Source: Centroscyllium fabricii (lineage: Eukaryota). From it: a stretch of 64,000 nt of DNA. The notes under the pieces are model-generated. The model was not told the DNA's origin, searched no databases, and saw only the letters and a program-made list of their open reading frames with translations. The stretch is from the NCBI GenBank assembly GCA_051313645.2, contig JBNRSN020000005.1:290160001-290224000 (forward strand), written 5' to 3'. The position numbers and the translations under genes were made by a program. Shown here piece after piece: positions 1 to 64,000 of the stretch; the first letter of the stretch is position 1, and each line of letters begins with the position of its first letter.

Positions 1-552
1 TACGTTAATCGGTAATGATTAAAGTAACATCTCTTTTTCTGGGAATCATTTCCGTTTTTAACTAAATCTAGTAATACTTTCTATTTATTGAAACATAAAG
101 CACCTTTGGAGACATTTTTACTTGGATCTTACACATTGTCTACAGTATAGTATTGCTGCTACCTTGGGACCTGGCAGTTTTTTTTAATGAGAGCAATGGG
201 TTTTATTAATTCTAATTAACAGGAATGCATAGTTTAGAACCATGTGATTTTATTTCTGTTAGCAGAAACACAGCCAGCAGCCAGCAGATGATGTTTCTGT
301 TGTAATGGTCCTTTAGTGTCTCTGAAGTAGCAAATGGGTCACTTCAGCAGTATGAATGTCCCAGTTTGTTAATCCAACTGATTTTTTGTGGGATAATGGC
401 ACAACCTTAGTTGAAAAATCAGATTTAGCAGTGTATGTGCTGGTAACCTCCACTGAGAAATACAAGCAAAAGCTTTGATGGGGGAGGATGGCCTCCTTAT
501 ACTGCAATGGAGGTGGCATTGTTATTCATACTACGAACTTGGTCGCAACTAC

Positions 553-798
553 AAGAAACATAGAAACTAGGAGCAGGAGTAGGCCATTCGGCCCTTCGAG
601 CCTGCTCCACCATTCAATGAGATCATGGCTGATCATCCAAACCCAGCACCCCAGCCCTGCCCTCTCCCCAGATCCCTATCGAGCCTGCATCGACACGTAT
701 CCCACCCTATCCCCGTAACCCCACATATTCAATCCCCCTAACACTAAGGGTCAATTTATCCTGGCCAATCAACCTAACCCGCACATCTTTGGACTGTG
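553..798 (-). mobile_element. HE1-like V-SINE, 5'-truncated
   Basis: Matches the 3' half of full copies at 17980 and 31941; CR1-derived tail. Confidence 0.8.
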
Positions 799-856
799 TT
801 GAAGACCTGGTTGGAGGTCTGAAAGAAGTTGTATGATTTATAAGAGGATAAATGTA

Positions 857-1110
857 AAGTCCAAAGATGTGCGGGTTAGGTTGATTGGCCATGATAAATT
901 GACCCTTAGTGTTAGGGGGAATGAATATGTGGGGTTACGGGGATAGGTTGGGATATGTGTCTGTGCAGGCTTGAGAGGGATCAAGGGATACGGGCAGAAG
1001 GCAGGGACAGGGTACTGGGTTTGGATGATCAGCCATGATCTCATTGAATGGCAGAGCAGGTTTGAAGAGACGAATGACCTACTCCTGCTCCTATCTTCTA
1101 TGTTTCTATG
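857..1110 (+). mobile_element. HE1-like V-SINE, 5'-truncated, inverted relative to 553-798
   Basis: gtccaaagatgtgcgggttaggttgattggcc... ending in a tttctatg tail. Confidence 0.8.
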
Positions 1111-2222
1111 TATTAATATTATTATAAAGTAGTAACACATGATGTAGATGAATATGAAGAGATGTAGTACAATAGTGAACAATGTAGACGGAGATATATT
1201 GGCCAAGGATGTAGCAAGTCGTGGTTTAGATTGGACAGAGTTATACAAATTGAATTATAGATGTCATGATGGGAAAGAGTATTCTGTGAGAATTAAGCAA
1301 CCTGGTCAAATCATTGTGTCTCAATCCCCACTGCTCACACGTAAAGATAAACGTGTAAGAGAAAAGTTGTGCATAATAGGAGGGTAGTATAGAAGAGGAA
1401 TTCAACCTGAGATGCCTCTTGTGGATTACTGGAAAGTCTCAGTGGCATAAAAGTTGTGGGCAGAATGACCTTTACTAATAAATGGTTGACTGTCCCTGCA
1501 AGCCTTTGCGGGCCAGCTGGTAAATATACTTCAGTCACAACCTCTGCATGTAATACTCCAATATTATGCCCAGGTAGCTGACCTGTTGCATGATTGTGTG
1601 TATCCAGTGCCCTCTGTGTTTTTCATAAGTTTTCCTTTAAACTCCATTTTTTCAGGAATCCTTGGAGCACTGGTAAACCTGGATAAGTGGGCTGTTGACA
1701 CATTTAACTAAGATTACATCACTTTTTATTTCCATTTCCATTTTTGCTAAGATTACCAAAGACAGAAATGTTGGGCTTTGCTTTAAAATTGACTAGTTTC
1801 TGTGTTTCAGCTCTTGTGCCAAATATAGCTCCAATAACTAGCATCTAATTTCAGCAACATTTATATCGATGTATTAGTAATTCACATTCCTCGTTAGTTG
1901 ATACTCTTGAGGTAGTACAAATTTCATAGGTTACATCCCTGCAGGAACAACTAGTTTCAAAACCGATGATTTCTACTGACAGACAGCAGCAATTATCTTT
2001 GAAACTTTTATTACCAGATCATATCTTGCTGCATGGAATTGAATAAGTTCACTGTTTTTCCACCATAAAAGATTTAACCTTTTTACCACCAGTTTTATTT
2101 GTAATGCTTTTTAAATCTCCAGGAGCCCTCCTGGGTTGAATTTAAGCCAGAAGTAATGGCTAATCAAGTTTGAAACTTGTTGAGGGCACACATTACTCCC
2201 GGGTACACTTTATAGAGTCATA

Positions 2223-3143
2223 GGGCAGGAAATTCGTGAGCCCATGTTTTCGGCGCTAAATTGGTGCTGTGCTAAAAATTAGCACCGGCGCTAAATTAGC
2301 GCCGAGGCAGCCGATATTGCCGTTAGCACCGTCGTTGCAGATTTTGGCGCTAATTCACGTCTTGCACGGCTTCTAGGCGGCCAATAGCTTGCTGCTAATT
2401 GCCGTTCCCAGGCGCAGCGCTCCCTCACTAACTGCTTGCTTCCCCATGACCTCTGCAACCGATTAGGTCTTAAAGGGGAAGCAGAGCAGCATCTTTCCCT
2501 TCCCACGCTCTGATCAGCTGCCGACCGCGGGCCAGCTGCCGACCAGGGGCCTCCCTCCCCACCCCTCCTCGCTCTCTGATCAGCTGCCGATCGCAGGCCT
2601 CCCTCCTCACACTCTGATCAACTGGCCAATCGGGACGCCTCCCCCTCCTCCCCCATCAGCTGGCCGATCGGGATGCCTCCCCCTTCCGTTAGCAACTGGC
2701 CGATCGGGATGCCTCCCCCTTCCCTTAGCAACTGACCGATCGGGACACCTCCCCCTTCCCTTAGCAACTGGCCGATCGGGATGCCTCCCCCTTCCCTTAG
2801 CAACTGGCCGATCTCGGGCCGAAGAGGGAGGGTGGCCCTTTTAGCAGCACTGTAGCGGCCACTCAAACTCGCTGCGGCGCTTGCACAAGCTGGCGCTGAT
2901 AGCGCGGGGGGCGGTGGAAAGGCGCTAAAGCCAATATCGGCGCAGCCCGCCAGGGGGGCATTGCACACGCATTGTCACGATGATTCGTGATCGCCAAGTG
3001 GCGCTGCGCTAACGTTTAGCGCCGGCGCTATTCACTAGGCCAATTTAGCGCCCGGCGCTAATTTTGGCGCTAGGTCGGCGCCAGCCCATTGGGACTGATT
3101 TTTGGCGCTAATGGGCCGGCGCTAAGGCGCCAATTTTGCAGCC
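2223..3143. mobile_element. GC-rich non-autonomous DNA transposon, PIF/Harbinger-like
   Basis: Imperfect TIRs; 3-bp TSD ATA; many subterminal GGCGCTAA/TTAGCGCC motifs; internal 36-bp tandem repeat (about 2615-2812); inserted in the tail of a CR1. Confidence 0.6.
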
Positions 3144-3700
3144 ATAGAGTTATACAGCACAGAAAGAGGCCCTTCAACCCATCGTGTCTGCGCCATCCAT
3201 CAAGCCCTGACTATTCTAATCCCATTTTCCAGCACTTGGTCCGTAGCCTTGTATGCTATGGCATTTCAAGTGCTCATCTAAATGCTTCTTGAATGTTGTG
3301 AGGGTTCCTGCCTGATTTCCAGATTCCAACCACCCTCAGGGTGAAAAAGTTCTTCCTCAAATCCCATCTAAACCTCCTGCCCCTTACCTTGAAACTATGC
3401 CCCCTGGTTATTGACCCCTCTACTAAGGGAAAAAGTTCCTTTCTATCTACCCTATCTATGCCCCTCATAATTTTGTACACCTCAATCAGGTCCCCCCTCA
3501 GCCTTCTCTGCTCTAAGGAAAACAATCCCAGCCTGTCCAGTCTCTCTTCATAGCTGAAGCGCTCCAGCCCAGGTAACATCCTGGTGAATCTCCTCTGCAC
3601 CCTCTCCAAAACAATCACATCCTTCCTATAGTGCGGCGACCAGAACTGCACACAGTATTCCAGCTGTGGTCTAACTAGCGTTTTGTACAGCTCCATCATA
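3144..3700 (-). mobile_element. CR1-type LINE 3' fragment
   Basis: LYKTLVRPQLEYCVQFWSPHYRKD...RRLRGDLIEVYKI. Confidence 0.9.
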
Positions 3701-4576
3701 ATTGGCAGTGGGAGGGCGGTGCCCTGTGAGGATAGATGTGGAAGCGGAGCCATTGGGCTGGATTTTCATTCTGCAGGCGTGTAGGAGGTTTTTGAAGCCT
3801 GTTTTGCTGGTATAAATGTAATGGCAATGCAATGAGGAATTAGTGTGAAGAACTAGATATGGGAGGTGGCATGCTATTGCTTGGAGCCTGGAGTTTCCCT
3901 TTTAAATAATATATTTTTTTGTTTCAAACTCCTAGCATTTTAACAATTTAAAAAAAGACTTCCCTTTCTTTTAAGGAGGATATATGCAGTGCATTTACAG
4001 AAATCTGTGAAAATTGTACAACCTCAGATAATAAAAGCAAATTTCCTCCTATACCGATGTAGTAAATATCAGTCATCAAAAGAACAGGTATTGCTGATCT
4101 CTCAAGTCATGCAAAGCTGTATCCTACCAGATTCAACTTTGCATAATATTGATCACTCTTTCAGCTATGTCCTGCTGTCTCTCCCGTTCTTATATATGTC
4201 TGCAGCACAGTGGTGAGAATATTATTTTTTTTGAGTTTATTCTAAATTTGAGATGTATATCAGCAGCTACAAGCTTTATGGGGGGAGGGAGGATGAAGGA
4301 GAGAAATGGAGTAACCCAAACTAATTATTAATAAAGAGAAAATAGGTCAACATCCCATTAGATAACGCAGAATAGCACTGTCTCAAAAATAACAGTATAG
4401 TACCTGAGGCAGTCAACAATAATGCCAAAAGATCATATAAAGTAAGACGAGACATTATGGCAATAGTCTTAAGGAGGAAAACTATAAGAGACTTATTTAG
4501 ACTTGATTTTGGAAGGAATAGTTAGGACCAGAAGAACACTGGGGAACACTGAGGCTGTTTTTAATATATCAAGCAC

Positions 4577-4769
4577 CAATGTTCCCGCTAAATGTTCTTT
4601 GTACTGGGCGAGCAGCAAACTCCTCAGAGCACTAGTTTCTTGTCCCTGGGTTTACATTTAAAGCACACTTATTAACTGATGAAGTTGTGAGCGGCCTGTT
4701 TATTTCAATGTGTGGTACATTCCAGATTGTTGCCCGTCCGCACATACGCGCATCTTAAAAGGAACATTG
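4577..4769. mobile_element. hAT-like MITE
   Basis: TIRs CAATGTTCC / GGAACATTG; degenerate 8-bp TSD TCAAGCAC/TCCAGCAT. Confidence 0.6.
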
Positions 4770-5013
4770 TCCAGCATCCCAGCTAAGATTGACTAACCCC
4801 ATAGATCAGAGAAATCTAGGACACAACTGATTTCTGTGCTTCACTACTGCTCTATGCCTTTAGCCAGTGACCTATTAGAAGAGCTATCCGAGCTGAAGAA
4901 ATTAGTGTCTTGGCTTATGGCCATCCATTTTATTCCATATGTAATATCCAGGTGTGTACGCACACTAAATCTATATATGTAAATACATATTGACATACAT
5001 CCATGCAGATGTA

Positions 5014-5310
5014 TCATAGAATCCCTACAGTGCAGATAGAGGCCATTTTGGCCTATCGAGCCTGCACCGACACATATCCCACCCTATCCCCGTAACCCCA
5101 CATATTTTAATCCCCCTAACACTAAGGGTCAATCAACCTAACCCGCACATCTTTGGACTGTGGCAGGAAACCGGAGCACCTGGAGGAAACCCACGCAGAC
5201 ACGGGGAGAATGTGCAAACTCCACACAGATAGTACCCGAGGCCGGATTTGAACCCGGGCCCCTGGCACTGTGAGGCAACAGTGCTAACCACTATGCCACT
5301 GTGCCGCCCT
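5014..5310 (-). mobile_element. HE1-like V-SINE with a variant tail
   Basis: tRNA-like head with A/B boxes, V core GGGTTTCCTCC..GTGCTCCGGTTTCC; same tail variant at 23926-24207. Confidence 0.8.
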
Positions 5311-5467
5311 ACAGGTCAAGGGTTTATTAATTAATGCCTTGTTTCTTCTGAAACTATTTAACTTTGTTTCTATAAGTGTCCGGTCTTGCCTGACCAACCA
5401 TACTATAGTGAAGCATCCTGCTGGAAGGCAGTGGTGCCCTGATTGTTTCCTTTATTATCTTTTGTAG

Positions 5468-5661
5468 ATCCCCCAGTGGTGTGCGGAACATTGTCTTTCT
5501 TCCAAGTACCAGCATGGGGTTGTAGTGTGCACACAGACGCATAAGCAGACGGCTGTCGGCCTTGCTCTCCGCGTGGCAGACGAGATGGATGTCAACATAG
5601 GGCATGAAGTGGGCTACATAATTCCATTTGAAAACTGCTGCGCCAATGAAACTATCCTGAG
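5468..5661 (+). CDS. DHX32: DHX32 (DEAH-box helicase 32) internal coding exon; earlier exons lie upstream of the window
   Basis: tag|ATC...CTG AG|gt; encodes [65 protein letters not shown], matching recalled vertebrate DHX32; phase joins the next exon. Confidence 0.93.
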
Positions 5662-7109
5662 GTCTGTGTGCTTGCATCTACTTCTGGTGACCCTTGCAAA
5701 ACCGTCACTCAAATGCAAATAGGAAACAATATTTAAGAGGCCTGCAGCTGCAAGTCCCTCTTCAAGCAACTGACGCCATATGCTGCTCCTTATCATTTAC
5801 ATTACTCTTTACAAGAATTGACAATAGAATGTAATGATAGTGACAGGACAAAGAAAAAGGAGTAGAGTGAATAAGATGAGCTGTAGGCGAGCAAGATAAA
5901 AGGATATTTGAGTGAAACAACATTTAAACAAAGGACTAGAGACAAATTAACACCAAAATAGTAAATGAAGTGTTTCATAAATACTGATTAAAAGTAATTT
6001 TATACACATTTTCTCACGCAAACTTTAATTAACTAAAGCCATAGGATAAATACTTGTAAAAAATAACTGTAAGTGATACTTAAGTGCAAATAACTTTTAC
6101 TTACATAAGGTCTGATGTAGACATTATGGAGGGATTGCTGAACAACACCCATGCTGCACACATGCACACAGTAGATGCTTAGAACTTTAGAAAGCAAATG
6201 AACAGTTGGGGGAGGGTCACCACTTAAATATAACAATGCCAACACTATCCCCATGCAATGCCTATGGTTTGTACTTTCATATTTTAATCTGTGACTACTG
6301 TCTTTTTCTATTTTAGATATATATATATATATATATATATGTATGTTTATGTTTATGATATCTAAATGGAATATCATAATGCAGAAATTCAAGAACATTT
6401 ATAACAATTTAATTTTTTTCTTCCTCACTTTTACATTCGAACACACTATTATTCCCTGCCTGACAAAGCAGGAAGTCTCCTTGATCACCGATTTCTGCTT
6501 TCAACCTGCTACTAGGGATGAACGAGAGGAGCCTTGTGGAGCATCTTCTCTGCCTTCCTGGGGAAGAGCTGAGTCTCCAATCCATAGGGCTGAAATATAT
6601 TTTGGGCTAAATGCAAAATAGAGCTGTCCGTGCTCTGCACTCCCATTGCACAGTTCCATTTCTCACACCAGCGATCTTTAAAACCCCTAAGTAATAATGC
6701 CAAATTGTGGTCCATTACTCGCTAGGTACAGTATTGGATTCAGCATGTCAAATTTCATTTCGCATATGACCAAAGGTCAACAGGGAGAGTAGACTTTCAA
6801 CCTATCAGTCTGGGCTGGAGTCTAACTCAAGTCTCAAAGGTGAACGGGAGCTGTGTCATCCACTGCTCAACAGAACATTCCCTAATTCACAGTTTCCTTT
6901 AAATTTAAAACTCATTATAATTTTTACTTAAAAAAAAATCTACTGCAGTCCTCACAGGTTTAAAAGGTATGCATGTGGGGTGAGGGAAGGGGCTCTATTG
7001 TAGGGAAAAACAAATTAAGTAAAAGTCTGAGTAACTTTTAACCTATTTCTTTTTTCCTTTAAGCGAGCTCAGATCGAGACAGCTAAATAACAGTATCTTA
7101 ATGTTATAG

Positions 7110-7494
7110 GTACAGCACAGATGATATGCTACTGCAGGAGATGATGTCAGACCCTCTACTGGAACACTATGGAGTTATCATCATTGATGAAACTCACAAA
7201 AGAACTGTTTCTACAGATGTGCTACTGGGTCTTCTGAAAGACATTGTGAGACAGAGGCCAGAACTAAAAGTCGTAATAATAACCTCCCCTCATATTTCGA
7301 ATAAACTGCACACCTATTTTGGCGATGTTCCTCTAATACGAGTGGAGAGTGAAGAGCACAGTGGATGTCCAGTTGAGGTTGTTTACAGTTGCATGCCTCA
7401 AGAAAACTATTTCCTACCTGCACTTAGGCTGTTGTTTGAGATTCATCAGACAAGGGAGAAGGGAGATGTTGCAATTTTTCTATCCTGTAAAAAG
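7110..7494 (+). CDS. DHX32: DHX32 coding exon with helicase motif II (IIIDETH)
   Basis: ag|G TAC AGC ACA GAT GAT ATG...AAA AAG|gtaag; YSTDDMLLQEMMSDPLLEHYGVIIIDETHKRTVSTDVLLGLLKD. Confidence 0.95.
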
Positions 7495-8166
7495 GTAAGC
7501 TCATTGCTTGCATCTTTTACAATATATTCCTCCTAATAATGCAATATAGAACAGTTGGTGAATGCACAACTCGCATGTCAGCTAAGAACAACCAAAGAAC
7601 TCTTGAGCCGTCTCATGGGTTGTGAATAACTGAGACAAACTACATATTCCAATGCTTGCCTTTTTGTTTAAAATAATAATTACATGTGTATATATTTTCA
7701 CTCGAAGCAACAGCTTCAGATACAAGGTTAGTATGTAATACTTTTTTTTGTAAATGACCTGAAATGTTTAGATGGCGCTGTAATGAAGCTGTAGCCTTTT
7801 CTGATAGTCAGTGTACTTATTTTATACCCTTTACAAAAATTTTAAGTCAATAATGTGCATTATTTTGATATGTTTTAAAGGTAGGCTGACGATGTGAATT
7901 CTGGAATTCAGTAGTTTTCTACTGAAAACTTTAAGTATTTGATATATTACTAGGCCAAGTTCATCAATTGTTAATCATTTGTTCCAGCTTTGAAATGGCA
8001 CCCATTGTCTTGGTATCTACAGTATGTGATCTTGATACAATATCCATTGTATGTGTCCACTGTGTAGTAGCACAGCACAGTATCTTGGGGCCAGGAGGAA
8101 CCCCCATCAAGCTACAACATCCATGATCTACTTTTAGGGCAGTGAAAGGAAAGACATAGTTAAATA

Positions 8167-8490
8167 CAGGAAACTCTTTTTTATCTGACACCGACAGGTC
8201 CGGCGTGGTGCCGGTTTATCAAAAAGTCCAGATTACAGAGAGGTATTGTTAAAAGGTACGAGAGGCCACAAACTCAGGCTTGCCTGTTGCTTAGCAACAG
8301 GTGCAAGATTGACTGCAATAAATCCAGGCTTCCCTGTTGCTTAGCAACAGGTGCAGGAATCTGATTACACAGCCACAGATCCAGGAACAGCCACTAATAT
8401 GAAGTAAAACTTACTTGAATCTACTCCTGAATTTTACCAGTTCATAGAGAATTCTGGATATTTAGGTGCCATTTAAATGAGAATTTCCTG
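8167..8490. mobile_element. Tc1/pogo-type MITE (related partial copy at about 25935-26160)
   Basis: TA|CAGGAAACTC...GAGAATTTCCTG|TA. Confidence 0.6.
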
Positions 8491-8559
8491 TAGCATCTTA
8501 TGTAGGTAAATGCAGCAACTATTTTGTGCACATCAACATCCCATAAATGGCAATAAGTG

Positions 8560-9050
8560 GAATTCCTGTCCCAGCACCATAAACTCTGGAGTCCCCTAAG
8601 GACTTATCCTTGGCTCCCACCTCTTCCGTACCTATATGCTACCCCATGGTGATACCATGTGAAGAAATGGGGTCAGGTTCCACATGTATGCTGCCAACAC
8701 CCAGCTCTACCTTTCTTGACCTTTCCACCACCTCTGTCATTAGCCTGCTTGTCTGACATCCAGTCCTGGATGAGCCGCCACGGCCCGGCTACTGTCTCGG
8801 TTTAAATCAGATGCTTGCAATCTCGGTGTCCTATTTGACCCCAAGCTGAGCTTCTGACCTATATCATCACTCCTGCCTCAGCCCATCTGCTGTTGAAACT
8901 CTCATCAATGCTTTTGTCATGTCCAGACTCAACTATTCGATTGCTCTCCTACCATCCTCCACCCTCCGTAAGCTTCATCTCCTCCAGCTCTCTGCTGCCC
9001 GTTTTCTAAGCCACAGTAAGTGCCGTTCACCCATCACCCCTATTCTGATT
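8560..9050 (+). mobile_element. Old L2-like LINE remnant
   Basis: Decayed RT motifs (ggagtcccctaagg, cacatgtatgctgcc, acccagctctac); a similar older remnant lies at about 24210-25200. Confidence 0.55.
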
Positions 9051-9755
9051 TCCATTGATAGTCTTGATTCTTTTAAATGAAAATTAGGTAGATTTCTTTC
9101 AGGAAATAATATTTTGGTATATAGTGTATTTGTAATTTAAAACATGATGTGGTAAGTGTAGCATGCTCGGGAGGAACAGGTGACTTTGGACTTATGGTTC
9201 CCAAAGTGTTCCACCACTGGGTATTTTCCTCACCTCATGTCTGGGTCTGTTGTAGATTCATTGATAGAGATTGATTGCAGTGATTAGTCAACAACTCCAC
9301 TATTTTATCATGGATGGTAGAAGGGAAACGAGATGGACCTTGGTCATTTTTCATCTAGCAATTCCTAAGTATCCTGAATAGATCAAATATAAGGCTTAAT
9401 AATTTATTCACTGGCCAGATTCTAAACTGTATCTTACAATTTGTTCTGTGGTATATTAAGCACCATACATTCATCTACTTGTTTGAACAGAAGCTTCTCT
9501 ACTTAAAAAAAAAATCAAACACAAACTCTGACCGTCTCGTCACAATGACATTGGTGGATGTACTGCCACTGATAGTTTGAGGGACATAAATACCAAACTT
9601 CCTTGAGTACTCTGCCATAACAACTTTCTATTGCATTTTTTCAGCTCCCTTTGCTGTTGACCTAAGGAGCCCCTCCCAGATTGTCCTGTCCCAGAGATGT
9701 CATCAGGACTTGCTAGTAAAACATCGCACATGTGCGTTCTTTAAGTCAGTCTTTT

Positions 9756-9793
9756 TCACCTGAGGAAGGAGCAGAAGCTCCGAAAGCTTGTGA
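9756..9793 (+). ncRNA. Minimal type I hammerhead ribozyme motif (same family), sense in a DHX32 intron
   Basis: UCAC-CUGAGGA-A-GGAGC-AGAA-GCUCC-GAAA-GC-UU-GUGA. Confidence 0.7.
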
Positions 9794-10387
9794 TTTAAAA
9801 TAAAACCGTTGGACTATAATCTGGTGTTGTGTGACTTCTTGCATTAGTAAAACAAAGATATTCAAAAAATGTCTTATTCCAAGAAATGTCATATTTATAA
9901 TGTACTTCTGAGGTTTACTGTTCAATTTTATATCTTCTGTTACAGTTGCCATTTTTTCTTCTGCCATTATGACTGGGTACAGTTTCAGAAGTGCCACTGG
10001 TGCTTTAGTACCTTTTAAGTGACCATTCTTCATTTGTGAGCCTTAACAGTGTTGTTAGACTTTCTAACCATGGAACATGATAACTATGCTCAATCTGTAC
10101 ATGTATGTACTTTCAGCAAGGGTCACTGTAAGGCAGATGGAACAGTAGCATTTTTGTTTGTCTTCCAGTAAATCCACCAATGGTATTGTGACTGGACAGT
10201 TACAAAAAAATGTTCAAATGTAAAACTGATGAGCCCGGAACATTAGTCAGTCTTGTGTTACAGGCCGTAGATCAAACCTGGAATCTTTGCGGTCTGTTTG
10301 ATTGACAGTCTGATCTTTTATAAGGATGCAAAATTAATTTTTGCTCTAAGTTATCAGAATTTACATGACATATTTATATACCTGCAG

Positions 10388-10633
10388 GAAATTGATGAGG
10401 CGTACAGTATAATCAGACGAGAAGCTTCCAAACTGCACCCAATGCTGGGAGAGCTAGTGCCAATTCCCTTTTACCCAGAACAAAGTAGGTCCGTTGACAG
10501 ATCAAGTGATATGTTGGAGAAGAACTCCAAACGGTACAAAAGGAGGGTGGTGTTGACCACCAGTGTGGGAGAGTCCTTACTCTGCATAGAGAATGTGAAG
10601 TTTGTCATTGATGTGGGCATGGAGAGAAGGAAT
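10388..10633 (+). CDS. DHX32: DHX32 coding exon
   Basis: cag|GAA...AAT|gtaagt, phase 0/0; EIDEAYSII...RRVVLTTSVGESLLCIENVKFVIDVGMERRN. Confidence 0.93.
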
Positions 10634-11025
10634 GTAAGTACACCACTTCTAGAGTTGACTTTGTTTAATAAGTGCATATTAAAAGTATGACCATTGTATT
10701 CCAAAGTATAGAACATTACACAGTGGCAGTTGTTTACAAACTTATTCAGGCCAAGAAATTCTCATATTCTCTTGCACCAGAGCACAAAAGAGAACCTAGG
10801 AGGTCAGCACAAAGTAGAACCAGAGGAAGAGCATACACAGATAGATGTTCTCTCAGCTTCCTTTCCCCAAACCCTTCATCGCAGCTGGATGTTTGCGCCC
10901 TTCTTTTCCGCAACCACACAACTTTATCTTTATATGCAGAAACAGCCTGGTTCTGTTACTTTTTACAATGTTTTTATCGAGTTCTCAAGTGTACATTCAC
11001 TTGTTCTCTATCTCTGGAGTCAAGT

Positions 11026-11495
11026 GGGGAGGTGGTGGCGTAGTGGTTATGTCACTAGACTAGTAAGCCAGAGGCTCAGTCAAATGCTCTGAGGATATGG
11101 GTTCAAATCCCACCACGGCAGCTGGTGGAATTTAAATTTAATTCTGGAATTAATGTTAGTCTTTGTAATGGCGACCATGATAGCATTGTCGATTGTTGCA
11201 AAACCCCATCTGGTTCACTAATGTCCTTTAGGGAAGGAAATCTGCCGTCCTTACCTGGTCTGGCCTACATGTGACTCCAGACCCACAGCAATGTGGTTGA
11301 CTCTTAATGCCCTCTGAAATGGCCTAGCAAGCCACTCAGTTATAAAACAACCGCTACGAAAAACAATAAGACTGCAGCGGTTCAAGAAGGTGGCTGACCA
11401 CCATCTTCTCAAGGGCAATTAGGGATGGGCACTAAAAGCAGGTCTAGCCAGCCAGCGACACCCACATCCCATCAATGAATTAAATTTAAAAAAAA
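11026..11495 (+). mobile_element. tRNA-headed SINE of a third family
   Basis: A box GTGGCGTAGTGG; B box GGTTCAAATCCC; 3' tail repeated at about 33127-33240; A-rich end. Confidence 0.7.
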
Positions 11496-12317
11496 TTCAC
11501 ATATATATTTTATGAAACCATTATATTTATTGTTTGCAGTGCTTGGAGGAAAAATGCATCAAGATGTATCAAGTTTCTTAGCATGACTATGCTTGTGAAG
11601 TCAAGGGATTGTTTGTTCTCTATCTCTGGAGTCAATTAGAAAAGAAGGGGACTGCTTACTAACTGACGTGTTGATTTGGGGTTGTTGTCCTTCACTGTCG
11701 ATGGGTGAGCTGCTGTGCTTGGCAGGAATGGGGAGGGGGGCGGCGGTACAAATAGGCCTCGGGCTGCTTGGCATTCCTTGTTCTGATTTGAGATTTGTTC
11801 TTTAGCCACATTTGTTTTGGGGAGGACGGCACTTTAAAAAAAATTAAAAAAATTATAGCTTTTTTTCCTTTTGAGTATATTTTTTTGAGGATTCATAAAA
11901 ATTGTATGGTTTGAATTGTTTAAAACTGTTGGGGTGCGGAGGGGTGTGGGCCGATGGGACGGTGAAGCAGGAGAACAGCAGAGGTTCAGTCCAGGTCCAA
12001 GTGGATCAACTGCAGGGCTGTGCTGCTGCAGCCAGAGCCCGTGTGTGAGTGATTGATCAGAAATTCAAGCTCCACGTGGAGATATAGATTGAGATGGGGA
12101 AACAAATATTGTAGCATTCTGCTGAGACTAACATCCAAACAAGGGAGGGGCATGCTCCAATTTCAAACAATTTCTCATAAAAGTCTTTGTTCAATTTACA
12201 TATATCCCGATGTATGAAAATCTCGATGGATCTTTAAAAAAAAGCCCTTGATCCAGGTGTGTCAACCCTTGCACCTCACTGATACAGGTTCAAGCCCCGA
12301 AGTTTGAAAACAACTGT

Positions 12318-12512
12318 GATGTAGAGGTGCTGGTGTTGGACTGGGGTGGACAAATGTAAGAAGTCACACAACACCAGGTTACAGTCCAACAGTTTTATTT
12401 GAAATCACAAGCTTTCAGAGAGCAGCTCCTTCATGAAGGAGCAATGCTCCGAAAGCTTGTGATTTCAAATAAAACTGTTGGACTATAACCTGGTGTTGTG
12501 TGACTTCTTACA
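12318..12512. mobile_element. Penelope-like fold-back fragment
   Basis: Inverted arms meeting at CTTCATGAAG; flanked by the direct repeat TGAAAACAAC. Confidence 0.65.
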
Positions 12513-13155
12513 TGAAAACAACCACACTGTTGTCAGGAAAACTTTTTTTTAAGGTGGTGAGATGCTGTTTCCATGCAGTTAAGGTAATTAACTGTTGTAG
12601 CGCCGGCAGGGCCTAGGAACCACACGTGAGCCAGAGCTAGAGAAAACACAGCTTTAATACACTAAACAAAACAAGAAAGAGAGTGAATCACTCGCAACAA
12701 GCGTATTTAAACAGTCCCGCGGTTGGTGATGTCATCGCGTCGGCCGACGTGGTGACGTCGTCGCGTCACCCGGATGAGCGGGGCTTTGCTCCGTGGAGTT
12801 CCCGTGGCGGATTCGATGTCTCGGTGGGCGTGCCGCCACACAGCTCCCCCCAGAATCCGTCCGGGAGGAATAGTGACAGAGTCTATGTGTGCCGTTGGGG
12901 TGGCCGGATGATGCGGCCGGACCATATTGTCTGTTGCTCCTGGTTCTGCGGTGGAGTGTGGGCGGGTTTTGTTGCGGGGGGGCGACCGCGTTGTGGTGGT
13001 TGTGCGGGGACCGTTGTCTCACCCGCTATAACGTGCGCCGGCTTGAGCCGGTCTATTGTCACAGTGTCAGTCCTGTTGCCCATTTGTAATTCAAAAGCTT
13101 TAGCTCCCGCCCGCAGCACTCTGTAGGGGCCATCGTATGGTGGCTGTAGTGGAGA

Positions 13156-14079
13156 TCAGTGTCCGTCCCGCCGGACGAACACGAATTTAGCTTTTTTAAT
13201 GTCGTCCGGCACCCGAGCTGCCAGCTCTCCATGCCGGGCCACTGGTAGTGGCTGGAAAGCTCGTGCCGGGTTGGCGAAGTCTTTTAAATACTGGTCGGCT
13301 GACCAGGGAGCGTTGGGCTCAGCCAGGAACTCGCCCGGCACCGTTAAAGTTTGGCCGTAGACGAGCTCTGCTGCCGAGGCGTTTAGGTCTTCCTTGAGGA
13401 GAACCCATGGAAGGCGGTCGGTCCATGATGCGTCCTTTAGTGTGGCTCGTAGTGATGCCTTCATTGAGCGGTGGAACCGTTCGCATAGGCCGTTCGCCTG
13501 TGGGTGGTATGCGGTGGTTCGATGTAGTGTCACCCCAAGGTCGCGGGCGATGGCCGCCCATAATGCCGACGTAAACTGGGGTCCTCTGTCGGAGGTGATG
13601 TCTGTGGGCACGCCGAAGCGGGCGACCCAGGTGGCGATGAACGCCCTGGCCAAGTCCGTGGTGCCGGTGGCAGTGAGGGGGACTGCTTCTGGCCAGCGAG
13701 TGTTGCGGTCGACCATGGTCATTAGGTGCGTGTGGCCCCGGGATGGCGGTAGTGGCCCGACGAGATCGATATGGACGTGGTCAAAGCGTCTGGCCGGCAC
13801 TTTAAAAGTTTCCAGCGGTGCCCTGATGTGCTTATGCACTTTGGAGCGCTGGCAGGCTATGCAGGAGCTGGCCCAGGCGCGGACGTCCTTGCGCAGGCCG
13901 CGCCATACGAATCGGGCCGAGATTAATTTGATGGACGCGCGGGCGCCGGGGTGGGACAGGTCATGGAGGATCCTAAATATGTGTCGCCTCCAAGCGTGGG
14001 GTACGACTGGCCTGGGTTGCGGCAAGGATACGTCGCAGCAGACGACGGTGGCAGCGGGGCCGTGCACGATATTGGCCAA
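13156..14079 (-). pseudogene. Gypsy integrase ORF
   Basis: HDLSHPG...CIAC zinc finger; HIDLVGPLP, TSDRGPQF and ANGLCER DDE core. Confidence 0.93.
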
Positions 14080-14095
14080 GTGGAGGCCGGGGAGA

Positions 14096-16564
14096 TTAGC
14101 TGCTGCGTTGAGCAGGCCAGCTGGGCGTAATCGACCACCATTTGGGCGGCGTTAATGGTGGGGCGTGAGAGGCAGTCAGCGACCACGTTGTCGCGGCCGG
14201 AAATGTGCTGGATGTCGGTTGTAAAGTCCGACACGGCCGCGTGTTGGCGCTGCTGCCTGGCCGACCAGGGTTCAGCGACCTTAGCCATCGCAAAGTGAGT
14301 GGCTTATGGTCGCTGAAGGCTGTGAAGTGGCGGCCCTCCAAGAGGAAACGAAAGTGTCGCACTGCCAGATGGAGAGCGCGTAGCTCCCTATCGAAGGCGC
14401 TGTATTTAACCTCTGGGGGCCGGAGTTGCTGGCTGAAAAAGGCCAGGGGCTGCCACGAGTTGCCGGTCCACTGCTCAAATACGGCCCCGACCGCATGGTC
14501 GGAGGCATCGGTGGTGAGGGCTACTCTGGCGTTGGGCCTAGGGTGGGCTAGGAGGGTGGCGTTTGCCAGGGCAGTTTTAGTTGCGGTGAAGGCGGTGGCG
14601 GCGTCGGCGTCGGCCGTCCACTCGACCGCAGCCTTGTTGGACTGCCCGCGGGTGGCCTGGTATAAGGGGGCCATGAGAGCGGCTGCTCCCGGGATAAAGC
14701 GGTTATAAAAATTAACCATGCCTAAGAATTCCTGCAGCCCTTTAATGGAGTGCGGGCGGGGGAATTCCTGTACCGCCTGCACCTTAGAGGGCAGGGGTAT
14801 GGCCCCTGTTTGGGAAATGCGGTGGCCGAGGAAGTCAATAGTCTCGAGGCCGAATTTGCACTTGGTGGGGCTTAAGATAAGGCCGTGTTCGGTAAGGCGC
14901 TGGAACAGGGTCCTGAGGTGCAGGAGGTGTTCCTGGGGGGAGGTGCTGGCCACGCGGATGTCGTCTAAATAGACGAAAATGAACTTCAAGTCCCGTAGGA
15001 CTGAGTCCATGAGGCGCTGGAAGGCCTGGGCCGCGTTTTTAAGGCCGAAGGGCATCCTAAGGAACTCGAAGAGCCCGAAGGGGGTAATAACGGCCGTTTT
15101 AGGAATGTCCGCCGGGTGTACCGGCACCTGGTAGTAGCCACGCACCAGGTCGATCTTGGAAAAGATCGTACAGCCCGCTAATCTGGCGGAAAAATCCTGG
15201 ATGTGGGGTACGGGGTACCTATCCGGGGTGGTGGCGTTGTTTAGGCGGCGGTAGTCGCCGCAGGGGCGCCAACCTCCGTCGGGCTTGGGGGCTATGTGGA
15301 GCGGAGAGGACCAGGGGCTGCTGGAGCGGCGGATTATACCGAGTTGCTCCATGGTGCGGAACTCGGTGCGCGCTATCTCCTGCTTGGCTGGGTCGAGCCT
15401 ACGGGCGTGGGCATGGACGGGAGGGCCTGTGGTCGTTATAAAATGCTCCACCCCGTGTTTGGCCTGGCGGGCGGTGAACGTGGGGTTGGTTAGGGCGGGG
15501 AACTCTGCCAGGAGTGTGCCGTAGGCATCGGAGTCCCGGGAGCGGCATTGGGCTGCCGCGTGGGCCAGGAGTGCGGGCCCTGTGGAGCATGGGATGGTCG
15601 TCATAGTATTTATGTTGACCAAGCGGCGCCGGGTTACGTCGACCAGTAGGCCGTAGGCGCAGAGGAAATCTGCCCCGAGGAGGGGCGATGTGACCTGGGC
15701 CGTTACGAAATCCCAGGTGTACGCGTGGCTTGCAAGGGTAATTGTAAGCTTGCGGGTGCCGTACGTTTTTATATTGGAGCCGTTGGCCGCCGCTAGTGGC
15801 GGGCCCCGGGTGCCTTGTTTGGTTTCTGCAGGGGAGGCTGGCACGATGCTGTGCTGCGCGCCTGTGTCGCAGAGGAACCTGAGGCCTGTGCTGCTGTCTG
15901 TGGCAAAGAGCAGTGCTCCTGTGTGGCCTACAGACATGGTGGGGGCTGAGTTGGGCCGTGGCTTGAACGCGCATGGCTGGACGCAGCGGTGCGCTTTATG
16001 ATCGAACCGCGTGTGGTAGTAGCACCAGCCGGTGCTAGAGGGACGCGGTTGTCTGGGTGGGCGCGGGGCCCTAGGTTCAGGCGTAAAGTTATGCCTGGGG
16101 GGTGATTGGCTGCGCTCTACCGATGCGGAGTTAGGGTCGCACGTGGTTGAGCGGGTGCGCTGCGCCTCCATGAGCCTGTTGACTTCCACTCCGAGCTCGT
16201 CATCGCTCCGTTGGCCAAGGGCCGCCAAGGCCGGTCTGATGGCACGGGGCAGTTTAAGGAGGAAGACGGTGCGGAAGAGGGAGGCCGGGTTGGGTGTGAG
16301 CGCTTGCATCTGACCTAAGAGGTCCGATGGGTCTGCGTCCCCGAGTTCGGGGAGGTCGAGGAGCTGGCAGTCGCGCTCAAATTGGGAGGGGGTAAAAAAA
16401 AATTTAAGCGCGGCCTTGAGTGATTCATACCTGCCTGCGGTGGGCACACGCTGTATTTTTGACCACATCCGATCGATCGTCGTCTGTGGTAGGGCTGAGA
16501 ACACCAGGTCGTAGCGGTCGTCCCCCTGGATGCCATGTGTGCGGCAGCTGGTCTCGATGCACAT
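14096..16564 (-). pseudogene. Gypsy gag-protease-RT-RNase H ORF (frameshifted near the RNase H end)
   Basis: CYYHx9Cx3C gag motif; LCDTGA protease; RMPFGL and YLDD RT; TDAS and DHKPL RNase H. Confidence 0.93.
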
Positions 16565-16750
16565 AAATCAGGCCGCTGGCCGTTGCTCCCAGAACTCGGG
16601 TAGAGTTAGTCCACGTCCGGCGTTCTGGCCAAGTCCTTGCGTTCGTGGAGCTTGGTTCCTTGGGTTTACCATGTTTTCTTATTTAAAAAGTTCTTTGGCT
16701 GGTGGTCCCAGATCCTGCGGCAGCTTTTCTTCTCTGGAAGTCATTCCAGT

Positions 16751-16762
16751 TCGGGGTCACCA
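16751..16762 (-). other. Primer-binding site complementary to the tRNA-Trp 3' end
   Basis: TGGTGACCCCGA one base after the 5' LTR; matches the first 12 nt of the tRNA-Trp PBS used by avian retroviruses. Confidence 0.85.
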
Positions 16763-17685
16763 CTGTAGCGCCGGCAGGGCCTAGGAACCACACGTGAGCC
16801 AGAGCTAGAGAAAACACAGCTTTAATACACTAAACAAAACAAGAAAGAGAGTAAACCACTCGCAACAAGCGTATTTAAACAGTCCCGCGGTTGGTGACGT
16901 CATCGCGTCGGCCGACGTGGTGACGTCGTCGCGTCACCCGGATGAGCGGGGCTTTGCTCCGCGGAGTTCCCGTGGCGGATTCGATGTCTCGGTGGGCGTG
17001 CCGCCACACTGTAGTATTTCACACCTCTACTGCAATCGTGAGCAAAGAGCTGATGATAGAAGATTCCACAGGAAGAGCCAGTGTTAATCAGTTAGTTAGA
17101 AGGCAGTTTACTTGTCTGCAAGCAAGTAAACAATTTGCTTACAAACTATCTAAAATCTATTGGTGGCTTTTGGAGATGGCTTGGAAATTGAGATTTTCAT
17201 GTAAATAGTCTTACCATAACAACCTTTGACAAACCAGTGCCTTGAAAACAATGATGTGGAGGTGCCGGTGTTGGACTGGGGTGGACAATTGTAAGAAGTC
17301 ACACAACACCAGGTTATACAAGTGAGGTGGTCCTGGGAACAAGTAGTGGGAAGCCGATTGTGCCATAAACTGGATGGCTTTAGCTGGTTAAACTCCAGAA
17401 ATGCTCCTCCCCAGTCCCAAATCCTTGGCTTTAGCCAACCTGAGCCTCAATTCCATGGATTTGGCATGTGCAGTATGTTACTAGGGGGAAAAAAGTGTGT
17501 GCCCAGCATATTACAGACGCTCTACTTGTGTGTTTCCTCATTAGCTTTGTTTAGAGGTTCATTCTGTACATGTTGGATATGCAGCTGGCCAAGAAATAGT
17601 TCTGCTGCACGCACCGTATCTGCCTTTCACACGATCTTCATTTTTACCTCTATGTTGGAACTTTGTTCTCTCTATCGAATCCTAG

Positions 17686-17785
17686 GTTTACAATCCAAGA
17701 ATACGAGCAGATTCTTTAGTGATGCAACCAATCAGCAAAATCCAGGCTGAGATGCGCACACAGATCATGGGTACAGCTAGATTGG
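17686..17785 (+). CDS. DHX32: DHX32 coding exon (degenerate motif VI region)
   Basis: tag|GTT TAC AAT CCA AGA...TTG G|gt; VYNPRIRADSLVMQPISKIQAEMRTQIMGTARL. Confidence 0.92.
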
Positions 17786-17979
17786 GTAAAATCTCTGGTA
17801 TTATTTGATATACACTGTGTTTAAAATGAGATTATATGCGTACATCAATGCTTTATATGTAAAAAAGACCTGTTTGAACTAAAAACTGTACCTATTGAAC
17901 CCAGTCCAGTAAGTCAGTAGATGATGGCCGTCTTATGCTCCACTTGAGTGAGAGAGTTTTACTCTGCAGCTTTTAGTGC

Positions 17980-18365
17980 AGGGGCGGCACGGTGGCACAG
18001 TGGTTAGCACTGTTGTCTCACAGCACTGGAGACCCGGGTTCAAATCCAGCCTCGGGTACTATGTGTGGAGTTTGCACATTCTCGCCGTGTCTGCGTGGGT
18101 TTCCTCCGGGTGCTCCGGTTTCCTCCCACAGTCCAAAGATGTGCGGGTTAGGTTGATTGGCCATGATAAATTGACCCTTAGTGTTAGGGGGATTGAATAT
18201 GTGGGGTTACGGGGATAGGGTGGGATATGTGTCGATGCAGGCTCGATAGGGATATGGGGGAGGGCAGGGGCGGGATATTGGGTTTGGATGATCAGCCATG
18301 ATCTCATTGAATGGCGGAGCAGGCTCGAAGGGCCGAATGGCCTACTCCTGCTCCTAGTTTCTATG
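17980..18365 (+). mobile_element. HE1-like V-SINE, full length
   Basis: ggggcggcacggtggcacagtggttagcac head; GGTTCAAATCC B box; V core; CR1 tail. Confidence 0.88.
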
Positions 18366-18680
18366 ACATGGAAGAGTGATTAATGCTGACACTGGGTACC
18401 TGAAATGGGAAACTTTCATTCAATAGATGACCTTCCTTGCCTTGATGAAGTCAAACAAAATCATTTGGGAGAAGGGGAAAATCGTTGCCAATGCCAGTAA
18501 GATTGGCGTAGCTGTTGAGATGTGAGAAAAGGTGAAAGAAAATCTTGTACTGCACAGGGGCACAATAACTGTTTAACAATATGTTAATTTCTTGACACCG
18601 TGGATAAGAGACACACTTTAAGGTCTGGCATTTCTTTATTGGACAGTGCAAATATTGTTTTTGCCTCAAGTTTTGTAATA

Positions 18681-19004
18681 CAGGTTGAGCACCGTTAATC
18701 CGGCACCAAGCTGGTGCCAGACTACTGAAAATTCCGAACCACTGAAGGTTGGGGGGGGGGGGGGGGGCGGGCGACGAGCGCGCGGTAGAACACTCCCCGG
18801 GGCCCAGAGCGCACAGTAGAACAGTCCCCGGTAGGAAGCCCGGGGATAGAACACTTACAAAACCTTAAAAAACAGAAACCCAAATGCCTGACGCCTTCGG
18901 CGCTCGCTCATTCATTGCGGGAAATGAAGAGCGCCGGTTTCCAATCGTGCCAAACCACGGAAGCTGCCGGACCATCGGGTGCCGGTTTACCGGTGCTCAA
19001 CCAG
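18681..19004. mobile_element. Tc1/pogo (Tigger-type) MITE
   Basis: TA|CAGGTTGAGCACCG...CGGTGCTCAACCAG|TA; internal ~23-bp tandem repeats. Confidence 0.8.
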
Positions 19005-19091
19005 TAACTGCTAATATGTCCTGTCCTTTTGTACAACCATAAATTTCAAAAATACATAACTAAGCTATTCTGAACTAATTGGTTTCTTCAG

Positions 19092-19250
19092 GCAAATGTT
19101 TTCGATTATATACCGAGGAGTTTCTAAAGAAAGAGATGACTGAGCTTTCACCAGCTTGCGTCCTAGAATCCAACCTTACTCGTATGGTTTTATTCCTGAA
19201 GAGAATGGATATAGCAGACATGGGCCAATGTGACTTCATTGATAGGCCAG
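19092..19250 (+). CDS. DHX32: DHX32 coding exon
   Basis: cag|GC AAA TGT...CCA G|gt; GKCFRLYTEEF...NLTRMVLFLKRMDIADMGQCDFIDRP. Confidence 0.93.
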
Positions 19251-20874
19251 GTAATACTGTAGTTACAATATGCAACAAATAAGTGAAATGATCCATTTCT
19301 GAAGATGAATATTAGATGTTAAATTGTCTAAAATATCAAAATTTGGCTTCAGTTCTCTAATTCTAATGAGGCATTCACTGTTACATAATCTTTCCAAAGA
19401 TATTTGCCCAACCTTACTGCAGCTGACAAAATATCTAAGTAATTTACCATTCATAATTCCTAATAAATTTATTAACCACAATTTTTAGAGAATACTAATG
19501 TACTGCTAATAACTTGCACCTAGTTTTTTAAAATTTTAGCCAATGGGAGATAATCTAACCCTAAAAGCTTTAAAAATAAAATGCTTATCTATCTATTAAT
19601 AAATATCAAAAGTATATTTGATCTGCAGGTAGATTATTCAATTGACTTGAAAGAAAAGGGAATTATCATTGGAGACATCTGCTTTGTACTGAACCAGTGG
19701 TCTGTTGAAATCTCACAAAATATATTGGCAGACAGTATTTGCATTGTATTTTAATTCTGATGGCTGAATTTTAGCTTTCTCTGCATTTTTTATTAATTCT
19801 ATTTCCACAATGCAGCCTTGTTTCTATTGCACAAATCCTCTGACTCTTTCCACATAGCCAAAACATGATGCAATGCTGAAAATCAGACATTTTGATTAGC
19901 TGCAAGTTTTGAAGTAAAATTATACATGACACATTTCTAAGTGTGCAGAGGCAACGTTGCTTGGTTTAGACAGACCGATTTAAGCCTGTTAGAGACGATT
20001 GAAAACTTTGTCTTCTACAGTATTCTGAAAATTTATAGACTCACTTTCATTAAATTCTATCAGCTGCACCCTGATTGACACAGCAGTACTAAAGCCATTG
20101 TTAGGAGTGTACTGGCTTGCTTTGTCTGCGCTCACTGAGCATATACTGTACCCTGTAGCTATGATGTATACCAAGTCTTTCTAATTGTTAAATGCAGCAG
20201 AAATGAGAAGTTCACAAATTGTGCACAATGAGTTTGACTTCAGCTGCTGAATATGAACAAGATACCAAAAAATGTAAGTTAGTTAGTAGTTTCCTACACA
20301 ACTGCATAAAATGACCTAATTTACCCAATAATTGCAAAGATAGTTTGAGAGGGGAAACAGGTTACTAGAATAATCCTAATCACTTGTAGAAAGTGAAAAG
20401 GTGCATTATATTGAGTTTATTTTTTTTTAAATGAGATGCTTTTATTGCTTGATGTTGTTTAGGTCATTTTATTACCCCAATGCTGCACTTTATTTAAATG
20501 TCATGGGTTCTGAGATTGGGTCTGTTGCAAACTGAAATGGTATGGCTGAAATCTCAGTCGATTACTATTCATGAACACCTTGAACCTACTCATTGCCAAC
20601 ACAATGTTAAGCTGAGTACGAGTGGTTGATTTCTGGCAGCTTCATTTAATTCCCAGTAAATGATTATCTGTTCATGTTTTGCAACAACCCAGCAAAACTA
20701 ATTTACGATCGCCGGCTCTCTGACTTGGCAAATTAAAATAAGGCTTTGGTTGAGATACTTATCATGCATCATAGGCCTGTAGAAAGAGATGGATGATGGG
20801 CACATAGATTGTAGAATGCTCTATGAATACAATGTCAAGGATTTAAAATGAACTTGACGGCCAATACAAAATGA

Positions 20875-21162
<288 letters not shown>

Positions 21163-21620
21163 TAGATTTTATGTTAGACAGACAAAAATGTTGGAACCGT
21201 AATACCAAATCAAAATATTTTAGTCTTCACATTGAACAAGTATAGGTCTTAAGAAAAAACAATGGATTACATTACTTTTATTTTCAGATTTCTAGACATG
21301 CCAATCAAGTATTTTTTATACTGCAGTAAGCGATTGTAACACCTTGCCTTATAGACCCATTCAGCTTTAAAAAGTTCAGGAAATTGCTATTTTACTGTCA
21401 TATCTGCTTTAATTTGCCATTGTAAAGGTGTGCTAGTAGATGCACAAAACGTTCAATGTACGGAAGAATGTATCCAATTTCAAATTTTGAAAACATATTT
21501 AAATACATCCTTGGAGGATTTAAACAATGTACTTAAAACTGAATCATTCACACAACAGAATGACAAATTGCACCAAAAGCAACTGCTGCAAATGTTTCCT
21601 GTATTTTCTCTTCTGTAAAG

Positions 21621-21767
21621 CTCCCTTTTGTTTCTTGGATCCGCCTCCTGGTTCAGAGGAAGTCGCACGTACTTGTCGGAGGAAATTCTTGCATCCAGAG
21701 GGTGATCACTTTACCCTCATAAATGTTTACAGTACATTCAAGCAGAGCAAGCTGATCTCAAGCCAAT
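21621..21767 (+). CDS. DHX32: DHX32 coding exon
   Basis: aag|CT CCC...CAA T|gtaagt; APFCFLDPPPGSEEVARTCRRKFLHPEGDHFTLINVY. Confidence 0.92.
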
Positions 21768-21779
21768 GTAAGTAAACTT

Positions 21780-22470
21780 TTAATTCAATTCAATTTTATT
21801 GTCATTGCAGTGCACTAGTACAATACAACGAGACGAAGACTCGTCGCTCCCGAGAGTAGTGCAAATACGTTACATACAATTGCATACAGTAAAGTACATT
21901 TTCAGGTGTGCAGATACTGGAGTTTTTTGTTAGAGTTCAGGAGACTGATAGCCCTGGGGAAGAAGCTGCGGGTGCGAATTGATCTGTAGCGTCTCCCGGA
22001 GGGCAGGGGGGCAAACAGACTGGCTGGGGTGTGTGGGGTCTTTAATAATGTTCTCAGACCTCCGTAGGCAGCATTTCAGGTAGATGCATTCAATTGATGG
22101 TAGCTGGGTGCCGGTGATTCGTTGGGCAGCTTTGACTACCCACTGCAGAGATGGTGCAGTTTCCATACCAGACTGTGATGCAGCTTGTCAGTATGCTTTC
22201 AATTGTGCAGCGGTAGAAGTTGGTGAGGATGCCGGATGTCAGCTTGGCCTTTTTCAGCTTCCTTAGGAAGTACAGGCGCTGTTGGGCCTTCTTTATCAGA
22301 GAGGTGTTTAGTGAGCAGGAGAGGTCTTCCGAGATGTGGACCCCGAGGAACTTGAAGCTGGACACCCTTTCCACCTCAGCCCCTTGGATGAAGATGGGGG
22401 CGTGTCTTCCGCCTTTAGTCTTCCGGAAGTCCACTATGATCTCCTTGGTTTTCTTGGTGTTTAGTGTCAG
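21780..22470 (-). mobile_element. Rex1/Babar-like LINE 3' fragment
   Basis: DFRK...VERVSSFKFLGVHISEDL...KKAQQRLYFLRKL...FYRCTIESILTSCITVWYGNC; (ATTGA)n tail. Confidence 0.82.
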
Positions 22471-22701
22471 TTGAAGAGGAGGGTTGGGAGGAATCCTTCA
22501 GCTAATTCTTGAAAATAATTCTCTTTTTAGCATAAAGAATTTTTTGAACTCCTTTAACAAAAAGAGTATGCCTATTTTACATATTGAAGAAATTCTTTAT
22601 TTTGATATGGTTGACTTGACTCCCTTGCTATCTTCTGTCATACTTATTCTTAAAAAAAACCATCCAGCTGTTCTAATGGATTTGGTTTCACTCTTGTGCA
22701 G

Positions 22702-22892
22702 TCTGTGAAGATGAAAAATGGTGCCATGACAATTTTTTGAATTGCTCTGCTCTGAGGACAGCAGATGCCATCCGAGCTGAGCTACTGGACATTATGCAGC
22801 GTATTGAGCTACCCATTTCAAAACCTGCTTTTGGCACACATAAGAATTCATTGAATGTGAAAAGAGCTTTGCTGTCTGGCTATTTCATGCAG
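22702..22892 (+). CDS. DHX32: DHX32 coding exon
   Basis: cag|TC TGT GAA...ATG CAG|gtaaag; EKWCHDNFLNCSALRTADAIRAELL...ALLSGYFMQ. Confidence 0.93.
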
Positions 22893-23390
22893 GTAAAGAC
22901 TTTATGTAATTGCATTACTGACCTCTTCTGAAATGGGATTTTATGTTTAAAAGTACTGGGTGAATTAAGAGATTCCTGTAGCATTGTAACAATAATGTGA
23001 TCTACAGCTCCACTCTATAGTTCAGGACTGCAGCAATACTTTGTATTTCCCTTTGGACTTTTGCGAGAACCTCTCTGTATCCTTTGTCATGTCAGTGTAC
23101 TTTTGATTTCGGTCCACTTTCTGTACACGTTGAGATACAGCTAGTCAGTTGTTTATTTTCCCCCTAAAAGCCTGACCAAATTCCTCACAAATGGGTTTGA
23201 ATATTGCTCAGTTTTGAGACGCAAATTGGCAATGTGTGTGTTGAAGTAAGATCATTTCCATGACAGAAACTGTAGACTAGAATTACATTAATCTATTTGT
23301 ACATCACATTTAGTGATGGTATAAGGATTTTTAATCCAGTTCAGAATTTTAGAAACTCTCATCAGATTAATGTAACACTCTTATTTCCAG

Positions 23391-23572
23391 ACTGCTCGAG
23401 ATGTTGATGGATTAGGGAACTACATTATGCTAACGCATAAACATGTAGCACAGCTGCACCCTTTTTCAAGCTACTGTTCCACAAGATTAAAACCAGAATG
23501 GGTTTTGTTCCACGAATTTACAATATCTGAGAACAACTGCATCAGGATTGTCTCGGATGTGTTACCTGAAAT
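23391..23572 (+). CDS. DHX32: DHX32 coding exon (OB-fold region); not listed in the ORF track
   Basis: cag|ACT GCT CGA GAT GTT GAT GGA...GAA AT|gtaagt; TARDVDGLGNYIMLTHKHVAQLHPFSSY...PEWVLFHEFTISENNCIRIVS. Confidence 0.92.
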
Positions 23573-23925
23573 GTAAGTGTAACTTAACTAAATCCCTGAT
23601 GAGTGCAGAGTACTTTTAGAAACCTTGTTTATATACACGTATCATAATTGGGTGTGTCACATCTGTATTGCATTCAAATAGTAATTTTGGTATTTAATTG
23701 TACAAGTTCACCTGCATTGTCAAGGGGTTGAGAGGCTATAAACCGAGCGCGCTAAGGTGGAATGGCTGATCAACGTCCCCTCAACCTCAAGATGCATTAC
23801 TGCCTCAGAACAAAGAAAGATTTCTTGGTTTTCTGCTGATGGGATGCCCTTTTGAACAATAATGGATGGGAAACTCCCATAACTGAATCGTGATTTCACA
23901 ATCTGCAACATCTGCATTTAACTGT

Positions 23926-24207
23926 CATCATAGAATCGCTACAGTGCAGATAGAGGCCATTTCGGCCCATCGAGCCTGCACCGACACATATCCCACCCTA
24001 TCCCCGTAACCCCACATATTCAATCCCCCTAACACTAAGGGTCAATTTATCCTGGCCAATCAACCTAACCCACACATCTTTGGACTGTGGGAGGAAACCG
24101 GAGCACCCAGAGGAAACCCATGCAGACACGGGGAGAATGTGCAAACTCCACAGTCACCCGAGGCCGGATTTGAACCCGGGCCCCTGGCGCTGTGAGGCCA
24201 CCGTGTC
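23926..24207 (-). mobile_element. HE1-like V-SINE
   Basis: Reverse-complement match to the other copies. Confidence 0.8.
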
Positions 24208-25299
24208 ATGTCCCAATCATTCCCATGACAACTGCACCTCCTGATCATTTCACCAAAAAATCTACTCCGTTTCTCCATTCTTTCCAACTACAACTCTTCA
24301 TCTTCAAGTTTCCCATTCTTTCCAGTCTCTCTGCATTGCTGCCTCGTAACTATACGCAAGACATTTCAATGTAGCTTCTATCTTGCTATTAACACTGAAA
24401 CTAATCAGTCACAAACCTTGTGATTAACTGCTCAACATCTCTCCTCATTGTTGACATCTCTACTGTCTTTGAAACAGTTAATCACTCCACCTTTATGGTG
24501 TGCACACTCTTTCTTTCCACCAGATCAATTGCTTCCAATGCCTTCTCCTTCTGTGGCCGTAGTCACCTGCAGCATATTTCATGGTCTGCTCCTCTTTTTA
24601 GAAATGGACACCCAGATTTACTCCTCCCCTCCTCCATTGATCCAAAGGCTATTGAGACACTAATTACCTGTTCAACATCAAGACCAGGATGAGACCCTAT
24701 TTCCTCCAACTTAATGTTGACAAAAGGAATCCTCTTCAGTTCCTGTGTGGCTTTGATGCTATTAAGCTTGGGCTAAGTCAGAGATGTACAGCTTTGGCCA
24801 ACTACTCAACCCCAAATGGAGCTTGCATCCCTCTGTCCTGTACCGCCCCCCGCTCCCGCCAGTTACCAAAAATGTATCTACCTGCCATTTCATAACTCCA
24901 ATTCCACATCTTCCCCAGTGTTTCTGATACCCTCTTTTCTGGCTTTATCACCTGGAAACCTCAAACTTTGCCAGCATCCTCATCATTCAGAATGCACAGC
25001 TAGTGTCTTCACCCACAGAAATCCTGAGTTCCCCATTACCACTGTCCTTTCTAGCTTTCTAAGCCCCAACATATTGACTTCAAGATTTTTGTCCTTGCTT
25101 TCACATCCCTTTATAGCATTTCCCTGCCTTATCTTAGTGATTTCTCCAGCCGTATGCGCTCTATGGTCCACAATTCAAGTTCCCACCCTAGATCCCTCAA
25201 CTTTCCACAAACCCTATTCTTTAGTCCCCTGCCCTACCCTTTTCTCTCTTTGTGCACAAGGGGCATTCTGCAATTAAGGTGAATAATACAGAATTGCCA

Positions 25300-25640
25300 A
25301 TTAAGTACTTTAAGTGTAGTCACTGTTGTAACGTAGGAAACACAGCAGCCAATTTGCGCACAGCAAGGTGTTTATGACCCGATAATTGTTTTTTGTGATG
25401 TTGATTGAGGGATAAATATTGGCCAGGACACCAGGGAAAACTCCCCAGCTCTTTTTCGAAATAGTACCATGAGATCTTTTATCCGAGAGCAGAGGGGGCC
25501 TTAGTTTAACGTCTCATCCAAAAGACAGCACCTCCAATAGTGCAGCCTAGATTTTGGTGCTGAAATCTCTGGAGTGGGACCTGAACCCACAACCTTCTGA
25601 CTCCGAGGCAAGAATGCTACCAACTGAGCCATAGCGGACA
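25300..25640 (-). mobile_element. DeuSINE-like SINE, partial
   Basis: Homologous to 61560-61937. Confidence 0.65.
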
Positions 25641-27176
25641 CTATGGTCACAGGATAAAAACAACAGGGATCGCTAATACTGAAATGCTGCAGACAGTCTT
25701 ACTAAGGTAAAAATCTTATCAGAGACCCTAAAGAATGAGAACATCATTACTTCAGTAATGGAATGTATTGTTAATTGGAGTGTGGATTGCACAAAATTAG
25801 GTCATTGTAATTTTTTTAAAGCCAGCTGCAGGTTAAAGCAACTACATATTACCTTAACTACTGCTAAAAAAGTCCATCTTTTACAATGTAGGAGATGGAT
25901 GAAGCTTTTTTTTCCACTCCCCTCACTAATCACTTACAGGAAAAACTCTTTTTACCGGCACCTAAATATCCAGAAATCTCTCTAAACCGGCAAAATTCAG
26001 TTTTACTATATTAGTGGCCGTGTATCTGGGGTTCCTGGATCTGTGGCCGTATATCCGGGGTTCCTGCACCTGTGGCTGTGTACAGGGCTCTCGTACCTTG
26101 GTAAGTATACCTCTGTAATCCAGACTTTTTGATCAACCGGCACCACACTAGTCCCAGATAAAAAAAGGTTCCTGAATATGCTTCCTAGCAGCCAATGAAA
26201 GAACAGAATCACACACTTGAGTGCAAAGACTTGGCTAGGGTATGAAAACCCTGTCACTAGATCAAATTTTCAAGCACTTGCTTAAACCACTGCATTGCTC
26301 GAGTTAGTCTGCTGGTGAATAATTTAATTTCAAGCCAAACGTTATTCTATTTGTAATATTAATGCTGTTTTACACTCCTTTATGGAAGAGATTTACAAAA
26401 GCACCGCCCTACTGTGCAATGTACCCAGATTTCAAAATGTACATTAAAATCTATGATCCACATTAAGTCATAAACATTTCTAAAATTGTGTAGTAGTCAT
26501 GAATAAATACTCCCTACAGTATTATTTCCCTCCGATCTCTGCACTATAATCCTTCCTATAATTGATCCGATGGGCTCACAGACCTCTAATGTTTTTGTAA
26601 AACTAGATGACTTTCTTATAATCTCCTCAAGGGGTCTAGCACATTACCCTGGGCTCAGTTATCGGTCCACGGTAACAAAATTACATCTTACTGCGCTGAA
26701 GAGTAACACTGTCTTACACAACTATTTGCCAGTACTACTCAACTAATCCACCAACGAGGGTGTCGGTACGGGTGTGATGTTTCCAGCCGCCTTTCTCTCG
26801 CACAGTGCCACAGTGTGGAAGCGGAGGTTTTTTTTTTTAAAAAGTCCTGCATGACTTCAAGTGGTTCTTGGTCAGCCTCGACGCCTACACCAATCTGGAG
26901 GGCACCTTGATTGTGGTGCCTGCAGGGCTCCCTTTGTGTTAAAAGTTCTCATCTGACATGGGGATATGCCTGAATAGTTGCAGTTGTCAGCAACTGATGG
27001 GTTCAGAGACAGCTGCTGCTTCTGCTGTGTGCCTTTGGATCTCTGATTAACAATTTAGTCTCAGAAATGAAACATTTTGGTGGAGCAAAGCAGCCTGAAA
27101 ACACACAGCTACATCAAGGCGAGTTTGTGATATCAGTTTTTTTAATCAAGCACTTGCAAAAATTTTTTCCCTGTAG

Positions 27177-27372
27177 GTTTGTCCAGCTGGCTCCTCAGTA
27201 TTACTTCAGTAACCTACCCCCCAGTGAGAGCAAAGAACTCCTACAGAAAATTATTGATCACTTCTCAAAACTGCCAACAGATGGAGAAGAGCAACACGTA
27301 ACAAGCAAAGAGAACGAGAAACCAGAAGAAAACCTCAGCCACCAGAATGAAGACAGATGTGCCATTCAATGA
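27177..27372 (+). CDS. DHX32: DHX32 last coding exon, ends ...EDRCAIQ*
   Basis: tag|G TTT GTC CAG...TGA; FVQLAPQYYFSNLPPSESKELLQKIIDHF. Confidence 0.93.
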
Positions 27373-27589
27373 TGGACTAACTTTCTGGATTGGGCAAAAC
27401 GATGCAAACAATAATAAGGGCCAAAAGCTTACCATGTTTACATGTTGTGGTGTGAAGTCACACAAAGCCTCTCCAGGGATCTGAAAGGCTTTAATCCTGT
27501 TTAGAGCCGACTCCATAGTTTCTCTATGCTGGTTAAATTTTAGCCCAGATGTATTACTTTGTTTAAAAGTTTTAATATTCCTTTGTCTA

Positions 27590-27595
27590 AATAAA
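27590..27595 (+). terminator. Candidate DHX32 polyadenylation signal AATAAA
   Basis: Canonical AATAAA about 220 nt after the DHX32 stop codon. Confidence 0.6.
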
Positions 27596-27623
27596 ATCTA
27601 GATTCAAACATCACAAAATTAAT

Positions 27624-27629
27624 TTTATT
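27624..27629 (-). terminator. Candidate BCCIP polyadenylation signal (second candidate at 27715-27720)
   Basis: TTTATT on + equals AATAAA on -, about 300 nt after the BCCIP stop. Confidence 0.55.
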
Positions 27630-27748
27630 TCTCCATTCAAAAGATTTCATGCGCACTGCATTAAAATATCAAATAGGATAAAATAACTGCACAGTATTTA
27701 CAGTTTGGAAGTTATTTATTTACCCAAAATGAATGGTTTCTAGTTACA

Positions 27749-27904
27749 TAATAGCAAAATACTGTGGATGCTGAAAATCTGAAATAACAGAAAATGCTGG
27801 AAATACTCAGCAGGCCAGACAGCATCGGTGGAGAGAGAAACAGAGTTAACGTTTCGGGTCTGGGACCCTTCATCGGATGAGTATTTCCAGCTTTTTTCTG
27901 TTGA
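27749..27904. mobile_element. Second Penelope-like family fragment inserted in the BCCIP 3' UTR
   Basis: 12-bp direct repeat TTTCTAGTTACA (27737-27748, 27905-27916); short inverted end GCTGGAAATACTC/GAGTATTTCCAGC; degenerate hammerhead core. Confidence 0.55.
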
Positions 27905-27921
27905 TTTCTAGTTACAGTTGG

Positions 27922-28092
27922 TTATATCGATAGGTATTCTTTGAGTTTGTCCAAAACTGCATTTATGCGGTCAGAAGGAATTAGCATAATTGTGCGAAGA
28001 GGTTTCATAGGAACGTCACTGAAAGACCAGCGTCCAGACAGGCAGCTGTCGGTCTCCTCTTCCACGGAGTAGCTGAATTTCAGGATAGCTTG
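27922..28092 (-). CDS. BCCIP: BCCIP exon 7 (last, beta-type C-terminus)
   Basis: ag|CAA GCT ATC CTG AAA TTC...TCG ATA TAA; QAILKFSYSVEEETDSCLSGRWSFSDVPMKPLRTIMLIPSDRINAVLDKLKEYLSI*. Confidence 0.94.
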   Translation of the reverse strand, partial: QAILKFSYSVEEETDSCLSGRWSFSDVPMKPLRTIMLIPSDRINAVLDKLKEYLSI

Positions 28093-28337
28093 CTAAAACA
28101 AAGGCAGATAATTTAGAACTGGAAAGTTAAACTAAAAACACAAACATTTAACAAATAAAACGATGCATTTCTTCAGTTTAAATAAATAGTAATGGGCACA
28201 TCTCCATTGTTAGATTTCTTTCCTTATTTGCAGATCTCATTAAACATGAAACTCAGCCATGCAATAAAAGCATAATTGATCTAACCTACCAAATACAAGG
28301 TTTTTTTTTTGAGGCGGGGAGGGAGGGAGAAACTCAC

Positions 28338-28509
28338 CTCATAGAAGAACTCATCTTCCGCATTTGCAAACATTAATTCTTCTTTCTTCTTCCCCTTTTG
28401 CTGTGGCTTGGTTTTCTTTCCCACTTCCAGACAGGCCTTGCTGATCATAAGGTAATAATGACACTTGCCACAAGGTTTATTGGTCCTCTGGGCGTCAATC
28501 AATTCAGTC
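28338..28509 (-). CDS. BCCIP: BCCIP exon 6
   Basis: TELIDAQRTNKPCGKCHYYLMISK...LMFANAEDEFFYE|gtgag. Confidence 0.94.
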
Positions 28510-28644
28510 CTAAACACAGTCAAAATAATATGGGAATCAATCAAAAATACTAGGAAAAATTCCACGAGATAAGTACACTACATACAAATGGGATGGTTTG
28601 GTACATACAAATGGGATGGCAAACCAAAGTGTAATTTTTTGCCT

Positions 28645-29236
28645 CAGAGACATGGACCAGGTACAGCAGGCACCTCAAAGCACTGGAGAGGTACCACCAA
28701 CGCTGCCTCCGCAAATCCATTGGCAGGATAGGCGCACCAACGTCCGTGTTCTTGCTGAGGCCAACATCTCCAGCATCAAAGCTTTGACCACGCTCGATCA
28801 GCTCTGATGGACGGGTCACATTGTCCGTCCGCATGCCCGATTACGAGACTCCCAAAACAAGCGCTCTACTCGGAGCTCCGGCACAGCAAGCGAGCCCCAG
28901 GTGGGCAGAGGAAACGCTTCAAGGACATCCTCAAAGCCTCCTTGAAAAAGTGTAACATCCCTGACACCTGGGAATCCCTGGCCCAAGACCGCACAAAGTG
29001 GAGAAGCATCCGGGAGGGCGCCAAACACCGAGTCTCTTCGCCGGGAGCAAATAGAAGCCAAGCGCAAGGAGCGCACGTCAACCCAAGCACCCCATCCACC
29101 CGCCCCTTCAACCACCGTCTGCCCCACCTGTGACAGAGACTGTAGGTCCCACATTGGACTCACCAGTCACCTGCCAACTCATTTTTAATGTGGAAGCAAG
29201 TCATCCTTGGTTCCGAGGGACTGCCTAAGAAGAAGA
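28645..29236 (+). mobile_element. RTE-clade LINE 3' fragment
   Basis: RLPKQALYSEL...GGQRKRFKDILKASLKKC...WESLAQDRTKWR; (AAG)n tail. Confidence 0.85.
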
Positions 29237-29909
29237 ATTGTTTAAACAAGATATTACAAGTAAATCAGTGTGCCATCTTGCAAATAAAGTATGTCATTCT
29301 AACATTGGACATAACTTTTAAATTCTCCCTCACCACCAGCCTTAATCCACTAGTATCACAGCAGTATCATTAGCTAGTAAGTTTTTGCACTAGTGAGGAG
29401 TGGGCGAGAAAGATAAATATTTTTCACACATGCAGGTTTGCAAAAGAAAGCATTCATCAGCCCCATCCTCTACATCCACGCACCCCTGCCCCCGCCCACC
29501 CCAAGCAATCTTTGGGGTTGGGGGAGGGGGGTGAAAAAACCATAGGAAAAATCTTGGAAATTTCTCTCTGACTCAAAGGCAAATAAACAAGCGTCACTAC
29601 CCCACAGCAACTGGGAGGCACATCTACCAAACCATATATATGTAGTTATTGTCGGAATGTGGGCCACGCAGGCACATCCATACCTATTGTACATCTCTAG
29701 CTGCCTGAAGGAGTTGACTTGTGGGAAATTCATTTAATTCATTATTTTTTTTAATGCCCTGTCCTACCTGCACTCCCACTTTAAACGATCTACATATCTA
29801 TATACCCATAGATGCCTCTGCTCCTGCACTCTATTAAAGAATCTAACCATTTAGGGTACAGTTCCTTGCACATTTCTTGTTCCCAAAATGTACACATCAC
29901 ATTTGTCTA

Positions 29910-30212
29910 CTAGGGGGCATAGTCTCAGGATAAGGGGCTGACCATTTAGGACTGAGATGGGGAGGAATTTCTTCACTCAGAGGGTTGTGAATTTTTGAAA
30001 TTCTCTGCCCCAGAGAGCTGTGAATGCAGAGTTTTTGAGTATATTCCAGGCTGAGAGAGATAGATCGATTTTGGGACTCACGGGGAATCAAGGGATATGA
30101 AGATCGGGCGGGAAAGTGGAGTTGAGGTTGATGATCAGCCGTGATCTTATTGAATGGTGGAGCAGACTCAAGGGCCAATATGGCCTACTTGTGATTCTTA
30201 TGTTCTTATGAA
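29910..30212 (+). mobile_element. CR1-type LINE 3' end
   Basis: ggaatttcttcactcagagggttgtga... ending in a ttcttatg tail. Confidence 0.8.
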
Positions 30213-31310
30213 CACTTATCTGCCCACTCCACCACATTTTCCACACTTTGCCATGCCCCCTAATTTGTTATCACAGCTTTGCTCTGACCTGTTGGTTATG
30301 GGATCATTTAGCTGCTTTTGGTCTTTTAAGATGTAGGTAGCCCTCGATTATAGGTTTCCTTCATTATAAAAGGGGTGTCTGCTGTTGCTCTGAGCATGCC
30401 TTTTTACACTCCCAATTGAACTAGAGTTGATTTTCCAACTTGTTGGTGATGGAAGCTATGAGGTCACAAACTGTGGCAGCATGCAATTGTGCTGTTGGTG
30501 ATGACCCTTAGCGCTTTATGGATGCCCAGTTGTAAGCTGCCAAATCTGTACTTACGTCTGTCGTACTTTTCAGCCATCCCATAATAGTACATCATACTGT
30601 GCTGAATTAGGGGCAGTTTCCAGCTGAATGCTCTTACCAGGAAAATGAAAAGCAAATTAGTACCCTTACTACTCTACTATGATGGGCATTTTCAGCTTAG
30701 GCAGCCTGAGAAACTGTCTGTGCAGCTGGTTTAGTGTTGCCTGGAAAATGAAGTTGGACTGCAGGTGCCCAGACACAATTGTTCCACTTTTGGTGACATT
30801 TACTGTACCTTAACCAGATGGCATGGGGATGATGGGAGTAGCTGAGTTAAAGATGTACCAACACACACTTAAAAAAATACTTATACAGCTCTTAAGTTTA
30901 AAATTAAATCTTATCCCTAAACATCAACCAACATCACTAATACACTGCTGGCCCACATTCGGATTTAACAGCCTAGGGTTAAGAGTTCAAAGTACAGATT
31001 TAGGCCACCGAACAAACACACCTTTTACTTGTCTTATCTGCTTACAAGTTCTTATGGAATGCATATTATTAACTAGCAAGTACAATTATCACAGTAGGTT
31101 CTGAGCAACAGTCTACTTTTCCGACAGTCTACTCCAAACATGAATCAATACCTTGTTTCCGATAATGAGGGACTCATCTCAATTAACCAGTTCCACTGTA
31201 TTAATTTATGTCACTAGATTAGAAATGTATCAGGTCCCCCCCCCCCCCACTTGGATTGTTCACCAACAGGCCTTTTATTATAACATAATAGCTCAGCATG
31301 GGGTCCTTAC

Positions 31311-31495
31311 TGGAGCTGTTTGTGCAAGGGCAGAGAGATCTGAGGTGGCACATTAATGAAGCGCTCACTGATGAGAAAGCCGACCGGCTTGCTGTTGTCA
31401 TTTAGGATTTTGTCCAGCTGCTCAGCTACACTCTGGTGATGGGTCTCGCACTGGCTCTGAACCAATTCTTTAATCTGTTCAACAGACTCAGTTCC
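31311..31495 (-). CDS. BCCIP: BCCIP exon 5
   Basis: tag|GGA ACT GAG...CTC CA|gtaagg; GTESVEQIKELV...KPVGFLISERFINVPPQISLPLHKQL. Confidence 0.94.
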
Positions 31496-31940
31496 CTAGA
31501 GATCATAGAAAGACATTAGTCAGCCATACTGTGATTTATACTGTTCCTGTATATTAAAAAACAATTCACAAACTATAAAAAGTGTACTGAAATGGCACAC
31601 AATTTTCAGAAAAACTTGCAAACATATCATTCAAGTTATTGAAAAGGTTACAAAAGCTAAACAGCCATTATTCGATATGCAGTGGCTTGAAAAGTTTATT
31701 GCAGCTGTTACATGGAAGAAACACCATGCTTATTTTGAAAGCTATTAGGGAAATAAATTGTATTAAAGACTTTTATTATTGGTTTCTGCTTTCTATTCAT
31801 TTAACTTTACACTGTAATGACACAGAAAACCTTTCCAATTGGAGTGCATACAGTGGATGTTAATTTAGCTTTGGAGAATATGCAAATCAAAATTATTAGA
31901 GTGCTGTTACCATAGTTTAAGCAAACTTCAATTTAGTCAG

Positions 31941-32320
31941 ATAGAAACAAGGAGCAGGAGTAGGCCATTCGGCCCTTCGAGCCTGCTCCGCCATTCAATG
32001 AGATCATGGCTGATCATCCAAACCCAGTACCCCGCCCTCTCCCCATATCCCTCTCGAGCCTGCACCGACACATATCCCACCCTATCCCCGTAACCCCACA
32101 TATTCAATCCCCCTAACACTAAGGGTCAATTTATCATGGCCAATCAACCTAACCCGCACATCTTTGGACTGTGGGAGGAAACCGGAGCACCCGGAGGAAA
32201 CCCACGCAGACACGGGGAGAATGTGCAAACTCCACACAGATAGTACCCGAGGCTGGATTTGAACCCGGGTCTCCAGTGCTGTGAGGCAACAGTGCTAACC
32301 ACTATGCCACCGTGCCACCC
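31941..32320 (-). mobile_element. HE1-like V-SINE, full length
   Basis: Reverse complement of 17980-18365. Confidence 0.88.
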
Positions 32321-34207
32321 TGGTGTGCTTTTAATAATTATAATGTCTCTTTGTAAATGGTTTTAGAACCGCTTCTTAATTAGGTACCCCCGTATATTCT
32401 GGTTTCAATTAATTGGGCCAATATCTAAAAAATATATATGTCGTGCCATACTAATTTTCTTGTGTTTAAAATTAGACCAAAAAATAAAGGTTTCTCAATT
32501 AATCATACTTCTACAGCAGGAAAATTGGAATTATTTCATGAACTTCTAAAGGAAAATTATCACATCTATAATTAGGTAATAAAGGTTAATCGGTACAATT
32601 GAAGTTTTCACAGCACCGGCCTCATCTCTTCACATAGCTTTCTCCAGCCCTTCCTTAATTCTCAATCTACTTCCCCTCGCTTCCTAGTTTGATTATTTTC
32701 CTTTTTAAGACTCACTATCTATTCCTCCACTCACATCATTTCTTCGTAGCAGTGCATTTCTTGAATTTAAGAATCTTGCCAGATTGAGCTTCTATCATTT
32801 CTGAACTGGGTTGTTTTTGTACCTTGAACTGCACAAAACCATCTCTTCTTGACCAGTTAACAGTGCTCAAATTTTTTAAGCTTATATTGTACAGGATTTA
32901 CACCCATCGTGGCATAAATTCAGTATGAAAACCCAAAATGCGGAGCAGCTGAATTGCACACATCAAAAGCAGTTCTGTCATATAAATGGGGCATTAAACG
33001 TGCCACACCAAGAATCAAAATTACTAGGTAGTCAAAGACATTAAGGAATACAAATATTCCAGACCCATTAAAAAGTTTTTGTTACCAAACCATAAGATAC
33101 ATTAACAGCAGCCAATTTCTATTACAGTCCTGCAGCGGTTCAAGAAGGCAGCTCACCACCACTTTCCCAAGTGCAATTAGTGATGGGCAAGAAGTGCTGG
33201 CCTGGCCAACGATGCCCACATCCCATGAATGAATAAATAAAGTGTAACTTCTACAATTGCAGCACAGGTGGCCATTTGGCCCATTGTGCCGGTGCTTGCT
33301 GGCATTCCATGTTCTAATAGCCTTCCATGTAAACAACATTTCCTCGAACTTCTTCCTTCATTATTCTGGTTATAATCTTGAGTCAATGCCTCGTTATTAC
33401 CAATTTGACAAACAGCGGAAACAATCTTTCACTACCCTCCAAAACTTTCAGAATTTTGAAAGCCTCTATTTGATTTCACTTCAATCCCTAATGATAATCT
33501 TTCATTCCGGATTATCATTCCAGTCAATCTTCACTGCACCTTTTCCATAAGCTCCAATATCTTTCTGACAATGGAGTGCCCAAAACTGCAATCAAAACTC
33601 CAACTAGGATCCAACTAAAAATGTTCCTCTATATACAAAATACAGAATCCCATTTACTTTTTTTAAGGCCTGTTCAACCTGCACTTCCACTTTTAAAGAA
33701 CTACATATCTACAGCCATAGATCCCACTGCTCCTGAAATCTATCAACAATCTAACCATTTAGGGTATAGTTCTGTGCACTGTACTTGTTCCCAAATTGTA
33801 CACATCACATTTGTCTACAATGAACTGCATCTGCCATTTAGCCAAACTATATCTTCCTGCACTCTCTTGCATTCTTCCTCACACTTTGCTATGCTCCCTC
33901 ATTTGATTTCAGTGGAAATAATTCCCATTTGTGGGGATAGTTACCCTCCGCCCCGGTAGGGGGCGACGGAGGGTAAACAGAAAGTGAAAGTAAAATAAAG
34001 AAGCAGTCTCGAGAGTTAATGGCTGAACGAATACATCCCGTGTCCGTGTGTTGATCACATTACACCATTGTGCATATGTTTAAATAAGTTACTGAAAAAG
34101 GAGAACAAGACATTCCAGTAAAGATCCCTGGGGCACACCGCTACCCGTATTCTGCAAATCCAAAATACACCCATTTACCCGATGCTTGGGATCTCTGTCC
34201 TCTAACC

Positions 34208-34606
34208 CAGCGGTCCCCAACCTTTTTCGCACCACGGACCAGTTTCATGCAAGACAATTTTTCCACGGACCGGGGGGAAGAATCACGCGCATAACAAAAC
34301 ACAATAAAGTGCATATTATATAACAGGGGTGGCCAAAGTGTGGCTCGCGAGCCGCATGCGGCTCTTGGCACTTCTACCTGTGGCTCTGATATTTTTTTAA
34401 CATTTTTTTCAAATATTTAATCAAAACAAACGGACTTGGTCTTTAATTAATTTTTTTAAAGCTTTTTTTGGCTCTTTACGAACAATTTTTTCAGAAAAAT
34501 AAAATGGATTTTTTTTATTTAAATGTTTTTATTTTTTCTGTGCGGCCCGGTACCAAATGATCCACGGCCCAGTACCGGTCCGCGGCCCGGTCGTTGGGGA
34601 CCCCTG
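34208..34606. mobile_element. hAT (Charlie-type) MITE
   Basis: TIRs CAGCGGTCCCCAAC / GTTGGGGACCCCTG; perfect 8-bp TSD CTCTAACC; a second hAT-like end inside at about 34324. Confidence 0.9.
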
Positions 34607-35338
34607 CTCTAACCATTCTATGCAGCTACATTTCCATACCATGTGCTCTCATTTTTGTAACACTCCTCTTATGTGAAGAACACATACACACACACATCCA
34701 TTAATTGCATTCCCATTATCTGCAATCTTCCCAAAATACAAGAACATAAAGTTAATTACACTGGTCAAGCATTAGCTGCCTTTACGAATCTATGTTGACT
34801 GTCCCCGATTAGTCCATGTCTGAGTATTCAGCAATTTCATCCTAAATAAATGAACTGTAGAAGTTTACCCACAATGAAAGTAAAACCAGTTAACCGATCA
34901 TTTCCTGCCTTATACATTTCCCTTTATGAACAGGGATGTAACATTTCTAGCCCCCAGTCCTTTGGCACAATTCCAGTTTGGGGAAAATTAAGATTAGTTT
35001 GCATGCTTCAGAGGGCGAGAACAGCCAGAAAAAATACAGTAGTTGTATTGCCTGTCTCCAAGGAAAAGCACCAAGGGAATTTTGATCACAGCAACTTGGC
35101 ACATGCCCTATATTCCATGAACCTAAAGGTTGAGCTTCGTCACTGTCTCCAATAATTGCTAAATATTTTTTTTGGTCCTCAAGAGGATTTTCAAAGCAGT
35201 CAAGCAAAACAAGTATTAACTGGCTAACATAAAAACTACTAAGCCATCATTTTACAAGCAAATCCAGCATGATGAATAACTCAATCCCAAACATAATGCA
35301 ACTTTCTGGTCAACTCAGTTAAAGCGTGGTGTACTTGC

Positions 35339-35428
35339 CTTTCTTTCAGTCATATTTAAAACAGTGATGAACCCAAAGACATCTTCTTCATCGTCTTCAT
35401 CACTACTTTCATCCAATATCTCAGCTTG
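35339..35428 (-). CDS. BCCIP: BCCIP exon 4 (followed by a GC donor)
   Basis: aag|CAA GCT GAG...AGA AAG|gcaagt; QAEILDESSDEDDEEDVFGFITVLNMTERK. Confidence 0.92.
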
Positions 35429-36822
35429 CTTTAAAATAGAAAATGATCCAGTTATACCATACAGTGACGCCTATATCCATGCTAAGCCAACCATACAAAG
35501 TTTTATTTCCATTTAATACCTGGAAATACAGTGCATGTCACATGACATACATCCAGTTTTCTTTTGAACCTCATCAGCAGTTATTTCCTCTACATATGAT
35601 TTCTTATTTCGGTTAAAGCAAGCCCTTTTATTCCAGAATATATGTACACCTGCACTATAAATATTATAGTATACTATTTACAGGTTACCAAATAGCACAA
35701 TACATCACAGTAACCAAGGAGTCAAGATCAGTTTTCATTATTCTAACCGAAGATGCTCCTCTAGCTTGCAACACCCTACAAAATGTCATTCGTATAATAA
35801 ATACCAGTGTCAGGAAAAATATAGAAATTTTGTTGGCAGAAATAAGGCAGTTAATCTTAAATATATTCTGATAAAGCACCACATCAGAAACATTAACCCA
35901 TCTTTCTCCTTTAGATCATCAACTTGCTGTGCATCTCCAACATTTTCTCTTTTATTCTTTTGACCGTCTGCATGAAAGTACCTGTAGTACCATTTCAAAC
36001 TGCCAGCATGCCCTTGAATAATCGATCTGAAGGAAAATGTGCTGTGAAACCTGATGAATAGTAATACCAGGATTTATTTCACTGCACATTAGAGGGAAAT
36101 ATGCTTTATATATACAGGCGTCCATGACAGTTATACATCTCTTGAACACTACCCGCTTGTTATGCAACCTAAACTCTGTTACATCACAGCTTTGAAATAG
36201 GACTACAAATAATAGATCCATTGCTGGTGTTTGAGGAAGTCATCGTAGTGATACTGAACTATTGTCGTCTGCTCATAACATAAATGCTTCATCTTTGAAT
36301 AGATCTCATACCTGCATTGTATTGATGAAATCGTATTAAGAGTATGAAACACTGGAAGTCACGGTTTTACGCCTAGAAAAATAATGCCAGGGAGTGCTCT
36401 TCTTATATTGATGCCAATAGATTTTACACAGTAGATGAACGATTGTTTTGCTAAGGGAATTTTATTTTTAGTGCTGATTCTAAATAAATTATGCATTTAC
36501 TTCAGAAAAACATTTTTAGTTACAGATTCTCAACAGTAAATGTGAACAGCGCCTTTACTTTGTAGCATTATCGTTATCATGTTCGTTCATAAAACTGTAA
36601 AGGTTAATGTTGAGTAACTAAAAATTTAAATTTATCCGAGAGTCAAACTCAACTCTGTTCCGAGTTCATCAACCTATTCCAGCGATGCAGGTGAAGATCA
36701 AAAACAAGGAGCAACATTTTATTAAACAAAGGCTTTATTCTTTCCCTCAGTTCTGATCTGGTATATTGTCATAGATTTTAAGAACTTATATTGTCACCAC
36801 TCTGTGATTGCAGCTGCCTTAC

Positions 36823-36903
36823 CCGAATGACACTTCCGACATGATTTTGCTTTATAATGACACCAGCTAGTTCAGCGATGTTTACACTGGCCTTGAGAAA
36901 TAA
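36823..36903 (-). CDS. BCCIP: BCCIP exon 3
   Basis: cag|TTA TTT CTC AAG...ATT CGG|gtaagg; LFLKASVNIAELAGVIIKQNHVGSVIR. Confidence 0.93.
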
Positions 36904-37020
36904 CTGCAAACAAAAAGATAATAATAAAAAGAGTGCATCATTACAACTGTGGTAAGCATACATTAACTTAGCCACACAAAAACTGACTACTTCTAAATAT
37001 TTTCACATTTTCCAAGTTAC

Positions 37021-37095
37021 CTGTTGTAGCAATCTCTTGATTCCATAATAATCGTTGTCAGATATGGTATGCGCTTCAAAATCTACTTGCACCTC
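37021..37095 (-). CDS. BCCIP: BCCIP exon 2
   Basis: cag|GAG GTG CAA...CAA CAG|gtaac; EVQVDFEAHTISDNDYYGIKRLLQQ. Confidence 0.93.
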
Positions 37096-38947
37096 CTGTA
37101 GAATAGAAAGATTTGTAAATGTGTATTGCCGATGACACCAATCGTTAACATTTTAAAAAGTAGCACTGCAAACCATTCACTGCAATAAATAGTTTATCAG
37201 AATAAGCCATGGAAAGGAAAAATGCTGTGTCTCTGCTGTGCCATAATGTTATAAATTCAAATGAATGTTTCCATTAATCCGCATACATCTCAAACTGCTG
37301 ATACGAACAGATGTTCTGATTTAGAATGAGAAGACAGTGTTAAGACAACCCTTTCCAAATTTCCAGCAATGAATAAGAAATATAAGCACATATACAAGTT
37401 ACCCGAGCATCTTGGGCCAAACTGCCAGGCCTCGAGGGCTGGGAATGAATCACAAGCCATAGTTTAGACACCCTGATATAATGCCTGGCAGCACAATCGT
37501 TATTATAAATCGAAATAAGAAATGATGATGGAGTCTCCCATCGAATGAGTCTCAGCTGTTATAGATGCGCCAATGGGAGACCAGCCCAATCTTGGATATA
37601 TATCTCATGATCTTGACAAAGCCCCCCGCAAACACAAGATGCCATGTCACAGCGCAACCCCATGTCCGCCTCTCTCCCCCTCCCCCCCCCCCCGCACATG
37701 CGTATCTCTCCCCAATCTCCAGCCCGGTGGGTGTTTCCCTCTCTCCCCACCCCCTGTGCATCTCTCCCTACCCGTGTGTATCTACCCCCATCCCCAGTGT
37801 GTGTGTGTACCTCTCTTCCCGCCAACCGTGTGTGTATCTTCGGGTGACCACAGGTTCCCGTTTTGCGGGGACAGTCCCCAGGTGAGGTACTGTCGGGGGA
37901 TATGGGGAGAGGGTAGGAGGGGGGTGCTGGGTTTGGATGATCAGCCATGATCTCATCAAGAATGGCGGAGCAGGCTTGAAGGGCCGAATGGCCTACTCCT
38001 GCTCCTATCTTCTGTGTTTCTGTACTATGTCCCCGCGCATTCAATCAATGCCCCTGGAAGAGTCCACGGTTCACAAAACTCATCCATTCATCCTAATTGC
38101 AGCTCACGTAAATCCACGCCCGTACTCAGGGACTCAGAGACGGGCCAATCAACAGGGCTTGCTGTTGATTAACAGATTCTCTATCCATTGGCTGAGACGG
38201 ACCAATGAAAGGGCGGATCACCATTTGTTGTCTGCTAAATTGCTTTGACCAGATTGGCTTCGGTTTGAACTAATGAAAGGGCGGATCACAGTTTCTGACG
38301 ACAGTTTGGTTTTGACCAAATTGGCTTCGGTTTGGACCAATGGAAGGACAGAGTGGGGTGCGAGTGCTGGCCAATGGGGCGGTTGCATTTGCGTGGGAGG
38401 TGTGATGGCCGTGTAGTCTGTGTGAGCCTGCACCCGGGAACAAGTAACACATCTCATTGGCTGGTGATGTGAAAACGTGAATCTGACAACTGGATGCAGG
38501 TTCGCCCCAGGGCCGCCCCTCACTCAGCACGCTTCGCCATTTCCCATGGGGGTTAAATATAAAGCGTGACAAAAATAACGGGGTAATTATTAAAGAGACG
38601 CTGCAAACCTGTTACTGACTCAAGGGACTGAAGTACAAACACAGGCCATTGAATAAAAGTCTTGGCCTAGATCCTGGGAATCGGCAGACCACCTAATCCG
38701 TGTCTGGATTCGAGTAGACGAGTCCACGGAGAGCGGGCCCGAGGACGGTCACTGCCTCACGAGGCTGTAATTCAGCTCCTTTATGGACCAGGCCACGATG
38801 CTGAGTCTCAGGCGGCTTCTAGTGTAGAATCGGTCAGGATGAGTGAGCCCGAAGGACCAAGAGGCACTGACATGCCGATGAGATGGTGCCATCAGCGGCA
38901 GCTTCAGTGGTCGGGCTGCATGGCAGATCACAGAGCCAAGGGAGAAA

Positions 38948-39608
38948 TGAACAGACGGAGGCTCGGCCAGTCAGCGCCCGGGAACAGACGACCGCTCGGC
39001 CAGTCAGCGCCCGGGAACAGACGACCGCTCGGCCAGTCAGCGCCCGGGAACAGACGAGCGCTCAGCCAGTCAGCGCCCGGGAACAGACAAAGGCTCGGCC
39101 AATCAGTGCCCGGGAACAGACAAAGGCTCGGCCAGTCAGCGCCCAGGAACAGACGGAGGCTCGGCCAATCAGTGCCCGGGAACAGACGGAGGCTCGGCCA
39201 ATCAGTGCCCGGTAACAGACAAAGGCTCGGCCAGTCAGCGCCCGGGAACAGACAAAGGCTCGGCCAGTCAGCGCCCAGGAACAGACGGAGGCTCGGCCAA
39301 TCAGTGCCCGGGAACAGACGGAGGCTCGGCCAATCAGTGCCCGGGAACAGACAAAGGCTCGGCCAGTCAGCGCCCAGGAACAGACGGAGGCTCGGCCAAT
39401 CAGTGCCCGGGAACAGACGGAGGCTCGGCCAGTCAGCGCCCGGGAACAGACGGAGGCTCGGCCAATCAGTGCCCGGTAACAGACAAAGGCTCGGCCAGTC
39501 AGCGCCCGGGAACAGACAAAGGCTCGGCCAGTCAGCGCCCAGGAACAGACGGAGGCTCGGCCAGTCAGTGCCCGGGAACAAACGGACGCTCGGCCAGTCA
39601 GCGCCCGG
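38948..39608. repeat. 33-bp GC-rich minisatellite, about 20 copies
   Basis: Unit GGGAACAGACGGAGGCTCGGCCA(G/A)TCAG(C/T)GCCC; 11-aa periodicity in the ORF track. Confidence 0.95.
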
Positions 39609-40089
39609 TGTAGGAAAGCGCGACTCCGTGTTTGCTGTGGGACCTTTCCCAGAACTCCAGGGACTTCCCCATGTGGGGAGTGGGGAATCGGCTCTTTACA
39701 TTGACATACATAGAAGTTACAACACGGAAACAGTCCATTCGGCCCAACTCGTCCCTGCCAGCATTTATCCTTCACTGAGCTTCCCCACCCGCCACTCCGT
39801 TCCCAGATTTCAAGGTCGTTCACAGAAGCATAATCAAAAAAATGGACACTGAGCCAAAGAAGGTGATATTGGAAGAATTGACGAAAAATTTGGTCAAAGA
39901 ATATTTCATGGAGGGCCATAAAGGAGGGAGGACAATAAATGACTTGGGCAGTAATGTGAAGAGATTGTTTTTCTGAATAGTATGTATAGACAGAGGATAC
40001 AAAAAAATTACGTTTCTGAAGAGTGTTATTGTACTTCGATATGTGCAGTCACATCCACAGTAATTATGTGCACATTTGTTTAGCTTTTA

Positions 40090-40535
40090 AAAAGACATAC
40101 TTGCATTTATATAGCGCCTTTCACGACCATCGGACGTCCCAAAGCCCAAATACTTTTTTGAAGTGTTATCACTGTTATAATGCAGGAAATGCAGAAGCCA
40201 ATTTGCTCACAGCAAACTCCCACAAACGGCAATGTGATAACGACTAGATGATGTTTTAGTGACGTTGATTTAAGGATAAATATTGGACAGCACACGGGAT
40301 AACTCCCCTGCTCTTCTTCGGAATAATGCCTCGGAATCTTTTACGCCCGAGGGGGCAGATGGGGCCTCGGTTTAATGCCTCATCCAAAAGACGGCACCTC
40401 CGCCAGTGCAGAAGCTCTCTCAGTACCGCACCGGTAGCCAGCCTAGACTTCTGTGCTCAAATCTCTGGAGGGAGACTTGATCCCACAGCCTTCTGACTCA
40501 GGGCGGTGGGAGTGCTGCCCATTGAACCAGGGCTG
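40090..40535 (-). mobile_element. DeuSINE-like SINE (duplicate at 49265-49688)
   Basis: Homologous along its length to 61092-61937. Confidence 0.7.
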
Positions 40536-40999
40536 ATATTTACAGTGTATGTGTGCAACTGTTAAAAAGACAGGCTTCTTAAAAAAAAAATGTTGCTGGG
40601 CTGTGCAACCTACATTTTTTGCCCTGGCTACTTTGTGCTGTACTCCCACCACCCTGTGTTGTCCCCAGATTAAGGTTTAGAAATTTAGGTCACCCTAGTG
40701 TCCTGGCCAATATTTATCCCACAACATAACAAAAAACTAGATTATCTGGTCATTATCACAGTGCTGTTTGTGTGAGCTTGCTGTGCGCAAATTGACTGCC
40801 ACATTTCCTACGTTACAACAGTGACCACACTGAAAAAGTACCTCATTGGCTGTAAAGCGCTTTGATCCGTCAGGCGGTCGTGAAAGGCGCTATATAGATG
40901 TAAGTCTTTTTCTACTTCTTCTTGTTCATGTCTCCCAACCTAGTGTGTTTAACTCTCCCCTCCACCCACCCTCACGCATCCTTATGTGAGTGTCTCTTC

Positions 41000-41905
41000 C
41001 GACTCTAACCTATCCTAACCCACTCTCTTCCCACTCTAACCTATCCTAACCCACTCTCTTCCCACTCTAACCTATCCTAACCCAATCTCTGCCCATTCTG
41101 AGCTATCCTAACCCAATCTCTGCCCACTCTGAGCTATCCTAACCCAATCTCTGCCCATTCTGAGCTATCCTAACCCAATCTCTGCCCACTGAGCTATCCT
41201 AACCCAATCTCTGCCCACTCTGAGCTATCCTAACCCAATCTCTGCCCATTCTGAGCTATCCTAACCCAATCTCTGCCCACTCTGAGCTATCCTAACCCAA
41301 TCTCTGCCCACTCTGAGCTATCCTAACCCAATCTCTGCCCATTCTGAGCTATCCTAACCCAATCTCTGCCCACTGAGCTATCCTAACCCAATCTCTGCCC
41401 ATTCTGAGCTATCCTAACCCAATCTCTGCCCACTCTGAGCTATCCTAACCCAATCTCTGCCCATTCTGAGCTATCCTAACCCAATCTCTGCCCACTCTGA
41501 GCTATCCTAACCCAATCTCTGCCCATTCTGAGCTATCCTAACCCAATCTCTGCCCACTCTTACCTATCCTAACCCAATCTCTGCCCACTCTAACCTATCC
41601 TAACCCAATCTCTGCCCACTCTTACCTATCCTAACCCAATCTCTGCCCACTCTTACCTATCCTAACCCAATCTCTGCCCACTCTTACCTATCCTAACCCA
41701 ATCTCTGCCCACTCTTACCTATCCTAACCCAATCTCTGCCCACTCTGCGCTATCCTAACCCACTCTCTGCCCACTCAGCTATCCTAACCCAATCTCTGCC
41801 CACTCTTACCTATCCTAACCCACTCTGAGCTATCCTAACCCACTCTTACCTATCCTAACCCACTCTTACCTATCCTAACCCACTCTAACCTATCCCACTC
41901 TATCC
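41000..41905. repeat. 31-bp minisatellite with a CCTAACCC core, copy 1
   Basis: Unit CTATCCTAACCCAATCTCTGCCCACTCTGAG plus shorter 20-bp variants. Confidence 0.95.
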
Positions 41906-42421
41906 CGGGTGCCTCTCTCTCTCTCGGGCCCACGTGTACCCGGAGTCTGGCGGGGCCGCGCTCGCGCTGCTTTTGCCAGTTGATCGCGCGGCCCCGCGAG
42001 GGGTGGCGGTTGAGCGGCCTCGGTCAGCGCCTCACCTCGTGCACCACCTCCTCCTCCTCCTCAGAGGCCCCGCTGCTCTCCTCCGACTCTTCCCCCGACT
42101 CGCTCTGCTTCGACACCTCCAGCGCCCGTCGCTTCGTGCAAGACGCCATCTTCCAGCGCGCGATCGTCACCGGAAGTGGGGTCTTCCCCGCAGCCTCCCG
42201 TTTGCGGAGCGCGAAATTGCCGCAGCGAAACCCTCAACCTGTCCCGTTGCCACTGAACATGGATCTTTTATGCGAACGAACTCGCGATTATTAATGACTT
42301 TGATTTATTGTTCCATTTTGGAGGACAATTGCGATTTGGAGCAAACCGCGAACTTCGACCCCGAACAGAAGCAGCGGCCTCGCGAGATCCTGCAGCTGGA
42401 GACGTCATTGGCCCGAGGACA
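41905..42421. promoter_or_regulatory. CpG-island bidirectional BCCIP/UROS promoter, copy 1, with probable non-coding UROS exon 1 ending at 42421
   Basis: CpG-dense; ETS/GABP site ACCGGAAGTG (42169-42178); YY1-type CGCCATCTT over the BCCIP ATG; CTCGCGAGA motif (42379-42387); + strand donor ACA|GTGAGT; the head-to-head BCCIP/UROS arrangement is known in mammals. Confidence 0.75.
42036..42149 (-). CDS. BCCIP: BCCIP exon 1 coding part, proximal copy
   Basis: AAG ATG GCG start context; MASCTKRRALEVSKQSESGEESEESSGASEEEEEVVHE|gtgagg; phase 0 joins exon 2. Confidence 0.9.
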
Positions 42422-42830
42422 GTGAGTGNNNNNNNNNNNNNNNNNNNNNNNNNNNNNNNNNNNNNNNNNNNNNNNNNNNNNNNNNNNNNNNNNNNNNNNN
42501 NNNNNNNNNNNNNNNNNNNNNNNNNNNNNNNNNNNNNNNNNNNNNNNNNNNNNNNNNNNNNNNNNNNNNNTGAGAGAGAGAGTGAGTGAGAGAGTGAGTG
42601 ACAGTGTGAGTGAGTGAGAGTGAGTGAGTGTGACAGAGTGAGTGAGTGACAGAGTGAGTGAGAGACAGTGAGTGAGAGACAGAATGAGTGAGTGAGTGAG
42701 TGAGTGAGAGAGTCAGAGTGAGTGAGAGAGTCAGAGTGAGTGAGAGAGTCAGTGAGTGAGAAACAAGTGAGAGAGTCAGAGTGAGTGAGAGAGTCAGTGA
42801 GTGAGAAACACTCGGTGACAAACAATGAGT
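42422..42830. repeat. (GAGT/GA)n low-complexity tract containing an assembly gap (N 42429-42570); duplicate at 51983-52400
   Basis: Direct reading. Confidence 0.95.
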
Positions 42831-43114
42831 GACAGATACCTATAGAGTGGCAGTGTCAATGAGTGATAAACATACAGTGGCACAGAAACAATGAGAGACA
42901 GATACATATAGAGTGACAAAGAAACAATAATGACAGTTACTTATAGAATGACAGAGATGCAGAGTGACTGGGACAGTTAATGACAAACATACAATGACAC
43001 AGAAACACTGACTGACAGACACATAGAGTAACAACATCATTGTGAGTGACATATACCTGTATACAGAATGACAAAAGGTGTGACCGGTACATAGAGAATG
43101 ATGTCGGAACAAAG

Positions 43115-46100
43115 TGTGGTAACCGTTGTATATACTATTATTACCACCCTAATATTGTCACCAATATTATATGTATGTATAGCGGTCGGGTGCATGATGC
43201 AACTGTCCTGTATTGCGACACTGTCGCGGGGCCAGGTCAGCCACACCTCTAACTCTTCCCCTCAGGTGAGTGCCTTATAGGTGGGGACTGACCGGCCCCC
43301 ATTCATTCTGTACCTGATGTTCGATCGGAGCGTAGCTCCGTTGTAAGCTAATAAAAACCTTCAGTTAAGGTAACTACGCGTCTTTAGTTTTATTAGACTA
43401 TTGACGATACGTCAATTTTATTAGCTTAAAAATTTGAAATGGAGAGCGGCGCTGTGAAACCCGAAAAGCTGAACATTAGTCCACAGGACCCAGCCGCCGC
43501 CAACACCTTCGAACACTGGTTCGGTCTCCTGGAGGCCTACATGGACGCCGCCAAGGCTACAACCGAAGGGAACAAGCTACAGGTTCTCCGATCCAGGATC
43601 TCCAGCCGGGTATTCTCGTTGATCCGTGACGCCAAAACGTACCCCGATGCGGTGGCTAAACTGAAGAAATGCTACGAGCGCCCGGTCCACTCAGTCTACA
43701 CCAGACATGTGCTCGCGACCAGACCACAACTACCGAGTGAGTCAAACGAGCAGTTCGAGCAGGCGCTCCAAGCCCTTGTCCGAGTCTGTGGCTGCCAACC
43801 ACGGACGGCAGAAGAGGAGGCGAACCTCCTCGTCCGGGACGCCTATGTAACGGGACTCAGGTCCGCAGAGGCCCACCAGCGGCTGCTGGAAAAAGACACT
43901 TTAACTCTGGAAGACGCGATCTCTATCGCCAACGCCGTGGAGGGCGCACACCGCAAGCTGCAGGCGTACGGCGGCCCAAACCCACAGGCCTACGACGCGT
44001 GGGCAGCCCCACAACGGGTCGAGACCCACACAATGGCAGCGGCAGCTGCGAAGACGCCGGCGGAGAAGAAATGCTATTTTTCTCTTATTACGCGCAATGG
44101 GTTCCCCAGTTCGCGGATAAGGCCAGACCGCTCCTTAAGGCTGCCGCCTTCCCCCTCTCGGCAGAAGCCCATACGGCATTCACCCGGATCAAGGAAGACA
44201 TTATCAAGGCGACCATGCACGCCGTTGATGAATCCATCCCTTTCCAGGTGGAGAGTTACGCTTCGGACTTTGCCCTTGCCGCCACCCTGAATCAGCCACG
44301 CATGCCCGTAGCGTTTTTCTCCCGCACCTTACAGGGACCCGAAATTCGCCACTCTGCAGTGGAAAAGGTGTCCCAGGCCATCGTGGAGGCCGTGCGCTAC
44401 TGGCGTCATTACCTGGCTGGTAAGCGTTTTACCCTGCTCACCGACCAACGGTCGGTCGCGTTTATGTTTAACAATAAACAAAAGGGTAAAATCAAGAATG
44501 ATAAGATCCTGCGGTGGCGGATCGAGCTCTCTACATACGGGGATAGGGTGGGATATGTGTTGATGCAGGCTCGATAGGGATCGAGGGATATGGGGAGAGG
44601 GCAGGGGCGGGATATGGGGAGAGGGCAGGGGCGGGATATGGGGAGAGGGCAGGGATGATCAGCCATGATCTCATTGAATGGCGGAGCAGGCTCGAAGGGC
44701 CGAATGGCCTACTCCTGCTCCTAGTTTCTATGTTTCTTTACCGACCAGGCAAACTCAATGAACCCCCGGACGCACTGTCCAGGGGAACGTGCGCCAGTGC
44801 CCAGCTAGACCGGCTGAAGGAACTCCACGATCGCCTCTGCCACCCGGGTGTCACCAGACTTGCCCACTTCGTAAAATCCCGTACCCTCCCCTACTCCATC
44901 ACGGAAATCAAGGCTATGACCCGATAGTGCCCTGTTTGCGCCGAGTGCAAACCCCACTTTTTCAGGCCAGACACGGCGCATCTCATTAAGGCCACCCGCC
45001 CCTTTGAACGTCTAAGCGTGGACTTCAAAGGCCCCCTCCCCACCACCGACCGCAACTCGTACTTCCTCACGGTCGTAGACGAGTTCTCCCGCTTCCCCTT
45101 CCCCTGCCCAGATATGATGAGCGCAACGGTGATCAAACACTTCACCACGCTGTTCGCCATTTTCGGTCTCCCCAGCTACATCCATAGCGACCGGGGGGCG
45201 TTGTTCATTAGCAACGAACTGCTTCAGTTTCTGCTCCAGACAGGGGTTGCCTCGAGCAGAACGACCAGTTACAACCCCCGGGGGAACGGCCAGGTAGAAA
45301 GGGAGAATGGGATCATCTGGAAGGCGGTCAACCTGGCCCTGAAGTCCAGAGCCCTTCCAGTGTCCCGTTGGCAGGCAGTCCTCCCTGATGCGCTGCACTC
45401 GATACGCTCTCTGTTGTGTACGGCCACCAACGCCACACCTCACGACTTAATTTTTTCATTCCCCAGGAAGTCGACTTCGGGGACAGCCCTTCCACCGTGG
45501 CTCACGATGCCGGGGCCGGTCTTGCTTAGGAAGCACGTCCGCGGCCATAAGACCGACCCCCTGGTAGACAAGGTGCAGCTGCTGCACGCCAACCCGCAGT
45601 ACGCGTACGTAGTTCCCGGACGGGCGCGAGGACACCATCTCCATCAAGGACCTAGCGCCCGCCGGGAGCACCACAGCAGAGCCCCTGGTCGGGCAGCAGC
45701 CTGCCCAGCCACTATATTTCGGCCACCTCCAGCCACTACATATCGACCACTGGCCGATACACGACCCACAACCCACCGGAGGCTGGCCGCCACTACCGCA
45801 TGGTTCGGAGCCCCCGCCATTGCCAGCTGAGGACCAAGACTCGGATGACCAGCTGCAGGCACAGCAGCAGCCGCAGGGCTCGGACCCACCGCCACCACCT
45901 ACAGTACCGGCACCAGCGCCGCCGCCACCACCACCGGCTCCAGCGCCGCCGATGCTGCAGGAACCAGAACATTTGACAGAGACCCGGCGGTCCTCCAGAC
46001 AGACGTGACCGCCGGATAAACTAATCATGAACTGCTCTGTCCATTCACCCCACCGGACTTGATTTTCAAAGAAGGGGTGAATGTGGTAACCGTTGTATAT

Positions 46101-46360
46101 ACTATTATTACCACCCTAATATTGTCACCAATATTATATGTATGTATAGCGGTCAGGTGCATGATGCAACTGTCCTGTATTGCGACACTGTCGCGGGGCC
46201 AGGTCAGCCACACCTCTAACTCCTCACCTCAGGTGAGTGCCTTATAGGTGGGGACTGACCTGATGTTCGATCGGAGCGTAGCTCCGTCGTAAGCTAATAA
46301 AAGCCTTGAGTTAAGGTAACTACGCGTCTTTAGTTTTATTAGACTATTGACGATACATCA
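43115..46360 (+). mobile_element. Internally deleted Ty3/Gypsy LTR element (gag, RNase H, integrase; no PR or RT core)
   Basis: LTRs 43115-43414 and 46082-46360 (TG..CA); 5-bp TSD CAAAG; PPT AAAGAAGGGGTGAA; gag from 43439; RNase H about 44080-44530; integrase DFKGP/HSDRG/NGQVER about 44760-45610; empty site at 52676-52680. Confidence 0.95.
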
Positions 46361-47459
46361 CAAAGTGTGAGTGAAATGTACACTGACACACAAACAGATA
46401 CATGCAGAATGATACCGAGTGAATGAGCGGTACATACTGAGTGAGTGGCCAATACACAAGAGTGGCACAAGGACATAAACAGTGTGAATGTCAGCTACAT
46501 ACATACTGAGTGACAGTTACATACTGAATGACAGGTGCATGCAGAATTACACCGGGACAAATAAATAGTGTGATTGACATACACAGTATGAAATACTCTG
46601 ACTGATGTGGATACATATACACAATTTGTATGAAACAGACAAAGTTATAGAAACACTTAGAAGTGACATTGAGTAGCACGGAGACTTAAATACTGCTAAT
46701 GAGCAACAGAAACATAGATATTCATACACACAGAGTGAATCACAGATGGAAACATTGAGATACAGTAATGTTGTCTTTCATTCAAGATCTGAATCACTCA
46801 GACAGTGACTACATGCACCACATTTACATGTTTAGACAGTGAACTGGACTGGTTTGATGTAGTCCTTCAGCATATATACAAAACAAATTAGGGTTCTTGG
46901 AGTACAAATGACATTGGAGAGCCAGTAAGTTTATATTTACTGGAGCAAATTAGAGACCTGCATATCAGGAGTCATCGGTATTAAAGTAATTTAAAAGGGC
47001 TTTTTGTGACAGACATGGATAGAAATGCACACGATGAATAAGAATCAGAGCCATTGGGTCAATAATGTGGTCCTGGCATTATTGCTGCTCCAAGGTGAAC
47101 CTGAACCAAAATGAGCTGACCTCGTACCAGAATGCAAGGTCAGCTTATTTAAATATTTCAGTGGCACTCCAGGTACAGAGCAGGCACTGCATTGGGAACA
47201 TGTCAGGAAGGAGCTGGGTGGCAGCTGGAATGTTAACCACCATCAGCCAATGAAGGGCTGCTAGCTGCCCAAACATTGCTGCTGTTTTTTTGTTGTTGGA
47301 TAGGCTGGGAACTTAAGCCTCCTTGTTGCAGCAAGTCACTTAAGCTGGGAAAAAAATCAGAATAAATATTAGGCAGAGTGCCACCAGGATGTAAAATATA
47401 CCCCCCCCCCCTCCAAAATTTTTTTTCCCTGAACTGCCGGTACCAAATGAGCACTTAAT

Positions 47460-47762
47460 GGGGGGGATTTTCATGTCCCCGTGAGGCAGGGTTTTGGGCA
47501 GCCCGGCCGGCAAAATAGCGGAACTGACGGATCCCGCCCCTCCCCACCGTATCCCCACCGCTTTCTCATTTTCCCCCGCCCAGATTCCCCACGCTGCAGC
47601 CGGACTTGATTCACCTAATTACCTCCCGCTCCCGCCGACGGAGATTTAACAACCGCATTAACCTAAAATTGCGTGGGCTTCCCAGCTGGTTGGGTGGGCG
47701 GGACCGGAAGCCGCCCAGACCAATCCCCGCCAGGTTCCCGCCCTTCCGGAAAAATCGCCCCC
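47460..47762. mobile_element. Harbinger-like MITE, internally deleted; longer copy at 53782-55755
   Basis: TIRs GGGGGGGATTTTC / GAAAAATCGCCCCC; TSD AAT. Confidence 0.65.
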
Positions 47763-48623
47763 AATAACTGGAACTTGCTCAAGCACTGCAGTCACCTTAT
47801 GGGGAGGCCCTTAAAGAAGAAAATGTGGCACGTTAACGTGTTTGCACTCATTTTAGGAGCTTAATAAGCTTTGCGCATGTTTTGTGTGCAGGCGTCCAAC
47901 ATGCTTCGTGCTTGTTGGCCACACTATGGTATGCATGGTGAATCGAATGCATAGCAGCCTCTAAACGCAGTAATATAGGCACCTGGCATTGCATTATCAA
48001 GCACATAGAAACATGGTGTGTATTAGGAGTTGAGAGAGAAACATAAAAGCACTGTGATAAGGGACATAAACTCAAGATATACAATATTTGAAGAAAGTGA
48101 CAACAGATAGTGATGTAAATAGTCTCACAGAAAAAGCGCACACAGTAAGTGAAGAGAAACAGTGAGGAAGGAACAAAGCCACAGCCAGGTACACAGATTG
48201 ATGAGAGGACAGAGAGAAATACACACACAGAAAATGAGAGAGTAATTGTGCGAGGTATAGAAAAAGGATAGGCAAGGAAGTGTGAAAGCAAGGTGAAAAG
48301 GTGTGAGAAACCTAAAGTAAGAAACACACTTTAAATTTCTTTATATACAAACTTGAGCCCCAATAGCTCAGTGAGTGAATGCATTGCATAATGTAGCATA
48401 GCAGTACAGATGAGAAAAGTTCAAGATTCAATCTCCAGTCTGTGATGCATTAGCGATCTCAGTCAAGATAGGACTGAATGTGTTACCAATGGCCTCCGTA
48501 CTCCTATGCTAGGGAGGTGAAAAACTAGCCATGGATAACAGAGTTATGTAGCACAAGATTTGCCAAAAAAAAGCATATCTTAATGAAGGGAATATCATAG
48601 CTTCACTCCATTGACAATGATAA

Positions 48624-49140
48624 ATAAGAAATAAGAGCAGGAGTAGGCCATTCGGCCCCTCGAGTCTGCTCCATCATTCAACAAGATCATGGCAGATCTT
48701 CTACCTCATCTCCACTTTCCTGCACTATCCCCATATCCCTTGATTCCCTTAATATCCAAAAATCTATCGATCGCTCTCTTGAATATACTCAATGACTGGG
48801 CTTCCACAGCCCTCTGCGGTAGAGAATTCCAAAGATTCACCACCCTCTGAGTGAAGAAATGTTTCCTCATCTCAGTCCTAAATGGGCGACCCCTTATTCT
48901 GAGACTGTGACCCCTGGTTCTGGACTCCCCAGCCAGGGGAAACATCCTCCCTGCATCTACCCTGTCAAGCCCTGTAAGAACTTTGTATGTTTCAATGAGA
49001 TCACCTCTCATTCTTCTAAACTCTACAGAATATAGGCCGAGTCTACTCAATCTCTCCTCATAGGACAATCTCCCATCCCAGGATTCAGTTTGGTGAACCT
49101 TCGTTGCACTCCCTCTATGGCAAGTATATCCTTCCTTAGG
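48624..49140 (-). mobile_element. CR1-type LINE 3' fragment truncated at the duplication junction
   Basis: SYEERLSRLGLYSVEFRRMRGDLIETYK; longer counterpart at 58005-58630. Confidence 0.9.
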
Positions 49141-50149
49141 TTTTTCTGAATAGTATGTATAGACAGAGGATACAAAAAAATTACGTTTCTGAAGAGTGTT
49201 ATTGTACTTCGATATGTGCAGTCACATCCACAGTAATTATGTGCACATTTGTTTAGCTTTTAAAAAGACATACTTGCATTTATATAGCGCCCAAAGCCTA
49301 AATACTTTTTTGAAGTGTTATCACTGTTATAATGCAGGAAATGCAGAAGCCAATTTGCTCACAGCAAACTCCCACAAACGGCAATGTGATAACGACTAGA
49401 TGATGTTTTAGTGACGTTGATTTAAGGATAAATATTGGACAGCACACGGGATAACTCCCCTGCTCTTCTTCGGAATAATGCCTCGGAATCTTTTACGCCC
49501 GAGGGGGCAGATGGGGCCTCAGTTTAACGCCTCATCCAAAAGACGGCACCTCCGCCAGTGCAGAAGCTCTCTCAGTACCGCACCGGTAGCCAGCCTAGAC
49601 TTCTGTGCTCAAATCTCTGGAGGGAGACTTGATCCCACAGCCTTCTGACTCAGGGCGGTGGGAGTGCTGCCCATTGAACCAGGGCTGATATTTACAGTGT
49701 ATGTGTGCAACTGTTAAAAAGACAGGCTTCTTAAAAAAAAATGTTGCTGGGCTGTGCAACCTACATTTTTCGCCCTGGCTACTTTGTGCTGTACTCCCAC
49801 CACCCTGTGTTGTCCCCAGATTAAGGTTTAGAAATTTAGGTCACCCTAGTGTCCTGGCCAATATTTATCCCACAACATAACAAAAAACTAGATTATCTGG
49901 TCATTATCACAGTGCTGTTTGTGTGAGCTTGCTGTGCACAAATTGACTGCCACATTTCCTACGTTACAACAGTGACCACACTGAAAAAGTACCTCATTGG
50001 CTGTAAAGCGGTTTGATCCGTCAGGCGGTCGTGAAAGGCGCTATATAAATGTAAGTCTTTTTCTACTTCTTCGTGTTCATGTCTCCCAACCTAGTGTGTT
50101 TAACTCTCCCCTCCACCCACCCTCACGCATCCTTATGAGTGTCTCTTCG

Positions 50150-51465
50150 CACTCTAACCTACCCACTCTAACCTATCCTAACCCACTCTCTTCCCACTCT
50201 AACCTATCCTAACCCACTCTCTTCCCACTCTAACCTATCCTAACCCACTCTCTCCTATCCTAACCCACTCTCTGCCCACTCTGAGCTATCCTAACCCAAT
50301 CTCTGCCCATTCTGAGCTATCCTAACCCAATCTCTGCCCATTCTGAGCTATCCTAACCCAATCTCTACCCACTCTTGAGCTATCCTCACCCAATCTCTGC
50401 CCACTCGGAGCTATCCTAACCCAATCTCTGCCCACTCTAACCTATCCTAACCCAATCTCTACCCATTCTGAGCTATCCTAACCCAATCTCTGCCCACTGA
50501 GCTATCCTAACCCAATCTCTACCCACTGAGCTATCCTAACCCAATCTCTGCCCACTCTAACCTATCCTAACCCAATCTCTGCCCACTCTAACCTATCCCA
50601 ACCCACTCTCTGCCCACTTTGAGCTATCCTAACCCAATCTCTGCCCACTCTAACCTATCCTAACCCAATCTCTGCCCACTCTAACCTATCCCAACCCACT
50701 CTCTGCCCACTTTGAGCTATCCTAACCCAATCTCTGCCCACTCTTACCTATCCCAACCCAATCTCTGCCCACTCTAACCTATCCTAACCCACTTTGAGCT
50801 ATCCTAACCCAATCACTGCCCACTCTAACCTATCCTAACCCACTCTGAGCTATCCTAACCCAATCACTGCCCACTCTAACCTATCCTAACCCACTCTGAG
50901 CTATCCTAACCCAATCTCTGCCCACTCTAACCTATCCTAACCCACTCTCTGCCCACTCTAACCTATCCTAACCCAATCTCTACCCACTCTGAGCTATCCT
51001 AACCCAATCTCTGCCCACTCTAAACTATCCCAACCCAATCTCTGCCCACTTTGAGCTATCCTAACCCACTCTGAGCTATCCTAACCCAATCTCTGCCCAC
51101 TCTAACCTATCCTAACCCACTGTCTACCCACTCTAACCTATCCTAACCCAATCTCTACCCACTCTGAGCTATCCTAACCCAATCTCTGCCCACTCTGAGC
51201 TATCCTAACCCAATCTCTGCCCACTCTAACCTATCCCAACCCAATCTCTGCCCACTTTGAGCTATCCTAACCCACTCTGAGCTATCCTAACCCAATCTCT
51301 GCCCACTCTAACCTATCCTAACCCAATCTCTGCCCACTTTGAGCTATCCTAACCCACTCTCTGCCCACTCTAACCTATCCTAACCCACTCTGAGCTATCC
51401 TAACCCACTCTGAGCTATCTTAACCCACTCTCTGCCCATTCTGAGCTATCCTAACCCACTCTATC
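50150..51465. repeat. 31-bp minisatellite, copy 2 (longer, different variant order)
   Basis: Same unit as 41000-41905. Confidence 0.95.
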
Positions 51466-51982
51466 CCGGGTGCCTCTTTCTCTCTCAGGCCCACGTGTAC
51501 CCGGAGTCTGGCGGGGCCGCGCTCGCGCTGCTTTTGCTAGTTGATCGCGCGGCCCCGCGAGGGGTGGCGGTTGAGCGGCCTCGGTCAGCGCCTCACCTCG
51601 TGCACCACCTCCTCCTCCTCCTCAGAGGCCCCGCTGCTCTCCTCCGACTCTTCCCCCGACTCGCTCTGCTTCGACACCTCCAGCGCCCGTCGCTTCGTGC
51701 AAGACGCCATCTTCCAGCGCGCGATCGTCACCGGAAGTGGGGTCTTCCCCGCAGCCTCCCGTTTGCGGAGCGCGAAATTGCCGCAGCGAAACCCTCAACC
51801 TGTCCCGTTGCCACTGAACATGGATCTTTTATGCGAACGAACTCGCGATTATTAATTACTTTGATTTATTGTTCCATTTTGGGGGACAATTGCGATTTGG
51901 AGCAAACCGCGAACTTCGACCCCGAACAGAAGCAGCGGCCTCGCGAGATCCTGCAGCTGGAGACGTCATTGGCCCGAGGACA
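51465..51982. promoter_or_regulatory. CpG-island bidirectional BCCIP/UROS promoter, copy 2, with probable non-coding UROS exon 1 ending at 51982
   Basis: Near-identical duplicate of 41905-42421 with the same motifs and donor. Confidence 0.75.
51597..51710 (-). CDS. BCCIP: BCCIP exon 1 coding part, distal duplicate (intact)
   Basis: Same 38 codons and GT donor as 42036-42149, offset by 9561 bp. Confidence 0.75.
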
Positions 51983-54474
51983 GTGAGTGAGAGAGAAACA
52001 GAGTGAGAGAGAAACAGAGTGAGTGAGTGAGAAAGAGTGAGTGAGTGACAGAGTGAGAGAGAGACAGAGTGAGAGAGAGACAGAGTGAGTGAGAGAGTGA
52101 GTGTGAGAGTGAGAGAGTGACAGAGTGAGAGAGAGTGACAGAGTGAGTGAGTGACAGAGTGAGAGAGAGTGAGTGACAGAGTGAGTGAGAGAGAGAGAGT
52201 GACAGAGTGAGTGAGAGAGAGAGACAGAGTGAGTGAGTGAGAGAGTGAGTGAGTGAGAGAGAGTGAGTGACAGAGTGAGAGACAGAGTGAGAGAGAGACA
52301 GAATGAGTGAGAAAGACAGTGAGTGAGAAAGAGAGTGTGAGCAGGTCAGTGAGTGAGTGAGAGGGTCAGTGAGTGAGAAACACTCAGTGACAAACAATGA
52401 GTGACATACCTATAGAGTGGCAGTGTCAATGAGTGATAAACATACAGTGGCACAGAAACAATGAGAGACAGATACATATAGAGTGACAAAGAAACAATAA
52501 TGACAGTTACTTATAGAATGACAGAGATGCAGAGTGACTGAGACAGTTAATGACAAACATACAATGACACAGAAACACTGACTGACAGACACATACAGAG
52601 TAACAACATCATTGTGAGTGACGTATACCTGTATACAGAATGACAAAAGGTGTGACATACAGAATGATGTAGGAACAAAGTGTGAGTGAAATGTACACTG
52701 ACCCACAAACAGATACATGCAGAATGATACCGAGTGAATGAGCGGTACATACTGAGTGAGTGGCCAATACACAAGAGTGGCACAAGGACACAAACAGTGT
52801 GAATGTCAGCTACATACATACTGAGTGACAGTTACATACTGAATGACAGGTGCATGCAGAATTACACCGGGACAAATAAATAGTGTGATTGACATACACA
52901 GTATGAAATACTCTGACTGATGTGGATACATATACACAATTTGTATGAAACAGACAAAGTTATAGAAACACTTAGAAGTGACATTGAGTAGCACGGAGAC
53001 TTAAATACTGCTAATGAGCACCAGAAACATAGATATTCATACACACAGAGTGAATCACAGATGGAAACATTGAGATACAGTAATGTTGTCTTTCATTCAG
53101 GATCTGAATCACTCAGACAGTGACTACATGCACCACATTTACATGTTTAGACAGTGAACTGGACTGGTTCGATGTAGTCCTTCAGCATATATACAAAACA
53201 AATTAGGGTTCTTGGAGTACAAATGACATTGGAGAGCCAGTAAGTTTATATTTACTGGAGCAAATTAGAGACCTGCATATCAGGAGTCATCCGTATTAAA
53301 GTAATTTAAAAGGGCCTTTTGTGACAGACATGGATAGAAATGCACACGATGAATAAGAATCAGAGGCATTGGGTCAATAATGTGGTCCTGGCATTATTGC
53401 TGCTCCAAGGTGAACCTGAACCAAAATGAGCTGACCTCGTACCAGAATGCAAGGTCAGCTTATTTAAATATTTCAGTGGCACTCCAGGTACAGAGCAGGC
53501 ACTGCATTGGGAACATGTCAGGAAGGAGCTGGGTGGCAGCTGGAATGTTAACCACCATCAGCCAATGAAGGGCTGCTAGCTGCCCAAACATTGCTGCTGT
53601 TTTTTTGTTGTTGGATAGGCTGGGAACTTAAGCCTCCTTGTTGCAGCAAGTCACTTAAGCTGGGAAAAAAATCAGAATAAATATTAGGCAGAGTGCCACC
53701 AGGATGTAAAATATACCCCCCCCCCCCCTCCAAAAAAATTTTTTTTTCCCCTGAACTGCCGGTACCAAATGAGCACTTAATGGGGGGGATTTTCATGTCC
53801 CCGTGAGGCAGGGTTTTGGGCAGCCCGGCCGGCAAAATAGCGGAACTGATGGATCCCGCCCCTCCCCACCGTATCCCCACCGCTTTCTCATTTTCCCCCG
53901 CCCAGATTCCCCACCCCGAAACCTTCCCGCCGCCGACTGGCGGGGATGTGTTGTCACCTCATTAAAGGCCCTTAATTGGCATCCTTAATGCCATTTTAAG
54001 GGCCCTCAGCCATTTTGCCGTGTTTTCCACCCTAATCCCGCCACCTTAAACCCCGCTGGGTGAAACCCAGCGGGAGCACAGCGCTGCTTCTAACTTTTGG
54101 ACTATAACCTGGTGTTGTGTGACTTCGTTAATTTATTACTTTCTCCTTTAAGGTGTGAAGGACATGCTGCCAAATGCTTGGCATGCCTCCAGCACCTTAG
54201 AGGAGATAGTAACTCCGTTCTGGCTTCAGCATCAGCTGTGAACAGAAATTGAGCAATCTCAGTTCTCACAATGTCCTCACAGCTGGTGCGAGCTGTGAGG
54301 GATTCGGAGCCCGCCCGCCTACCTGTCAGTCACCAGCACTTGGCCATTCCCATTGGCTCCACTCCACTGTGATGTCACAGTGGGGTGTTGCCATGGGAAC
54401 TGACAACAACCAGTACTGGAACTATCAATCAAAGTGCTCACCGCTCCGCTGCAGCCTGACTTGATTCACCTAAT

Positions 54475-55607
54475 AGAAACATAGAAACATAGAAGATAGG
54501 AGCAGGAGTAGGCCATTCGGCCCTTCGAGCCTGCTCCGCCATTCAATGAGATCATGGCTGATCATCCAAACCCAGCACCCCGCCCCTGCCCCGTCCCCCA
54601 TATCCCCCGATCCCTATCGAACCTGTACCGACACATATAAGAACATAAGAACATAAGAAATAGGAGCAGGAGTAGGCCAATCGGCCCCTCGAGCCTGCTC
54701 CGCCATTCAACAAGATCATGGCTGATCTGATCCTAATCTCAATTTTATTTTTACTCTCCACCCCGCCCAGACCAATGTGATCACCTGGGAGAGGTGAAAA
54801 ACCAGATTAAAAAAAAAAAAGTAGCCAATTTTGGAGAGAAAAAAAAAAAATCAGGAAAATTCCTCTCCGACCCATCTAGGCGATCGAAAACTGGTCCAGG
54901 AGATCACATGGCCGATCTGAACCTAGCCTCACGTCCACTTACCAGCCCGTTCACCATAACCCCTAATTCCCTTTAATTCCAGGAAACTGTCTATCTCAGT
55001 TTTAAATTTATTCAACGTAGTAGCTTCTACAGCTCTCTGGGGCAGCAATTTCCACAGCTGCACCACCCTCTGAGTAAAGAAGTTCCCCCTCATCTCAGTT
55101 TTGAAATGGGAGCCCCTTATTTTAAGATTATGCCCCCTAGTCCTAGTCTCACCCACCATTGGGGACATCCTCACCGCATCCACCCGATCAAGCCCTCTCA
55201 CAATCTTATATATTTCAATAAGATCGCCTCTCATTCTTCTGAACTCCAATGAGTAGAGGCCCAATCCACTCAGCCTCTCGTCATATGTTAGCCCCCTCAT
55301 CCCCGGAATTAACCTAGTGAATCTTCTCTGCACTGCCTCGAGAGCAAGTATGTCCTTTCTTAAATAGGGACACCAGAACTGCACGCAGTATTCCAGGTGA
55401 GGTCTCACCAATACCCTATACAACTGCAGCAAGACCTCCCTGCTTTTATACTCAATCCCCCTAGCAATAAAAGCCAACATTCCGTTGGCCTTCCTTACCA
55501 CCTGCTGCACCTGGATATTAACTTTCTGTGTCCCCTGCACCAGGACCCCCAGATCCCTTTGCACTGAAGTACTTTCCAGTTCCTTTCCATTTAGATAATA
55601 ACTCGCT
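54475..55607 (-). mobile_element. Compound SINE-tail/CR1 insertion specific to duplication copy 2
   Basis: TSD CTAAT (54470-54474, 55608-55612); CR1 ORF 54929-55600; absent at about 47615 in copy 1. Confidence 0.88.
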
Positions 55608-56677
55608 CTAATTACCTCCCGCTCCCGCCGACGGAGATTTAACAACTGCATTAACCTAAAATTACGTGGGCTTCCCAGCTGGTTGGGTGGGCGGGACCGG
55701 AAGCCGCCCAGACCAATCCCCGCCAGGTTCCCGCCCTTCCGGAAAAATCCCCCCCAATAACTGGAACTTGCTCAAGCACTGCAGTCACCTTATGGGGAGG
55801 CCCTTAAAGAAGAAAATGTGGCACGTTAACGTGTTTGCACTCATTTTAGGAGCTTAATAAGCTTTGCGCATGTTTTGTGTGCAGGCGTCCAACATGCTTC
55901 GTGCTTGTTGGCCACACTATGGTATGCATGGCGAATCGAATGCATAGCAGCCTCTAAACGCAGTAATATAGGCACCTGGCATTGCATTATCAAGCACATT
56001 GAAACATGGTGTGTATTAGGAGTTGAGAGAGAAACATAAAAGCACTGTGATAAGGGACATAAACTCAAGATATACAATATTTGAAGAAAGTGACAACAGA
56101 TAGTGATGTAAATAGTCTCACAGAAAAAGCGCACACAGTAAGTGAAGAGAAACAGTGAGGAAGGAACAAAGCCACAGCCAGGTACACAGATTGATGAGAG
56201 GACAGAGAGAAATACACACACAGAAAATGAGAGAGTAATTGTGCGAGGTATAGAAAAAGGATAGGCAAGGAAGTGTGAAAGCAAGGTGAAAAGGTGTGAG
56301 AAACCTAAAGTAAGAAACACACTTTAAATTTCTTTATATACAAACTTGAGCCCCAATAGCTCAGTGAGTGAATGCATTGCATAGCAATACAGATGAGAAA
56401 AGTTCAAGATTCAATCTCCAGTCTGTGATGCATTAGCGATCTCAGTCAAGATAGGACTGAATGTGTTACCAATGGCCTCCGTACTCCTATGCTAGGGAAG
56501 TGAAAAATTAGCCATGGATAACAGAGTTATGTAGCACAAGATTTGCCCCAAAAAAGCATATCTTAATGAAGGGAATATCATAGCTTCACTCCATTGACAA
56601 TGATACATAAGAAATAAGAGCAGGAGTAGGCCATTCGGCCCCTCGAGTCTGCTCCATCATTCAACAAGATCATGGCA

Positions 56678-57650
56678 GTCCCATTGAGCTAGTCAGTGGA
56701 GGAGAGACATTGGAGGTGGCTGGTGTCAAAGGCTGCAGACAGCTCGAGAAGGATGAGGAGGGACAATTTACCACGGTCACAATCACATGGAATGTCATTT
56801 CTCACTCTGATTAAGCTATTTCAGTGCTGTAGTGGGGCGGAAACCTGATTTGGAGAGGTTCACACATGGAGATACGGGAAAGATTGGCACCGATTTGGAA
56901 GGCGACAACACGTTCAAGGAATCTGTAGAGTAAAGAGAGGTTGTCGATGTGGCGGTAGTTTGCAATGACATTGGGGTCAAGGCTGGATTTTTTGAGAGTT
57001 GCGGGGGAGGGGCGGGGGGTGATGACGGCCGATTTGAGAGTGCAGTACCAGAGGAGAGGGAACCATTTACAATATCAGCTAGCATATGAGGGCCAAGAAG
57101 GAAAGCTCAGTGGAAATAGAGTTGAGGGAGCAGGTGGTGGGTTTCATGGACAAGATGAGCTCAGAGAGGGAATGAGGGGAGAAAGGTTAGAAACTAGAGA
57201 ATGATGCGAGTTCAGGGCTAGGGCAGAAGGGGACCTTGAGGGAAATTTGGCTCGGTGGGCTTGTGGAAGGTAGCATTGCGGCAGAAACAGCTGAACGGAT
57301 GGTCTCAATCTTACTGACAAAGAAGTCCATGAGATCCTCGCACTTGTTGGAGGTGAGGGTGGAGGGAGCAAAGAAGAGGGGCAAGGGTGGGATGGCAGTA
57401 TTAATAAGGAATTCTATCATAGCATTAGAATGTAAGAATGTTGAGGATTAGGAGAGAAAATGGCACAATTCTCACTGTGCTTTACAGACCACCAAACAAT
57501 AGAGAGGAAATGGAAGGGGAGATTTGTAAACTATTCAGGAAGATATATATGAATGATAGGACAATAATATTAAGTAATTTTTACTATTTCAAGATAGACT
57601 GGGGTAAAGGTGACCCGTATAGTGAAAGTGAGGAATGCTATTCAGAAACA
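56678..57650. mobile_element. L2-like (-) and CR1-endonuclease-like (+) fragments, present only in copy 2
   Basis: NKCEDLMDFFVSKIETIRSA (L2-like) and LTVLYRPPN...FYYFKIDW (APE-like); splits a CR1 tail that is intact in copy 1. Confidence 0.6.
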
Positions 57651-57654
57651 TCCA

Positions 57655-57995
57655 AGGCACGGTGGCACAGTGGTTAGCACTGTTGTCTCACAGCACTGGA
57701 GACCCGGGTTCAAATCCAGCCTCGGGTACTATCTGTGTGGAGTTTGCACATTCTCCCCGTGTCTGCGTGGGTTTCCTCCGGGTGCTCCGGTTTCCTCCCA
57801 CAGTCCAAAAATGTGCGGGTTAGGTTGATTGGCCATGATAAATTGACCCTTAGTGTTAGGGTGATTGAATATGTGGGGATGTGGGGATAGGGTGGGATAT
57901 GTGTCGATGCAGGCTTGATGGGGATATGGGGAGAGGGCAGGGGCGGGGTACTGGGTTTGGATGATCAGCTCCTAGCTTCTATGTTTCTATGTTTC
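57655..57995 (+). mobile_element. HE1-like V-SINE
   Basis: Head, B box, V core, partly deleted tail. Confidence 0.85.
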
Positions 57996-58004
57996 TGGCT
58001 GATC

Positions 58005-58630
58005 TACCTCATCTCCACTTTCCTGCACTATCCCCATATCCCTTGATTCCCTTAATATCCAAAAATCTATCGATCGCTCTCTTGAATATACTCAATGACT
58101 GGGCTTCCACAGCCCTCTGGGGTAGAGAATTCCAAAGATTCACCACCCTCTGAGTGAAGAAATGTTTCCTCATCTCAGTCCTAAATGGGCGACCCCTTAT
58201 TCTGAGACTGTGACCCCTGGTTCTGGACTCCCCAGCCAGGGGAAACATCCTCCCTGCATCTATCCTGTCAAACCCTGTAAGAACTTTGTATGTTTCAATG
58301 AGATCACCTCTCATTCTTCTAAACTCTACAGAATATAGGCCGAGTCTACTCAATCTCTCTTCATAGGACAATCTCCCATCCCAGGATTCAGTTTGGTGAA
58401 CCTTCGTTGCACTCCCTCTATGGCAAGTATATCCTTCCTTAGGTAAGGAGACCAAAACTGTACACAATACTCCAGGTGTGGTCTCACCAGGGCCCTATAT
58501 AATTGCAGTAAGACACCTTTACTCTTATACTCAAATCCTCTTGTAATAAAGGCCAACATACCATTTGCTTTCCTAATTGCTTGCTGTACCTGCATGTTAA
58601 CTTTCAGTGACTCGTGTACAAAGACACCCA
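58005..58630 (-). mobile_element. CR1-type LINE fragment
   Basis: KANGMLAFITRGFEYK...LVRPHLEYCVQFWSPYLRKD. Confidence 0.9.
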
Positions 58631-58830
58631 GGAAGATACTGTAAAAGGTTGGTTATGTTTTTAAGCAAAATTCATCTAACATAAGTATGAAATGCTAAGT
58701 TGTAGTACAGGGTAATATGATTCTAATATACACACATGCATTGTATAATTATTTCTTCAAACAGTTGCTTTTTTAGTAATGATAGACAGTCACCCCACTG
58801 AGTATCTGAAGCAAGATTTACTAGAAAGAT

Positions 58831-59653
58831 AGGCCAGAATTTCCTGTACACGCACGGAGGGGGTCCAAAATGCCCCGTGCGATCAACGCACGGGGGATGC
58901 CCACGGAACGGAGATTTCCAATGCTAAGGGAGAAGGGCCCTCAGCATCAAACGCAGGAGTGAGTTGCACCCAGAATTTGCAATCCAAAAGGGTGATTTTT
59001 GGTGAGTGATTCTGTGGGCAACTGGCCCACAAGCTGCACCCGGGAAAAACAGTAGTAAACTCGTGCGTGAGGGACAAGATTTAGTTACTAAAGCAGGTAA
59101 GTTAATTTTTTTACTTTAATTTAAATTTTTTACAGTTTTTGGGAGTAATGTGGCCAGATCGGTAGCGTTAAATTTTTAAGTAAATTTTTTTTTTTTTTAA
59201 TTACAAATCCGATTTTAAGTTAATTTACCTGTTTCAAATCGCTAATTTTTAAAGTTACATTTCTGAAATTTTTAACTATCTAGCTATTAAAAAATCTAAG
59301 AGGAAAAAATGACAGACTTACCTAGCGTTTCTTCCTCTGAGAAGCTGCTGTGCCCGCGCTGCTCCCCGCCGAGTCTGTGAATGCAGCTCCGCACGTCCCT
59401 GCTCTCACAAAGGTCCGACTCGGGATCTGTGCGCATTTTTTAATTTAAATTAGGGATCTGGGGGCGTTTTTTGTTTAAATTTGGGATCTGTGGGCGGGGC
59501 ATACACTGCGCACCTAGCGTGGCTGGACTGCCACGCAGTGCAGGAACGGGGAGGAAAGTCAGGGAGCAACTTCTGTGCGATGTTGGTGCGTGCGATAGGT
59601 GTCCGCAGGGTCCTAGCGCACACACCAACCTGCACAGATGAAATTCTGGCCCC
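58831..59653. mobile_element. Harbinger-like non-autonomous element
   Basis: TIRs GGCCAGAATTTC / GAAATTCTGGCC. Confidence 0.65.
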
Positions 59654-59655
59654 TG

Positions 59656-59862
59656 GAGGTGCCGGTGTTGGACTGGGGTGGACAAATGTAAGAAGTCACA
59701 CAACACCAGGTTATAGTCCAACAGTTTTATTTGAAATCACAAGCTTTCGGAGCGCTGCTCCTTCGTCAGGTGAAGTCACTTAACCTGACGAAGGAGCAGC
59801 GCTCTGAAAGCTTGTGATTTCAAATAAAACTGTTGGACTATAACCTGGTGTTGTGACTTCTT
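59656..59862. mobile_element. Penelope-like element terminal fragment in inverted (fold-back) arrangement
   Basis: About 85-bp inverted arms around a short spacer, each arm with a hammerhead motif; same family at 12318-12512, 9756-9840, 17253-17318 and 54097-54125. Confidence 0.65.
59737..59773 (-). ncRNA. Minimal type I hammerhead ribozyme motif in a Penelope-like fold-back
   Basis: Minus strand UCAC-CUGACGA-A-GGAGC-AGC-GCUCC-GAAA-GC-UU-GUGA: stem I UCAC/GUGA, stem II GGAGC/GCUCC, palindromic AGCU helix III. Confidence 0.75.
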
Positions 59863-60199
59863 ACTAGAAAGATAGACTGAGGCAGGCACTAACTGACCTG
59901 TTGTTCTCAGCAATGAAGGCATATCTTAAAAGACATTTGTTGAAATGGGTGGTTTACTGACTGCAGTGAAAATCTTGATGGTTTGAGTTCGACTGAGACC
60001 CTTAGATATTGTTATCCATTCCTTAAGAGAGGGCGTTGCTACAAAAGAAGACATCGACGTCTGACTATTTGGCACGCTGTTATCTTGTTACAATGAAATA
60101 TGGGTCTGTAAGTTTCAGTTTATAGTCTTGTGCTTCAAGCAGTTTAGTTACTTGTAATCCCATTCTGTTGATATTAGCAGTACGGATGAAGTGTGAGAA

Positions 60200-60262
60200 A
60201 TGAAAGTCCTTTTGCTTAAAGATCCCAAAGAAGGAGAATTGGGACTTGATCCATATGTTCAG
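60200..60262 (+). CDS. UROS: Uroporphyrinogen-III synthase, first coding exon (acceptor at 60180)
   Basis: MKVLLLKDPKEGELGLDPYVQ|gtgagt resembles the recalled UROS N-terminus MKVLLLKD...DPYI; synteny with BCCIP. Confidence 0.9.
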
Positions 60263-60595
60263 GTGAGTAGCCTGAAAAGTATTAATTTGGATAGTATTTT
60301 ATATCTCTATATCCCAGTTGTGTTTGTGTATAATGCCAATTAACTGGAGTCCTGAAACTACTGTTACAGAAGGATTGTTCATTCAATGTAACACAGATTT
60401 TATTGTAGAAGGTCAGCTTTTTGTTGATTATCTTGCATTAAAATATCTCGATTAGTCACTATGTATTTAATGTGATGTTGGAGTGGGCATTTTGATGAAA
60501 GATTTTACTTGACTAAGCTACAGGTATTATGCAATTTCATATGAAAAATTAGAATTTCTGTGATGTAATCTAATTTGGACTGTTTTTCTTATCAG

Positions 60596-60679
60596 GATTT
60601 TGCTTCACTTGGCCTTCAAGCAACTTTAATTCCTGTTTTATCATTTGAATTTATATCACTTCAAGACTTATCAAGGAAG
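60596..60679 (+). CDS. UROS: Uroporphyrinogen-III synthase, second coding exon; gene continues beyond the window
   Basis: cag|GAT TTT...AGG AAG|gtaaag; DFASLGLQATLIPVLSFEFISLQDLSRK. Confidence 0.9.
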
Positions 60680-61091
60680 GTAAAGAGGGCAATGAAAAAC
60701 TGAATGTTTTAAAATGATTAGCTGTATATTAGTTGTCAGATACTGAGATGATCTAGTGTATGTCCAGTAAGACATCCAAATTATAGCACAATAAATACTG
60801 ATGGCTTGTAGAATTTTACATTGCTTTTATAAATTTGAAAAGAAAGAAAGGATTATATTTTAATTGGCAGTGGAAATTGATGTTTTATGCAAGTAGATGC
60901 ATTATGCAAAAAGCAGAAAAACTGGAAAATCAAGATGATTAAATAAACATAAACTTATTTGAGAGAAAACAGTAAGAAACTCAGAAATATTTATAGTTGC
61001 AGTTTATTAAATCCATATCTTTGTATCATTTTTTCCAAAAGGATAAAGTTGCATAAATTTTTATTTTTGAATAATAAATGTTATTATGAAA

Positions 61092-61937
61092 AGAAAGACT
61101 TGCATTTATATAGCGCCTTTTAGGGGCGGCACGGTGGCATAGTGGTTAGCACTGTTGCCTCACAGCGCCAGGGGCCCAGGTTCAAATCCGGCCTCGGGTG
61201 ACTATTTGTGTGGAGTTTGCACATTCTCCCCGTGTCTGCGTGGGTTTCCTCCGGGTGCGCCGGTTTCCTCCCACAGTCCAAAGATGTGCGGGTTAGGTTG
61301 ATTGGCCAGGATAAATTGACCCTTAGTGTTGGGGGGATTGAATATGTGGGGTTACGGGGATAGGGTGGGATATGTGTCGGTGCAGGCTCGATAGGGATCA
61401 AGGGATATGGGGAGAGGGCAGGGACAGGGTGCTGGGTTTGGATGATCAGCCATGATCTCATTGAATGGCGGAGCAGGCTCGAAGGGCCAAATGGCCGACT
61501 CCTGCTCCTATCTTCTATGTTTCACGACCACTTTACAGCCAATGAAGTACTTTTGGAATGTAGTCACTGTTGTAATGTAGGAAAAGCGGCAGCCAATTTA
61601 CGCACAGCAAGCTCCCACAAACAGCAATATGATAATGAGCAGATAATCTGTTTTTTGTTATGTTGATTGAGGGATAAATATTGGCCAGGACGCTGGGGAG
61701 CACTCCCGCCTGCTCTTCGAAATAGTGTCGTGGGATTTTTTACATCCACCCGAGAGAGCAGACGGGGCCTTGATTTAATGTCTCATCCAAAAGACGGCAC
61801 CTCCGACAGTGCAGCACTCCTTCAGCACTGCACTGGAGTGTCAGCCTAGATTTCTGTACCTGTACTTAAGTCCCTGGAGTGGGACTCGAACCCACAACCT
61901 TCTGACTCGGTGGCGAGAGTGCTACCACTGAGCCACA
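61092..61937 (-). mobile_element. DeuSINE-like (SacSINE1/AmnSINE1-related) tRNA SINE
   Basis: tRNA-like head on - (gtggctcagtggtagcac...GGGTTCGAGTCCC); further copies at 25300-25640, 40090-40535, 40697-40910, 49265-49688 and 49848-50060; family name from memory. Confidence 0.7.
61123..61522 (+). mobile_element. HE1-like V-SINE nested in a DeuSINE-like element
   Basis: Interrupts tagcgccttt|cacgacc, which is contiguous in the copy at about 40112-40128. Confidence 0.88.
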
Positions 61938-62132
61938 AATATGAAACCAAATAGAAGCAGGAGTTAACCGTGAAATAATTATAAAATGTTATGTTACCTA
62001 TTGTACTATATTTCAATTTATTACATCTGTAGTATACCTGAAGTGAATTGCCCCATAACTGGTAAACTTTTGTTGACTTGTGGTTCTTTAGAGCTTACTG
62101 TTTTGGAGAACAATTCTATGTTTATTCATATA

Positions 62133-63033
62133 GGGCCCTGTTTTCCTGTGCTCCAGAAGAGCTGCACCCCCACGAAGGGGGGTCAGAAATGCCTCGTGGG
62201 GGTGCAGCTCGGGTGATTACCAGAAACGTGAATTTCCTGTGCTGATGGGCAAGGGGCTTCAGCTTCCTACCCAGGAAGACTTTGAGCTGCAGATTTCCTG
62301 TGGCAGCTGCTCAAAATGCGGGTGTATCACGTGGGCAAGTCTCTCTTTTGCTGCACATTTAAAAAGGAGTCTTAGAGGGCTGCAGGCAGGTTTGAGAAGT
62401 GAAAAAAACACGTTTAAAGTTTTTTTTAAATTGATTCCTTTGGAGATATTTGTCTGTGGTCTTTCAGCTTGTAAATGGGTAGGGTTTTATATTTTTTGGT
62501 GAAAGTGAAAAAAAACGGGGATTTGAATGCGATGTCAGCAGCTCTGATGGGCCATCACAGCTGCTGACATCGCGTTCAAATCCCCGTTTTTTTTCACTTT
62601 CACCAAAAAATATAAAACCCTACCCATTTACAAGCTGAAAGACCACAGACAAATATCTCCAAAGGAATCAAAAAAAAATTAACTTTAAACGTGTTTTTTT
62701 CACTGGAGAAAAAAAAAACCCTAACATCAGAAAAGGCAGAAACTTAAAAAAAACAGCTTCCTAGAAACTGAAAAAAAACAAAAAAAAGGTGCTTCCCTAC
62801 CCGATCTTCTTCATCCCTTAGGCCGATTCTGTGCTTTGTGCGGGGGGAAAGCTGACCTCAGTGGGCGTGGCTTGCACCCCGCACCAAAAAAAAGACGTCC
62901 CCTCCGCTGGAAAAAAAACCGGCATTTCCCACAGGAAATTGCCGTCAGAAAAAAAAAAAAAGTACGTGCGCGTGCGCCGCGGGTGCTCGGGAGCGCGCAC
63001 CAGCGGCAAACGGGCCACAGGAAAACATGGCCC
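62133..63033. mobile_element. Harbinger-like non-autonomous element containing a large palindrome
   Basis: TIRs GGGCCCTGTTTTCCTGTG / CACAGGAAAACATGGCCC. Confidence 0.65.
62398..62704. repeat. ~307-bp near-perfect spacerless palindrome
   Basis: Arms read as reverse complements about a centre at about 62550 (..CTGATGG G CCATCAC..). Confidence 0.92.
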
Positions 63034-63289
63034 ATTATATATCCATAAGGTTGATGCTGACTTGTAACAAAGTGAAAACAATTTTTCATGGAATATGCGA
63101 CTAATCTCATTTATATTTATTTTCAATTGATTTGATAATGTTCAGTGCTGTGCATTTTACAGCAGTGTTGTACAATACTTTAGCCGCTAGTCACTTGTAG
63201 CTAATCGGGAATCCAGATGGGGCTAATTGCCTTTTTGATTAGTAAATAAAAAATGAGTAATAGACACCATCTTCGGGCATGTGCGATCA

Positions 63290-64000
63290 AACGACATGAA
63301 ACTAGGTGGGATTGTGAGTTGTGAGGAGGATACAAAGAGGCTTCAAGGCGATTGAGACAAGTTGAGTGAAACATAGAAGATAGGAGCAGGAGTAGGCCAT
63401 TCGGCCCTTCGAGCCTGCTGAGTGAGTGGACAAATACATGGCAGATGCAGTATAACGTGGATAAATGTGAAGTTCTCCACTTCGGAAGGAAAAACAGAAA
63501 GGTAGAGTATTATTTAAATGGTGCTAGATTGGGAAATGCTGATGTACAAAGGGACCTGGGTGTCCTTATACACCAGTCACTGAAAGCAAACATCAGGTGC
63601 AACAAGCAGTTAGGAAGGCAAATAGTATGTTGGCCTTCATTGCAAGAGGATTTCAGTACAGGAGCAAGGATGGCTTACTACAGTTATATAGGGCCTTGGT
63701 GAGACTACACCTGGAGTACTGTGCGCAGTTTTGGCCTCCTTACCTAAGAAAGGATATACCTGCCATGGAGGTAGTGCAGAGAAGGTTCACCAGACTGATT
63801 CCTAGGATGGCAGGTCTGTCTTATGAGGAGAGATTGAGTTGACTAGGCCTGTATTCACTAGAGTTTAGAAGAATGAGAGGGGATCTCATTGAAACGTATA
63901 AAATTCTGACCGGGCTAGACAGACTGGATGCAGGGAGGATGATTCCCCTGGCTGGTGGGGTCTAGAACGAGGGGTCTCAGGATACGGGGTAGGACATTTA
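63290..64000 (+). mobile_element. CR1-type LINE fragment with a small inverted SINE-tail insert (about 63370-63420)
   Basis: WQMQYNVDKCEVLHFG...QRDLGV...KANSMLAFIARG. Confidence 0.88.

What the first reader, a model, noticed from the sequence alone, without database searches (positions are those of the whole stretch)
39967..58443. Tandem duplication of the whole BCCIP/UROS bidirectional promoter, giving each gene two first exons
Seen: a head-to-tail duplication whose junction at 49140 lies inside a CR1, with only GT microhomology and no N gap. Both copies keep the CpG island, ETS and YY1-type motifs, an identical 38-codon BCCIP exon 1 with donor, and the putative UROS exon 1 donor. The only gap (42429-42570) is inside copy 1, and the contig after it holds two copies of the 42.6-49.1 kb segment, which argues against a simple scaffolding artefact. 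Inference: both genes gain an alternative promoter without duplicating their coding bodies. The UROS-direction transcript from copy 1 and the BCCIP-direction transcript from copy 2 would converge over about 9.5 kb, allowing interference or dsRNA.
Basis: partly seen in the sequence, partly recalled or inferred. Interest (0 to 1): 0.72.

Follow-up and report, generated by a model that had tools for sequence, protein, structure and literature searches.

The report
Duplicated shared promoter of BCCIP/UROS
In this fish genome assembly the switch region that two back-to-back housekeeping genes share is present twice in a row; the doubling is likely real rather than an assembly error, and it would let each gene run mainly from its own copy, but no read has yet confirmed the join and no RNA shows that both copies work.

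Summary
The assembly holds a head-to-tail duplication (39967-49141, 49140-58444) with a GT overlap at the join, two CpG islands and identical BCCIP exon 1 copies; the BCCIP body is single-copy. Is it real? About 0.75. For: no N at the join, and contig depth about 1.3 times a biased background, against 0.87 expected for two alleles. Against: in 3 of 4 public runs the contig runs in from the upstream flank, and none listed crosses the join. That is weak, because a true insertion junction also vanished in 2 of 4 runs. No RNA test was possible. Both islands keep their CpGs (1 of 56 changed, against 10 of 83 outside). The closest precedent is the CYP19A1 promoter duplication; the scan noted a similar case in another genome (e1-9069461).

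The parts
39967..49141 (.). Copy 1 of the duplicated unit (nearer the BCCIP body)
   Evidence: self-BLAST and alignment
49140..58444 (.). Copy 2 of the duplicated unit (nearer the UROS body)
49140..49141 (.). Join, GT overlap, no N; CR1 cut on the left, old repeat cut on the right
   Evidence: not crossed by any contig listed
40993..41895 (.). 31-nt satellite in BCCIP intron 1, copy 1
50150..51462 (.). 31-nt satellite, copy 2 (longer)
41902..42428 (.). CpG island, copy 1, with YY1-type (42144) and ETS (42170) motifs
51463..51989 (.). CpG island, copy 2, with the same motifs (51705, 51731)
42036..42149 (-). BCCIP exon 1 coding part, copy 1 (38 codons, phase-0 donor)
   Evidence: in frame with exon 2; exon 1 itself lies outside the Pfam model
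51597..51710 (-). BCCIP exon 1 coding part, copy 2 (identical)
42422..42427 (+). Putative UROS exon 1 donor, copy 1 (unverified)
   Evidence: motif only
51983..51988 (+). Putative UROS exon 1 donor, copy 2 (unverified)
   Evidence: motif only
42429..42570 (.). 142 N inside copy 1's GA repeat; mask or gap cannot be told
43115..46360 (+). LTR retroelement private to copy 1, internally deleted, 5-nt target duplication, sense to UROS, AATAAA at 43350 and 46296; LTRs differ at 7 of 280 sites plus a 21-nt indel
   Evidence: (integrase core)
53915..54447 (.). About 530 nt present only in copy 2, probably deleted from copy 1
   Evidence: other family copies continue as copy 2 does (loose ends)
54475..55607 (-). 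SINE plus young CR1-type piece private to copy 2, 5-nt target duplication
   Evidence: about 99% to relatives
56679..58001 (+). Old LINE-like piece plus SINE private to copy 2, matching a single donor locus (G000:C113, 140.87 Mb); likely 5' transduction
   Evidence: 30 substitutions in 1295
51487..51488 (+). AG found only in copy 2, after a branch-like CTAAC and 14 of 15 pyrimidines: predicted new splice acceptor in the UROS direction
37021..37095 (-). BCCIP exon 2 (single copy, outside the duplication)
60200..60262 (+). UROS first coding stretch (outside the duplication)
   Evidence: match to human UROS, PDB 1jr2

Best explanation
The assembly carries the shared BCCIP/UROS CpG-island promoter twice in tandem; this is likely a real duplication made by microhomology-guided repair or template switching, after which each gene would be driven mainly by its nearer island. 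Shown: the two copies, the gapless join, 0.96% divergence, four private segments and retained CpGs. Inferred: that the join exists in the animal, and that both islands are unmethylated. Predicted: copy 1 feeds BCCIP and copy 2 feeds UROS. The inward UROS transcript from copy 1 would tend to end at the sense LTR poly(A) signals or splice into copy 2's island. The inward BCCIP transcript from copy 2 could skip copy 1's exon 1, which has no acceptor-like site upstream, and give the same protein. The net effect would be a mild dosage change tolerated by drift, not a new regulatory system.
For: No N at the join; the only N in 464 kb lies 6.6 kb away. False tandem copies are most often separated by a gap (PMC9516828, passages; bioRxiv 2020.05.22.110833 Box 1). 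Summed contig depth over three shared segments is 42.7, 43.7 and 44.9, against a median of 33 for 12 background joint contigs seen in all four runs; those 12 come from the 15 best-supported of 142 joints, so the background is if anything too high. The ratio is 1.3, against 0.87 expected for two alleles, 1.25-1.4 for three copies and 1.75 for four. A copy-1-only junction contig reaches 0.87 and 0.71 of background in the two runs that list it, against 0.5 expected for an allele. Both versions occur in both samples. Four large differences to 44 substitutions is far above the average allelic ratio of about 1 in 100 (PMC13320814, passage). CpG decay is 1 of 56 in the island and 10 of 83 outside (Fisher p 0.05); both islands methylated is unlikely (p 0.009). 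Sense ERV insertions are known to cause premature polyadenylation (PMC1794541, passages).
Against: No listed contig crosses the join. In X1, X2 and X4 the contig covering 49140-49291 begins 125 nt earlier, which fits the upstream flank exactly; X3 lists none there. Per-run depth ratios scatter from 1.10 to 1.57, the tool warns that this depth is no copy number, and no true flank baseline was obtained. The two samples belong to one study and may be one animal, possibly the assembled one. Gap-filled false duplications without N exist, and false duplications are enriched where haplotypes differ most, which weakens the structural-variant argument. Two private segments look older than the copies' divergence (2.3% to donor, p 0.0003; LTR pair 2.5%, p 0.03), yet differences are evenly spread with no sign of conversion tracts; high allelic diversity would explain this simply. 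One silent island is not excluded (p 0.15). No RNA was examined. PMC1794541 also says a working splice acceptor is needed for such termination, which I did not test.
Confidence: 0.45

Rival explanations
1. False heterotype duplication: the two haplotypes of one highly heterozygous animal were placed in tandem and joined without a gap, so there is one promoter.
For: No contig crosses the join and 3 of 4 runs read through from the flank. Only two versions are seen; all 13 other letters listed in unique parts are the other copy's letters. Even 1% divergence and older private insertions fit alleles. Gapless false duplications are documented.
Against: No N at the join, and it would need a 6.6-kb filled piece or a same-locus chimera (inference). 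Logan contigs use SPAdes-like simplification, and the LTR junction, real under either reading, was lost in 2 of 4 runs. Depth is 1.3 rather than 0.87 of background. No other unique tandem twin in 464 kb, and no haplotig twin among the scored candidates for 3 of 3 small scaffolds (swamped by repeats).
Confidence: 0.25
2. Real duplication, but one island is silent or decaying; the extra copy is neutral intronic DNA. It may also be a heterozygous copy-number variant.
For: Island divergence (5 of 534) equals the rest. One methylated island predicts 3.4 CpG losses and 1 is seen (p 0.15). Depth fits three copies best.
Against: No substitution in 318 nt covering exon 1 and the motifs (p 0.047, chosen after looking). 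No third allele was seen.
Confidence: 0.15
3. One reading: both islands fire productively both ways, each gene has two working first exons, and the inward transcripts overlap for 9.5 kb.
For: Both islands, motifs and donors are intact. A distal duplicated first exon is transcribed in CYP19A1 duplication patients (PMC3272822, passages).
Against: Sense LTR poly(A) signals lie after copy 1. UROS exon 1 is unverified. The BCCIP first exons are identical, so no new protein results. No RNA evidence.
Confidence: 0.15

Closest known systems
CYP19A1 79,156-bp tandem promoter duplication in aromatase excess syndrome (PMC3272822, passages)
   Same: Tandem copy of promoters and first exons without the coding body; attributed to a replication template switch; the distal copy is transcribed and splices into a downstream first exon.
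   Different: One gene, tissue-specific promoters, heterozygous and pathogenic. Here a promoter shared by two head-to-head genes, with copies 1% apart and reshaped by retroelements.
False heterotype duplication in genome assemblies (PMC9516828, passages; bioRxiv 2020.05.22.110833 Box 1)
   Same: Two about 99% identical versions in tandem with haplotype-like insertions.
   Different: Usually gap-separated with half depth; here no N at the join and depth not clearly halved.
Convergent co-regulated promoters (PMC11735407, passages)
   Same: Two divergent promoters in series give a four-start layout with inward-facing starts on CpG islands.
   Different: Defined within 2.5 kb and linked by one active chromatin domain; here 9.5 kb apart, of duplicate origin, and untested for transcription.
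Mammalian UROS/BCCIP head-to-head locus and UROS alternative promoters (PMC3178617, PMC3904948, passages)
   Same: Same gene pair and orientation; UROS already has a housekeeping and an intron 1 erythroid promoter.
   Different: The mammalian second promoter is described as an erythroid-specific intron 1 element, not a copy of the shared island. PMC3178617 places the mouse UROS promoter inside a BCCIP intron, so the start sites here may overlap rather than simply diverge.

Membership tests
Real tandem (segmental) duplication | Two head-to-tail copies with one novel join | tested here: met
   (assembly only)
Real tandem (segmental) duplication | Join present in reads | tested here: inconclusive
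   no listed contig crosses it; simplified contigs also lost a true junction in 2 of 4 runs
Real tandem (segmental) duplication | Collapsed depth above single-copy level | tested here: inconclusive
   1.3 times a biased background, 1.10-1.57 by run; no flank baseline
False heterotype duplication | Assembly gap between the copies | tested here: not met
   no N at 49140; a filled gap cannot be excluded
False heterotype duplication | Half depth per copy; divergence equal to heterozygosity | tested here: inconclusive
   heterozygosity could not be measured
Bidirectional (head-to-head) CpG-island promoter | Opposite-facing genes around one CpG island | tested here: met
   BCCIP on minus, UROS on plus, island
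Bidirectional (head-to-head) CpG-island promoter | Divergent start sites shown by RNA | not testable with these tools
   no RNA holder listed
Alternative promoters by first-exon duplication | Both first exons splice to the shared downstream exon | not testable with these tools
   frame compatible for BCCIP; no transcripts
Convergent co-regulated promoters | Divergent start pairs within 2.5 kb | tested here: not met
   about 9.5 kb apart against the 2,500-bp rule

The most novel reading that the evidence does not exclude
A tandem duplication has uncoupled an ancient shared promoter: copy 1 became BCCIP's and copy 2 became UROS's. An LTR terminator in copy 1 and a new splice acceptor in copy 2 dispose of the inward UROS transcript, so two genes that shared one promoter can now be regulated apart without moving or copying either gene.
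Probability: 0.12. Interest if true: 0.7.

Novelty: new variant of a known kind. Interest (0 to 1): 0.38.

Why it matters
If real and transcribed, it is a natural experiment on how head-to-head genes escape a shared promoter, with copy-specific variants that let RNA and methylation be assigned to each island. Promoter-only tandem duplication is known (CYP19A1). My searches (listings only) showed no report of it for a shared BCCIP/UROS promoter. If false, it is a warning that a gapless join does not prove a duplication.

Tried and rejected
No RNA holder was listed, so expression was not tested. No read-based baseline for single-copy flank depth or heterozygosity was obtained; the depth comparison rests on background contigs. 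Haplotig twins to estimate heterozygosity: 3 of 12 fetched small-scaffold pieces were searched, none showed a twin, and the results were dominated by repeats. Gene conversion as the reason for young-looking identity: no clustering of 42 substitutions (variance/mean 0.71-0.81, longest identical run unremarkable). The GT overlap as proof of a repair mechanism: 17% by chance. Assembly gap size: no other N in 464 kb to compare. Look-alike stretches in other scanned genomes: 0. A HEM4 family search of G000 found nothing, so UROS copy number in the genome was not shown that way; UROS was identified by PDB match instead. Three GATA-type sites lie in the 1.2 kb before UROS exon 2, with no chance test, so no erythroid promoter is claimed. 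PMC9826928 passages gave no numeric shark heterozygosity. No supplements were read.
Full report
Setting. The window lies on a 351-Mb scaffold of a 7.2-Gb genome; earlier AI notes on this genome call it a shark or ray (not checked). BCCIP runs on the minus strand, with Pfam PF13862 matches at two places, both in this window. UROS runs on the plus strand, with its first coding exons matching human UROS. The head-to-head layout is as in mouse and human (PMC3178617, one passage).

What is there. Copy 1 is 39967-49141 and copy 2 is 49140-58444, joined over GT with no N. Segment D, the island and the start of segment A each have only these two near-identical places in the genome. BCCIP exon 1 is identical in both copies and in phase with exon 2. 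The shared parts differ at 44 of 4570 sites plus 15 small indels, evenly spread. Copy 1 has a 3.2-kb LTR element with a target duplication. Copy 2 has about 530 nt that copy 1 seems to have lost, a young SINE/CR1 insertion, and a 1.3-kb piece that matches one donor locus on another scaffold.

Is the duplication real? Four public runs, from two samples of one study and kept only as contigs, were laid on 46300-50140. Both versions occur in both samples, and all 13 other letters listed in unique parts are the other copy's letters. No listed contig crosses the join. In X1, X2 and X4 the contig covering 49140-49291 starts 125 nt earlier, which matches the upstream flank by position; X3 lists none there. 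This counts against the duplication, but weakly. These contigs are simplified with SPAdes-like rules (Logan preprint, passages), and from my own knowledge such rules drop short paths beside very deep repeats like CR1. The LTR junction, real under either reading, was likewise read through in 2 of 4 runs. The piece table was also heavily cut.

Depth leans the other way. Summed over runs, three shared segments give 42.7, 43.7 and 44.9. Twelve background joint contigs present in all runs give a median of 33; I dropped three of the 15 shown rows because they were missing from some runs. The ratio is 1.3, with 1.10-1.57 by run. Expected values are 0.87 for two alleles, 1.25-1.4 for three copies and 1.75 for four. 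The tool warns that this depth is no copy number, and I have no true flank baseline. False tandem copies usually have a gap between them, but gap-filled ones occur (PMC9516828, passages). The N run cannot serve as evidence. I put the duplication at about 0.75 real.

An unresolved point. Two private segments look older than the 0.96% between copies: 30 of 1295 to the donor and 7 of 280 between LTRs. At the 1.3-kb piece, copy 1's empty site carries the donor-side letter, which 0 of 63 family matches show, while 56 of 63 carry the other. Copy 1 may therefore have lost the piece or been converted at its edge. This fits exchange between paralogues or between alleles equally well.

How it most likely works. 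CpG changes are 1 of 56 in the island and 10 of 83 outside, where they split 5 and 5 between the copies. That disfavours both islands being methylated (p 0.009) but not one (p 0.15), and it is trivial if the copies are alleles. For BCCIP, copy 2's exon 1 could splice to exon 2 past copy 1's exon 1, since no acceptor-like site was found upstream of it; the protein would be the same. For UROS, copy 1's inward transcript meets a sense LTR element about 0.7 kb on, with AATAAA in both LTRs; such insertions can end transcripts early (PMC1794541, passages). Copy 2 alone has an AG after a branch-like motif and a pyrimidine run; this pattern scored at 3 places in 24 kb and was noticed after the fact. 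I therefore predict that each gene is driven mostly by its nearer island. All of this is inference; no RNA holder was listed, and UROS exon 1 is only a motif.

Comparison. Tandem duplication of promoters and first exons without the gene body is known from CYP19A1, where the distal copy is transcribed and splices into a downstream first exon (PMC3272822, passages; lead from note e1-9069461). Human convergent promoters lie within 2.5 kb and tend to be co-regulated (PMC11735407, passages); this pair is 9.5 kb apart and fails that definition. UROS already has an intron 1 erythroid promoter in mammals (PMC3904948, passages). Searches listed no report of this duplication; subscription papers are largely outside that library.

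Verdict. Observation partly confirmed, interpretation partly supported. It is a new variant of a known kind, with interest 0.38. The promoter-uncoupling reading has probability about 0.12 and would merit 0.7.

Noticed in passing
window 51452-51488: A copy-2-only G>A change makes an AG 33 nt after a branch-like CTAAC at the end of the satellite, with 14 of 15 pyrimidines before it; a predicted new acceptor in the UROS direction.
   Followed up: partly
window 56679-58001 and G000:C113:140.87 Mb (L045): Likely SINE 5' transduction carrying about 1 kb of upstream DNA from a single donor locus, 2.3% diverged, with a short deletion near the SINE's 3' end.
   Followed up: yes
window 48690-48700: Copy 1's empty site has the donor-side letter rather than the family letter (0 of 63 against 56 of 63), hinting at precise loss or conversion.
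   Followed up: partly
window 43109-43118 and 46360-46369: A 10-nt direct repeat flanks the LTR element (target duplication plus chance matches), so precise loss from copy 2 cannot be excluded.
   Followed up: no
window 38949-39608: CpG-rich 33-nt tandem array (20 copies) in BCCIP intron 1 just outside the duplication, next to a 67-nt repeat with CCAAT-like words at 38201-38347.
   Followed up: no
window 12596-17009: LTR retroelement on the minus strand, LTRs 98.4% alike, with long open stretches.
   Followed up: no
window 42304 and 51865: AATAAA on the minus strand about 150 nt upstream of each BCCIP start codon; it could end read-through from copy 2 at copy 1's island.
   Followed up: no
window 51820-51982: Two upstream ATGs in the putative UROS leader, one open through the putative donor; the true start may lie downstream of them, or the donor may be wrong.
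   Followed up: partly
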